Shown here: positions 1-43,986 of the stretch, one piece after another
Position numbering within the stretch: position 1 is the first letter of the stretch
Layout: each line of letters opens with the position of its first letter
Source of the DNA: Verrucomicrobiota bacterium
GTDB taxonomy: Bacteria > Verrucomicrobiota > Verrucomicrobiia > Limisphaerales > Palsa-1400
Reading direction: 5' to 3'
Assembly (NCBI GenBank): GCA_050011995.1
Contig: JBEKIA010000031.1
Location: 1-43,986, forward strand
DNA: 43,986 bases
Notes under the pieces: model-generated
Told to the model about the DNA's origin: nothing
The model's input: only the letters and a program-made list of their open reading frames with translations
Database searches by the model: none
Made by a program: the position numbers and the translations under genes

Positions 1-112
1 TTCCCTTGTTCGCGCCGCCCACTTGCTGGGGCCGGGCGGGTGAGGGAGAATTGGTTTTTCGCTCACACTCATTCGGACGGCAGAATGTCAGACCCAAGGG
101 AAATTGTCAACC
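1..112 (-). promoter_or_regulatory. Conserved promoter-leader element, copy 1 (sigma70-like TTGACA-N17-CATTCT), driving a gene off the left edge
   Basis: -35 at 105-110 and -10 at 82-87 on the minus strand. The downstream sequence is strongly similar to 13527-13680 and 3815-3902. Confidence 0.7.
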
Positions 113-144
113 GGCAAGAACTCAGGCCTTGCGGGCCGGGGCTT

Positions 145-1338
145 TCAAGCCGCTGCCTGCTCTTGAGCGGCGGGGGAGGGATAACGGCCGGCCAGGTGGA
201 ACTGGCCGAGCATGGCGGCGCCGTCCAGGGAAGATTCTTCGCGGTATTCGTAATCAAAATCGCCGGTCCAGCGTTTCTTGGCGTCAATATAACCGCGGAT
301 CTTCGCGCCGCCGCCGGTGGTGGTAACCTTGCGGCCGAGTTTCACCTTCCCGGCGACCTCTTTGAGATGCTCGCGGTGGTAGAGGGCGTTGCCACGGATG
401 ATGGATAGCAACAGGTCCTGCCGGGTGGTTTCGAGCGTTACGCCGGTGAAGCTGGCCTTGAGTTGCTCCATCGAATAGCGCGAGCCGCCCAGGAAGGGCA
501 CGTACACCGGCAGCGATTCCTCGCGGCGGTCGCAGTCCGCGGCATCGAAAAATGAGCGAAGAGTCTCGGGAATATAGGCTTCGTAGAACTGCTGCCCGGT
601 CATGTCGCGGCAGAAGACGGAGTGGAACCACTCCAGAGCCTTGCCGCCGGTATTGAGCACGAAGAAGGTGACCCAGCGGCCCGGAATGGCGTGGCAACGA
701 ATGTTGTAGTTGGGCGAGCCGATGGGCCGGTCCACGCAGACGAAGGTGATGTCGCAGGTGCCGCAGACGCTGTTGATGTCGCCCGGTTCGGTGATGCCGC
801 CGGAAAGCGCGCTCAACACGGCGTCGTTGCCTCCGCACAGAACCACGCAATCGGCGGGCAGTCCGAAATGCGCGGCCATCTCCGGGAGGATGCGGCCAGC
901 CGGTTGGTGGGAGTGCATCAGATTCGGCAGCTTGGTTTCGGGGATGCCCGCGATTTCCAACACGTCCCGGTTCCAGGTAAGATCGTTGCGCGCGCTGTTG
1001 TAGAGGCCCGTAATGGAGACGGTGGAGGGGTCAATCACCCAGGCGCCGGTCAGGCGCTTGACCATGTGGGTGTTGGTGTGCCCGAACCTGGCCGCGGCGG
1101 CCCACACTTCCGGCCGCTTTTCCTTGAACCATAGAATCGAGCAGAGCGAAGAGCCTCCGGAGACCGGCAAGTTGCACGTTTCGCGGAGGAACTTCTCTTC
1201 TCCCACGGCCTCGCGGATGGCGCGGGCCTGCTCGTGGGAGCGCCCGTCGAAGAACAGGATGGCGGGGGCCAGAGCGGTCCCGTCTTCGGCCATGGGCAGC
1301 AGGCCGGGCGTGGTCACGGAAAATGACACGACTCCCAC
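145..1338 (-). pseudogene. FGGY-family carbohydrate kinase (xylulokinase-like), apparently lacking its N-terminus
   Basis: FGGY motifs PAILFFDGRS, GGNDA, CGT, PFLGGSR, TGGGAK and GAAMLG are present. The ORF begins at GVVSFS, with no N-terminal DxGTxxxK phosphate-1 motif, only 16 bp after the upstream stop. Confidence 0.7.
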
Positions 1339-1354
1339 AGCCTTAAGAAAGGGC

Positions 1355-2281
1355 TCACAACAAACCCTCCTCCGCGAGGAGGAGTCGCATGGCTTCCACC
1401 TGCTCCACAGTCAAAGGAAGCAGCGGACGGCGCGGAATGCCCCCTTTGAACCCGGCCAGAGTCATGGCGGCTTTGACGCCGGAAGGCCCGTAAGGGCCGG
1501 AGATGGCATGGTTGATGCGAGTCACGCGCTCCTGAAGTGGCAGGCCCCGTTGTTCATCCCGCTCCTGGCCACAGCGGAAAAGTCCGAGCGCCAGGTCCGG
1601 AAACGAATTGGCCAGGGAGACCGTGCCGCCCACCGAGCCGCCCATCATGGCCCGAAACAGGAAGTTGGCCGACCCCGCGAGGACATGAAAACTCCCGGAT
1701 TCGAACGGCAGGAAATTCTCGATGCCGCTGGATGCGCTGTCTTTCATGCCAACGATGTTGGGGTGCCCCGCCAGGCGGCCCACCAGCGCGGGCGTGAGAG
1801 TGATGCCGCAGAACCCGGGCGCATTGTACAAGACCACGGGAATCGGCGAGGCGTCGGCCAGCGTGGAGAAATAGCGGAACAGAACGTCATCGGTCATCTG
1901 CTTGCGGAAGTAGCCCGGGGAAAGCACCAGGCCGAAATCAGCGCCCAGCGCCCCGGCTTGGTGAAGGAACCGCTCAGCGTCGCGCTGGGCATCGTAGGCC
2001 GCGCCGGCCATCACCACTTGGCCGGGCCGCTTGTGCCCGATGATGCGGCGCAACACGGCCAGCCGCTCGCTCTCCGTGAGGCTGCGGTTCTCGCCGTTGG
2101 ATCCCAGCGCCAGAAAGCCCAGCAATCCGGTGGCGGCGTAGCGCTCGACGTTGAAGATCAGGGCGTCGTAATCCACCTCCTCCCCGTCGGTGAAGGGCGT
2201 CGAGATGGGCGCGAATACCCCGGCCATGCGGCTGCGCAACGGGCCGGTTTCAGGCGCGGGGGGCAGAGATTCGGTGGGCAT
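1355..2281 (-). CDS. DapA/NAL-family class I aldolase (HOGA/KDG aldolase-like)
   Basis: Motifs STPF, GSNGE, LYNAP and Schiff-base GMKDS. The start is uncertain; ATG 2281 was chosen. Confidence 0.85.
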   Translation of the reverse strand: MPTESLPPAPETGPLRSRMAGVFAPISTPFTDGEEVDYDALIFNVERYAATGLLGFLALGSNGENRSLTESERLAVLRRIIGHKRPGQVVMAGAAYDAQRDAERFLHQAGALGADFGLVLSPGYFRKQMTDDVLFRYFSTLADASPIPVVLYNAPGFCGITLTPALVGRLAGHPNIVGMKDSASSGIENFLPFESGSFHVLAGSANFLFRAMMGGSVGGTVSLANSFPDLALGLFRCGQERDEQRGLPLQERVTRINHAISGPYGPSGVKAAMTLAGFKGGIPRRPLLPLTVEQVEAMRLLLAEEGLL

Positions 2282-2326
2282 AAGCGGGTGTCGGTGCGGG
2301 CCGGGCCATGCCCCGCACACCTCAAG

Positions 2327-3679
2327 TCATTGTCCGCCTTTTGCGGCGTTCATGAACCTCCTCTGGTAAGAGACAACCAGGTTGCAGCTTGTGAACATGG
2401 CAAGGTAGGAGGGTTCGGCAGTGATCACCACACGTTTGTTCATGTCCCTGAACTCCTCTTCCGCCAGCAATTTGTCAATGTCAGGATAGTTCCTCGGTCC
2501 CTCCATGCTGCAGATGATCAGCCTTGTGTCCGGAAGGTTCGCGTTTCTCAAGACCCTCAGATTGTGTCTCACCCCATCCAACCCATCTCTTCCTTCGCTG
2601 GTGTCCACCTTTCTGTATTCCAGCAGCAACTTCGCGGTCTCCTTCACCGTATTCAGATCCAGGTTGGAATCATTGGCTGAAAAATAGTCGCCTTCGATCA
2701 TGAAGGTCCTCAATTGCTTGAGATGGGCTTCATTGCCGCCCAATTCGTATGCGGACAATAGAGCCTTGATATTCTGGCTCTGGTGATGCCGGTGCCGAAT
2801 AAAACTGTTGATAAAATAGGGTCTTGCCTGAAGGGCAAGCAGGGTCTGGTAAGGCTCGAACATGAGGGTGAAATTCACCCGGTACCCGTGCTCTTTGAGC
2901 ATCAGGGCGAGATTGTGCCCGTGCAACATGTCCTGGGTGCTGCCTTCTTGATACCTGCGGTAAAACTTCTTTCCCTCGGACAGGAGTTCCTGCACATTGG
3001 CGGCATTGACCGGTCCGGTATGCGGGACCTTAATAACCACCCTGTATTTTGTAAGCATCTCCCTGAATTTCGCCGCTTCCTCGAGGATCCGCTCTGTTGA
3101 AGAATTGAAAGGATCGTTCAATTCGACACTGATGTCCACCCCAGGACCCAGGATCCGCCCAAGTTCCCGCATCACTTCATCCCTTGTCTTGAACCGGTTG
3201 TCTTTATTGGCCTTGGGATTATTGATAAAGAGGTCGTAAATGATTCCTGGATTGCAGGTAAGGTTTGCCAAAAGGTCTTTGATCGGTTCCACTTCGTATG
3301 GGTTGGCGCTATCCGCCGAAAACAAGACATTCGTCGGTCTCTTGATGCCGTTCCGGCCATAGGAGATGTCCCTGGCCAAATCCACTTTCAGTACCGTCCC
3401 TTCCTCCAGCAAATAGTCAACCCTGAATCCCGCGGGGGTCTCGCCCTCCGGAACCTTGAACAGGTCAACCACCGCCCGGAATTCACGGGTAACCGCCGCA
3501 ACCTTCACCACGTTTTTCAGTTTCAAATACGTGTCGTAACATAGCGAATGTTCACAAACCCGTCTCAAGTAAGGTATGTCGCCCTCTTCTTGCCGGATAT
3601 CCTCGGACTCCAGCAATGTTCTCAATTTGCACTTTAGGGTCTGATGGTCTTCCATTCCACTCATTTGTGATTGTTTCAT
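2327..3679 (-). CDS. Transaldolase-family protein with an N-terminal extension
   Basis: SADSAN, LTCNP, ISVE, VVIKVP (Schiff-base Lys) and VNFTLMF motifs follow ~120 extra residues. GC is visibly lower than the flanks. The start is uncertain. Confidence 0.8.
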   Translation of the reverse strand: MKQSQMSGMEDHQTLKCKLRTLLESEDIRQEEGDIPYLRRVCEHSLCYDTYLKLKNVVKVAAVTREFRAVVDLFKVPEGETPAGFRVDYLLEEGTVLKVDLARDISYGRNGIKRPTNVLFSADSANPYEVEPIKDLLANLTCNPGIIYDLFINNPKANKDNRFKTRDEVMRELGRILGPGVDISVELNDPFNSSTERILEEAAKFREMLTKYRVVIKVPHTGPVNAANVQELLSEGKKFYRRYQEGSTQDMLHGHNLALMLKEHGYRVNFTLMFEPYQTLLALQARPYFINSFIRHRHHQSQNIKALLSAYELGGNEAHLKQLRTFMIEGDYFSANDSNLDLNTVKETAKLLLEYRKVDTSEGRDGLDGVRHNLRVLRNANLPDTRLIICSMEGPRNYPDIDKLLAEEEFRDMNKRVVITAEPSYLAMFTSCNLVVSYQRRFMNAAKGGQ

Positions 3680-3814
3680 TTCGTCACTATTGGCGTCTTT
3701 CCGTTTGCCTGGCGGGCAGGCCATGCTCCACGCCCTTGATGGCATCGAGTTCGCCTTCCATCTGTTTGACGGTCTTCACCGGAAGGATTCGATTTCGGGA
3801 GTGATGGCCACTGA

Positions 3815-3902
3815 TAGGAAATCGGCCTTTTCGCGCTGCCGGTTCATTTTCGCCACGCTCAATCTGGCGGCATGGTGTCAGACGGACGGGAGATTGTCAA
3901 CG
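3815..3902 (-). promoter_or_regulatory. Conserved promoter-leader element, copy 2 (TTGACA-N17-CACCAT)
   Basis: -35 at 3895-3900 and -10 at 3872-3877. Similar to copies 1 and 3 but more diverged downstream of the -10. Confidence 0.65.
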
Positions 3903-4245
3903 GTCAAATTCTGGAGATTCTGCCTGTGTTTTGCCGGCTTTGGCTGGCCGCAGGAGGAGCGGGCCGGAGTTGCGCGGGGGTCCGCCGGCGTTGCTGGAGC
4001 CGGTGTGCGGAATGGCCGCAGTTACGTTGACCGTCGCCTCCGAGCCGGTTGCGGAATGGCTGCATATTGCTTGAGATCATCGCGCGAATGGTCCGCCTCC
4101 ACAGGTTGAGGGGTGGGATTGCGCAAGATTTGGAAAGCAATCGCCAAGTTTTGGGCTGTCAGTTCCGCCGGTTCAGAGGCATGTTTTCTACAGACATTGG
4201 CGGTGTTTTTCGCCTGCCTGAAGAAAAGAAAGCGAAAGTGTAATC

Positions 4246-4773
4246 ATGGTCGCCACAACGGCACAAAAGAAACAGGGCCGGCTGAAGGCAGCGCTCGAAC
4301 ACGCTTCGGGGGACAAGCGCTTCAAGATTCTGGAAGTCCAGATGAAGAAGCACCTGTTCCGGCAGGACGCCTTGATCGAAGTGCTGCACAAGGCGCAGGA
4401 ACTGTTTGGCTGTCTCGATGACGATTTGCTGCTGTTCATTGCCTCCAAGCTCAAGCTGCCGCCCAGCCGCGTCTATGGGGTGGCGACGTTCTATCATTTC
4501 TTCACCCTCAAGCCCCAGGGTCTCCACACATGCGTCGTCTGCATGGGCACGGCCTGTTACGTCAAAGGGGCGGACAAAATTCTCGCCGCCGTCGAGGAAA
4601 GCACCCAAATCAAGCCCGGCGAAACCACCCCGGACAACCGGGTGTCGCTTCTGACCGCGCGGTGCATCGGCGCGTGCGGCATCGCGCCGGCCGTCGTGTA
4701 TGATGGCAAGGTGACCCCGCGCCAGACCGCCGCGGCGGCGCTGGATCAAATCCAGCAATGGAGGGCCAAATGA
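4246..4773 (+). CDS. hoxE: Bidirectional hydrogenase diaphorase subunit HoxE (NuoE-like, 2Fe-2S)
   Basis: LIEVLHKAQE, VYGVATFYHFF, CxGTAC and CIGACG motifs; first gene of the hox operon. Confidence 0.93.
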   Translation: MVATTAQKKQGRLKAALEHASGDKRFKILEVQMKKHLFRQDALIEVLHKAQELFGCLDDDLLLFIASKLKLPPSRVYGVATFYHFFTLKPQGLHTCVVCMGTACYVKGADKILAAVEESTQIKPGETTPDNRVSLLTARCIGACGIAPAVVYDGKVTPRQTAAAALDQIQQWRAK

Positions 4774-6410
4774 TTCACAGCGATCTGCTTCAAATCAAAG
4801 CCAGGGAACTGGCCGGGCGGAAAAAGATCACCCTCCGCTGCTGCATGGCCGCCGGCTGCATGTCCGCCGGCGCGCAAGGCGTGAAACAACAACTCGACAA
4901 AGCGGTGGCGGAAGCGGGTTTGCAAGACCAGGTGGAAGTGCGCGGCGTCGGCTGCCTGAAACTTTGCTGCGAGGGGCCGCTCGTCCAGGCCGACCCGCGG
5001 AATTCCCTCTACATCAGGGTGACGGCGGAAAGCGCGCCGTCCCTGGTCGCCGCGCTCCAAGGCGGCCGCACCGATGTCGCGCAAACCGATCCGAACGCGG
5101 CGTTTTTCAAAGGGCAAACGTTCATCGTGCTGGCCAACAGCGGCGTGATTGATCCGGAGCGCATCGAGTGCTACATCGCGGCGGACGGCTACCTGGCGTT
5201 GCATGAAGTGCTCAACGAAATGGCGCCCAAGGATGTTGTGGCGGCCATGGTGCAGAGCGGCTTGCGCGGTCGCGGCGGGGCGGGTTTTCCCACCGGGATC
5301 AAGTGGGGCACGGTCGCCAAATCGCCGGGCGCCAAGAAGTACGTGATATGCAACGCGGATGAGGGGGATCCCGGGGCGTTCATGGACCGGAGCGTGTTGG
5401 AGAGCGATCCGCACAGCGTGCTGGAAGGCATGGCCATTGCGGCCTACGCGGTCGGGGCGGACCAGGGTTTCATCTACGTGCGGGCGGAATATCCGCTGGC
5501 CATCAGCCGGTTGCAGATCGCCATCAAGCAGGCCAAGCAAATGGGACTGCTCGGCGCCGGCATATTTGAATCGCCCTTCAGCTTCAACGTGGACCTGCGC
5601 ATCGGGGCGGGGGCGTTTGTTTGCGGCGAGGAAACCGCGCTCATGGCCTCGGTCGAAGGCAAGCGCGGGGCGCCGCGGCCGCGGCCGCCGTTTCCGGCGG
5701 AGAGCGGGTTGTGGGGCTACCCCACCCTCATCAACAACGTGGAAACCTTCGCCAACGTGCCGCCGATTTATCGCCGCGGCGCGGAGTGGTTCGCCGGCAT
5801 TGGCACGGAGAAAAGCAAGGGAACGAAAGTTTTTGCGCTGGCGGGCAAGATCAAGAACACCGGCCTGATCGAAGTGCCGATGGGCACGCCGTTGAGGGTC
5901 ATCGTCCAGGAATTGGGCGGGGGCGCTCCGAACGGCGGGCAGATCAAGGCCGTCCAAACCGGCGGGCCGTCGGGGGGCTGCATTCCGGCGCAGCAACTGG
6001 ACACGCCGGTGGATTACGAATCTTTGGGCAAGCTCGGCTCGATCATGGGTTCGGGGGGCATGATTGTCATGGACGAGCAGACCAACATGGTGGAGATCGC
6101 CCGGTTCTTCATGGAATTTTGCATGGACGAATCCTGCGGCAAGTGCATTCCCTGCCGGGCCGGGACGGCGCAGATGCACCATTTGCTGGACAAGATCATC
6201 CGGCGCCAGGCCACGGCCCGGGACCTGGCCAAGCTGGAGGAGCTTTGCGACATGGTCAAAAGCACCAGCCTTTGCGGCCTCGGGCAGACCGCGCCCAACC
6301 CGACCTTGAGCACGCTGCGCTTTTTCCGCAATGAGTACGAGGAATTGCTCCGGGCCGATCCCGGCGGCCCGCCCGGCCAGGGGGATTTGAAGCAACCGCC
6401 GGCGACGTAA
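4770..6410 (+). CDS. hoxF: HoxF (NuoF-like NAD/FMN-binding subunit)
   Basis: GLRGRGGAGFPTG, CNADEGDPG, GAFVCGEET, ESCGKCIPCR and SLCGLG motifs. ATGA overlap with the hoxE stop and a GGAGG RBS favour start 4770. Confidence 0.95.
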   Translation: MIHSDLLQIKARELAGRKKITLRCCMAAGCMSAGAQGVKQQLDKAVAEAGLQDQVEVRGVGCLKLCCEGPLVQADPRNSLYIRVTAESAPSLVAALQGGRTDVAQTDPNAAFFKGQTFIVLANSGVIDPERIECYIAADGYLALHEVLNEMAPKDVVAAMVQSGLRGRGGAGFPTGIKWGTVAKSPGAKKYVICNADEGDPGAFMDRSVLESDPHSVLEGMAIAAYAVGADQGFIYVRAEYPLAISRLQIAIKQAKQMGLLGAGIFESPFSFNVDLRIGAGAFVCGEETALMASVEGKRGAPRPRPPFPAESGLWGYPTLINNVETFANVPPIYRRGAEWFAGIGTEKSKGTKVFALAGKIKNTGLIEVPMGTPLRVIVQELGGGAPNGGQIKAVQTGGPSGGCIPAQQLDTPVDYESLGKLGSIMGSGGMIVMDEQTNMVEIARFFMEFCMDESCGKCIPCRAGTAQMHHLLDKIIRRQATARDLAKLEELCDMVKSTSLCGLGQTAPNPTLSTLRFFRNEYEELLRADPGGPPGQGDLKQPPAT

Positions 6411-6422
6411 TGGAAAACTTTT

Positions 6423-7145
6423 ATGGCTGCCAAAACATTAACCATTAACGGCCAGGAGATCAGCGCCGAGGAAGGCGCGACCATTCTGCAGGCGGCGGAG
6501 GAGGCCGGGGTGAAAATCCCGACCTTGTGCCACCTGGACGGCGTGTATGACGTGGGGGCCTGCCGGCTTTGCCTGGTGGAAGTGGCCGGCCTGCCCAAGC
6601 CGGTTCCGGCTTGCACCACCAAAGTCGCCGAGGGCATGGGGATCAAAACCGACAGCGACCGGCTGCGAAAATATCGCCGCATGACGCTGGAATTGCTGCT
6701 GGCCGAACGCAATCACGTTTGCGCCGTGTGCGTGGCCAACGGCCATTGCGAGTTGCAGACCTTCGCCTGGAGCCAGGGCATTGATCACGTCCGCTACGAT
6801 TATTGCTTCCCGAAATGGGACGTGGACGACACCCATCGCCTCTTTGGCATGGATCATAACCGCTGCATCCTTTGCACGCGTTGCGTGCGCGTCTGCTGGC
6901 ACATTGAGGGCGCGGGCACCAAGAACGTTTCGGGCCGCGGCGCCAACGCCCGCATCATCACCGACCTCAACCAGCCGTGGGGCGAGGCGGATTCCTGCAC
7001 CTCCTGCGGCAAATGCGTGCAAGGCTGCCCGACCGGGGCGCTCTTCCATAAAGGTTCGACGGTGGCCGAAATGGAACGCGACCGCGGCAAACTCGAATTC
7101 ATCGTCACCGCCCGGGAGAAAAAACAATGGATCGCATCCGATTAG
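6423..7145 (+). CDS. hoxU: HoxU (NuoG-like Fe-S subunit)
   Basis: IPTLC, GACRLC, HxCxxC and two CxxCxxC ferredoxin motifs. Confidence 0.95.
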
Positions 7146-7675
7146 CCACAGCCTGGTTCGGCGGCTGTTCGGGCTGCCACATGTCGTTTCTCGACCTCGA
7201 CGAGTTCCTGATCGAACTCGCCCCCAAGGCGGACCTGGTGTACAGCCCGTTCGCGGACATGAAGGAATATCCGGAAAACGTGGACGTGTGCCTCATCGAA
7301 GGCGCCATCTGCAACGAGGACAATCTGGCGCTGCTGCACAAGATTCGCGCCCGGACCAGACTGCTGGCCGCCTTCGGCGATTGCGCCGTGACCGGCAACG
7401 TGCCCGCCATGCGCAATCAACTCGGCCCCGGCAACAGGGAGAGCGTCCTGCGGCGCGCCTACCTCGAGACCGCCCGGCACAACCCAAGGCTGCCCCAGGA
7501 AGACAGCATCGTGCCGGCGCTGCTGCCGCGCGTCATGCCGGTGCATGAAGTGGTGAAGGTTGAATACTTTCTGCCCGGCTGTCCGCCGCCGGCGGAATGC
7601 ATCAAGGCGCTCCTCGGCCCCCTGTTGATCGGCGCCGGGCCGAAACTGGAAGGAATGCAACTCAGGTTTGGATGA
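7127..7675 (+). CDS. hoxY: HoxY, [NiFe]-hydrogenase small subunit
   Basis: [12 protein letters not shown] and PGCPP motifs; short single-cluster small subunit. Confidence 0.95.
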
Positions 7676-7678
7676 GGT

Positions 7679-9103
7679 ATGTCAAAACGAATTGTCATTG
7701 ATCCCGTGACCCGCATCGAGGGCCACGCCAAGATCAGCATCTTCATGGACGACGAGGGCAACGTGTCGGACGCCGAATTTCACGTCGTGGAGTTTCGCGG
7801 CTTCGAGAAATTCTGCGAGGGCCGTCCTTATAGCGAAATGCCCGGCATCACGCAGCGCATCTGCGGCATCTGCCCCGTCAGCCACACGCTCGCCTCGGCC
7901 AAGGCGGGCGACGCCATCATGGCGGTCAGCATCCCCCCCGCCGCCGGCAAATTGCGCCGCCTGATGAACCTGGGCCAGATCGTGCAGAGCCATGCGCTGA
8001 GTTTTTTCCTCTTGAGCGCGCCGGATTTCCTGCTCGGCTGGGACACCCCCCCGGCGCAACGAAATGTTTTCGGCCTCATCGCCTCAAACCCGGGACTGGC
8101 CCGCGCCGGCATCCGCCTGCGCCAATTCGGCCAGGAGGTGATTGAGATTATCGGCGGCAAGAAAATTCATCCCGCCTGGGCCGTGCCCGGCGGGGCGCGC
8201 AATCCGTTGACCGGGGAAGGGCGCGACCGGATTGGCGCGCGGCTGCCGGAAGCGTTCGCCACAACCAAACTGGCCTTGGACCTGTTCCAAAAGACGATGG
8301 AGACGCACCAGCGCGAGATGCAAATTCTCGGCAACTTTCCGTCGCTGTTCATGGGCCTGGTGACGCCGGACGGCGCCTGGGAGCACTACGACGGCAACCT
8401 GCGCTTCAGCGACAGCAGCGGGAGCATCATTGCCGACCAATTGGAGCCGCGGCGGTATGAGGAGTTCATCGGCGAATCGGTGCAAGGCTCGTCCTATCTC
8501 AAGTCGCCCTATTACACGCCGCTGGGTTTCCCGGAGGGCATGTATCGCGTCGGCCCCCTGGCGCGGCTCAACATCAGCGAGCGCATGGGCGCGCCGCAGG
8601 CGGACGCCGCGCTGAGGGATTTCAAGAGCCTGGGGCGGGGCGCGGTCACCTCCTCGTTTCTCTATCACTACGCGCGGCTGATCGAAATCCTGGCCGCGCT
8701 GGAATTCATCGAGCGCTCTCTGGACGACCCGGATTTGTTGAGCGAAGACCTGCGGGCCGACGCCGGCATCAACAGCCTGCGCGGGGTGGGCGCGAGCGAG
8801 GCGCCGCGCGGCACGCTGTTCCACGATTACACCGTGGATCGCAACGGCCTTCTGGAAAAGGTCAACCTGATCGTTGCCACCGGCCAAAATAACCTGGCCA
8901 TGAATCAGACGGTGGCCCAAATCGCGCGGCATTACGTCCGGGGGAATGTCATTCCCGAACCGCTGCTCAACCGGGTCGAACACGGCATCCGCTGTTACGA
9001 TCCGTGCCTGAGCTGCTCAACTCATGCCGTCGGACAAATGCCGCTGCACATCCAGTTGATCGCCCCAAACGGCGCGGTCTTGAACGAAGCCATGCGCGGT
9101 TGA
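7679..9103 (+). CDS. hoxH: HoxH, group 3d [NiFe]-hydrogenase large subunit
   Basis: [10 protein letters not shown]1 [15 protein letters not shown] and L2 DPCLSCSTH followed by a cleavable C-terminal extension. Confidence 0.96.
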
Positions 9104-9121
9104 ATTGCGTCCGGTGAGGGC

Positions 9122-9259
9122 GGGGCGCATTGCACTTTTTGGGTGGTTTTTCCTAATCTTAATCCTAATCTCAATCTTGTTCGGAGAAGCGGGGCAGGAT
9201 TAGGTTAAGATTAAGATTATGATTAAGATTAGGAGGGAATACTCAAAATGAAATGTGCC
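9122..9259 (+). repeat. Palindromic REP/MITE-like element with (AATCYT)n hexamer arms, copy A
   Basis: GGGGCGCATTGCACTTTTTGGG, (TAATCY)n, spacer, (GATTAR)n, degenerate right end. Near-identical to the reverse complement of 11752-11885. Confidence 0.85.
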
Positions 9260-9287
9260 GGTCCCCCAACTCCGGCCCCCTGCCCTC

Positions 9288-9794
9288 ATGAGCCGCATGC
9301 CATCCTCCATCCGGCGCGATGATTTTCTCATCGTCGGCTACGGCAACACGCTGCGCGGCGATGATGGCGCAGGCCCGCGTGTGGCCGAGGCTGTGGCGGC
9401 CTTGAATTATCCCGGCGCGCGCGCCCTGGCATGCGCGCTGCTCACGCCCGAGTTGGCCGACCCCATTTCACAAGCTCGGGCCGTCCTCTTCGTGGACGCC
9501 GCCGTGGATGCGCCGCGCGAAGTCCGCTTGCGCAAAATCGAACCGGCCGAGTCCGCGCAAATCATGTCCCACGCCGCCGGCCCCGCCGCGCTGCTGGCGC
9601 TGGCCCGCGACGTCTTTGGTCGCGCGCCCGAAGCCTGGTGGCTGACCATCCCGGCGGTGAAGTTCGATTTCGGCGGCGATTTTTCGCCCCAAACACAACA
9701 AGGCATCGCCCGCGCGCTGGAGAAAATTGAGTCCCTCTGCCGCCAGAAGTCAGCCGGCGCGTCCCCGCGCCCCGACCAGCCCGGGCAACATTGA
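9288..9794 (+). CDS. hoxW: Hydrogenase maturation endopeptidase (HoxW-like)
   Basis: VGYGNTLRGDDGAG, LTPE, FVDA and SH motifs; located directly after hoxH. Confidence 0.88.
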   Translation: MSRMPSSIRRDDFLIVGYGNTLRGDDGAGPRVAEAVAALNYPGARALACALLTPELADPISQARAVLFVDAAVDAPREVRLRKIEPAESAQIMSHAAGPAALLALARDVFGRAPEAWWLTIPAVKFDFGGDFSPQTQQGIARALEKIESLCRQKSAGASPRPDQPGQH

Positions 9795-9995
9795 TAAGCC
9801 TTGCCTCTGAGTGGCAGAGCCGTCCCGGCTCTGTCTGGCGTGGGCAAAAGAAGCACTTGGAGAGGCGGGAGATCGGTGGGCAAATTTTGCCCGGCGGAAG
9901 GGCGGGCAGGCGAATTGACACCTCAAGAAACGCCGCAACCGGCAATTTCCGCTCTCAAAACCGCCATTTTCCGCGATTTTCATGTGTACAGCGGT

Positions 9996-10010
9996 TGGCA
10001 CGAATTCTGA
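9996..10010 (+). promoter_or_regulatory. Possible sigma54 promoter (TGGCACG-N4-CTGA)
   Basis: Perfect -24 element but imperfect -12, 14 bp upstream of the response regulator start. Confidence 0.35.
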
Positions 10011-10024
10011 TATGAAGACTGTCC

Positions 10025-10504
10025 ATGAAGAGCATACTCGTAATTGATGACAACGACGACGTCAGATCCATTGTCACGAGCGTATTGCGCAATTTTGGAT
10101 TTGCGGTGCGCGAGGCCACCAGCGGGGAGTCCGCCATTCGCATGGCGCTGGCCGAGAAGCCGGACTTGATTATCAGCGACGTGCGCATGCCAGGGATGGA
10201 TGGGCATCGCTTGTTGAGCGCCATCCGCGAGTTGCAATCCACCGCCGCCATTCCCTTTATTCTGATGACCGGCTCTGGAAGCCACGAGGATTTCCGCCGC
10301 AGCATGGTCTGCGGGGCCGATGATTATTTGCAGAAGCCTTTCACGCCGGACGAGTTGATTGAGGCGGTGTTATCGCGCCTGATCCGCCAGACGGATTTGC
10401 AGATGGAGGCCTATAACCACGCCAACAGGTTGCGCCTGGCCGGGTCCGAACACCCTGCCCTCGACGGCGCCATCGCTGTGGCGGGCGGCCTGCGCGTCGT
10501 GTAA
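10025..10504 (+). CDS. Response regulator, receiver domain with a short C-terminal tail
   Basis: ILVIDD, IISDVRMPGMDG, LMTG and GADDYLQKPF motifs; no recognisable output domain. Confidence 0.9.
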   Translation: MKSILVIDDNDDVRSIVTSVLRNFGFAVREATSGESAIRMALAEKPDLIISDVRMPGMDGHRLLSAIRELQSTAAIPFILMTGSGSHEDFRRSMVCGADDYLQKPFTPDELIEAVLSRLIRQTDLQMEAYNHANRLRLAGSEHPALDGAIAVAGGLRVV

Positions 10505-10586
10505 AAAGGAATTACGAGGGCATGGCCGCCGGCGGCGAAACCGGAGGTTCGCCGGGCGACGTGGCGGGCGGGCGGGAGGGAGGGGC

Positions 10587-10883
10587 TCAGGCCGGCGGCG
10601 GAGGCGATTTCAAAACCCCTTCGCGCATTTCCTTGCCGGGCTTGAATTTGACGACGGCGCGCTGGGGAATCGCCACGTTCTTCTCCGGCTGGTTGGGATT
10701 GCGGCCGATGCGCGCCTTGCGAACCTTGACTTCAAAAACTCCAAAGTTGCGCAACTCGACGGTTTCCCTGGCCGCGACCGCCTCGCAAATGAGGTCCAGG
10801 GTGCGCTGCACCACTTCCAGGACTTTTTGCTGGACCTGGCCCGTTTCTTCGCTAATCCGGATTACGATATCACGCTTTGTCAT
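10587..10883 (-). CDS. HU/IHF-family DNA-binding protein
   Basis: MTKRD, VELRNFGVF, RIGRNP and VKFKPGK motifs. Confidence 0.93.
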   Translation of the reverse strand: MTKRDIVIRISEETGQVQQKVLEVVQRTLDLICEAVAARETVELRNFGVFEVKVRKARIGRNPNQPEKNVAIPQRAVVKFKPGKEMREGVLKSPPPPA

Positions 10884-10918
10884 AGCATTTAAACCACTGT
10901 GCGTACAGGACTTGTGTT

Positions 10919-10947
10919 ATTTAAGCGCGGCGGCGGCCTTTGGTCAA
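10919..10947 (-). promoter_or_regulatory. Putative sigma70 promoter of the HU gene (TTGACC-N17-TTAAAT)
   Basis: Hexamer match with 17-bp spacing, ~35 bp upstream of the start. Confidence 0.5.
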
Positions 10948-10990
10948 GCGGAGAGACGCGATTCTGTGGGATTTTCTGTAGTGGAAACCC

Positions 10991-11284
10991 TTAGCTCTCA
11001 ATCACCCCAATTTCGACCGGTTCCACTTTGATGCCCAGTTCCTCCAGCCATCGGATGGCGGCTTTGACGGCCGGGGGCGGGCCGCTCAATTCCAGGCAAA
11101 CGATGCCGATCTCATCGGTGACGCTGGCCTGGCGGACATTGGTGATGACCGGGAATTTGCGGCCCAGTTCCCAAATGACCGGCGTGGTGATGAACTTGGG
11201 CGGATACATCAGCCAGAGGCGCGTTTGCGCCGGCGCTGTTGCGGGACCGCCTTTGGGCTTTGGTTTGATTTTTCTGGCTGGCAT
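10991..11284 (-). CDS. NIL-domain protein
   Basis: LxYP...PVIWELGRKF.V.TNVRQA.V....GIVCLEL pattern. Start is ATG 11284 or the coupled GTG 11338. Confidence 0.8.
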   Translation of the reverse strand: MPARKIKPKPKGGPATAPAQTRLWLMYPPKFITTPVIWELGRKFPVITNVRQASVTDEIGIVCLELSGPPPAVKAAIRWLEELGIKVEPVEIGVIES

Positions 11285-11334
11285 AAGCGTCTCTTCTTCC
11301 GGCTTCCTAATTCCCAATCTGGCTTCCCCATTCC

Positions 11335-11610
11335 TCACCCTCCCGCGATGGCGGGAATGATGCTCACTTCATCGCCCTCCTTCAGGGCCGTTTCCTGGTT
11401 TTGCAGAAACCGGATGTCTTCCTCGTTGACATAGACGTTGACGAAGCGGCGGATGCCGCCGGTCTCATCCACCAGACGTTCCCGGATGCCGGGGAAGCGT
11501 TTCTGCAATTCGGCAATCGCCTCCCCGATGGTGGCGGCGTTGACTTCGATCAGCTCCTCGTTGTTGGTCAACTTGCGGAGCGGCGTTGGGATTCGCACTT
11601 TCTTTGGCAT
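11335..11610 (-). CDS. MoaD/ThiS/CysO-like ubiquitin-fold sulfur carrier
   Basis: IPTPLR, RRFVNVYVNEEDIR and C-terminal PAIAGG. Confidence 0.92.
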   Translation of the reverse strand: MPKKVRIPTPLRKLTNNEELIEVNAATIGEAIAELQKRFPGIRERLVDETGGIRRFVNVYVNEEDIRFLQNQETALKEGDEVSIIPAIAGG

Positions 11611-11696
11611 AAATATAAAATCCGCGCTTCAAAACCTTCCGAAAAGAGAGCACGAGCCGCGCCCGGCGCCGCCCGTCCTCCCTCTCCGTTTTCCCA

Positions 11697-11725
11697 ATCT
11701 TGCCGCCGCAGACAGTCTGATTCAA
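11697..11725 (-). promoter_or_regulatory. Putative sigma70 promoter of the moaD-like/NIL operon (TTGAAT-N17-CAAGAT)
   Basis: Hexamer match with 17-bp spacing. Confidence 0.4.
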
Positions 11726-11751
11726 GACTTTTTCATCCCCCTGCCTGCCGC

Positions 11752-11885
11752 GGGGCGCATTCACTTTTTTGGGTTTCCCCTCGTAATCTTAATCTTAATC
11801 CTAATCCTGCCCCGCCTTCTCCGAACAAGATTAAGATTAGGATTAGGATTAGGAAAAAACCACCCCAAAAAGTGGAATGCGCCCC
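11752..11885 (-). repeat. Palindromic REP/MITE-like element with hexamer arms, copy B
   Basis: Terminal inverted repeats GGGGCGCATTCACTTTTTTGGG / CCCCAAAAAGTGGAATGCGCCCC enclose complementary AATCTT/AAGATT arrays. Abuts the stop at 11886. Confidence 0.88.
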
Positions 11886-13523
11886 CTACCGCGTGTAAAG
11901 CGTCACATGCAGCGCGACGGGGTTTTTGCCGAATTTCGGCCCGCCGTTGTCCGTCTCATCGCCATTCCAGATGCGCAGGGGCTTGAACTTGCCGTTCTCG
12001 TAGCTGACTTCCTCGACCCGCAGATAATGCCATTCCTTTCCCGCTTTCGGGCCAATGGGGCGAAACGTCAGCCTGGCCGAGGAGCCGATGCACATAAGCT
12101 CATTCTCCCCAAGCTGCGCCACCAGCAACTGCCCAACCGCCGGCTGCGTGTTGGTCGTCGCGCCGCGGCCCGCCCTGCCCCCCGGTCCGAAGCTCACGTT
12201 TGCCTGCCAGGAGCCCAGATCGAGCGTCTGCGCGGCGTGGTCATCGTGCTCGATGGCGGCTTGGAGCTTGCCCTCAAAGGACCAGCGCGCCAACTCGCGC
12301 ATCATCGGGCCAAGCAGCGCGTAGTTGGCTGAAAAGGGCGCCAGCCGCTCGGCCGTTCGCTGGGCTGTCTCCCCGCTGCCGTTATCATCCAGCGGGCCGG
12401 TGCAAAAGCCTATGGAACCATGCGCCATGACCGCAAAAAGCATCCGCCCGAACTCCACGCCCTCGCCGATTTCCGGGATCATGAGGGGATTGTCCGGCCG
12501 GTTGTAGAGGTCGAGAACTTTGAGCTGGCGCGGACTGTCGGAGAGGTAAATGTCCGGCGCAACCAGGTCCAGCGCCGGGGCGGCCAATCTCCAGATCGGG
12601 ATCACGTTGTCCGTCGGGCCACCGCTTTCGTAGCCGCCGGCCTTGGGATTGCTCAACGGGTCGCGCAACGCCGCGTTGGCGTAGAGCGGCAGCGGATAGG
12701 CCGCCTTGCCCGCCGCCGCCACCCGCCCGACGTAATGCGCCACCCAATAAGCCTGGAAAAACTCGTCGGCATCGTCGCCAAACACCGCCGGCCAGTTCGC
12801 GCCCGCCGCGGCGGGGGCCTCCTTTTTCAACTCCTTGAGCAACTTCGGCTGGAGCATTTCCGCCGGCACCGGCGATTCAAAGATCTTCTGGGCCGCCGGA
12901 GAATAATCCCGCACCGAGCCCCACGCGCCGCTTTCATTTTCCACCTGAACCATCAACACGGTGTGCTGCGGGTCGGCTTGTTTGAGGTGGCCCATGAATG
13001 CCGCGAAAGCCGTCGCATCCAACTCCATCGCCGCCTGCGTGTGCGGCGAGGGCGAATCCACCGGACGGCCGTTGCGCCCGGTGATATTGGGATACTTGAC
13101 GCCCGCCTCCAGCTTCATCCACTCCGGCAGGTAGTGGGCGCTGCCATTTTTCCAGGTGGCGAACCACAACAAGACCAGGCGAACGTTGTGCCGGCGGGCT
13201 TCCTTGAGCAGCGTGTCCACGACGGAAAAATCGAATTTCCCCCGCGCCGGCTCGATTTGCTCCCAATAGACGGGCATCTCCACCGTGTTGGCGTGGATGG
13301 TCTCGACCGCCCTCCACACCTCCGGCAACTGGCTGGGCCAGGCGCTGGAGTTATTGATCTGCCCCGCGAACATGAAGAACGGCTGCCCGTCCACCAGGAG
13401 CGCGTGCCGCCCGTTTTGCTCCACGATCTTTGGCAGGTCCGCCGCCTGTCCGCGCACCGCGGCCAGCGACGCCAAAATCCCGGCGCAGGCGAGCCATTTT
13501 GTCCACTGCGATTGATGCAACAT
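11886..13523 (-). CDS. Secreted GH35-like beta-galactosidase (DUF5597-type C-terminus)
   Basis: Signal peptide; ANTVEMPVYWEQIEP, WFATWKNG, MVQVENE (acid/base), APDIY and LMIPE (nucleophile); GGAAGGAG RBS. Confidence 0.88.
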   Translation of the reverse strand: MLHQSQWTKWLACAGILASLAAVRGQAADLPKIVEQNGRHALLVDGQPFFMFAGQINNSSAWPSQLPEVWRAVETIHANTVEMPVYWEQIEPARGKFDFSVVDTLLKEARRHNVRLVLLWFATWKNGSAHYLPEWMKLEAGVKYPNITGRNGRPVDSPSPHTQAAMELDATAFAAFMGHLKQADPQHTVLMVQVENESGAWGSVRDYSPAAQKIFESPVPAEMLQPKLLKELKKEAPAAAGANWPAVFGDDADEFFQAYWVAHYVGRVAAAGKAAYPLPLYANAALRDPLSNPKAGGYESGGPTDNVIPIWRLAAPALDLVAPDIYLSDSPRQLKVLDLYNRPDNPLMIPEIGEGVEFGRMLFAVMAHGSIGFCTGPLDDNGSGETAQRTAERLAPFSANYALLGPMMRELARWSFEGKLQAAIEHDDHAAQTLDLGSWQANVSFGPGGRAGRGATTNTQPAVGQLLVAQLGENELMCIGSSARLTFRPIGPKAGKEWHYLRVEEVSYENGKFKPLRIWNGDETDNGGPKFGKNPVALHVTLYTR

Positions 13524-13526
13524 AAG

Positions 13527-13680
13527 TCATCTCCTTCCTATGGGCGGGAATTCGCTTTTTCGCGCCGCCCATTTGTTGATGCCGCGCGGGTGAGGGGCGC
13601 GGCGCGCGTGAGGGGAAATTGGTTCTTCGCTCACACTCATTCTGAGGGCATGGTGTGGGAGAGACCGGAGATTGTCAACC
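13527..13680 (-). promoter_or_regulatory. Conserved promoter-leader element, copy 3 (TTGACA-N17-CACCAT), containing a 37-codon uORF (13640-13527)
   Basis: -35 at 13673-13678 and -10 at 13650-13655. The uORF MSVSEEPISPHARRAPHPRGINKWAARKSEFPPIGRR stops 3 bp before the GH35 ATG. Confidence 0.7.
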
Positions 13681-13878
13681 ATGATTTATTGGGGCGATGA
13701 TTACGGGCGTTTTTTTGACGTGTTTATCGGACACGGCGCCGTGGTGGATTTGCGTCCGCTGCGCCAAAAACAAATTGGAAATAACGGCCGCCACCCGGAG
13801 CCGGTGCTGCTGTCGGAGTTCTGAAATCGCCGAAGCGGGACGAATGCGACCCCAATTCCCGTTGCCTCCGTGCCTGGC

Positions 13879-14418
13879 TCAGTCGCGGCGCGGCCCATTC
13901 CGGTCGCCGGCCAGGCGCCGCGCGGCGGCCAGAACCCGCAAGGCGATGGGCCGGAGAACCCGGCGCAAGGCCGGAGTCATGCGGGGGCTGACGGTGAACG
14001 GGTCCTGGACTTCAATCGCGAATATCTTGATCCGGCGCGGAACCGGCAAGCCCAACTGCCTGCCCAGCGCCACCATTTCTCCCACCCCTAGAAAATGCGG
14101 GGACACCATCGGCAGGACCTTGAGCTGGCTGCCGTCCAATTCATGGAGAAAGCCGGGGGGCGACTGTCCGGTCTGCACGGCGTCCACCAGAACCAAGTCC
14201 TCAAAGCCCGCGATGTAATCCAGAAGGGCCAGCCCCATTTCCGAAGTTTCCTGGACCTCAATCCCGTCGGAGCCGGAGAGGCGCCGCCTGATTTCCCGCG
14301 CAACGCGCAATCCCACCGCATCGTCGCTCAGAATGTCGTTGCCCAGGCCGAGCACCAGAACGGGTTTCTTGCGGGGCGGCGTTTTGCGCGGCGGCCTTTG
14401 CGGCGAAGTCGTTGCCAT
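13879..14418 (-). CDS. Second hydrogenase maturation protease (HycI/HyaD family)
   Basis: VLGLGNDILSDDAVG, LVDA and SPH motifs. Confidence 0.9.
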   Translation of the reverse strand: MATTSPQRPPRKTPPRKKPVLVLGLGNDILSDDAVGLRVAREIRRRLSGSDGIEVQETSEMGLALLDYIAGFEDLVLVDAVQTGQSPPGFLHELDGSQLKVLPMVSPHFLGVGEMVALGRQLGLPVPRRIKIFAIEVQDPFTVSPRMTPALRRVLRPIALRVLAAARRLAGDRNGPRRD

Positions 14419-14570
14419 GCTTCCATCTTGAGCCAAACATGTCCCATTTCAATGCCATTCCGGTTCCGTTGTTTTTTGAGAAAGTTTATGGCGGAATTGG
14501 CCAGGCGGAGACGCGGTGTAGATTAGACTATGGATTTGGAGCCTTGTGCATTAGTCTGGAGCAGGAAGGA

Positions 14571-16052
14571 ATGAATTTTCGAGCCAGATTGTATAAGCCG
14601 GTTTTGGCCGTGTTGGCGGCGGCCCTGTTTTGCGGCTCCTCGCAAATGCAGGGGCGGCTGAACCTGGACCGCGCGAAATATGGCTTCACGCGGCTGACGG
14701 TCCTGTCCAACGCCCCGCCGCTGCTGGCGTTCACCACCATGGCCCTGGGCGGATTCCGCGGTCTGATCTCCAACGCCCTGTGGATTCGGGCCAACGAGCT
14801 GCAGGATCAGGAGCGGTATTTTGAATTGGTGCAGTTGTCCGACTGGATTGCCAAGCTGGAGCCGCATTTCACCGAGGTTTGGCAGGAGGAGGCCTGGAAC
14901 ATGGCCTACAACATTTCTGTCAAGTGCAAGGACTTCGAGGACCGCTGGCGCTGGGTGCGGCGCGGCATGGATCTGCTGCACGAGGGCCTGAAATACAACC
15001 CCGGCGAAAGCGGCATCTACAAGGACCTTTCCTGGATTTTCCGCCATAAAATCGGCATGAACCTGGACGATGCCCACATGCTCTACAAGCTCCGCTGGGC
15101 CCAGCAAATGCAGAGCGTCCTGGGCGGCCATCCCGACTTTGCCGCCTTGCTCCATCCGCAGACCCCGGCGGAGCGGGAACGGGTCCGAAAATTGCGCGAG
15201 GATTATCAAATGGACCCGGCGTTCATCCAGGAAATTGACCAGACCTACGGGCCGCTGGACTGGCGCCTGCCCGACGCCCACGCCATTTACTGGGCGGACC
15301 TGGGCGTGCGCAACGGGACGCAGGAGGACAAGAACATCATCCGCCGCCAAGCCTACGCCATCATGCAGCAGGCCTGCCGGCGGGGCGGCGCCCTGCCCCC
15401 GTGGGTCACGAATGTCACCGAGGACAATTTCATTCTGTGGCCCAATTTGGACCTGGTGCCCAAGGTTAACGCCGCCTACGAGCGGACCCTGCTCGAAGTG
15501 GGGCCGGACCAGAAGTTCGTCGTGCTGACCGCCCAAAAGAATTTCCTCAAGACCGCCGTCGTCCTCCTGTTTGAATATAACCGCACCCGGGAGGCGTCGC
15601 ATTGGTTCAACTATCTGAAGGAGAACTTCACCAACGCCCTGGTCGGCGACGAAACCAATCTGACCGTCGAAGGCTACGCCTTCAAGGAAATCCAGTCGCA
15701 AATTCTCGAGCTAAATCCAGACCAGGCGACCGCGTTCATCATGGGCGAGATCGCGCAAGAGTACCTTTGCTTGATCGGGGGCGCCGATGACCAGGCCGAA
15801 AACTTCAGCCGGACGGCGGCGGCGGTCTGGCAGGGCTACAAGAACAAGCTTCCGAAAAATACAAAGGAAAACGCCGCGCGCATCGCCCTTCCTCCAATGG
15901 AGAAATTAAGGGCGAACGAGCTGGAGCGGTTGGAAAGCGAACTGACTCCGTCGGCCGCGGCCTTCCTGCGCAACAGGCTTGGCTTGGGGCCGAGGGTGCC
16001 GGCCTCTCCGACTCCCAACCCGTCCCCTCCGGCCGGCGGGGGAGGCGCCTAA
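14571..16052 (+). CDS. Conserved hypothetical alpha-helical protein, probably membrane-anchored or exported
   Basis: Long GC3-biased ORF with a GGAAGGA RBS and hydrophobic N-terminus. LGGFRGL..NALW and AWNMAYNISV segments resemble PVC-group hypothetical proteins (from memory, not searched). Confidence 0.75.
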   Translation: MNFRARLYKPVLAVLAAALFCGSSQMQGRLNLDRAKYGFTRLTVLSNAPPLLAFTTMALGGFRGLISNALWIRANELQDQERYFELVQLSDWIAKLEPHFTEVWQEEAWNMAYNISVKCKDFEDRWRWVRRGMDLLHEGLKYNPGESGIYKDLSWIFRHKIGMNLDDAHMLYKLRWAQQMQSVLGGHPDFAALLHPQTPAERERVRKLREDYQMDPAFIQEIDQTYGPLDWRLPDAHAIYWADLGVRNGTQEDKNIIRRQAYAIMQQACRRGGALPPWVTNVTEDNFILWPNLDLVPKVNAAYERTLLEVGPDQKFVVLTAQKNFLKTAVVLLFEYNRTREASHWFNYLKENFTNALVGDETNLTVEGYAFKEIQSQILELNPDQATAFIMGEIAQEYLCLIGGADDQAENFSRTAAAVWQGYKNKLPKNTKENAARIALPPMEKLRANELERLESELTPSAAAFLRNRLGLGPRVPASPTPNPSPPAGGGGA

Positions 16053-16462
16053 CCCAGGCGGAAGGAAATTCGGCGAATCAACTCCCGCCCGAAACTGTTC
16101 TGCAGCCGTTCCAGGATTTCGCGGCGCCGGTAGCGCACGATCTCGTCCAGCCAAACGCTGCTGTCCACATTGACGAATAACGTGCCGCGGCGGATTCCCG
16201 CCGGCTGGGCGTGCGCCACGATGTTGGGGTCCATCTGGCTGCGCCAAACGTGCAAAATCTCCGCCTCCGCCTGGCGCCGCTCCAGGCGCAAATCCGCCAG
16301 CACGCGGGGCAGGATGGCGGCGGCTTTTTTGCCGGAGGCTTGCCGCGCGATTTCTTCGCCGCTCCAATTCCAGCCGCGCCACTGCGCCAGCGCCCGCTGC
16401 CGGGGCGAGGAAAGCGGCGGCGGGGAACGACGCGGGGGAAAGGAAAACGGGCCGCTGGACAT
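16049..16462 (-). CDS. DUF721/DciA-family protein (putative replicative helicase loader)
   Basis: W...M...I..HAQP......TLFVNVDSSVWL.E...IRRISF pattern. Confidence 0.8.
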   Translation of the reverse strand: MSSGPFSFPPRRSPPPLSSPRQRALAQWRGWNWSGEEIARQASGKKAAAILPRVLADLRLERRQAEAEILHVWRSQMDPNIVAHAQPAGIRRGTLFVNVDSSVWLDEIVRYRRREILERLQNSFGRELIRRISFRLG

Positions 16463-16471
16463 GGGGTGGGA

Positions 16472-18583
16472 TCAAACCGCCGGCCGCGCCGCCGGCCGGC
16501 CGCCGGGGTCTTGGGCCGGGGCGGCGGAATCGCCGGCGCGGATTTCGTCCAGCACAAGGATTCCGTGGGGGGGCAGGTCGTAGTTGCCGGAGAAGGTCCG
16601 CTCGGTGAGGAAATCGTGCATCGGTTTGTAAAAGGTGATGCGCACCGCGGCGGCCTGGTGGTTGAGCAGGAAAAAGATTTTCGTCCCCGCTTTCTCGCGC
16701 ATGCTCACCTCCACCGTGTCGGGCACCTTGAGCAAGGGATGCAAGGCGCACATCGCGCGCAGCCAGTCAATCAAATCATAGTAAAAAGGCTGGTCGGAAA
16801 CCGTGCCGATGTAGATGGCCTTGCCCAGGCCGAATTCGTTCATGGTGACGGCGGGGCGGCTGGCATAAAAATCCTGGGTGTAAGTGGCCAGAACCTGGCA
16901 GCCGGCGGGCGCGATGACATCGCACCAGAGGCGCGCCCGGTGGGGATGGTTGGCGTGAAAGACGCCTTTGAAGGCGAGATGATTCTCATGATCGGCCGCA
17001 ATCGGATCAAACTCCAACACTTCCAGCCCGAACAAATCGGTCATGTTGAATGGAAAACCGTCCCCGGAGGCGATGTGGTGCTCATCCACCAGCCCGGAGT
17101 TGCAGGTGGCCACCAGCGTTCCGCCGTTTTGCACGTACAGCTTGAGCGCGTCGGTTTCCGCGGCGGCCAGCAGGCTCAGGGAAGGGGCGAGCACCAGCTT
17201 GTAGCGGGACAGATCGTCCGCCGGCCGGGCGAAATCCACCGCGATATTGCGGTCGTGCAGCGCGCTGTGGAACAAATGCACATGGTTGCGCAGGCTGAAA
17301 TGGGCGTTGGGCTGGCGCGGGAGGGAGAGCGCCCAATCGTTCTCATGGCTGTAAAGAATGCACGCTTCGGCCGCCACCTTGGTGCCTTCCAAGGCGGGGG
17401 CCAGCCGTTTGATTTCCTCGCCGATCTGGCTGATTTCCTTGTAAACCCGGTTGTCCCCGCGTCCGTTGTGGGTCAGGATGGCCCCGTAAAACTTCTCCGT
17501 CCCGATGCGCGGCTGCCGCCAAAAGAAATAGAGCACGGCATCGGCGCCGCGCGAGAGCAGTTGGTAAGTGAACAGACGCACCACTCCGGGACGGACCAGG
17601 GAATTGACCTCCTGCCAGTTGACGTGCCCGGCCCGCTGCTCGATCACCCAAAAGCCCTCCTCGCCCCCGGGCGCTTTGCCGCCGCTTTTCTTGAGGGAAC
17701 GGAGAAAGTCTATTTGACAAGCATTGACGGCGGGTTTGGACTCGATGGTGGCGTCGCTGTTGAGCGAAACGAAGTCCAGCGCGCCCGCCAGATCGAAAAG
17801 GTCCACCTGATGGCCGAAGACGCGCAGGTTGCTGGTGGTCGGGGCGCGCGGCGTCAGTTCCCGCAGCAAATCCGCCTGCATCCGCACAAAAGCCACGATG
17901 GTATCGCTGCAAAAACGCCGCCAATCCATGAGCAAGGCGGGGTTATGCGGGGCCGGGGCCGCCATGGGCATCGGCACCTGCGACCACTCCGTGACCACCT
18001 GGCCCCAAAACCGCAGGCCCATCAGGTCATTGAGCCGCCCGATCTCTCCATATTTGGCCTCCAGCCAGGCCTGCCAATCCCGGCGCGTCTCCTGATTGAA
18101 GCAAGGCAGGGTGGAATGGATGCCGGCGTTGTTGTGGATTTGCCAGGCAATGAGCTGGGGATGTTTGCCCAGCGCCTCCGCCATGGCGCGGACAATTTTC
18201 TTGGAATAATCCCAGTAGAGATCGCTGTTCAAACAGCAGGCCAGCCGCGTGCCGTCGCTCATCGCAAGGCCCCGCTCGTCCACGGGCAGGATTTCTGGAT
18301 GCTGGCGGGTCAGCCAGAGAGGCGGGGCGGCGGTGGGCGTGCCCAGCACCACCTGGATGCCGACTTCCCCCATCAGATCCATCACGCGCTCCAGCCAGGC
18401 GAAATCGAATTGCCCCTCCCGGGGTTCGCATATTCCCCAGGCGAACTCGCCCATGCGCACACAGTTGATGCCGGCGGACAGCATCAATTCGATGTCCTTT
18501 TTCCAGCGGGCCTCCGGTTCCTCGGGCGAACCCGCGTAAGGGTGGACCCAGTGCTCTGGATGGTAGTCGGCTCCGAAATACAT
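16472..18583 (-). CDS. GH42 beta-galactosidase-like protein with acid/base Glu replaced by Asn
   Basis: GADYHPEHW, RMGEFAW..EP, GTPTAAPP.W and FWVIEQ motifs plus trimerisation domain. WQIHNN occupies the place of WQIDNE. Confidence 0.88.
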   Translation of the reverse strand: MYFGADYHPEHWVHPYAGSPEEPEARWKKDIELMLSAGINCVRMGEFAWGICEPREGQFDFAWLERVMDLMGEVGIQVVLGTPTAAPPLWLTRQHPEILPVDERGLAMSDGTRLACCLNSDLYWDYSKKIVRAMAEALGKHPQLIAWQIHNNAGIHSTLPCFNQETRRDWQAWLEAKYGEIGRLNDLMGLRFWGQVVTEWSQVPMPMAAPAPHNPALLMDWRRFCSDTIVAFVRMQADLLRELTPRAPTTSNLRVFGHQVDLFDLAGALDFVSLNSDATIESKPAVNACQIDFLRSLKKSGGKAPGGEEGFWVIEQRAGHVNWQEVNSLVRPGVVRLFTYQLLSRGADAVLYFFWRQPRIGTEKFYGAILTHNGRGDNRVYKEISQIGEEIKRLAPALEGTKVAAEACILYSHENDWALSLPRQPNAHFSLRNHVHLFHSALHDRNIAVDFARPADDLSRYKLVLAPSLSLLAAAETDALKLYVQNGGTLVATCNSGLVDEHHIASGDGFPFNMTDLFGLEVLEFDPIAADHENHLAFKGVFHANHPHRARLWCDVIAPAGCQVLATYTQDFYASRPAVTMNEFGLGKAIYIGTVSDQPFYYDLIDWLRAMCALHPLLKVPDTVEVSMREKAGTKIFFLLNHQAAAVRITFYKPMHDFLTERTFSGNYDLPPHGILVLDEIRAGDSAAPAQDPGGRPAARPAV

Positions 18584-18644
18584 GAGTTTGATCGGTCCGT
18601 GTGGACACAATTTCAGCGCAGCGCGCCCACCGGTGTCTCTTGCA

Positions 18645-18673
18645 ACCATAACTCCGCCGCCCCTCCCGCGCAA
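18645..18673 (-). promoter_or_regulatory. Putative sigma70 promoter of the GH42-DUF721 genes (TTGCGC-N17-TATGGT)
   Basis: Hexamer match; supports the ATG at 18583 over the ORF-track start at 18709. Confidence 0.45.
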
Positions 18674-18693
18674 GCGTGTTTTCAAGTTTTGTT

Positions 18694-18815
18694 GTAATGC
18701 CTCAGTCATGGACGGTAGGGCGAGACTCTGTCGAGCCGAAACTCGATTTCCTGGGAAAAAGTCGCGGCTCGACAGAGTCTCGCCCCACCTTTGCCCGCCG
18801 TCACTGACGCGTTAC
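18694..18815. repeat. GTAG-type REP doublet / MITE-like element
   Basis: 25-bp inverted repeat (24/25 match) GGTAGGGCGAGACTCTGTCGAGCCG at 18714-18789, nested in outer inverted repeats GTAATGCCTCAGTCA / TCACTGACGCGTTAC. Confidence 0.8.
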
Positions 18816-19035
18816 GTTTTTTTGCGGGCAGAGCGGGCGCGGAACCTTATGCCTGTCTCAAAGACGCGCCGGGGCGCCTGCCCTACACGGCCAACCGGGA
18901 AGCCGGCCAACTGAGGCCGCTCAACTGGAAGAAAGCCCGTCAGCCCCAAGTCAAGCGGGCCGCTTGATTGTTCCATCGCCGTCCGGCCAATCCGCCCAGG
19001 TATCCCGCATCCCCGGCCCGCAAGAGGGGGGAGCC

Positions 19036-19096
19036 GTAATGCGTCAGTGAAGAGAGAGGAAAAGGTGGGGCGGGTCCCGATACATCGGCGCGCCAC
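19036..19096. repeat. Partial second copy of the same element family
   Basis: GTAATGCGTCAGTGA...AAAGGTGGGGCG matches the reverse complement of 18781-18815. Confidence 0.6.
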
Positions 19097-19143
19097 AATT
19101 CCAAAACATCTGTTGGAGGCGGTTCCCGCCGCCGCAAGAAGAA

Positions 19144-19188
19144 CAAAAAAGGCGCCCGAAGCCCTTTTCAAGGGGCTTCGGAACGCCT
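19144..19188 (-). terminator. Intrinsic terminator of VPDSG-CTERM gene 1
   Basis: Minus strand AGGCGTTCCGAAGCCC-loop-GGGCTTCGGGCGCC followed by TTTTTT. Confidence 0.8.
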
Positions 19189-19215
19189 GCGCAGAAATAC
19201 AGCAACCGAATGGAA

Positions 19216-19767
19216 CTAGGCCATCATTTTGCGTTTCATCAAGCCGAGGGCTGTCAGAACTCCACCGAGCAGCATGACCGTGGAACCGCCGTCAGGTGCA
19301 TGATCGGTATTAGCGTACACATCCAATTGCTCACTCGTTAATGTGCAGTCAAGGGTGACGGAAGCGCTGAATTGGCCATTCTGGCTTTGGATGTAACCCC
19401 ATTGTGTCGAGTTCAGGCTGAAATCCACGGTTTGTGAGTCAGAACTACCATTGCCGTAAAGCGTTGTTTGGCTATTATCAATTGTCAAGTAGACCGGGTC
19501 GTAGCGCAAGTCACTGATCGTCAAATAGAGGTCTCCGCCGTAAATTGAATATGCCGTGTCACTGAACACGGTGCCAACCGCAGGAGGAGCAGTAGAAATG
19601 GACTTCAACTGTGCCGTCGTGAAATTAAGAGTAATCGGATTGTCCCAATAATTAGCATTTACAGATAGGCTTTCCTGAAATGTTGGATCGTCCTGAGCGT
19701 AGGCTTGCAGGCCTGCTGCTAACAATGCTACCAATGCGCCGCCAAGTAATGTGCTGTTTTTTTTCAT
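19216..19767 (-). CDS. VPDSG-CTERM (PEP-CTERM-like) exosortase substrate 1
   Basis: Signal peptide MKKNST...AYA; S/T/N/D-rich body; C-terminal APDGGST + transmembrane helix + KRK. Confidence 0.9.
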   Translation of the reverse strand: MKKNSTLLGGALVALLAAGLQAYAQDDPTFQESLSVNANYWDNPITLNFTTAQLKSISTAPPAVGTVFSDTAYSIYGGDLYLTISDLRYDPVYLTIDNSQTTLYGNGSSDSQTVDFSLNSTQWGYIQSQNGQFSASVTLDCTLTSEQLDVYANTDHAPDGGSTVMLLGGVLTALGLMKRKMMA

Positions 19768-19825
19768 AATGATTGTGAGAATTTCAAATTCTCGAGTTCT
19801 TTTGGGTTGCTGTTTCAATTGTTCC

Positions 19826-20033
19826 GGCTCTTCGACGTTTTCAGTGGAATCCGCCCCGCTCGTAGCGCAGGTTTCCAAACCTGCCGTGACGCCGATTTCC
19901 AAATCGGCGAATCGGGGAATCTCGCTGTCGCCGCGGGCTTGGAAGCCCGCGACACGGCAGACTTGGAAGTCTGCGCTACAAGCCCGACACTCTGCGTGTC
20001 GAACCCGCAATCCACTGAACTCGTCAAGGAACC
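19826..20033. mobile_element. ~208-bp MITE/REP-like composite palindrome in the leader of VPDSG gene 1
   Basis: Outer imperfect 23-bp inverted repeats. Inner GTAG...CTAC unit (19862-19979) carries four hairpins with TTCCAA/TTGGAA centres. Confidence 0.75.
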
Positions 20034-20114
20034 ATTTTTCTTGTTTATTGCTTATTTGCTTATCTGCTTATTTGTTCGCAGCACGCGCTGGAGCAAACAT
20101 TCAGTGCTAGATGA

Positions 20115-20129
20115 GCTAGAACTGTGCCA
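20115..20129 (-). promoter_or_regulatory. Sigma54 promoter (TGGCACA-N4-TAGC) of VPDSG gene 1
   Basis: Correct GG-N10-GC spacing; preceded by AACT as in the second copy. Confidence 0.75.
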
Positions 20130-20227
20130 AGTTATGCTCCCTCTATTCATTCGTCTCGCAAGTGTCTGGGCGATAGAGACTTGCCATTCCGTGCAACTCC
20201 TTCTCAAATCCGGTCCGAGGAAGCAAC

Positions 20228-20335
20228 TGTAATCATTTCCAACGCGTGTTGGAGATTTTCGGCGAAAAAAGGATGGAACCTCCTCAATATCAACAAGATG
20301 TGAACGTCACGGCCCAAGTGTAATTGAACCCGACG
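20228..20335. promoter_or_regulatory. Two putative PrsR enhancer sites (20228-20244 and 20319-20335)
   Basis: TGTAATCATTTCCAACG and TGTAATTGAACCCGACG; same motif and spacing as upstream of VPDSG gene 2. Confidence 0.6.
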
Positions 20336-20411
20336 TTTTTCCAGGCATGGCAGGGTTCGGCCCGTCGCCGGCAGCTCACTGGCGCCCCCATGATGGTGAA
20401 TTTTACAGGAG

Positions 20412-20450
20412 CAAGATTAAGAGGGGAGCCCAAAAAAGTGGAATGCGCCC
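20412..20450. repeat. Half copy (C) of the hexamer-arm palindromic element
   Basis: AAGATTAAGAGGGGAGCCCAAAAAAGTGGAATGCGCCC, 16 bp after the prsR stop. Confidence 0.7.
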
Positions 20451-20466
20451 GCGGCTGTGGCTGGGA

Positions 20467-21819
20467 TCACTCCCTGGGGATGTTCAACTTGTCCATCAGA
20501 TCGTAAAGCTTGGGCCGGCCGATGCCCAGCGCGACGGCGGCCGGAGCGATTTTTCCCCCATGCTTGCGCAAGGCGCTTTGAATCATCTCTCTTTCCAGAC
20601 GTTCCCGGGCTGCTCTGAGCGTGGTGCCGCTGAAGCCGGGGGTGGCGGGCGGCAATTCCAGGTCGCGCATGGTCAGGCGTTTTCCTTCGGCCATAATGAC
20701 CGCCCGGCGGATGCAATTCTCCAACTGGCGGACGTTGCCGGGCCAGGGGTTGTGGCTCAAGGCGCGCATGGCTTCCGGGTCGAAGGCCAAACCGGCTTTG
20801 CCGGCCTGCTCGGAAAAGCGGTGGAGAAAGAACTGCGCCAGCAGCCGGATGTCGTCCTCCCGTTCCCGCAGGGGGGGCATGGCAATTTTGACGACGGCGA
20901 GGCGATAAAACAAATCCTCGCGGAAAGTACCGTCCAACAGGCCTTTTTTGAGATCGGCATTGGTGGCGGTGATGATGCGGGCATCAATGGGGATGGGCTG
21001 GCGTCCGCCGACGCGCTCAATGAACTGCTCCTGGAGGAAGCGGAGGAGTTTGACCTGGATGGGCAGGGGGATTTCGCCGATCTCATCCAGAAAGAGCGTG
21101 CCGCCGATGGCGGTTTCAAAGCGTCCTTTCCGCTGGGCGTGGGCGCCGGTGAAGGAGCCTTTTTCGTGCCCGAACAATTCGCTTTCCAAAAGCGTTTCCG
21201 GGATGGCGCTGCAGTTGATGGCGATAAAAGGCCCCTTTTTGCGGGCGCTGCACTGGTGGATGGCTTGCGCCGCCATTTCCTTGCCGGTGCCGCTCTCGCC
21301 CAATAAAAGCACGGGGGCGTCCGTGGTGGCCACTTTGCGGATGGTCTCAAACAGGCTGCGCATGCCGGCGCTGGTGCCCAGCATCCCCTCGAAGACGTCC
21401 GGGCGCGCCTCGCGCTGCATCTCCCGGATCTCCCTTTCCAGTTGGGCCACATGGAAAACGCGTTTGAGAAGAACCTTCAATTCTTCCATTTCCACCGGCT
21501 TGGCCATGAAATCGTAGGCCCCTCCTCCGATGGCGCGCAGACCAATCCCCTTTTCGCCCTGCCCGGTGATGACGATGATTTTGGCCAGGCTGTCCAGGGC
21601 GGTCAACTCCGCCAGCGCGGCCAGCCCCTCCTCGGGGCCGGCGGGATGGGGCGGCAGGCCCAAATCCAGCAGGACGACCAGCGGGCGGGCGGCTGCAAAA
21701 GCTTCCACCGCGCCCGGCCGGTCCCCCGCCAGGACGATGTCGTAGTCGCCGGCCAGCGCCCATTTCATCTGGGTGCGGATTTCTTCGTCGTCGTCCACGA
21801 TCAGTAATTTTGGATTCAT
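20467..21819 (-). CDS. prsR: PEP-CTERM-system sigma54-dependent response regulator
   Basis: Receiver with LDLGLPP, GESGTGKE, GSFTGA, LFLDEIG, FREDLFYRL, WPGNVRQL and a Fis-type HTH; adjacent to prsK. Confidence 0.9.
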   Translation of the reverse strand: MNPKLLIVDDDEEIRTQMKWALAGDYDIVLAGDRPGAVEAFAAARPLVVLLDLGLPPHPAGPEEGLAALAELTALDSLAKIIVITGQGEKGIGLRAIGGGAYDFMAKPVEMEELKVLLKRVFHVAQLEREIREMQREARPDVFEGMLGTSAGMRSLFETIRKVATTDAPVLLLGESGTGKEMAAQAIHQCSARKKGPFIAINCSAIPETLLESELFGHEKGSFTGAHAQRKGRFETAIGGTLFLDEIGEIPLPIQVKLLRFLQEQFIERVGGRQPIPIDARIITATNADLKKGLLDGTFREDLFYRLAVVKIAMPPLREREDDIRLLAQFFLHRFSEQAGKAGLAFDPEAMRALSHNPWPGNVRQLENCIRRAVIMAEGKRLTMRDLELPPATPGFSGTTLRAARERLEREMIQSALRKHGGKIAPAAVALGIGRPKLYDLMDKLNIPRE

Positions 21820-23963
21820 CTGCTGTTTTTGCTGGCCGGCAAAAGCACCCGGAAAGAGGTGCCTTTGTTCAGTTGACTCTCCACCTCAATCCTGCCGCCG
21901 TGCGCCTCGACAATCATCTTACTCTGAAACATGCCAATGCCAAAGCCATCTTTCTTGGTGGTTTGAAAGGGCCGGAACAAGGCGCCCCGGAGGAACTCCG
22001 GGGCCATGCCGCAGCCGTTGTCCGCCACCGTCAGCACCACCCAGTTTTGGGCCTGGCTGGTCTGGACGCGGATTTGGCCGTTGGGTCCGACGGCTTGGGC
22101 GGCGTTGAGGAGGAGGTTGGTCACCACTTTGTGAATCTGTTCAGAGTCAAATGGAAATTGGGGGATGGGGCCGAGATGGGACGCCAGGGCCAAGGCGGGG
22201 GAGCCGTTCCAACTGGCCAGGATTTTGGAAACCAAATCGTTCAGATCGGAAACCTCCGGGTGAATCTGCAGGTCGTGGCGCAGAACACTCAGCCGCCCGA
22301 TCAAATGGTTGATGTGCCGGCCGGATTTGGCGATGCCCCGCAGGGCATCCTCCCGGAAGGCCGGATTATCAAAGTGGACGGGCAGGTTTTGCAGCATCAA
22401 GTTGAGCGTGGAGGCGGTGTTCTTCAAGTCATGCACGAAAAAGGCGGACATGGTCTGAAAGGCCTCCAATTCCTTGGCCTGCAAGAGCTTCTGCGAGAGC
22501 TGGGAATTGAGCAGGCTGGCCGCAATCTGGTCCCCCACACATTTGAGAAGGTCATAATCCTGGAGCGAAAAGAGCAGACCGGCCACCCGGTCGCCCAAAA
22601 TCATCAGACCCAGGAGTTCGCCCCCCGCGACCATGGGCACGCAAACCCGGCCGCCGCCCTCCTCAAACTCCGAGGGATGGCAACGCCGCAAGGTCACGGC
22701 CCAATTCTCACTGGAGTACTCCACATCCACCGGTTCCAGGCGATGGCGCATGGCCTGGATCAACTCGGCGGCTTCTTCGCGGCTGGGCCGCAGTTTTTCC
22801 GCCATCGCCGCGGAGAGCGAGGTGGAAGCGGCCAATTCCAGATTTTCCCCCTTGTCGTCCATCAACCAGATGCTGACGGAAAGGGCCTGAAAAATGTCCG
22901 CCGCCAGCTTGACGGAGGCCTGGCACAGTTCTTTTTGCGTCACCCGGCTGGCCATGCCTTCGGTGAAACGCCTCCAGACGGTGCGGTAATCATAAAGCGG
23001 CCGTTGCAGATAACGGCTGACCAGCCGCCGGGTGTGCAATTGCACCCGGTCGGAAAGCAGCAGGACGGTCACCACCACCAAGACCACCAGGATGAAAAAG
23101 GCCCTGAGTTGGAAGGAACCGGTCAACCTCAGCCACTGCACCACCTTGGCCAGCACTCCGACGATGAGCAAATAAAGGCCGGCAACCAGGAGGGTGACGG
23201 ATTTGTGGAGGTCTTTGTGGGAGGGATAAACGGCCACCTCCGCCGACCCGCGGAACAGCGAACGCAACATCAAAAGGCAGCCCAGCAGCAACGCCGCCGC
23301 ATTGACTGTCGCGGCAGAACTGGTCGGCCCCGTCACGGGAATCATTCGGTCGCGAATCTGAAGCTGGGTCGGCAGGACCAGCGCCTGACTGGCGGTATAA
23401 GCCCTGACCGCAAACAACAAACCCAGGCCAAGCACCATGAATTTGATCCGCCACCGCATCGTCCCCACCGACGCCCAAAATGTCCTTTCCAGTTGCATCA
23501 GAATGACGACCGCGCCCAACAAGGAGATCATATACGCGACCCAGCCGGTGGGGGTCAAAGCGAACAGCCATTGCTGCGTTGCGGAAAGAAAGACCTGCCC
23601 GCCCACAAGCTGGCCGCGGTGCCAGACCGCCAAGGCAATGGGGACGATGAAAGCCGCCCCCAAGGCCTCCCGCCATTTGCCCAAGAACTCCCGATAATTT
23701 CCCCGCGCATAACTGAGACTGAATAGAAGCCAGACGCCCGGCAGCAGCGACATGGACAGCAAAGCCCAATCCTCCCAACGACCCGCCTCCTCCGGGGAAA
23801 CGGCCCCCGTCATCAGCCCGGAAAAAACGCTTTCACAGGACAGCAGGGCCATGCCAGCCACAAAGAACCAGACCGCCACGGAGCGCCGCTCGCGGAAAGC
23901 GGCAATCAGCGCGACCGCGCCCCCAAGAAAGGCGGCGGAGTAGTCGAGTATGACGGCATTCAT
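21816..23963 (-). CDS. prsK: PEP-CTERM-system histidine kinase
   Basis: Multi-TM N-terminus, YDYR linker, GAF-like region, AF..MSAFFVHDLKN H-box, DNGCGM and GFGIGMFQ motifs. Confidence 0.9.
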   Translation of the reverse strand: MNAVILDYSAAFLGGAVALIAAFRERRSVAVWFFVAGMALLSCESVFSGLMTGAVSPEEAGRWEDWALLSMSLLPGVWLLFSLSYARGNYREFLGKWREALGAAFIVPIALAVWHRGQLVGGQVFLSATQQWLFALTPTGWVAYMISLLGAVVILMQLERTFWASVGTMRWRIKFMVLGLGLLFAVRAYTASQALVLPTQLQIRDRMIPVTGPTSSAATVNAAALLLGCLLMLRSLFRGSAEVAVYPSHKDLHKSVTLLVAGLYLLIVGVLAKVVQWLRLTGSFQLRAFFILVVLVVVTVLLLSDRVQLHTRRLVSRYLQRPLYDYRTVWRRFTEGMASRVTQKELCQASVKLAADIFQALSVSIWLMDDKGENLELAASTSLSAAMAEKLRPSREEAAELIQAMRHRLEPVDVEYSSENWAVTLRRCHPSEFEEGGGRVCVPMVAGGELLGLMILGDRVAGLLFSLQDYDLLKCVGDQIAASLLNSQLSQKLLQAKELEAFQTMSAFFVHDLKNTASTLNLMLQNLPVHFDNPAFREDALRGIAKSGRHINHLIGRLSVLRHDLQIHPEVSDLNDLVSKILASWNGSPALALASHLGPIPQFPFDSEQIHKVVTNLLLNAAQAVGPNGQIRVQTSQAQNWVVLTVADNGCGMAPEFLRGALFRPFQTTKKDGFGIGMFQSKMIVEAHGGRIEVESQLNKGTSFRVLLPASKNSR

Positions 23964-24018
23964 CGGTTCACTGAAACAGGCCGGCGCATCGGCGCTGAAC
24001 CAGTTTGTTGTTCAGGCG

Positions 24019-24047
24019 ATAGTACGCCGGGAATGCGGGGCCGGCAA
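24019..24047 (-). promoter_or_regulatory. Putative sigma70 promoter of prsKR (TTGCCG-N17-TACTAT)
   Basis: Good -10 with 17-bp spacing, located after the upstream terminator. Confidence 0.55.
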
Positions 24048-24106
24048 TGGAAAAGCGGCGCATCCAACATGTGGATTGCCGCCGCAGGAGAAAAGCGAAG
24101 GGACAG

Positions 24107-24142
24107 AAAAAATAAAAAAGGCAGGGCAATGAAGCCCTGCCT
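24107..24142 (-). terminator. Intrinsic terminator of VPDSG-CTERM gene 2
   Basis: Minus strand AGGCAGGGC-TTCATT-GCCCTGCCT followed by TTTTTATTTTTT. Confidence 0.85.
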
Positions 24143-24171
24143 CCGTGAAAACCATTGATGCTTATGTTCTT

Positions 24172-24714
24172 TTAGCTCACCAGCTTGCGACGGAACATCT
24201 GCAGGCCGAACAACGCGCCGCCCAAGAGGGCAACCGTCAGGCCGCCGTCTGGAATATTGGGAACAACGACACCGAAAGCCTCGCCGCCACTTCCATTGCC
24301 CCAAAGACCACCGTCCTGCGCGGAAATGTCGCCTAACGTCGGAGCTATTGGAGTGTAGAAATCCAACGTCGCGCCGGTGACGCCAGGAGAGAACAGCCAA
24401 TTCACAGCGCCTGAAGAGAGGTTAGAACCGTCATTCGAACCAGTGATGCCAACCGGGTTGGCAGGAGTTGTGTTGAAGTACACACTGAGCGACGACAGGG
24501 CTGAAGGAGCGCCACTGAAAACATACTGATATTGGTAGTCACCCGAATAGGTCCCGGTTGACTCAAGTGTGGCGGTGGAAGCCACCGTGAAGTTTTGCGC
24601 GCCATTAACCAAGCTGGCGTTGCCGTTCAGATTCGCCAGAGCGACCTGGCTGAGGCTCGAAGTTAGGACGACTGCCGCCGTTGCGGCAAGGATTGTTTTG
24701 AAGGACTTTTTCAT
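24172..24714 (-). CDS. VPDSG-CTERM (PEP-CTERM-like) exosortase substrate 2
   Basis: Signal peptide MKKSFK...ALA; S/T/G/N-rich body; C-terminal IPDGGLT + transmembrane helix + RRK. Confidence 0.9.
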   Translation of the reverse strand: MKKSFKTILAATAAVVLTSSLSQVALANLNGNASLVNGAQNFTVASTATLESTGTYSGDYQYQYVFSGAPSALSSLSVYFNTTPANPVGITGSNDGSNLSSGAVNWLFSPGVTGATLDFYTPIAPTLGDISAQDGGLWGNGSGGEAFGVVVPNIPDGGLTVALLGGALFGLQMFRRKLVS

Positions 24715-24785
24715 AATTTTATCGGTTTTCACTGAATTTTTCACTTTATTTGTTAATTGTTCTCACTGAACAGATGTAAACTAAC

Positions 24786-24800
24786 GCAACCTTCGTGCCA
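24786..24800 (-). promoter_or_regulatory. Sigma54 promoter (TGGCACG-N4-TTGC) of VPDSG gene 2
   Basis: Perfect -24/-12 consensus. Confidence 0.88.
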
Positions 24801-24840
24801 AGTTTCACAACATCCATCCATTCAACAGCCATTTCATACG

Positions 24841-24853
24841 CAAGTAATTGATA
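24841..24853 (-). promoter_or_regulatory. IHF-binding site
   Basis: TATCAATTACTTG fits WATCAANNNNTTR, next to an AT-rich tract, between enhancer and sigma54 site. Confidence 0.65.
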
Positions 24854-24921
24854 ATCATATTATTATGAAATAATGAATTTTGCATTTCAATTTGGCTGGC
24901 GGACGGCAAGAGGCCGATAAA

Positions 24922-25030
24922 CGTAATGAATTCTGACAAAAGAACCCGGTTTTGGACCCACAGTCATCTGTAAGTGGTTTATATTGAAATGGATATGAGG
25001 ATTCACGGAAATCTGTAATCAATTCCGACG
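24922..25030. promoter_or_regulatory. Two putative PrsR enhancer sites (24922-24938 and 25014-25030)
   Basis: CGTAATGAATTCTGACA and TGTAATCAATTCCGACG. Confidence 0.6.
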
Positions 25031-25061
25031 TTTTCAGGGCTGTTGGCACTCTGGAACAGGG

Positions 25062-25745
25062 TCAAAACCAGGTGAATTTCTCCGGCACGACGATGGTGTC
25101 GTAGGGCTTGAGAGTGAACGGTTCTTCCTGCCATGCTCCATCAATGATCTTCTGGAGGTCCAGTTGTTTATACGTGTTGTGCCCAGTGGCGTCTGTCCGT
25201 ATCACTTCGACCTTTTTCAAATTCGACTTGGCGGAATCAATGCCCGTCTCGATCACCGCCTGAAAGACCGTCAAGGGCCGGTCTGAGATGAGCTTGCCGG
25301 GCCGGAGGACGGCTCCGGTGACATACACGATGAAGACGGAGCTTTGAACGGTGACGCTGACTTGCTTGACTTTGAGCTGGCCGCCGACCTTGTTTAGGAT
25401 GGCGTCCGCCGCTCCGTCCGGGGTCAGGCCGGAGACTTGGACGTCGCCCGCGTTGAGAATGGTGATTTTGCCGTCGGCCCGAATGGTGAGGGAGGCATCC
25501 ATTTCCGGCGCGCCGGGGAACTTGACCTGCAAGACATCTCCTTCGTGCAACAGCAAGGTGGCCGCCTCGGTGTCGCCGGTCGAAGGCGGCACCTGCGGAA
25601 GCACCGCGGTTTCACATCCAGAGGCGATGAGGCAGAGGGCCAGCCCCAGGGCGGCGGCGGCGGCCAGGCGGGCCGGACGAACGGACAAGAACCCGGCGCG
25701 GAGGCCGTTCTTCGATGAAAGTTTTGCAGTGAAACAGTGTAACAT
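25062..25745 (-). CDS. Polysaccharide export (Wza/OPX) lipoprotein
   Basis: Lipobox IASGC, poly_export motif GDVL...IRADGKI, SLBB VYVTGAVLRPG, LKPYDTIVVP; AGGAG RBS before 25745. Confidence 0.88.
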   Translation of the reverse strand: MLHCFTAKLSSKNGLRAGFLSVRPARLAAAAALGLALCLIASGCETAVLPQVPPSTGDTEAATLLLHEGDVLQVKFPGAPEMDASLTIRADGKITILNAGDVQVSGLTPDGAADAILNKVGGQLKVKQVSVTVQSSVFIVYVTGAVLRPGKLISDRPLTVFQAVIETGIDSAKSNLKKVEVIRTDATGHNTYKQLDLQKIIDGAWQEEPFTLKPYDTIVVPEKFTWF

Positions 25746-25831
25746 TTTATCTCCTGACGGCGCCGCTTGGGCGCTCATTGATTGTTGAATGGGTATAGAC
25801 GAGGAACGGTGTGGGGTCAAGAAAAGAACCA

Positions 25832-28800
25832 TTACTTGAGCAGCCCGAGAACGCGGTTCGCCTCGGCGGCCATGTCCGCCGAGGCAAGCTTCAACGCCAG
25901 GGCCTTCTGCAGCGCCGTTTTCGCCTGGGCGTTCTGCTTGAGCGCGTAGTAGTCCATGCCCAGATACCAAAACAGCTCGGCGTCATTCTGTTTTTTCTGG
26001 GCGCTCTGATTCAACGAGACGACGGATTTTGTGTAATTCTTGCGCCGGTACTCCAACAGGCCCGCGGCCTTGGCCAGGTCCGCATCGTCTGGAAACGCCT
26101 GGGCGGCTTTGGCTTCATAGTCATAAGCCTTGGCGTCGTTGCTGCCATCGCGCGCGTAGAGGAGGAACAACTGCCGGACAGCCGGGACAAAGAGAGGGTA
26201 GGCGGCCAAGACATTCTCGTAGGACGGTTCGGCCTCCTTGGCCTTGCCTTGTTGCTCCTGAATCAGGCCCCAGGCCATCAAGGCCGGGGCGTAGTTGGTG
26301 TCCGCCTGCAAGACCTGCTGGACACGGGCGGCGGCCTGGGGCGGGGCGGCGTTGCTGTAGATCGCCGTCATCTCGAGGAATTGTTTGGCGTCGTTGAGCT
26401 TGTCAAAGGGGGCGCCGGTTTGCACCGCGCTTCGCATGGAGGCCTGCGCCTGGGCCACATTGCCCACGCTGAAGTAAGCCCAGGCCAGATCGTGCAGCAG
26501 ATCCGGCTGCGCCGGGAGCGCGCGGGCGGCGGCTTGCAGCAGGGTCAGGGCGTAAGGATAGTCACGGGCCTGAAAAGTTATCCGGCCCAAGGCCTCGATG
26601 ATGTTGGGATCGTCCGGGAGGAGGTTGTGGGCGTTTCTGGCCAGGGCCAAACCTTTTTGGGGCTGATTGAGTTTGGTGGAATCCAGGACGGCCAGCCGGA
26701 TGATGGCGCGCGCATTCTCGGGGCTTTGTTGAATCACATTTTCATAGGTCGCGGCGGCTTTTTCAAAATCGCCATCCCGCTCTTGAAAGGCGGCCATGCG
26801 GATCAGGGCTATGGGGTCGGCGGGATCGGCCTGGATTTGTTTTTCCAAGGCGGCGCGGTCGGCGGCGGGGGCTGTCTTGGGGTCGAGATCGAGAATTTTC
26901 AGGCGGCGCAGGGCATCGTTGGTGGCATCAAAATCCATTTTGGAAAGGGCAAATTTCAAATTCAGCCGGGCGGATTCCTCCTCTCCAAGCATGTAATGGG
27001 CCATGCCGAGATGGTAGTGAACCTCCCCGTTGTTGGGTTGCTTATCCGCGCTGTCCTGCAACAAGGCCACCGCGTGCGCGTAGTCATGCTTCCTGTGGAG
27101 AATCCATCCCAGAGTGTCGGTCACATACGGGTCGTAGGGATAAAGCTCCCGGGCTTTCTCGGCCAGTTTGAAGGCATTGTCGAGGTCGTTGAAGCGCTCG
27201 GAATAGAGATAGGCCAGAGTGTTCAGGGCGGTGGCGGAACGCGGGTCCAGGGCGAGAACTTTCTCGTAGTCGGCGCGCGCGGCGTCATATTCTTTCAACT
27301 GATTGTGGATCGTGCCGATTTCCATCAAAGCGGAGGGGCTGTTGGTCAGACTGATGAGGGCGTTGAGCTTGTCCAGGGCTTGCTTCTGCTGATTCTGGGC
27401 CACGTAAAGCCTGGCCAGCAGGAGGTAGGGCTGCGGAAGTTTGGGGTCCATCTCAATGACCTTTTCCAAGTCGGCTTGAGCTTGGGCATTGTCCTTTTGC
27501 CGGATGTGGATTTGGGCCTGCAAGAGCCAGGGCAGCGGGGCTTTCGGGTCCTTGTCCATTTGCTTTTTCACGCGTTCCAAAGCAGGCGCAAAGCGCGATT
27601 GGATGAGGTCCAAATCCACCAGTCCCTCCAAGGCGGGAATGTAATCGGGATTGATGACAAGCGATTTCTCGAAGGCGGCGCCCGCCTCCGCCAGTTTGTT
27701 CTGATTGAGCCAGGCCCGTCCCTCGAGGAAGTGAATTTGCGCCTCTTTGGGATACGATTCTTCCATGCCCCGATAGATGGCAATGGCTCGATCGGGGGAG
27801 TTTTGGATCAGGTAGGCCTGGGCGAGGATCAAGCTGGCTGGAATAGTGACAGCCGGGGGGAGATTGGTCTGTTTGAGCAAGGGCGTGAGCAGCACCAGGG
27901 CCGGAGCGGTGTTGCCCTGCCGCATGTTCAGATCGGAGAGCATGAGCTTGGCCGGAGCATAATTGGTATCCAGTTCCAGGGAGCGGTTGAGGCTGGAGAG
28001 GGCTTTGGGCCTGTCCCCGTTCAGGATGTAGGCCATGGCCAGTTGATAGGGAATTTGGGGGCGGGGATCTTTTGGATTCACGGCGGCCAGATGTTCGAAG
28101 TCCGCCACCGCTTGTTTTGCGTCTTTCTTTGCCAGACTCACATCCCCCTTGCACAGGAGGGCATCGGAATTGTTTGGCTCACGAGCCAGCACCTGGGAAA
28201 TATAAGAATTGCACTCATCGAACTTGCCTTCGCCCAAGGAGAACCTCATCAAGAGAAGCAAGGGCGGCAGGTAGTCGGGCGCCTGGCGGCTCAGTTCCCG
28301 CATGCTCTCCACAGCCTGGTTGGTGGCTCCGGTTTGGGCTTGGAATTCCGCATACATGGTACGCACGGAGGAGCGAAGCGGAGCCAGTTCAACCGCGGTT
28401 TTGTAGGCTTGGTCCGCCCCTTTGAGGTCTTTGCGGAAAGCGGACAATTTGGCCAATCCAACATAAACCAAACTCGACTTGGGATCCAGGCTCTTGGCCT
28501 TGTTGAACTCGGTTTCGGCGGCGGCCATGTTGGTTTCGCGGGCGTCAATAATGCCGAAAGCCAAATGATAGCTGCCGCGGTCTTGGTCTTGCTTCTCAAG
28601 TTGTTCGATATAGCGGCGGGTTTGCTCGGCATCCTCCGCGCCTCGAATCGCATCGCAGAGCGACACCAGGGCTCTTTCATCCCCCGGCTTGAGTTTGAGG
28701 GCGCGCCGGGCGGCCTCTTTGGCTTCCGCAGGACGGTTGCCCCCCGCCCAGATGTTGGCCAGCTCAATCTGGATCTGGGCATTGTCCGGCTCTTTTTTGG

Positions 28801-29080
28801 CGGCTTCCGCCAAATACGCCAACGCCGGCATGGTCCGGCCTTCGGCGGCATAGACCAGCCCGAGTTGGCCCAAAGCTCTTGGATTGGGCGGGGACATCAT
28901 CCGGCAGGCGTTGCTGTAGGCCGTCTCCGCCTTGGCATATTCCCCGGCTTGATAATAGCGGTCGGCGCGGTCCATGGCGCGGTTGGTCCGGGCCGCCTTG
29001 GTGCAACCGCCTCCCGCGGCGGCAGCCAGGGCCAGCGCCAGGAGGACGAGGAAAGATCGCGATCGCATTAAGGTTGTCAT
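25832..29080 (-). CDS. Large TPR lipoprotein (PrsT-like)
   Basis: Lipobox AGGGC; TPR repeats throughout; LNTLAY...DTLGWIL motif; exosortase/EPS context. Confidence 0.85.
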   Translation of the reverse strand: MTTLMRSRSFLVLLALALAAAAGGGCTKAARTNRAMDRADRYYQAGEYAKAETAYSNACRMMSPPNPRALGQLGLVYAAEGRTMPALAYLAEAAKKEPDNAQIQIELANIWAGGNRPAEAKEAARRALKLKPGDERALVSLCDAIRGAEDAEQTRRYIEQLEKQDQDRGSYHLAFGIIDARETNMAAAETEFNKAKSLDPKSSLVYVGLAKLSAFRKDLKGADQAYKTAVELAPLRSSVRTMYAEFQAQTGATNQAVESMRELSRQAPDYLPPLLLLMRFSLGEGKFDECNSYISQVLAREPNNSDALLCKGDVSLAKKDAKQAVADFEHLAAVNPKDPRPQIPYQLAMAYILNGDRPKALSSLNRSLELDTNYAPAKLMLSDLNMRQGNTAPALVLLTPLLKQTNLPPAVTIPASLILAQAYLIQNSPDRAIAIYRGMEESYPKEAQIHFLEGRAWLNQNKLAEAGAAFEKSLVINPDYIPALEGLVDLDLIQSRFAPALERVKKQMDKDPKAPLPWLLQAQIHIRQKDNAQAQADLEKVIEMDPKLPQPYLLLARLYVAQNQQKQALDKLNALISLTNSPSALMEIGTIHNQLKEYDAARADYEKVLALDPRSATALNTLAYLYSERFNDLDNAFKLAEKARELYPYDPYVTDTLGWILHRKHDYAHAVALLQDSADKQPNNGEVHYHLGMAHYMLGEEESARLNLKFALSKMDFDATNDALRRLKILDLDPKTAPAADRAALEKQIQADPADPIALIRMAAFQERDGDFEKAAATYENVIQQSPENARAIIRLAVLDSTKLNQPQKGLALARNAHNLLPDDPNIIEALGRITFQARDYPYALTLLQAAARALPAQPDLLHDLAWAYFSVGNVAQAQASMRSAVQTGAPFDKLNDAKQFLEMTAIYSNAAPPQAAARVQQVLQADTNYAPALMAWGLIQEQQGKAKEAEPSYENVLAAYPLFVPAVRQLFLLYARDGSNDAKAYDYEAKAAQAFPDDADLAKAAGLLEYRRKNYTKSVVSLNQSAQKKQNDAELFWYLGMDYYALKQNAQAKTALQKALALKLASADMAAEANRVLGLLK

Positions 29081-29081
29081 A

Positions 29082-30092
29082 TCAGATTTTTTGTTGGGGG
29101 TTGTCTTCGAATTCGACAGTGTTTTGCATTTTGGATTCAGTTTTTCGCAGCCAGATCAGAAACAAAAAGAAAGGGATGAGCGAGAGGGCGAAAAAGACCG
29201 GCCCGCCCTGGCGGTGAATCCAGGAGTGAATCATGCCGTGGCTGATGTGAACGCAAAGTTCACCGACGACAAAAATACGGAAGCCGTTCCTCACGATGGC
29301 CAGAGGGATGACGAACAAGGCCAAAAAGACCCGCCGCCACGTCGAGCGCAAAAAGAGGTTCCCCGCCAGCAGGCTGGTAATGAGCAGGACCTGGCTGGAA
29401 TGGATGCCGCTGCACTCCGGCGCCACCCTCAGACGGAAATCCGTCGGCAGATTCAGTGTCAGCCCCTCTTGTCTGCAGTGGGTGAAGGCCAGACTGAAAA
29501 AGCCGTGGGCGGCGGCGGCGGAAGTGTGTTGGAAGAAGGTTTCCAGCCCGTCATTGACGATCTTCGGATAAGGAACCATGAACAGCAGCATGGCGAGGGG
29601 GAAGGCGATCGCCGACATCATGGCGGCGCCCAGAGAGGCAAAACCCGCGGCCAGCAGCAGCAGCAAGAACCCCAGCATCATCACGGCCAGATAATCTTGT
29701 TCCGCCGGAATCCATCCCTTTTGCAGCGCATACCAATAAAGCGCCAGGACCGCCCCTCCCGCCGCCGCCGCCGCCGCCGCCGCTCCCCAGCCCGGGCGGA
29801 CCTCCGCGCCCAGCCCGGCGCGCCGGATCCAGATGAGATACCCGGTTATCAGGGGCATCAGCGGCATGTAGGAATAAAACTGGCTGTCCATGGAGAACCC
29901 CACCCAATCGCAAAGAGGGACGATGAAACAAAGCGCCAGAACGGCCGCCAGCGCCGCCAGCGCCAGGAAAGGCCTCCACCCCGGTGTCCGCTTTCCCCGC
30001 GGCGCCCCGGGCGCGGGCGCGGAAGGCGCTTTTGGAGAGTCACCCGCCGCATTAGGATTGCCGGGATTCCGCATGCCATCGCTCCGTTTCAA
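29082..30092 (-). CDS. Exosortase, probably VPDSG-CTERM-specific (XrtC-like)
   Basis: About 8 TM helices; catalytic Cys in VAPECSG, Arg in NGFRI, His in WIH; no fused EpsI domain. Confidence 0.9.
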   Translation of the reverse strand: MKRSDGMRNPGNPNAAGDSPKAPSAPAPGAPRGKRTPGWRPFLALAALAAVLALCFIVPLCDWVGFSMDSQFYSYMPLMPLITGYLIWIRRAGLGAEVRPGWGAAAAAAAAGGAVLALYWYALQKGWIPAEQDYLAVMMLGFLLLLLAAGFASLGAAMMSAIAFPLAMLLFMVPYPKIVNDGLETFFQHTSAAAAHGFFSLAFTHCRQEGLTLNLPTDFRLRVAPECSGIHSSQVLLITSLLAGNLFLRSTWRRVFLALFVIPLAIVRNGFRIFVVGELCVHISHGMIHSWIHRQGGPVFFALSLIPFFLFLIWLRKTESKMQNTVEFEDNPQQKI

Positions 30093-30145
30093 TCAAATGA
30101 TCTTGTGTTCTGTTGCTGCGCGTCTCCTTCTCGAAATCAGGTTCC

Positions 30146-31540
30146 CTAATAACGCCAGCCTATTTCAAGGCCGACCTGGGTGCTGGTCAGGGCATACGCG
30201 GCCAAGCCGGAAGTATAGTCGCTATATGAGTAAAAAACGGAAACCGTGCCCCGTTTCCGAAACGCGCTGGCCACGCTCACCCGGACAAACCGGGAATAAT
30301 CCTCCCGGTTTTGCTGGACGATGGCGGCGGGCGCGCGAGTCGGGGTTTGGGCCGTGAATTCATCCGCTGCGGCAAAGCCGATAAACGGCGTGGTGGTGTA
30401 GCCGCCGCTGATCTCGAAGGTCAAGTATCGCAGCAACCGCTGTTGCAAGGTGGCGCTGAGGCTGGTGTTGACCACCACGTCGTTCGCGTAAAAGGAAGGA
30501 GTCACCGCCCGGCTCGCGGTCAGCGATGCCGCCGTCTGCTCCCAGGGCCGGTAAACGAGGCTCCCGTTAAAAATAGGATTGATCATTTCCGCCCCCAGCA
30601 ATTGCGTGACTTCCAGTCCCGCGCTTGCGGTCATGTTCAGTTTGTCCTTCACCCGCCAATTCATCGTCCCCTGCGCTTGTTCAAACGCCATGTTCGCGCC
30701 CGGCGTGATCAAGTCATAACCCGCCGAGGCATTGAAACCGGCCCCGAATCTGGACCAGAATTGATCGTTCAAGCCGGCGGTCGCGATCCATTGCCGAACG
30801 TCCTGGCTGATGGTTCCCTCTGAAGAAAACCGAAAACTCTGATTCAAGCCCAGTTGGGCGGACAATTGGCTGCCCAATTGCCGGCTGGCCTGGAATACGG
30901 TCAGATAATTCTCCACTTCGGTCAGCGCTTCGGTCTCCACCAGCGGGGCGGAACTGGAGGAGTAAACCTGCGATAAACTCAAGCCCCAGTCTTGATAACT
31001 CGTTTTCCCGGACAACACCACCGACTCATCGGTTGCGTCCGGGAACTCTTTGCTGGAATACATCCGAAGGGTGGGGGTGTAATCCAGCGTCCAATGGGAG
31101 CCCCAGTACAGCGAAAGACCCGGCGAGATCTCCTGGATGACGGTCTTGTAATGATTGGTGGGACCGGTCGGAATGCCGTCGCCGTAAATGAAGCGATACA
31201 GCAAATGGGGGTGAAAGTCCAAAGGACCCAGTTGAAACGGGCCGGGGGCTTGGACAGCAGCTCCGGCCAGCGGCGGAATGCCGCCGTTTTGATTGGTGGT
31301 CAGCGTCTGCGAGGCAGCCTGCCTTTCGTAGGGTTCTGAAGGCGGGGCCAGGACTCCTTGCGCCAACGCCCCGGTGCCGCCCCCCAGGAAACCGAGGAGC
31401 AGAAGGCCGCACCCAAGAACCGCCCCGCCCCGCCGGCAGTGGGCCGGGGTCGGCCTGCGGATCTGATGGACTGTAATGGCTTTGTCCAAAAAACGGACGG
31501 GTTTCAATTTCGCAATGTCGGCGGAGCATAGCCCCATCAA
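30146..31540 (-). CDS. EPS-associated outer-membrane beta-barrel protein
   Basis: Signal peptide-like segment, alternating beta-strand pattern, C-terminal aromatic (IGWRY). Start uncertain. Confidence 0.75.
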   Translation of the reverse strand: MMGLCSADIAKLKPVRFLDKAITVHQIRRPTPAHCRRGGAVLGCGLLLLGFLGGGTGALAQGVLAPPSEPYERQAASQTLTTNQNGGIPPLAGAAVQAPGPFQLGPLDFHPHLLYRFIYGDGIPTGPTNHYKTVIQEISPGLSLYWGSHWTLDYTPTLRMYSSKEFPDATDESVVLSGKTSYQDWGLSLSQVYSSSSAPLVETEALTEVENYLTVFQASRQLGSQLSAQLGLNQSFRFSSEGTISQDVRQWIATAGLNDQFWSRFGAGFNASAGYDLITPGANMAFEQAQGTMNWRVKDKLNMTASAGLEVTQLLGAEMINPIFNGSLVYRPWEQTAASLTASRAVTPSFYANDVVVNTSLSATLQQRLLRYLTFEISGGYTTTPFIGFAAADEFTAQTPTRAPAAIVQQNREDYSRFVRVSVASAFRKRGTVSVFYSYSDYTSGLAAYALTSTQVGLEIGWRY

Positions 31541-31561
31541 ACCGGCGATGTAAAGAGCGGT

Positions 31562-32599
31562 TTATGCGGTCTTCTTCTTTACCTTTTTTACCCATTCCTG
31601 GTTGTCCAGGTACCATTGGATGGTTTCACGGATCCCGCTTTCGAAGGTGTGCGCCGGCTTCCAGCCCAGTTCCTTCTCAATCTTCCCGGCATCCATCGCG
31701 TAACGGCGGTCGTGGCCGGGACGGTCCTTGACAAACTGAATCAGCCGCCGGGAATGCCCGCCCAATTGCGGCGCCATCGCGTCCATCAGATCGCAAATCA
31801 ATTCCACGATGCAGATATTGGCCCATTCATTGTGCCCGCCGATGTTGTAGCTCTCCCCGTCGCGTCCGCGGGTGAGCACCTGCCAAAGCGCCTCGGCGTG
31901 ATCCCCCACATAAAGCCAGTCCCGCACGTTCAGCCCGTCGCCATACACTGGAATGGGTTGCCGGCGGCAGATGGCACCGATGATGACCGGAATCAGCTTC
32001 TCCGGAAATTGGTACGGGCCGTAGTTGTTGGAGCAATTGGTGGTCACCACCGGCAGGCCATAAGTGTGGTGATAGGCGCGCACCAGCAAGTCGCTCGAGG
32101 CCTTGCTGGCCGAGTAGGGCGAATTGGGCGCGTAGGGCGTGGTTTCGGCAAAAAAGCCGGTCGCGCCCAGGCTCCCATAGACTTCATCGGTGGAAACATG
32201 ATGGAAACGGCATTCCAATTGCGGATTGCGGATTGCGGATTGCGGATGGAACCAGAAGCCGCGGCAGGCTTCCAGCAGGTTGAAGGTGCCCACCACGTTG
32301 GTTTGAATAAAGTCGCCGGGGCCGGTGATGGAACGGTCCACATGCGATTCGGCGGCCAGATGCAAGACATGGGTGATCCGATGCTTCTCCACCACCGCCA
32401 GAACGGCGGCTTTGTCGCGCAGGTCGGTTTTTTCAAAAGTGTATTTGCGATGCTGCGCGACTCGCTCCAGATTTTCCAGATGGCCGGCGTAGGTCAGGCA
32501 ATCCAGGTTGACCAACTGGCGGATTTCCGGGCGGTCAATGATGTGATGGATCAAGTTCGATCCGATGAATCCGGCGCCGCCTGTGACCAACAAGTTCAT
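31562..32599 (-). CDS. rfbB: dTDP-glucose 4,6-dehydratase
   Basis: [42 protein letters not shown] and DRPGHDRRY motifs. Confidence 0.96.
32219..32246. repeat. Intragenic heptamer tandem repeat (TTGCGGA)x4
   Basis: Read directly; encodes the PQSAIRNPQ loop of RfbB. Confidence 0.9.
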
Positions 32600-32612
32600 G
32601 TCAAAGTATGAA

Positions 32613-33560
32613 TCAAGCGCCCAAAGGCGTCCAATTATTCAGCGCATCGGCAAGAGCTTCCTCCACCGGGCGGAGTTTCACGCCCGCGGCCAGGAGTTTG
32701 GACACGTCCAGAACGCAATTGGAGCGCGGGGTTTTGGCCGCCAGCCGGTAAAACTCCTCGTCGTTCGCCCAGAACTCGAAGGGCCGGGCCGGCTTGAGGA
32801 CGCGCCGGATCATCTCCACGACCTGGCGGGTGGAGACAAAACCGGGATTGGTCACGTTGTAAATTCCGAATGGGGCGCGCTTTTGCCAAAGATCCAGGCA
32901 GGCCGCGGCAAAATCGCCGCGATGCGAAAGGGAATTCACGTTGTCGTATACCTTGGCGTAATTCTGCACCTTGCTCAGGTAATTGCGCGGGTTGTCGAAC
33001 TGGTCGAACGGGATGCGCAACCGCCAGATATAGTGCGGACCCGCCTGGCCGAGGGCTTCCTCCGCCAGCGCCTTGGTCCCGCTGTAGAAGCTGCACGGGG
33101 GCCGGCGAAAGCTGAAATTCGGCTCGTCCTCCTCCGTAAAGCCGCCGATGGCCCCGGGCTTTTGTCGCAACAGCGCCTGGCATTCCGGCGCGGTCAGGTC
33201 TTTTTCCACGCGGCCCGCGATTTTGGCGCCGTCATAAATGCAGCCGGAGGAAACGTGGCCGAAGGGAACGCCCTGCGTCGCGCAGGCGTATGCCACCATG
33301 GCGGGAAAGAGCGTGTTGCCCTGCAAGGTGTCCGCCCGGTGGATTTCGCAGGCATCCACGTTGGGCTTGCCGGTGTAGCCGGCGGCGTTGATTAAAAAGT
33401 CCGGTTTGGCGCGGCGCAACAACTCCGTCAACACGTCGAAACGCGTATAGTCGGTCTGGCCGCGCGCCGGGGCCTCGAAAGCCAGGGCGCGCGCCGCCAG
33501 TTCCCGCGCAAAAACCTGGCCGATGTAACCGGTCCCGCCCAGTAAAATGATCTTGCTCAA
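32613..33560 (-). CDS. RmlD-like SDR of the NRS/ER (3,5-epimerase/4-reductase) type
   Basis: [30 protein letters not shown] and LRIPF motifs. TTG start overlaps the rfbA stop. Confidence 0.85.
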
Positions 33561-34426
33561 GGTTGTGCTTCCGCCAGCACGCGGCACAGATAGTCCCGGT
33601 ATTCGCACTTGGGGGTTTGGGCCGCCAGCGTCTCAAATTGGGCGCGGTTGATGAATCCGCGCCGGAAGGCCGCCTCTTCCGGGCAACCGATTTTGATGCC
33701 CTGCCGCTTTTCGATGGTCTGCACGTAGGCGGAGGCTTCGTGCAGGCTGCTGCTGGTGCCGGCGTCCAGCCAGGCAAACCCGCGGCTCAATTGGCGCACG
33801 CGCAACTGGCCGCGCCGCAGATACTCCATGTTCACTTCAGTGATCTCCAGTTCGCCCCGCGCCGACGGATGCAATTGGCGCGTGATTTCCAGCACCGTGT
33901 TGTCGTAAAGGTAAAGACCGGGCACGGCGTAATTGCTGCGGGGCGACTTGGGTTTTTCCTCAATGGAAATGGCGCGCCCATCCGCGTCAAACTCCACCAC
34001 GCCGTATCGTTCCGGATCGGTCACCCGATAGCCGAAAATGCAGGCGCCCCCGTCAAACTGCTCGAAGGCGGCCTTGAAACTGTCGGCGCCGTAAAAAATG
34101 TTGTCCCCCAGAATGAGCGTGACCGGGTCGGCGCCGATGAAGGAGGCGGCGATCAAAAAGGCCTGGGCAATGCCGGCCGGTTTGGGCTGCTCGCGGTAAT
34201 CCAGGGTCAATCCCCATTTTCGGCCGTCGCCCAGAAGTTCCTGAAAGCGCGGCAGGTCGCGCGGCGTGGAGATCAGGCAAATTTCGCGCACCCCGTTTTC
34301 CATCAAAGTCGTCAGCGGATAATAGACCATCGGTTTGTCGAAAACCGGCTGCAACTGTTTGCTGGCGACCAGGGTGAGCGGGAAGAGGCGCGAACCCGCC
34401 CCGCCCGCCAGGATAATTCCTTTCAT
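33557..34426 (-). CDS. rfbA: Glucose-1-phosphate thymidylyltransferase
   Basis: KGIILAGG.GSRL.P.T...SKQL, LGDNIF, PSARGELEIT and WLDAGT motifs. Confidence 0.96.
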   Translation of the reverse strand: MKGIILAGGAGSRLFPLTLVASKQLQPVFDKPMVYYPLTTLMENGVREICLISTPRDLPRFQELLGDGRKWGLTLDYREQPKPAGIAQAFLIAASFIGADPVTLILGDNIFYGADSFKAAFEQFDGGACIFGYRVTDPERYGVVEFDADGRAISIEEKPKSPRSNYAVPGLYLYDNTVLEITRQLHPSARGELEITEVNMEYLRRGQLRVRQLSRGFAWLDAGTSSSLHEASAYVQTIEKRQGIKIGCPEEAAFRRGFINRAQFETLAAQTPKCEYRDYLCRVLAEAQP

Positions 34427-34455
34427 AGGATGCCTTCCATGCGAGGCCGGGAAAA

Positions 34456-35460
34456 TCAACGGCGGGCGGCGGGAGAAGGCGGAGAAGCGCCCGCCGGCGC
34501 TTGCCACAAGCGCGCCGCCGCGCGCGCTTTGTGGAGGCAATCCTGCCAGGCGTCCTCCAGGCCCCGCATTTTGACGCCGGTGGCCAGAAGTTTGGAAACG
34601 TCCAGGATGCAATGCGATTGCGGCGCCTTGCCGCCCGCCCGCACAGGCTCTGCCGGGCCGGCGTGGGCATCCAACGGAAGCGGCAGTTGGCCGGCCCGGC
34701 GCATCGTTTCGGCCAGGTGGCGGGTGGTGGCCGCGCCGGGATTGGTCAGGTTGTAAATGCCAAACGGCGCGCCGATTTTCCAGAGGTCCAGACAGGCCCT
34801 CACACAATCGTCCGTGTGGGACAGGGAATCAATGGTGTCGCCGTAATTGGCTTCCCGCTGGAACTGCCAAAGGAAATTGCGCGGATCCTCCCGGTCGCTG
34901 AAGGCCAGGCGGGGCCGCCAGATATAACTCTGGCCGATGTCCCGGATCGCCTCCTCCGCCAGCGCCTTGGTGCCGCTGTGGAAACTGCAGGGCGGGTAGC
35001 GGAAGCAAAAGTTCGGCTCATCCAGCTCGTTAAACCCGGTGAAAAGCTGCGGCTGATTCTCAAACATCTCGCGCGCGCCGGGCCGGCTCAGGTCTTTCTC
35101 CACGCGCGTCCGGCTCTCTTCCAGGATTTTCGCGCCCGTATAAATGGAACCGGAGGACAGATGGCCCCAGGGCGTCTTGGTCATCAGGCAGACGCGCGCG
35201 ATCATTTGCGGGAGCAGGGCGTTGGCCAGCATGGCCTGTTCCCGCCCCGCTTCCAACCCGTCCTCCTCCGGCCGGCAGGAATAGCCGGCGGCGTTGATGA
35301 GGAACGCCGGCTTCATGGTGCGCAAGTAATCAAACAGGTAGTCGAACCGCGTGTAATCGAACGCCCGGCGGGTCAGCGGGATAAACGACAGGCCGCGCCG
35401 CCGCAGTTCGGCGGCGAAAGCCCTGCCAAAATATCCGCTGGAGCCGAGCAGGACGATCAT
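34456..35460 (-). CDS. Divergent paralog of the NRS/ER-type SDR with degenerate catalytic motifs
   Basis: Colinear with 32613-33560, but YxxxK reads HSGTK, GCIY reads GSIY and NVDACE reads EEDGLE. Confidence 0.8.
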   Translation of the reverse strand: MIVLLGSSGYFGRAFAAELRRRGLSFIPLTRRAFDYTRFDYLFDYLRTMKPAFLINAAGYSCRPEEDGLEAGREQAMLANALLPQMIARVCLMTKTPWGHLSSGSIYTGAKILEESRTRVEKDLSRPGAREMFENQPQLFTGFNELDEPNFCFRYPPCSFHSGTKALAEEAIRDIGQSYIWRPRLAFSDREDPRNFLWQFQREANYGDTIDSLSHTDDCVRACLDLWKIGAPFGIYNLTNPGAATTRHLAETMRRAGQLPLPLDAHAGPAEPVRAGGKAPQSHCILDVSKLLATGVKMRGLEDAWQDCLHKARAAARLWQAPAGASPPSPAARR

Positions 35461-35483
35461 GCTGTTTCCTTTGCTTTCCGAAC

Positions 35484-36770
35484 TCAGGCTTTCCAAACCT
35501 GGCCCGGCTTGGCCGGGACGCCGGACATGGCGTTGCGGGAGTCCACAATGCAACCGGCCCACTGGGCCAACTGGCCGTAGTCCACCGAGCTGTGCTTGGT
35601 GGCGATGAGCGCCAGGTCGAAGGCGCGAATGTTTTTTTCGTTCCACGCCACGGACTTCACCCCGGCCCACTGCGGATGCTCGCGCGTGGGCTTGATCACC
35701 GGCACGTACGGATCGTAATAGGAGACCTTCGCGCCCCGCTCCTGGAGCAGGGTCATCAGAACGTAGCTGGGAGATTCGCGGTCGTCGTCCACATCGGCCT
35801 TGTAAGCCAGGCCGAGGACGAGGATTTTGGAGCCGTTGAGCGATTTTTTGCGGGCGTTGAGGGCGGCCGCAACCTGATGGACAACATACAGGGGCATGGC
35901 GGTATTGATCTCGCCGGCCAGTTCGATGAAGCGGGTGTTCTCCCCGTACTCGCGCGCCTTCCATGTCAAGTAAAACGGGTCAATGGGGATGCAGTGGCCG
36001 CCCAGGCCCGGCCCCGGGTAAAAGGGCATGAAACCAAACGGCTTGGTCTTGGCGGCGTGGATCACCTCCCAGATGTCAATGCCCATGGCCGTATAGACCA
36101 TTTTGAGTTCGTTGGCCAGGGCGATATTGACGCTGCGGAAAATGTTTTCCGTCAGCTTGGCGGCTTCGGCCGCGCGGCAGGAGGAGACCGGGACCAGTGT
36201 TTTGATGGCCAGGCCATAGACGGCCTTGGCCCGTTCCAGGCAAGCCGGCGTATAGCCGCCGATCACCTTGGGAATCAGAGCCACCTTGCTGTCCGGGTTT
36301 CCCGGGTCTTCCCTTTCCGGCGAGAAGGCCAGGTGGAAGTCCGTCCCCGCTTTCAGGCCGGAACCGCTTTCCAGCACCGCGCGCAGGTCTTCGTCGGTCG
36401 TGCCGGGATAGGTGGTGGATTCCAGCACGACGAGGATTCCTTTTTTCAGATGGGGCGCCAGGCTGCGCCCGGTGTTGAGGATGAAGGAAATGTCCGGCTC
36501 GCGGTTTTTGTTCAGCGGCGTGGGCACGCAGATGATGACCGCGTCCATCTTCCTGACCTGCCGGAAATCGGTCGAGGCGGAGAACTGGCCGCTTTTGACC
36601 AGCCCGGCGATGGCGGCGGAATCAATGTGCTTGATGTAGCTGCGCCCCTGCGCAATGGCGTCCACTTTGGCGCGATCCACGTCCAGCCCCAGGACGCTCG
36701 CGCCGGAGCGGGCGAATTGAAGCGACAAGGGAAGGCCCACATAGCCCAAACCGACAATGGCAATTTTCAT
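35484..36770 (-). CDS. UDP-N-acetylhexosamine 6-dehydrogenase (WbpA/WecC family)
   Basis: GLGYVGLP, CVPTP, ESTTYPGTT, SPER, GGHCIP.DP and GLAYK...D.RESP motifs. Confidence 0.92.
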   Translation of the reverse strand: MKIAIVGLGYVGLPLSLQFARSGASVLGLDVDRAKVDAIAQGRSYIKHIDSAAIAGLVKSGQFSASTDFRQVRKMDAVIICVPTPLNKNREPDISFILNTGRSLAPHLKKGILVVLESTTYPGTTDEDLRAVLESGSGLKAGTDFHLAFSPEREDPGNPDSKVALIPKVIGGYTPACLERAKAVYGLAIKTLVPVSSCRAAEAAKLTENIFRSVNIALANELKMVYTAMGIDIWEVIHAAKTKPFGFMPFYPGPGLGGHCIPIDPFYLTWKAREYGENTRFIELAGEINTAMPLYVVHQVAAALNARKKSLNGSKILVLGLAYKADVDDDRESPSYVLMTLLQERGAKVSYYDPYVPVIKPTREHPQWAGVKSVAWNEKNIRAFDLALIATKHSSVDYGQLAQWAGCIVDSRNAMSGVPAKPGQVWKA

Positions 36771-36775
36771 ATTTA

Positions 36776-37816
36776 TTAAGTTTTAGTGCTGCATTTTAAT
36801 TTTGACACGGAAGCGCCTGTGGTATCGGCCACGTACCAATCCAGCGCTTCATCCAGACCCTGTTCAAAACCGTAGTCCGGCCGGTAACCCAGCAGGCGGC
36901 GGGCTTTGCCGATGTCCGCCAGCGTGTGGCGCACGTCTCCCGCGCGGAAATCCCGGTAGACCGGCTTGAAATTCTTGAGGTGCGGGAAGCGCGGCAGCAA
37001 GCGCTCGCGCAGCAAGCGCAACAACTCATTTAAACTCGTCCGCCCGGCCACCGCCACATTATAAGCCTGGTTGACCGCGCCCGGACGGGTCGTGGCGGCG
37101 GCCTTGAGATTGGCCTGCACCACATTGGCAATGTAGCAGAAATCGCGGCTCGTTTTCCCGTCCCCGTTCACATACACTGTCTGGTTGCGGATCATGGCGG
37201 CGATCCACTTGGGAATCACCGCCGCGTAAGCGCCGTCCGGGTCCTGCCGCGGGCCGAACACATTGAAATAGCGCAGCCCGATGGTTTCCATCTTGTAGCA
37301 TCGCGCAAACACATCCGCATAGATTTCATTCATCGCCTTGGTCGCGGCGTAGGGGGAGAGCGGGTGGCCGGTGCGTGTTTCGATCTTGGGCAGCCGGCTG
37401 TCATCGCCGTAAACCGAACTGCTGGAGGCATAGACAAACCGGCCAACCCCGGCATCCCGGGCCGCCACCAGCATGTTGAGAAATCCGGTGACATTGCTGG
37501 CGTTGGAGGCCAGCGGATCGTCCACCGAGCGGGGCACCGACCCCAAGGCGGCCTGATGCAAGACCACTTGGACCCCTCGCAGCGACCGCCGGCAGTCTTC
37601 CAGGCGCCGGATATCCCCCTCCAGGAACTTGAAGCGCCTCCATTGTTCGGGCGAAACCGCCTCCCGGACCTGATCGAGGTTCTTGCGGCGGCCGGTGGCG
37701 AAGTTGTCCAGGCCGGTCACGCGCTGGTTGGATTGGAGCAGCGCTTCGAGAAGGTTCGAGCCGATGAAGCCGGCGACGCCGGTTACACACCATGTTTTGG
37801 GGATGTTTTTTAGCAC
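36776..37816 (-). CDS. UDP-GlcNAc(A) C4-epimerase (WbpP/TviC-like)
   Basis: [48 protein letters not shown] motifs. Confidence 0.92.
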
Positions 37817-37833
37817 AACAGATCAGGCTGTTC

Positions 37834-38436
37834 TCATGGGCCGGCGGACTTGCTTTGGAACAGGTCGCTTTCCACCAATTCGCACAGCAAATGCCCGATG
37901 GCAATGTGGCACTCCTGCACGCGCGCCGTATTCGGCGAACCCACGATCAACGGAATATCGGAGCAGAGGCGGAGCAGCCCGCCATCTTTGCCGGCCAAGC
38001 CAATGGTCTTGAGATTCTGGATCCTGGCCTGTTTGAGCGCGGCGATGACATTGGGAGAATTGCCGCTGGTGCTGATGCCTACGGCCACGTCCCCGGCCCG
38101 GCCCAAAGCTTCGATCTGCCGGGAAAAAACCCGGTCGAATCCATAATCATTTCCCACCGCCGTCAGAATGGAGGAATCGGTTGTCAAGGCCACCGCTGGC
38201 AACCCCCGGCGTTCCAGGACGAACCGGCCGACGAATTCGGCCGCCAGATGCTGCGCGTCCGCCGCGCTGCCGCCGTTGCCAAAGAAGAGCAACTTGCCGC
38301 CCGAACGCAGGCAGATGGATATGGCTTGCGCTGCTGCGACGATGGCCGGACCGCAGTCCCGCGCGACGCTCCGGCGCAGTTCCGCGCCCTCCTCAAATGC
38401 CGCGGTGATGCGCCTCAACGCTTGTTCGCTATTCAT
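37834..38436 (-). CDS. gmhA: Phosphoheptose isomerase
   Basis: [21 protein letters not shown] and QE.H motifs. Confidence 0.93.
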
Positions 38437-38701
38437 AAATCATGGGCGCGGCAGAGCGCGGTTGGTGATGGAGGAGATGTTCGGCGGCGCCATGCCGGGA
38501 TTGGCGCCGGCCAGTGGGGAGGCAATTTCCTGCGCCGGGAAGGCGCGGTTTTCAACCCTCACCATGTCGCCCGCTTGGATCCGGATTCCCGCCCGGTTGC
38601 CGCGGGTTTCGCAAAGTCAAATCCAGTTTGCAGGCGGGCCGGACGCCGGGTAGAGTGGGCTGCCGTGAAATTCATCGCGGGCAAAATGTGAGACAACCGA
38701 C

Positions 38702-39304
38702 ATGCCAATGACACACTGGGCTGCAATACCTGGCTGGCAACTGCAATGGGACAATCCGGATTTCCGCGGCTGGTCCGTGGTGGCGGCGTATATCGTGGCC
38801 GCCGGGTTTTGCGCGCGAGCGGCCTTGGCGCCGCGGAAAATGGGAGCGGAGGAAAAGCGCGTTTCGGCCATCTGGTGGCTGCTGGCCTGGGGCCTGTTGT
38901 TTCTTGGCATCAACAAGCAGTTGAGCCTGCAGACATTACTCATCGTTCTGGGCCGCCGCGCCGCGCTGGCCGGCGGCTGGTATGAGCAACGGCGGCTGGC
39001 TCAAATGATTTTCAGCGCGATCTTTGCTTTGGCCGGGTTGGTGGCGCTCTGGTTCCTTCTGGCCCGATTCCGCCAGTTTTTTGTCCGCAACCCCTGGGCT
39101 GCCATCGGTCTGGTTGTGCTGGTGTTGTTCGTCCTGATCCGGGCGGCCTCCATCAACCATGTCATCGAACGGGCGGGCCTCGAACAGGACGAGGAAAATG
39201 ACGTCAAGAAATGGACGTGGATTCTGGAGATCGGCGGCAGCGCGAGTCTGGCGCTCGCCGCCATAAAAGCCAGACGGGAACACGACATCGCCCACCCCGG
39301 GTGA
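38702..39304 (+). CDS. Hypothetical membrane protein (~5 TM helices)
   Basis: Regularly spaced hydrophobic segments; LGINKQL and GWY..RR..Q conserved-looking motifs. Confidence 0.75.
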   Translation: MPMTHWAAIPGWQLQWDNPDFRGWSVVAAYIVAAGFCARAALAPRKMGAEEKRVSAIWWLLAWGLLFLGINKQLSLQTLLIVLGRRAALAGGWYEQRRLAQMIFSAIFALAGLVALWFLLARFRQFFVRNPWAAIGLVVLVLFVLIRAASINHVIERAGLEQDEENDVKKWTWILEIGGSASLALAAIKARREHDIAHPG

Positions 39305-39439
39305 TTTTTTGAGCGAATGGACCCGGGACCAAACGGCGGGGGCGAAAGGACTTTCAACCTCTATCTGCAATCCTTTGCAAGACTGCCCATTATCGCTAAA
39401 TTACGCCCCCAAGACGATTGCCCGAAAATAGTTGAACGG

Positions 39440-41116
39440 TCATCGTCTCAAACCATCCGGGTTGGGATGGCCGGGGATCTTCGGCCCTCCATTTTGGCGG
39501 ACTTTTCCCTTTAGACGACAGGCGAATGGGCTGAGGCGATCCCGCCCTTCGGTCAGGATCCGCCGGGCGAAAGGCCATATTTTTAGTTTGGGCCGGCGGA
39601 CCGAACTGGGATCAACTTGGTTCTGGACAAAGGGGGTGATTTCCAAATCCGCCCCGGGTTGAACAGGAAACGGTTGGCCGGCATATTTGGAAAAAACTTG
39701 GCCGGCCTGGCCCGGCGAGCGGATGCGGATCCCCTCTTCCACCTCCTCCGCCACCTTTGGTCTTTGGATGGCAACCTGTGTCACACCAGGAGCAACCCTG
39801 AGATCAATAACTCTGGCAAAGGACCGCACCTGGAGAAGGTTGCCCTCGGTCCGGGTTTGATAGTTGGAACGGGCAATGCCTTTCATGTCCAACCAACGAA
39901 CCTCACCCAGAGAGTTGATGAAATTCGCCAATTCGCCCAGCAGATCCAAGCCGTCCGCAAGCTCCTGGTGATGGCCAACGGGGATGATGGGCTGGCCAAG
40001 ATAAGCGGCCAAAAGGATGGCGTTTTGACATTCGCGGTTAAGCCTGAATCTCGGAATGACAGGCAATCCGGCCACGAATTCGGACATTCCGAGGCCGACA
40101 TTCCTGGCCCATTGTCTGTCGGCATTATAATTGTGCAGAGCACCATGCGAGATGCACGCGGCTTCAAATCCCAAGCGGGCCATGACACGCAATGTCTCCT
40201 CGGAACAAGCCCCATGAGGAGCGGCCATCACCCTGGAAACCTCCATGGAGGTCTTGGCTTCCAACCGGGCAATCCTGTTCAAAGCTTGAGCCAGCGAAGC
40301 GAGTCGTTGGCCGTCGGATGAGAAGCTCGCCAACTCCTTGTGGAGATGATCGTTGCCGTGGATGAGAAGGGAAAGACGCGCTTGATTATCCGCAAAGATG
40401 CCGACGGCCTGTTTGCTTTCAAACCAGGAGTCCAGCGGAATGGTGGCTATCGAGGCGTGGTAATGGCGCAGGCTGGCGTGTTGCGCCAATTCGCGGTAGC
40501 GGATCCATCCGTAGCCGGTGCTGTGCAGGTTGGGATCGTCGAACATGAAACAAGCTCGCAAACCGGGATTTCCCCATTCGTTTTCGCGGGCAAGACGGCG
40601 CAGGAAATCAACCAGGGGCAGAAGCCGCATAAAATCACGCGCCGCAAAGCATTGGTATAAGCTCCGAAGCTTCTTCGCGGAGGGCAAGGACATCGCGGAA
40701 AAATCCGTCCGTCCCCGCCCGTCTTCGCGAGCCACCCACAATGGATTTCCGTCAAGGGCTGCGATAATTTGATCACCGTTGTTTGTTTTCAGCGAGCCTT
40801 CGCAGATCAGGTTTTCCTGACGAACAGCGCGGCCTCGAAAGACCTTTGGAACCGCGGCGCTTTGACCGAACTGGACTGTGGCCAATGCAGCAGGAACCTC
40901 CGGCGCGATGGCCGCAGGAATTTGCAGGCTTGGCAGGCCGGGACAGGAGGGTTCAAGACCCAAAAAAATCGCCGCATCCATTCCGTCCCAGCGGCCGGGC
41001 CGGACGCTTTGGAAGCGAACAGGAAAAATACTCTCCATCCACTCGAATAATGTCATGTCCGGCGGCGCGCTGGAAACACTGACTAAAGCGATGACTTTGG
41101 ACTGCGGCATGGCCAT
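39440..41116 (-). CDS. Hypothetical protein with a polysaccharide deacetylase (NodB/CE4-like) central domain
   Basis: MFDD, HGNDH and APHG resemble CE4 motifs 1-3; EPS context. Confidence 0.6.
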   Translation of the reverse strand: MAMPQSKVIALVSVSSAPPDMTLFEWMESIFPVRFQSVRPGRWDGMDAAIFLGLEPSCPGLPSLQIPAAIAPEVPAALATVQFGQSAAVPKVFRGRAVRQENLICEGSLKTNNGDQIIAALDGNPLWVAREDGRGRTDFSAMSLPSAKKLRSLYQCFAARDFMRLLPLVDFLRRLARENEWGNPGLRACFMFDDPNLHSTGYGWIRYRELAQHASLRHYHASIATIPLDSWFESKQAVGIFADNQARLSLLIHGNDHLHKELASFSSDGQRLASLAQALNRIARLEAKTSMEVSRVMAAPHGACSEETLRVMARLGFEAACISHGALHNYNADRQWARNVGLGMSEFVAGLPVIPRFRLNRECQNAILLAAYLGQPIIPVGHHQELADGLDLLGELANFINSLGEVRWLDMKGIARSNYQTRTEGNLLQVRSFARVIDLRVAPGVTQVAIQRPKVAEEVEEGIRIRSPGQAGQVFSKYAGQPFPVQPGADLEITPFVQNQVDPSSVRRPKLKIWPFARRILTEGRDRLSPFACRLKGKVRQNGGPKIPGHPNPDGLRR

Positions 41117-41149
41117 GACTGAGGACTCTCAGGCTCCGAGATGGTCCGG

Positions 41150-41629
41150 CTACCGGATCGGCGCCAACTGGCTCTGGAATTCCCTCAATGTCTTCTCATC
41201 CCCCACCAGCGAAATGCCGTTCCTGGCCACAGGACGGGCGGGGTTGCCCTGCACCACGGTAAAAGGCGGAACATTAGCGGTGACCACGCTGCCGGCGGTG
41301 ACCACACAACCTTTGCCCAATCGGACGTTGGGCAGGATGCAAGCACACGGCCCGACAAAAACATCGTCCTCAATCCAAACGCCGCGCTGCTCGCGGAAAT
41401 GAGCCAGGATCGTGGCCCGCATGGAGATAAAGACATTATTGCCAATATGAATCAAACCAGGATAAGCGGTCTCCAACATCGCCTCGTAACCGATCCAGAC
41501 GTTGCGGCCAATCTCAACCCCGCGCCAGCGATGCAGTTTGACTCGGACGGAGGCGCCGCCGGGCGCGCGCATCGCCAGCTCTTGCAACAGGCGAATGCGC
41601 AGGCGGGCAAATAGCTTGGGTTCAGACAT
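41150..41629 (-). CDS. Hexapeptide-repeat (left-handed beta-helix) acyltransferase
   Basis: IGRNVWIG, IGNNVFI, IEDDVFVG...ILPNV.LG...V..GSVV...VP...V.GNPAR pattern. Confidence 0.9.
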   Translation of the reverse strand: MSEPKLFARLRIRLLQELAMRAPGGASVRVKLHRWRGVEIGRNVWIGYEAMLETAYPGLIHIGNNVFISMRATILAHFREQRGVWIEDDVFVGPCACILPNVRLGKGCVVTAGSVVTANVPPFTVVQGNPARPVARNGISLVGDEKTLREFQSQLAPIR

Positions 41630-41683
41630 AAGCGGCGGCTGCGCGGAGGAGGAATGGAATCGCCACAAAAAACTCGCGGCGGG

Positions 41684-41944
41684 TTATCGGCTGCCAGCCG
41701 TTGGCATCTCGCGCAGCAAATCACAGATTTCGCGGACGTTCTTCGGGCGGTTAATTGCATCGGTCGGAAAGCGAACGGAAAACTCCTGCTCCACTTCCAT
41801 CATCAACGTCAGATGGCCAAAGGAATCCCAGCCCGGCAGTTGGCCCAATGACGCCTCCTGGGTCACAATTTCCGGGCTTACTTTGAAAGTCCGAGCCACT
41901 ACATTTCTGACTCTTTCAAACGAATTGTCTTGGTTGGTAATCAT
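41684..41944 (-). CDS. Acyl carrier protein
   Basis: 86 aa with the WDSFGH phosphopantetheine-attachment motif. Confidence 0.9.
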   Translation of the reverse strand: MITNQDNSFERVRNVVARTFKVSPEIVTQEASLGQLPGWDSFGHLTLMMEVEQEFSVRFPTDAINRPKNVREICDLLREMPTAGSR

Positions 41945-41953
41945 GTTGACGAT

Positions 41954-43651
41954 TTAACTTAATTGCAATTGGATCCAGGCGGGACAGGCCCCTGGTCCAT
42001 TGTCCAAGCGACGCTGCCAGCCGGGTTCGGCGCATCGAAAGCCATGGTTGGGAAGAAAGTCCTTGGCCATTCCATTCTTGCCGCTTGGAGCGTACTCGGC
42101 CGCCAACGTGGCAACGCCGCTGGCGTGAAGGTCTGAACAGATACCCGCCAGAAAAGCGGATTCAATCCCGCGGCCCAGGACGCGGCAACTGACCAGAAAC
42201 GTGTCCAGGCGCGCGGTGGCGGTGGCAGGATCTATCTGAACAAACGCCGCGCCACTAATTCCTGAATCGCCGATCCGGTCGCTGGCCAGAACGCCGTACA
42301 ACCGCCAATTCCGGTTCTCCAGCAGAGCCAGCAGATCGCTTTCGCTATACCGGCGGGTGGTCAGATTGAACTGGTTGGTGCGCTGGCTGAGCTGGGCCAA
42401 ACGCGGGACCCACTGCCGATCCGACCGCCGCACCACAACCTGAATGTTCAATCCCCGCAAAAAATCTTCCAGGGAATCCGCGGTTTGCGCCAAGGCGCGC
42501 CGCTCGCGGTCTTCGACATACATTTGACTGCGGCGGCGGTCATCTTCCGTAGTGCTCAAGGCGTCAAAATACGGCAGTTGCGCGACAAAGGCCGGGTAAT
42601 CCGATGGGTCCGCCGGCAAATCGGGGGTCGTGACCTCCGGGGCGAGTCGCCGGACTTCTTCGCGTTCCATTTCCGAATCATCCAGAAAGACAAAGGAGTC
42701 CAGGCCCAGATTGAGTTCCGCCGCAATCTGGCGAAGATTGGCGGCCTTGCTCTGCCAATTGATGCGCATCGCCGCGAAATGATGGGGCCGCAGCAGCATT
42801 CCCGGGTGCTCGCGGATGGCGGCCAGGGCCAGGGACTCGTCATTCTTGCTGCAAATCGCCAGCAATGTCCCTGTTTCGCAGTAGTCCAGCAATATTCGCT
42901 GCATGTCCTGAAAGGCCTTGCCGGGGCCATCCTCGCTCAATTGGAGATGGTCAATGCCGTCCTCGCCCAAAATCCCCCCCCAAAGCGTGTTATCCAAGTC
43001 CAGCACAATGCACTTTTTCCGCAGCCCGGCGAATGCGCGCAACAGGCGGCAATAGTGCCCGGCGAGCGCTTCCATAGCCTGCCGCCCGAGCCGCATCTTG
43101 GCAACGTAAAAAAACCGCGGGTCACACACGGCTGTGTGCGGCAAAGCGCGGAATGCCTCCCTCAGCGAAACAAGGCGCACATTGGGGAACCCGGAGGCAA
43201 GCTTCTCCAGCGAATAATTTGCTTCCAAAGCCAGTTGGCGCAGGCCCACTTCGGATTGGCCCGCCAGAATGGGGAGACCCTGCGGCGCCAGCGGCAGAAA
43301 GTCGTGGACAAAAATCATTGCGCAAGGCAGCCGCCCGGCCAGTTTCCGCACCAGAGAAAGGAAATCGGCGATCCGCCTCTCCGCCTCGGCCTTTCGCTGC
43401 GGCGCATTGGTCCATGGGGAAGGCAGCTTGTCCAACAGATCTTCAATCGCCACCGCCAGAAACACCACCTGCGGATTGGCCGCCGCCAACTCGGAGTTGT
43501 CCGCCAGGATGAGTTGAGGGTATTGGTTAAAAGGACCGACAAACCACCGGCACCCCACGCCCAGCGATTCCAGGCCGCCGCCGACCAGACCCGTCACCCC
43601 GTCAAGGGTGAACGAACTGAGCAAGGCGCAATTCAGGGGTTTGGCGCTCAT
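41954..43651 (-). CDS. FkbH-like HAD-IIIC phosphatase/glyceryl transferase
   Basis: DLDNTLWGG, CSKN, FLDD, RTNQFNLT and SCRVLGR motifs. Confidence 0.92.
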   Translation of the reverse strand: MSAKPLNCALLSSFTLDGVTGLVGGGLESLGVGCRWFVGPFNQYPQLILADNSELAAANPQVVFLAVAIEDLLDKLPSPWTNAPQRKAEAERRIADFLSLVRKLAGRLPCAMIFVHDFLPLAPQGLPILAGQSEVGLRQLALEANYSLEKLASGFPNVRLVSLREAFRALPHTAVCDPRFFYVAKMRLGRQAMEALAGHYCRLLRAFAGLRKKCIVLDLDNTLWGGILGEDGIDHLQLSEDGPGKAFQDMQRILLDYCETGTLLAICSKNDESLALAAIREHPGMLLRPHHFAAMRINWQSKAANLRQIAAELNLGLDSFVFLDDSEMEREEVRRLAPEVTTPDLPADPSDYPAFVAQLPYFDALSTTEDDRRRSQMYVEDRERRALAQTADSLEDFLRGLNIQVVVRRSDRQWVPRLAQLSQRTNQFNLTTRRYSESDLLALLENRNWRLYGVLASDRIGDSGISGAAFVQIDPATATARLDTFLVSCRVLGRGIESAFLAGICSDLHASGVATLAAEYAPSGKNGMAKDFLPNHGFRCAEPGWQRRLDNGPGACPAWIQLQLS

Positions 43652-43660
43652 ATCATATTG

Positions 43661-43986
43661 TCATGTGGATTGGAGGATTTCCATGAGGCCAATCCCTCTC
43701 ACCTGGTAAAAGGAAACCTTCCGCCCCCCGAAGAGAGGCGCTGGTTTGGGAGGAGAAACGCACAGGACACGCAGACCCGCTTTTTCCAGTCCGGCCAGCG
43801 CGGAGGCAAGATCATCGGTGGAATAACAGACATGATAAATCACGCCGGCCGGATGCCTCTCCGCCAAGCCATGAAGGGGACCTTTGGTCTCGCCCGGCCA
43901 AATGATCTCCACCGCCGGTTCGGTTTCATGGGCGCCCATCGCCAGATGCACATTCTGCGCCGGATCAAAGACCCTTTCCCCAATCC
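43661..43986 (-). CDS. VOC/glyoxalase-family protein (methylmalonyl-CoA epimerase-like), 5' end outside the window
   Basis: DPAQN, VEII.P, YHVCY, PAPLFGGR.V.F and terminal metal-ligand E. Confidence 0.8.
   Translation of the reverse strand, partial: IGERVFDPAQNVHLAMGAHETEPAVEIIWPGETKGPLHGLAERHPAGVIYHVCYSTDDLASALAGLEKAGLRVLCVSPPKPAPLFGGRKVSFYQVRGIGLMEILQST

Follow-up and report, generated by a model that had tools for sequence, protein, structure and literature searches.

Three copies of a putative promoter and leader module, two of them ahead of unrelated carbohydrate genes, in a Verrucomicrobiota genome

The window analyzed here, a stretch of 43,986 nt from a Verrucomicrobiota genome, contains three related sequences on the minus strand: copy A (1-112), copy B (~3819-3902) and copy C (~13549-13680). 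On balance, these copies probably represent a paralogous regulatory module that has been reused, comprising a sigma-70-type promoter together with the first 80-130 nt of the transcript. The best reading of the module is a duplicated sigma-70-type promoter with its 5′ leader, of the kind that has been named "putative mobile promoter", the mobility being putative. A duplicated promoter cassette had been suggested by an earlier sequence-only reading of this DNA, and it fits the homology, the promoter anatomy and the orientation of both copies with a visible downstream gene (2/2), which precede unrelated carbohydrate genes. In the proposed scenario, the module would have been copied within the genome and would now head a GH35 gene, a transaldolase-family operon and a third, off-window gene.

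Results

All three copies lie on the minus strand at the places given by the sequence-only reading. Its statement that their likeness goes far beyond a transcription-factor site also holds, with E-values of 2e-8 to 7e-14 in pairwise blastn against the whole window, which is an independent test of homology. Copies A and C align at 70% identity across 130 columns with two gaps (E 7e-14), with ungapped pieces of 91% over 35 nt and 87% over 38 nt, while A and B align at 77% across 62 columns (E 6e-8) and B and C at 81.5% across 54 columns (E 2e-8). With no mismatches allowed, the motif GTTGACAAT-N-TCC is present in the window only at 99-111, 3889-3901 and 13667-13679. A profile of the 62-nt core, which is circular for the three copies themselves, finds them and nothing else in the window at E <0.01, so a fourth copy is absent there. 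All three are located inside 13.7 kb of the 44-kb window. An exact-pattern search of 185,579 species genomes revealed no relative (39/39 matches were chance), and no match to the module was found in the plasmids and phages searched.

The 5′ edge of the module is sharp and falls at the same base in 3/3 copies. Over the first 51 nt, all three copies agree in 32 columns, with pairwise identities of 37, 38 and 39 of 51. In the 40 nt upstream, A and C are identical at 18/40 positions and both other pairs at 10/40, indicating a sudden onset of homology 1-2 nt ahead of the -35 element. At the other end, the likeness between A and C reaches the very edge of the window, with 38/45 identical positions in the last 45 nt. 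Copy A is cut off by this edge. Copy B shares just a ~55-60-nt core and a 3′ block with A and C and is without a ~30-48-nt middle part common to these two. An 18-nt tandem duplication is present at 13581-13615 in copy C, the longest of the visible copies, and, together with the deletion in B, it shows that the copies descend from one sequence and did not converge on a binding site.

The copies have the anatomy expected of a sigma-70-type promoter followed by a putatively transcribed leader. The -35 element is a perfect TTGACA (6/6 positions) in 3/3 copies, located at 105-110 in A, 3895-3900 in B and 13673-13678 in C. Eighteen TTGACA sites exist in the window, five of them intergenic, and three of these five belong to the copies. 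The 17-bp spacer claimed earlier is exactly 17 nt between TTGACA and the -10 in all three. The -10 hexamers, CATTCT at 82-87 in A and CACCAT at 3872-3877 in B and 13650-13655 in C, are weak, matching 3/6 consensus positions, with A2 and T6 present in 3/3. The spacer ends in TGA in A and B, which thus have the TG one base upstream of the -10 (extended -10) that C does not have. A consensus promoter scan, which needs 4/6 in each hexamer, lists 0/3 of the copy sites. RNA polymerase would be predicted to start ~7 nt past the -10, at ~75-73 in A, 3865-3864 in B and 13643-13642 in C.

With these predicted start sites, all three transcripts would open with the same ~20-nt block, GA(A/T)TGAG(T/C)GTG(A)GCGAA. 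Both sequence blocks described by the sequence-only reading were located in every copy: the start-site block, GA(A/T)TGAG(T/C)GTG..GCGAA, at 58-74, 3848-3864 and 13626-13642, and a 3′ block, GGC(G/A)GCGCGAA, at 5-19, 3826-3840 and 13555-13569, all on the minus strand. In copy A the start-site block reads GAATGAGTGTGAGCGAA and includes an ATG at 70-72; copy C has its ATG at 13638-13640, and copy B has TTG where A and C have ATG. The two blocks may together act as a control site common to the copies, most probably an operator bound by a single regulator at +1 to +25, an RNA signal being less likely. The genes behind the copies would then be expressed together. The area around the transcript start is the classic position of a repressor. 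No operator mark common to all three copies was found, neither a dyad nor a clear repeat, and a 19-nt self-similarity within the core is no more than marginal, being matched by 113/2000 column shuffles. Searches with Pfam and NCBIfam found no regulator gene adjoining B or C.

Conservation between A and C is uneven, with identity of 13/14 in the -35 block, 6/16 in the spacer and -10 and 70/82 in the leader. Fisher tests on these segments, which were picked after the alignment was viewed, give p=1.6e-4 for spacer versus leader and p=0.002 for spacer versus -35 block. Such a pattern would be expected from constraint on both the -35 element and the leader but not on the spacer, and so suggests that these two parts are constrained. 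In length, the spacer is unchanged at exactly 17. Gene conversion could also produce the pattern, as could two paralogous genes of which the second is off-window.

In both visible cases (2/2), copy and next gene share a strand, and the copy lies 120-220 nt upstream of the gene start. As had been proposed, these genes are unrelated carbohydrate genes in the right orientation, a GH35/DUF5597 beta-galactosidase and a transaldolase-family operon, and the genes behind B and C belong to different Pfam families and are not homologous. The sugar operon behind copy B (145..3679, minus strand), annotated from Pfam, NCBIfam, homologues and composition, encodes three proteins: one of the transaldolase family (~450 aa, 2327-3679), an aldolase or dehydratase of the DHDPS family (1355-2320) and a sugar kinase of the FGGY family (145-1338), whose fit to the models begins only at about position 71. 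For the transaldolase-family gene, the most likely start is ATG 3679 or 3664 and not 3745, as the alignments with the N-termini of seven homologues begin at window residues 18 to 31. With either of these starts leader B would be ~185-200 nt long, and its copy-specific remainder (3680..3818, minus strand), which runs to the probable start codon, shows no likeness to A or C by blastn. The GC3 of this gene is 0.66 versus about 0.8 for genes, and the named relatives closest to it come from MAGs of Clostridia and Spirochaetes. The description "low-GC transaldolase cluster" is apt only for the first gene, the two genes behind it being host-like in composition. "Newly acquired sugar genes" would likewise suit only the foreign-looking transaldolase-family gene and not the GH35 gene, which is host-like in composition (GC3 0.83).

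Copy B sits in the intergenic region from which the sugar operon and a hox hydrogenase operon (starting at 4246, plus strand) diverge. Copy A starts 32 nt past the FGGY stop codon (145) and points off-window, and a scan between the two found no stem plus T-run terminator. The beta-galactosidase gene behind copy C (11886..13523, minus strand; 545 aa), identified by Pfam, matches NCBIfam GH35_fam with E 1e-138 and 463 bits, just under the curated 500-bit cut-off. Its N-terminus resembles a signal peptide by eye and the protein is predicted to be secreted, and a terminator-like stem with a T run at 11879-11861 indicates that the gene is monocistronic. The end of leader C (13524..13572, minus strand) contains a perfect 8-bp hairpin (13540-13547 / 13565-13572) that encloses part of the 3′ block and is followed by AAGGAG, a Shine-Dalgarno-like sequence. 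A small ORF of 37 codons in this leader stops at 13527-13529, after AAGGAG and 3 nt before the GH35 ATG.

Discussion

Putative mobile promoters (PMPs) were described by Nijveen, Matus-Garcia and van Passel 2012 (PMC3575422) as highly similar upstream non-coding sequences, -35 region included, of non-paralogous genes in one genome, with ≥80% identity across ≥50 nt in a search window of -150 to -50 from the start codon. The B-C pair (81.5%, 54 nt) agrees with this rule, while A-B (77%, 62) and A-C (70%, 130, with gaps) are below it. The genes behind B and C are non-paralogous, as in PMPs, and the gene behind A is off-window. With respect to the search window, the B-C match lies at -156 to -103 for C. 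For B this position holds only if translation starts at ATG 3745, whereas ATG 3679, the likelier start, puts the match at about -222 to -169. PMP pairs average 92% identity, and most are without an Rfam match or an associated insertion sequence (PMC3575422). The module resembles most PMPs in the latter respect, but its identity of 73-81% is well under their average and here every copy is within 13.7 kb. Promoter-region reuse within genomes has already been catalogued in thousands of families (PMC3575422). The module opens no new class of element and has the look of a regulatory cassette reused in the ordinary way.

Regulon promoters with a common operator, such as those of sugar-catabolic operons governed by a single repressor, likewise place several carbohydrate genes behind the same sequence around the predicted transcript start. 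In contrast to these, the likeness of the module covers 55-130 nt with shared indels, beyond a 14-20 bp site, which points to common descent and not just a binding site. The module also differs in having no dyad in all three copies and no regulator gene in the neighborhood.

We regard it as unlikely that the transcribed part acts as a structured cis-regulatory RNA, either a riboswitch or a protein-binding leader responding to a sugar-related signal, with the promoter travelling along. Similar to riboswitches and other 5′ leader RNAs on duplicated promoters, the module precedes metabolic genes and its A-C leader is better conserved than its spacer (70/82 versus 6/16), and the 10 differences in the small ORF have no third-codon-position preference, suggesting constraint on the nucleotide sequence itself. 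The fold of leader C is somewhat better than that of its shuffles (z -2.28, with 3/200 shuffles equal), and a helix is predicted in B and C with its 5′ arm directly before the GCGCGAAAA block, though the arm sequences differ. However, leaders B and A fold like shuffles (z 0.20 and 0.10), leaving two of the three copies without a fold signal, and the hairpin common to A and C is absent from B, which is without the middle part. The consensus fold of 7 pairs has compensatory changes in 0/7, three sequences being too few for a covariation test, and in the candidate CCGCCC/GGGCGG helix the one substitution between copies A and C breaks a pair and is uncompensated. No Rfam family was matched either, as Rfam 15 (4227 families) gave 0 matches in the window at the gathering threshold and E-value searches of the three copy regions returned noise only (E ≥ 0.38). 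Of the "shared cis-regulatory RNA" put forward by the sequence-only reading, the better conservation of the A-C leaders than of the spacer stands, while Rfam, the folding scores and the lack of compensatory changes speak against it. A broader proposal, to which we also give a low probability, is that the leader of A and C, reduced in B, is an undescribed cis-element specific to a Verrucomicrobiota lineage, RNA or start-site operator, which spread with the promoter and links secreted glycosidases and downstream sugar-phosphate metabolism to a single signal; as part of the same joint claim, this spread would have reached the horizontally acquired transaldolase-family gene too.

Quite improbable is a generic dispersed repeat (MITE-like or REP-like), or an insertion-sequence end with an outward -35, that stands before genes by accident. 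Several intergenic copies with a common sharp 5′ edge would agree with this, as would the 9-nt inverted repeat that flanks B (3900-3908 / 3765-3773, 89% complementary), and the promoter-bearing miniature repeats Correia, ERIC and REPIN (named in PMC3575422) are likewise short repeated intergenic DNA and a possible promoter source. The copies differ from such repeats in their low visible number, just 3 in 44 kb and all within 13.7 kb, and in having no common terminal inverted repeat or target duplication; only copy-specific 8-9-nt pairs were seen, and not the terminal inverted repeats plus target-site duplication at each copy that would mark a MITE. Furthermore, 3/3 are oriented alike towards the next gene, plasmids and phages have no match, and 0 of the 39 species-genome pattern hits is true. 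It is also rather doubtful that A and C are the upstream regions of paralogous genes that arose by ordinary duplication, with B alone a true promoter reuse. The A-C likeness up to the window edge and the higher A-C identity in the 40 nt upstream favor this explanation, but it leaves B unexplained, since B has the core in common with A and C and stands ahead of a gene that is not homologous, and the near-random A-C spacer speaks against a recent block duplication.

Very unlikely, finally, is a short, nearly leaderless upstream ORF beginning at (A/T)TGAG(T/C)GTG whose translation controls the next gene. The ATG of A and C is 1-3 nt past the predicted start site and opens the same frame (MSVSE...), the 18-nt A-C indel preserves it, and the ORF of C ends close enough to the GH35 ATG for coupling to be possible, but B opens with TTG, shifts frame between the two conserved blocks and stops ~100 nt before the gene. 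Over 72 nt, the A-C differences are distributed over the codon positions as 3, 5 and 2, and 8/10 alter the residue, which gives no sign of purifying selection on the peptide; the frame and start kept in all copies and the mostly synonymous change of a leader peptide were not found. The GC3 of the C ORF is ~0.59 (hand count) versus ~0.8 for genes. A phmmer search of 1.84 billion representative proteins returned one match at E≤0.001, with no matched stretch and a BLASTP E of 0.099, a weak negative because such short ORFs are seldom predicted.

To our knowledge, the promoters of uncultured Verrucomicrobiota and their sugar regulation have hardly been described. If active, the duplicated promoter and leader would be a clean natural case of regulatory rewiring through copying of both parts, bringing a foreign-looking transaldolase-family gene under common control with a secreted beta-galactosidase of native appearance. 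Its defined -35, start site and leader, in three natural variants, would offer a ready construct set for reporter work.

Three related copies of a putative promoter-leader element

The sequence-only reading had described three minus-strand copies of a promoter-leader element, and all three were found where it placed them: copy A at 1-112, copy B at ~3819-3902 and copy C at ~13549-13680. In a search of the window, the exact motif GTTGACAAT-N-TCC (0 mismatches) occurs only at 99-111, 3889-3901 and 13667-13679. With each intergenic region as a blastn query against the whole window, A and C align over 130 columns at 70% identity including an 18-nt gap (E 7e-14), A and B over 62 columns at 77% (E 6e-8) and B and C over 54 columns at 81.5% (E 2e-8). 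A profile search with the 62-nt core found no fourth copy in the window below E 0.01. The three copies agree at 32 of the first 51 positions. Pairwise identity in the 40 nt upstream is 10/40, 18/40 and 10/40; thus the edge of homology is sharp and lies 1-2 nt before TTGACA.

Each copy has the same order of elements: TTGACA, a spacer of exactly 17 nt whose last three bases are TGA in A and B, a -10 hexamer, TGCC, a start-site block, GA(A/T)TGAG(T/C)GTG(A)GCGAA in all copies, and a 3' block, GGC(G/A)GCGCGAA, which follows at a variable spacing of 13, 44 or 62 nt. The -35 element is perfect throughout, and the -10 hexamers, CATTCT in A and CACCAT in B and C, match the consensus at only 3/6 positions, which is why a consensus promoter scan listed none of the three sites. 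The predicted transcript starts, ~7 nt after the -10 (75-73, 3865-3864 and 13643-13642), fall 1-3 nt before a conserved (A/T)TG. A middle part of ~45 nt, absent from B, is common to A and C and carries an 18-nt tandem duplication in C.

Conservation and a proposed shared control of sugar genes

Between A and C, 13/14 positions are identical in the -35 block, 6/16 in the spacer plus -10 (with spacer length unchanged) and 70/82 in the predicted transcribed part, or leader (19/21 + 13/16 + 38/45). Spacer and leader differ significantly in identity (Fisher p=1.6e-4), for segments that were picked after viewing the alignment. The spacer of copy B is intermediate (10/16 to A, 11/16 to C) and its leader more distant (15/21 to each). 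On the simplest reading of these alignments, the module would have been duplicated long ago, and the -35 element and the leader would since have been under constraint, with the spacer free to change. Gene conversion could give the same A-C picture, as could paralogy between the genes that A and C precede. Since the leader is better conserved than the spacer, it may have a regulatory role.

As the best explanation of the module, we lean, at somewhat better than even confidence, toward a sigma-70-type promoter plus 5' leader that would have been copied by duplication and would thereby place unrelated sugar genes under one control. Putative mobile promoters (PMPs) are a catalogued phenomenon (PMC3575422); the three-copy module fits it, and the identity of the B-C pair lies within the PMP identity rule (PMC3575422).

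Other functions considered for the leader

None of the tests establishes an RNA structure, a peptide or mobility. For a structured RNA, the folding z-score of the copy C leader is -2.28, with 0.20 for B and 0.10 for A; none of the 7 consensus pairs shows compensatory changes (0/7), and the copies and their leaders have no Rfam match. For a peptide, the ATG at the conserved (A/T)TG begins a small reading frame that A and C have in common, the 18-nt indel preserves the frame, and in copy C the frame runs for 37 codons to a stop 3 nt before the GH35 ATG. Copy B has a TTG start and a frame shift, A-C differences number 3, 5 and 2 at codon positions 1, 2 and 3, and a phmmer search of 1.84 billion representatives with the predicted 37-aa peptide of copy C returned one spurious hit only. 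Terminal repeats common to the copies, as a mobile element might carry, were not found.

As an operator, the module has no dyad common to all three copies. Self-similarity of the core peaks at offset 19 (43% vs about 24%), and the corresponding 19-nt periodicity, TGACA-N14-TGACA-N14-TGAG, is marginal and not significant, being reached by 113 of 2000 column shuffles. By eye, the three copies share no sigma-54 (GG-N10-GC), ECF-type or CRP/FNR-type pattern and no LacI-type dyad, and these readings were dropped. A plus-strand function was rejected, as the copies face antisense of kinase and protease genes in 2/3 cases and the distribution of GC over codon positions is atypical in the plus-strand ORF at 13697-14218.

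Relatives beyond the window

We scanned 185,579 species genomes, the source genome not among them, for a pattern of 17 bases invariant in the three copies; a copy with a change at even one of these bases would escape it. The scan gave 39 loci, each a single match in an unrelated phylum; all score <10 bits against the core profile, where true copies score ~60 bits, so all are chance matches and none is a true relative. Copy C had no match in plasmids and phages (blastn, distant mode). That relatives exist is shown by other contigs, which encode proteins with 87-96% identity to those of the GH35 and transaldolase-family genes. A literature search on Verrucomicrobia promoter or regulon motifs and on VPDSG-CTERM found nothing relevant.

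Genes behind the copies

Copy B sits between two divergent operons. One, on the plus strand (4246-9103), encodes a hox-type NAD-linked [NiFe] hydrogenase, and the other has three genes, for a transaldolase-family protein, a DHDPS-family enzyme and an FGGY kinase. The transaldolase-family protein (2327-3679, minus strand; 450 aa) has only a partial TAL_FSA match, at residues 144-316. Alignment with seven homologues puts its start at ATG 3679 or 3664, so leader B would be about 185-200 nt. The module was suggested to switch on newly acquired sugar genes, but only the transaldolase-family gene looks foreign. It has a GC3 of 0.66 vs about 0.8 and a GC content below its neighbours', and among the best 120 of >1700 homologues of 440-455 aa, those with names, Eubacterium, Rectinema and Spirochaetales MAGs among them, are mostly from anaerobe MAGs of Clostridia, Spirochaetes and Bacteroidales. 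This fits a likely horizontal acquisition; GH35 looks native by composition. The FGGY kinase ORF (145-1338, minus strand), whose start is 16 nt from the stop of the gene before it, aligns with the FGGY_N and xylulokinase models only from about position 71-73 of the models onward. Either its N-terminus is truncated and lacks the first nucleotide-binding segment, or the kinase is an unusual short form. Copy A starts 32 nt beyond the stop of the kinase gene and is directed out of the window.

The gene behind copy C (11886-13523) is monocistronic and encodes a GH35/DUF5597 beta-galactosidase that has, by eye, an N-terminus resembling a signal peptide. A terminator-like stem plus T run (11879-11861) follows the gene, overlapped by a nested inverted repeat at 11752-11885, directly 3' of the stop, with 22-nt outer arms (86% complementary) and inner arms of about four hexamer units (TAATCT/TAATCC vs AGGATT/AAGATT). 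Upstream of copy C on the same strand is a second hydrogenase maturation protease (13879-14436, minus strand), non-paralogous to the one in the hox operon; because the two are not recent paralogues, they give no evidence for a segmental duplication carrying copy C. This protease and the hox operon with its own (4246-9794, plus strand) bracket the GH35-containing segment, which also holds a response regulator and, named by eye only, an HU/IHF-like and a ThiS/MoaD-like ORF.

The start codon of a GH42 beta-galactosidase (18709, minus strand) lies 4 nt beyond the end of a 30-nt inverted repeat (18714-18789; 16-nt loop, arms 90% complementary), whose 20-nt core is unique within the window. This repeat may form a hairpin that serves the second galactosidase in translational control or as an operator, independently of the three-copy module. 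The host is a Verrucomicrobiota bacterium. All four relatives of the window's dTDP-glucose 4,6-dehydratase that carry an organism name are Verrucomicrobiota or Verrucomicrobiae MAGs (78-81% identity). Adjoining the sugar genes, 19216-30092 (minus strand) is an exosortase and exopolysaccharide locus with two VPDSG-CTERM proteins, an exosortase, a long TPR protein, a polysaccharide export protein and a sigma-54 two-component pair.

Follow-up and report, generated by a model that had tools for sequence, protein, structure and literature searches.

The stretch of DNA analysed here (hereafter referred to as the window; 43,986 nucleotides of contig JBEKIA010000031.1) contains two genes encoding small secreted proteins with a VPDSG-CTERM sorting signal, each preceded by two 17-bp sites and a sigma-54-type promoter. 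The question raised by this locus is that of the activator served by these sites. The first-pass annotation had taken them for the operator of a verrucomicrobial PrsR regulon controlling VPDSG-type proteins. The association of the sites with CTERM genes, with prsKR loci and with PrsR itself supports this proposal, but the motif is not new, having been predicted in 2006. On the basis of the sequence comparisons described below, the 17-bp sites are very probably a verrucomicrobial form of the PEP-CTERM box, the upstream activating sequence (UAS) at which PrsR, a response regulator of the NtrC family, is predicted to act.

Organization of the locus

Genes 1 and 2 flank the prsKR sensor-regulator pair. 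Each forms a single-gene unit in which a box pair, a spacer and a -24/-12 promoter are followed by the gene itself and then by an intrinsic terminator. Genes and associated elements are as follows:

19155..19182, minus strand, intrinsic terminator after gene 1
19216..19767, minus strand, gene 1, 183-aa secreted protein with a VPDSG-CTERM signal (PF18205, 30.5 bits)
19862..19979, no strand assigned, palindromic four-hairpin element
20467..21819, minus strand, prsR, sigma-54 activator with REC, AAA+ and Fis HTH domains (TIGR02915, 582.8 bits; cutoff 502.6)
21816..23963, minus strand, prsK, histidine kinase (TIGR02916, 353 bits; cutoff 300)
24117..24144, minus strand, intrinsic terminator after gene 2 (11-bp stem, T run)
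24172..24714, minus strand, gene 2, 180-aa secreted protein with a VPDSG-CTERM signal (PF18205, 26.9 bits)
25062..25700, minus strand, polysaccharide export protein gene (TIGR03027, 76 bits, under the cutoff of 180)
25835..29080, minus strand, prsT, TPR protein (TIGR02917, 367.8 bits; cutoff 312.2)
29085..30092, minus strand, exosortase (TIGR04151, XrtC, VPDSG-specific, 242.8 bits; cutoff 300)

Both window proteins scored above the cutoff (25 bits) of PF18205, the model for the C-terminal motif, transmembrane helix and basic cluster of VPDSG-CTERM proteins. With TIGR03778 (cutoff 22 bits), genes 1 and 2 scored 25.1 and 24.9 in the genome search, and 21.4 and 21.3 in an hmmscan of the proteins. 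The full-length scores of PrsR, PrsK and PrsT exceeded the curated equivalog cutoffs. The exosortase scored 94.6 bits with the XrtA model (cutoff 208), and it is referred to here as XrtC-like rather than as a confirmed member because TIGR04151, its best exosortase model, nevertheless gave a score below the cutoff. The polysaccharide export gene lies immediately upstream of the gene 2 enhancer. The four-hairpin element lies within the leader of gene 1 (about 340 nt; z-score of -8.55) and has a second copy on another contig (C35); no credible Rfam match was obtained at permissive thresholds for positions 19000-25300.

Promoters and paired boxes in the window

The regulatory elements upstream of the two genes are listed below, with the scores obtained with a box matrix built from eight sites read by coordinate:

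20115..20129, minus strand, sigma-54 -24/-12 promoter of gene 1 (TGGCAC-N5-TAGC)
20228..20244, minus strand, predicted proximal PEP-CTERM box of gene 1 (26.5 bits)
20319..20335, minus strand, predicted distal PEP-CTERM box of gene 1 (19.8 bits)
24786..24800, minus strand, sigma-54 -24/-12 promoter of gene 2 (TGGCAC-N5-TTGC)
24841..24853, minus strand, IHF-consensus site between the gene 2 box and promoter (exact fit to WATCAANNNNTTR)
24922..24938, minus strand, predicted proximal PEP-CTERM box of gene 2 (25.5 bits)
24969..24974, minus strand, central half-box of gene 2 (CTTACA in gene direction)
25014..25030, minus strand, predicted distal PEP-CTERM box of gene 2 (CGTCGG-N5-ATTACA in gene direction; 29 bits)

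A pattern search of the window with TGGCAC-N5-TWGC gave two matches, both on the minus strand, and a search with YGTAAT-N5-CYRACR, the pattern of the first-pass annotation, gave exactly four, at 20228, 20319, 24922 and 25014, all on the plus strand. Direct reading and these searches bore out most of what had been noted previously: the four 17-bp sites, the spacing of 91 and 92 bp between the members of each pair, the two promoters with AACT before each, the distances of 99 and 122 bp from the start of the proximal site to the T of TGGCAC (spacers of 98 nt for gene 1 and 121 nt for gene 2), and an extension shared by the two distal sites, both of which run on as CCGACGTTTT(T)(C)CAGG. Shuffled windows contained a mean of 0.02 matches to YGTAAT-N5-CYRACR, and none of 100 contained four, but this test is circular and, taken alone, overstates the case, because the pattern was written from those same four sites.

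In gene direction, the 17-bp box reads YGTCGGAAWTNNTTACA (consensus of 55 distinct sites from relatives); its TTACA is near-invariant in these relatives, and the preceding base is A, C or T. NtrC-family activators bind upstream pseudo-palindromes, but the box is barely palindromic, with symmetry limited to TGT-N11-ACA, an unusual property for a site recognized by a dimer. A search of the genome for rpoN yielded only a terminal fragment of 24 residues at the edge of a contig.

Recurrence in the genome and in relatives

In the 4.24-Mb assembly, the box matrix gave 11 matches of at least 20 bits, the next best scoring 18.5, and identified 10 box pairs at eight loci, versus none with the reversed matrix; six of these 10 pairs were spaced by 91 or 92 bp. 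The first-pass pattern matched 12 times genome-wide, eight of these matches lying outside the window. Four of the eight (C59, C94, C132 and C144) are intergenic look-alikes, each accompanied by a second site and by a sigma-54-like promoter, and the other four (C14, C110, C149 and C209) are apparently coding or due to chance.

As an independent set of DNA, we used 80 prsR loci from other Verrucomicrobiota (869 kb), all 80 being verrucomicrobial or other non-proteobacterial records. The own-genome matrix detected 56 box sites of at least 16 bits and 18 box pairs in these loci, versus none of either in the control. The loci contained 42 box-linked sigma-54 promoters, with the box in promoter orientation at 40. 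Further loci from related genomes, from which three rows duplicating earlier loci were dropped, contributed 11 promoters, six of which had pairs spaced by 91-93 bp, and all seven complete ORFs had a CTERM match.

The first-pass reading implied enrichment of the motif upstream of other sigma-54 CTERM genes, and such enrichment was observed. Paired boxes with a sigma-54-like promoter lie upstream of five of the eight detectable CTERM-signal genes in the genome (the three genes without a box being on C95, C378 and C160), and, in the relatives, 35 of the 39 first ORFs that are complete and lie downstream of a box-linked sigma-54 promoter end in a VPDGG-type sorting signal.

Geometry of the enhancers

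We found 49 sigma-54 promoters, those of both window genes among them, with no more than two mismatches, at 97-155 bp from a box, and in 47 of them the promoter-proximal box was oriented in the direction of the promoter. The AACT before both window promoters was rejected as a general feature, being present in only 5 of 48 distinct box-linked promoters. In the genome under study, the distance from the box centre to the GG of the -24 element was 100, 108, 129, 129, 131, 131 and 132 bp. The 49 box-promoter distances bunched near 99, 110, 120 and 130 bp (97-100 bp, four promoters; 107-112 bp, 21; 119-120 bp, seven; 126-132 bp, 13), with a maximum Rayleigh R of 0.59 at a period of 10.5 bp.

The first-pass annotation had also proposed an IHF site at each gene. 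The gene 2 site stands as an exact fit, whereas the degenerate equivalent at 20159-20171 was rejected, as it matches 5 of 9 specified positions, which is not above chance; no IHF site with up to two mismatches was found anywhere between the proximal box and the promoter of gene 1. An IHF site is, therefore, credible at gene 2 alone of the two window genes. Exact IHF sites were present in 7 of the 49 box-promoter intervals (shuffle mean of 0.51), and sites with no more than one mismatch numbered 25, versus 8.7 in shuffles. This element thus appears, from these matches, to apply to a minority of related promoters. The genome encodes two proteins of the HU/IHF family, both scoring below the IHF equivalog cutoffs (best score of 74 versus 115 bits). 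An IHF-like protein is encoded within the window, at 10587-10883.

The central half-box of gene 2 lies about 45 bp from the centre of the distal box and 47 bp from that of the proximal box. A half-box, TTAC[AG], was found at an equal offset in 6 of 12 pairs with 91/92-bp spacing, and an A-run immediately 5' of the distal box (in gene direction) was a majority feature across 12 aligned pairs. It is conceivable, albeit doubtful, that the two boxes and the midway half-box form a three-point scaffold pre-arranging three PrsR dimers as an active hexamer, in fixed helical phase to the promoter. The centres being about 45-47 bp apart, or about 4 1/3 turns, each site would be rotated by about 120-135 degrees relative to the last. 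If it exists, such a scaffold would be an enhancer architecture undescribed for other bacterial enhancer-binding proteins, and one elaborated in this lineage from the proteobacterial form with its single box.

Coverage in RNA libraries

Gene 1 and its whole leader are bridged by RNA-library contigs identical to the window and extending to 20078 (X1) and 20090 (X4), and gene 2 is covered to 24736 in three runs from three studies. Contigs from X1 (record 8) and X2 (record 16) extend from gene 2 past its promoter and both boxes, beyond 25100; some molecules must therefore either start elsewhere than at the sigma-54 promoter or be DNA. Such contigs give neither starts, strand nor level. No RNA run covered 20105-20305 or 23924-24124, and these gaps are uninformative concerning start sites or read-through into prsK.

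Probable assignment of the boxes to PrsR

In the mechanism favoured here, the membrane histidine kinase PrsK would sense an envelope or matrix signal and phosphorylate PrsR, the dimers of which, bound to the boxes, would form an active AAA+ ring. DNA looping, aided by an IHF-like bend at gene 2 and in some relatives, would bring this ring to the sigma-54 holoenzyme on one face of the helix, and ATP hydrolysis would lead to promoter opening. The small secreted products would be processed by the neighbouring XrtC-like exosortase and would join the exopolysaccharide layer produced by the same locus.

The principal alternative is that the boxes are a real enhancer for another sigma-54 activator, such as an NtrC-type paralogue, or for a co-factor, with PrsR acting elsewhere. 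The genome contains 44 matches to NtrC-type activators, so the assignment to PrsR leans on adjacency and on co-occurrence among non-independent genomes. Adjacency is evident both here, where boxes flank prsKR, and at the prsKR loci of 38 of the 80 relatives. For co-occurrence, we scored PrsR in a phylogenetic profile (PrsK and PrsT were checked in the window alone): of the 13 related genomes in which PrsR exceeded the cutoff, 12 contained the strict box pattern, versus 1 of the 8 genomes without such a PrsR, although this contrast is overstated because the genomes are kin to one another. These genomes yielded 43 matches to the strict pattern and none to the backwards pattern. The two exceptions, one genome with PrsR and no strict match (G009) and one with a single match and no PrsR (G015), would be compatible with the binding of another protein to the boxes, as would the result for G016, a PrsR-less genome with 14 matches versus 5 in the control when one mismatch was allowed. 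This relaxed pattern (6 versus 5 in G006 and 14 versus 2 in G009) was rejected, due to the poor separation of the PrsR-less genome from controls. The box is also found with prsK, prsR and prsT on a gammaproteobacterial plasmid and, according to the text of Haft et al. (2006), in 13 Proteobacteria, and the PrsR HTH is conserved across phyla. We therefore consider the involvement of another activator improbable.

A second alternative is that the modules are not selected sites but relics, left when a promoter cassette or a mobile element was duplicated along with paralogous genes. The targets are indeed small secreted proteins that resemble paralogues; near-identical duplicates occur among the relatives' loci (L037, modules at 356/447 and 1638/1729), and the C94 module is followed by an IS1595 fragment. 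Nevertheless, the six own-genome modules have no common sequence between or around the boxes, only the boxes themselves, their spacing and the promoter having been kept. The box persists where PrsR is just 60-70% identical, the spacing from the promoter varies in steps of a helical turn, and distal boxes that are inverted (C36 and C59, and L108 and L101 in relatives) retain an unchanged spacing. Duplication is thus a very unlikely origin for these modules. Finally, a chance likeness of the four window sites, spotted by eye and written up as a pattern only after the sites had been seen, can be dismissed with near certainty, given that such sites recur independently on further contigs and in further genomes, with no match in the controls, and that they are linked to sigma-54 promoters and CTERM genes.

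Significance and comparison with known systems

The assignment of the boxes to PrsR would provide a concrete candidate operator and a predicted PrsK/PrsR regulon for the Verrucomicrobiota, in which PrsK and PrsR were previously known from automatic annotation only. It would also connect the PrsK/R/T regulators with another class of sorting system, the XrtC-like, VPDSG-type one, and this connection suggests that matrix-associated surface proteins of different phyla share a single regulatory logic. The natural promoter variants, with their fixed 91/92-bp pairs and 10.5-bp steps, also constitute a data set on enhancer geometry.

Classical enhancer systems include NtrC at glnAp2, the NifA UAS (TGT-N10-ACA), NorR with its three required sites, and IHF-assisted looping. 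As in these systems, the verrucomicrobial boxes lie 100-130 bp from a sigma-54 promoter, with several sites that could nucleate an oligomer, an outer TGT...ACA symmetry, a predicted IHF-type site between enhancer and promoter in some cases and a probable dependence on the face of the helix. However, classical sites are adjacent, two to three turns apart, whereas the boxes described here are 91/92 bp apart; they show strong asymmetry and, in the proximal position, are specific for one orientation.

The closest system is that of Haft et al. (2006; PMC1569441), the text of which, together with one Vibrio plasmid, was our source for the proteobacterial box consensus. In the parts of that report drawn on here, a 17-nt "motif 1" ending in TTTACA is the predicted PrsR site in Proteobacteria; it lies upstream of a sigma-54 "motif 2", with a mean spacer of 62.8 nt (SD 10.6, range 32-92), and co-occurs with PrsK/PrsR/PrsT in the 13 species. 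The same parts describe the motif as shared by Proteobacteria only and V. spinosum as lacking PrsK/R/T. Both boxes, as far as those parts describe the proteobacterial form, are 17 nt long, with a TTACA-type 3' end facing the -24/-12 promoter, and both precede single-gene units with long intergenic regions encoding secreted proteins with an exosortase signal; in both systems, the site is sometimes repeated and prsK, prsR and prsT lie beside an exopolysaccharide locus. The systems differ in phylum and in the presence here of a VPDSG-type signal and an XrtC-like exosortase, rather than XrtA. Unlike the form described in 2006, the verrucomicrobial boxes mostly occur as 91/92-bp pairs, often with a central half-box. 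The spacers, of 98 and 121 nt for the two window genes and roughly 87-122 nt (mostly about 97-122 nt) for those of relatives, extend beyond the maximum of 92 nt given in that text, and the base 5' of TTACA may be A or C as well as T, whereas that of motif 1 is T.

A plasmid of Vibrio alfacsensis with annotated prsK/R/T has directly similar boxes (TGTCG-N7-TTACA), 72 and 92 nt ahead of sigma-54-like promoters, one of which precedes a PEP-CTERM gene. These boxes were located by means of a generic pattern combined with the sigma-54-like promoters paired with them, the GC-tuned matrix being non-discriminating on this AT-rich plasmid (two matches of at least 15, versus one in the control). The plasmid PrsR is 47% identical to that of the window, with a conserved C-terminal HTH.

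Our literature search identified no PrsR-DNA binding experiment in any organism, no paper on a verrucomicrobial PrsR operator and none mentioning VPDSG-CTERM, with Haft et al. (2006) the only result combining PEP-CTERM, Verrucomicrobiota and sigma-54. The transcription start and RpoN dependence have been measured for pepA of Aquincola tertiaricarbonis RN12 (PMC9850573), and the upstream element is referred to, in the parts of that report drawn on here, as a "previously predicted enhancer sequence". Like the window genes, pepA, as described there, has -24/-12 elements of the GG/GC type, an enhancer predicted upstream and a stem-loop terminator; this PEP-CTERM gene adjoins prsT, with prsK and prsR in the genome. 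It differs in its host, a betaproteobacterium, and in the XrtA type of its sorting system, the window system being known from sequence. Overall, the verrucomicrobial box system is not a new kind of system, and the box is best described as a predicted, differently spaced example of a known switch; what is new is the phylum, the XrtC-like/VPDSG system, the paired boxes with a fixed spacing and the clustered box-promoter distances.

The prs locus and its box-promoter modules

All relevant features of the prs locus lie on the minus strand of the window and are listed here in order of transcription:

29085-30092, minus strand: XrtC-like exosortase (best model TIGR04151, 242.8 bits, short of the cutoff of 300)
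25835-29080, minus strand: prsT (TIGR02917, 367.8 bits; cutoff 312.2)
25062-25700, minus strand: polysaccharide export gene, followed by the gene 2 control region
24172-24714, minus strand: gene 2, VPDSG-CTERM (PF18205, 26.9 bits, cutoff 25; TIGR03778, 24.9 bits in the genome search, cutoff 22)
24144-24117, minus strand: terminator 3' of gene 2, between gene 2 and prsK
21816-23963, minus strand: prsK (TIGR02916, 353 bits; cutoff 300)
20467-21819, minus strand: prsR (TIGR02915, 582.8 bits; cutoff 502.6), followed by the gene 1 control region
19216-19767, minus strand: gene 1, VPDSG-CTERM (PF18205, 30.5 bits, cutoff 25; TIGR03778, 25.1 bits in the genome search, cutoff 22)
19182-19155, minus strand: terminator 3' of gene 1, last in the order

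The window also carries a Hox-type bidirectional NiFe hydrogenase cluster (4758-9791 and 13882-14436), with a NuoF-like subunit, HoxU (above cutoff), the small and the large subunit and a pair of maturation proteases. In the 4.2-Mb, 78% complete assembly, sigma-54 activators of the NtrC type gave about 44 matches, and rpoN is represented only by a contig-edge fragment (C48:3-74).

The pattern YGTAAT-N5-CYRACR has four matches in the window, the four 17-bp sites (hereafter referred to as boxes) reported by the first-pass annotation, paired at 91 and 92 bp. The two TGGCAC-N5-TWGC promoters were also recovered, at 20129..20115 and 24800..24786, 99 and 122 bp from the start of the proximal box. 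Shuffle tests within the window are circular, because the patterns were derived from these same sites, and the weight of the argument therefore rests on DNA outside the window. The whole assembly (4.24 Mb, 404 contigs, 78% complete) contains 12 pattern matches; of the eight on other contigs, four are intergenic and resemble the window sites. With a matrix made from eight sites picked by coordinate, the search gave 11 hits of at least 20 bits, the next score being only 18.5, and identified 10 box pairs, versus none with the column-reversed matrix. Measured between centres, the boxes are 91 or 92 bp apart in six cases (the two window genes and contigs C132, C94, C144 and C36), 80 bp apart at C59, where the distal box is inverted, and 112 bp apart at C117. 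No two loci share related DNA between the boxes, which speaks against a copied cassette.

Conservation in relatives

The matrix was applied to 80 prsR loci from other Verrucomicrobiota MAGs (869 kb; PrsR identity 59-91%), yielding 56 sites of at least 16 bits, versus none with the reversed matrix, and at least one box in 38 of the 80 loci. A sigma-54 site with no more than two mismatches and a box 40-180 bp upstream was found in 42 cases, in the same orientation as the box in 40. Behind 39 of these promoters the first ORF is complete, and 35 of these ORFs carry a C-terminal sorting signal of the VP(D/E)GG type; the remaining four include two export-protein genes and one probably truncated ORF. 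Synteny is conserved, with a module (boxes plus sigma-54 promoter) and CTERM gene ahead of prsK and often a second one behind prsR. In two loci (L056, ~10932-11084; L057, ~8161-8316), a sigma-54-like site beyond the box faces away from that box, in the direction of an export-protein gene resembling that at 25062-25700 of the window; one enhancer may be used divergently here, or the arrangement may be due to chance.

Strict-pattern hits in related genomes gave a further 31 stretches of surrounding sequence, in which 14 box-linked promoters were found; three of these (two in L099, one in L104) were dropped as duplicates of L001 and L007. Among the remaining 11, all seven complete ORFs gave a CTERM hit, and six had box pairs at 91-93 bp. 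PrsR scored above the cutoff in 13 of the 21 genomes of the relatives set. The strict pattern YGTCRGAWWTNNTTACR was present in 12 of these 13 (missing in G009) and in one of the eight genomes without PrsR above the cutoff (G015, one hit), with 43 hits in total, versus none for the backwards pattern; as the genomes are kin, this profile is descriptive only.

Enhancer geometry and a predicted IHF-like bend

The 49 distances from box centre to promoter GG fall into groups of 97-100 (4), 107-112 (21), 114-116 (2), 119-120 (7), 126-132 (13) and 152-155 bp (2), with a peak Rayleigh R of 0.59 at a period of 10.5 bp. The two-turn difference between the window promoters, already remarked upon in the first-pass annotation, thus belongs to a general rule of quantised distances. 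Between the boxes, a central TTAC(A/G) lies within the central 34 bp in eight of 12 pairs of 91/92 bp (shuffles 1.89 +/- 1.23; 0/1000 reaching eight), at +49 from the distal centre in six, including the unrelated C132 and C144; it also occurs in two of six further non-duplicate pairs.

An IHF site had been proposed for both genes. An exact consensus is indeed present at gene 2 (24853..24841), where an IHF-like bend is plausible from the sequence, but no site with two or fewer mismatches was found at gene 1, leaving a bend there unsupported. Across the 49 box-promoter intervals, seven contain exact sites (0.51 +/- 0.66 in 200 shuffles, maximum 3), and 25 sites have at most one mismatch (shuffles 8.7 +/- 2.9). 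The genome encodes two HU/IHF-family proteins, both under the IHF equivalog cutoffs; one is in the window, 9 kb from the prs locus:

10587-10883, minus strand: HU/IHF-family gene (nearest IHF beta, 74 bits; cutoff 115)

The anatomy of the module, its helical phasing and its association with both PrsR and sorting-signal genes are directly supported by these data. By analogy with the family, PrsK would phosphorylate PrsR, which would oligomerise on the boxes and be brought by looping to the sigma-54 holoenzyme, the promoter then being opened in an ATP-driven step. Transcription running past the gene 2 terminator into prsKR might provide positive feedback.

Genes downstream from the modules

Curated models identified eight CTERM genes in the assembly. 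Five VPDSG-type genes stand behind modules; the other three (C95, C378 and C160) have none. The C59 module precedes a secreted DUF4082 protein cut off at the contig end. On C132, a 92-bp pair with a central half-box (12827-12935) and a sigma-54 site with three mismatches lies upstream of a secreted carbohydrate-esterase-like protein (L089 290-1177, minus strand; PaeX-like, 143 bits, below cutoff) lacking a sorting signal. At C94 2251-2424, three boxes, 91 and 66 bp apart, accompany a good sigma-54 promoter, with no CTERM gene downstream, only an IS1595-type transposase fragment; the gene once controlled from here may have been displaced. The orthologous module of G002 (L096) likewise has no ORF in reach.

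Two genomes have AMP-forming ligase genes behind a single box; the accompanying sigma-54-like site is in phase, at 131 bp in the own genome, G000 (C139; box centre 1305, gene 1545-3356, L090 346-2157), and at 99 bp in G001 (C36, L105). The G000 ligase has the exosortase-A-associated acyl-CoA ligase as its second-best family (188 bits; cutoff 592), and the regulon may include this gene as a non-CTERM member.

RNA-library contigs and the gene 1 leader

Metatranscriptome contigs identical to the window cover gene 1 and its entire leader (19100-20078 in library X1, 19192-20090 in X4), or extend to 19979 (X2) and 19975 (X5). Contigs of X1, X4 and X5 (three studies) cover gene 2 from 24217/24220 up to 24736, and other X1 and X2 contigs continue over its promoter and boxes past 25100. 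Such contigs give neither starts nor strand, and show only that the long gene 1 leader is present in the libraries and that some molecules span the gene 2 enhancer. In contigs of two runs from two studies, 24254 is joined directly to 24707, so that 452 bases of gene 2 are missing; a variant or an artefact of the graph may account for this junction.

The gene 1 leader is about 340 nt long (19768-20103), the GG-to-ATG distance being 25-109 nt in most relatives, and its fold (-144.8 kcal/mol, z = -8.55) is far more stable than those of shuffles. It contains one element:

19862-19979: palindromic four-hairpin element, 118 bp, with GC stems, TTCCAA/TTGGAA loops and inverted GTAGCGC at both ends

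One further copy exists in the assembly (C35, ~2715-2826), which contains only eight such hairpins, as two arrays and one single hairpin. The element is absent from the 80 prsR loci of relatives, has no match in Rfam and resembles a small palindromic repeat that has inserted into the leader.

Relationship to the proteobacterial PEP-CTERM box

The boxes had been taken to define the operator of a verrucomicrobial PrsR regulon. In Haft et al. 2006, a 17-nt motif 1 with the 3' end TTTACA is described ahead of 99 of 167 proteobacterial PEP-CTERM genes, sometimes repeated and followed, after a spacer of mean 62.8 nt (range 32-92), by a sigma-54 motif; its phylogenetic profile pointed to PrsK, PrsR and PrsT, and the authors state that it is confined to Proteobacteria and that V. 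spinosum is without PrsK/PrsR/PrsT. In relatives, 55 distinct sites yield the consensus YGTCGGAAWTNNTTACA, then N-TTT. TGTCG-N7-TTACA boxes also occur on a Vibrio alfacsensis plasmid that has annotated prsK/R/T, one 72 nt upstream of a sigma-54-like promoter and PEP-CTERM gene and another 92 nt upstream of a second such promoter; the plasmid's PrsR is 47% identical to that of the window, with a conserved C-terminal HTH. Given the match to the 2006 motif, the Vibrio boxes and the likeness of the PrsR proteins, the 17-bp site is, on sequence grounds, the PEP-CTERM box, already known, and not a new operator. Our search of the non-subscription literature found neither a paper on a verrucomicrobial PrsR operator nor a PrsR-DNA binding experiment. 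The form described here nevertheless differs from the proteobacterial one in its phylum and its XrtC-like/VPDSG system, in the pairing of boxes at a fixed 91/92 bp, often with a central TTAC(A/G) half-box at one fixed offset, and in its longer promoter spacers (98 and 121 nt) and quantised box-promoter distances.
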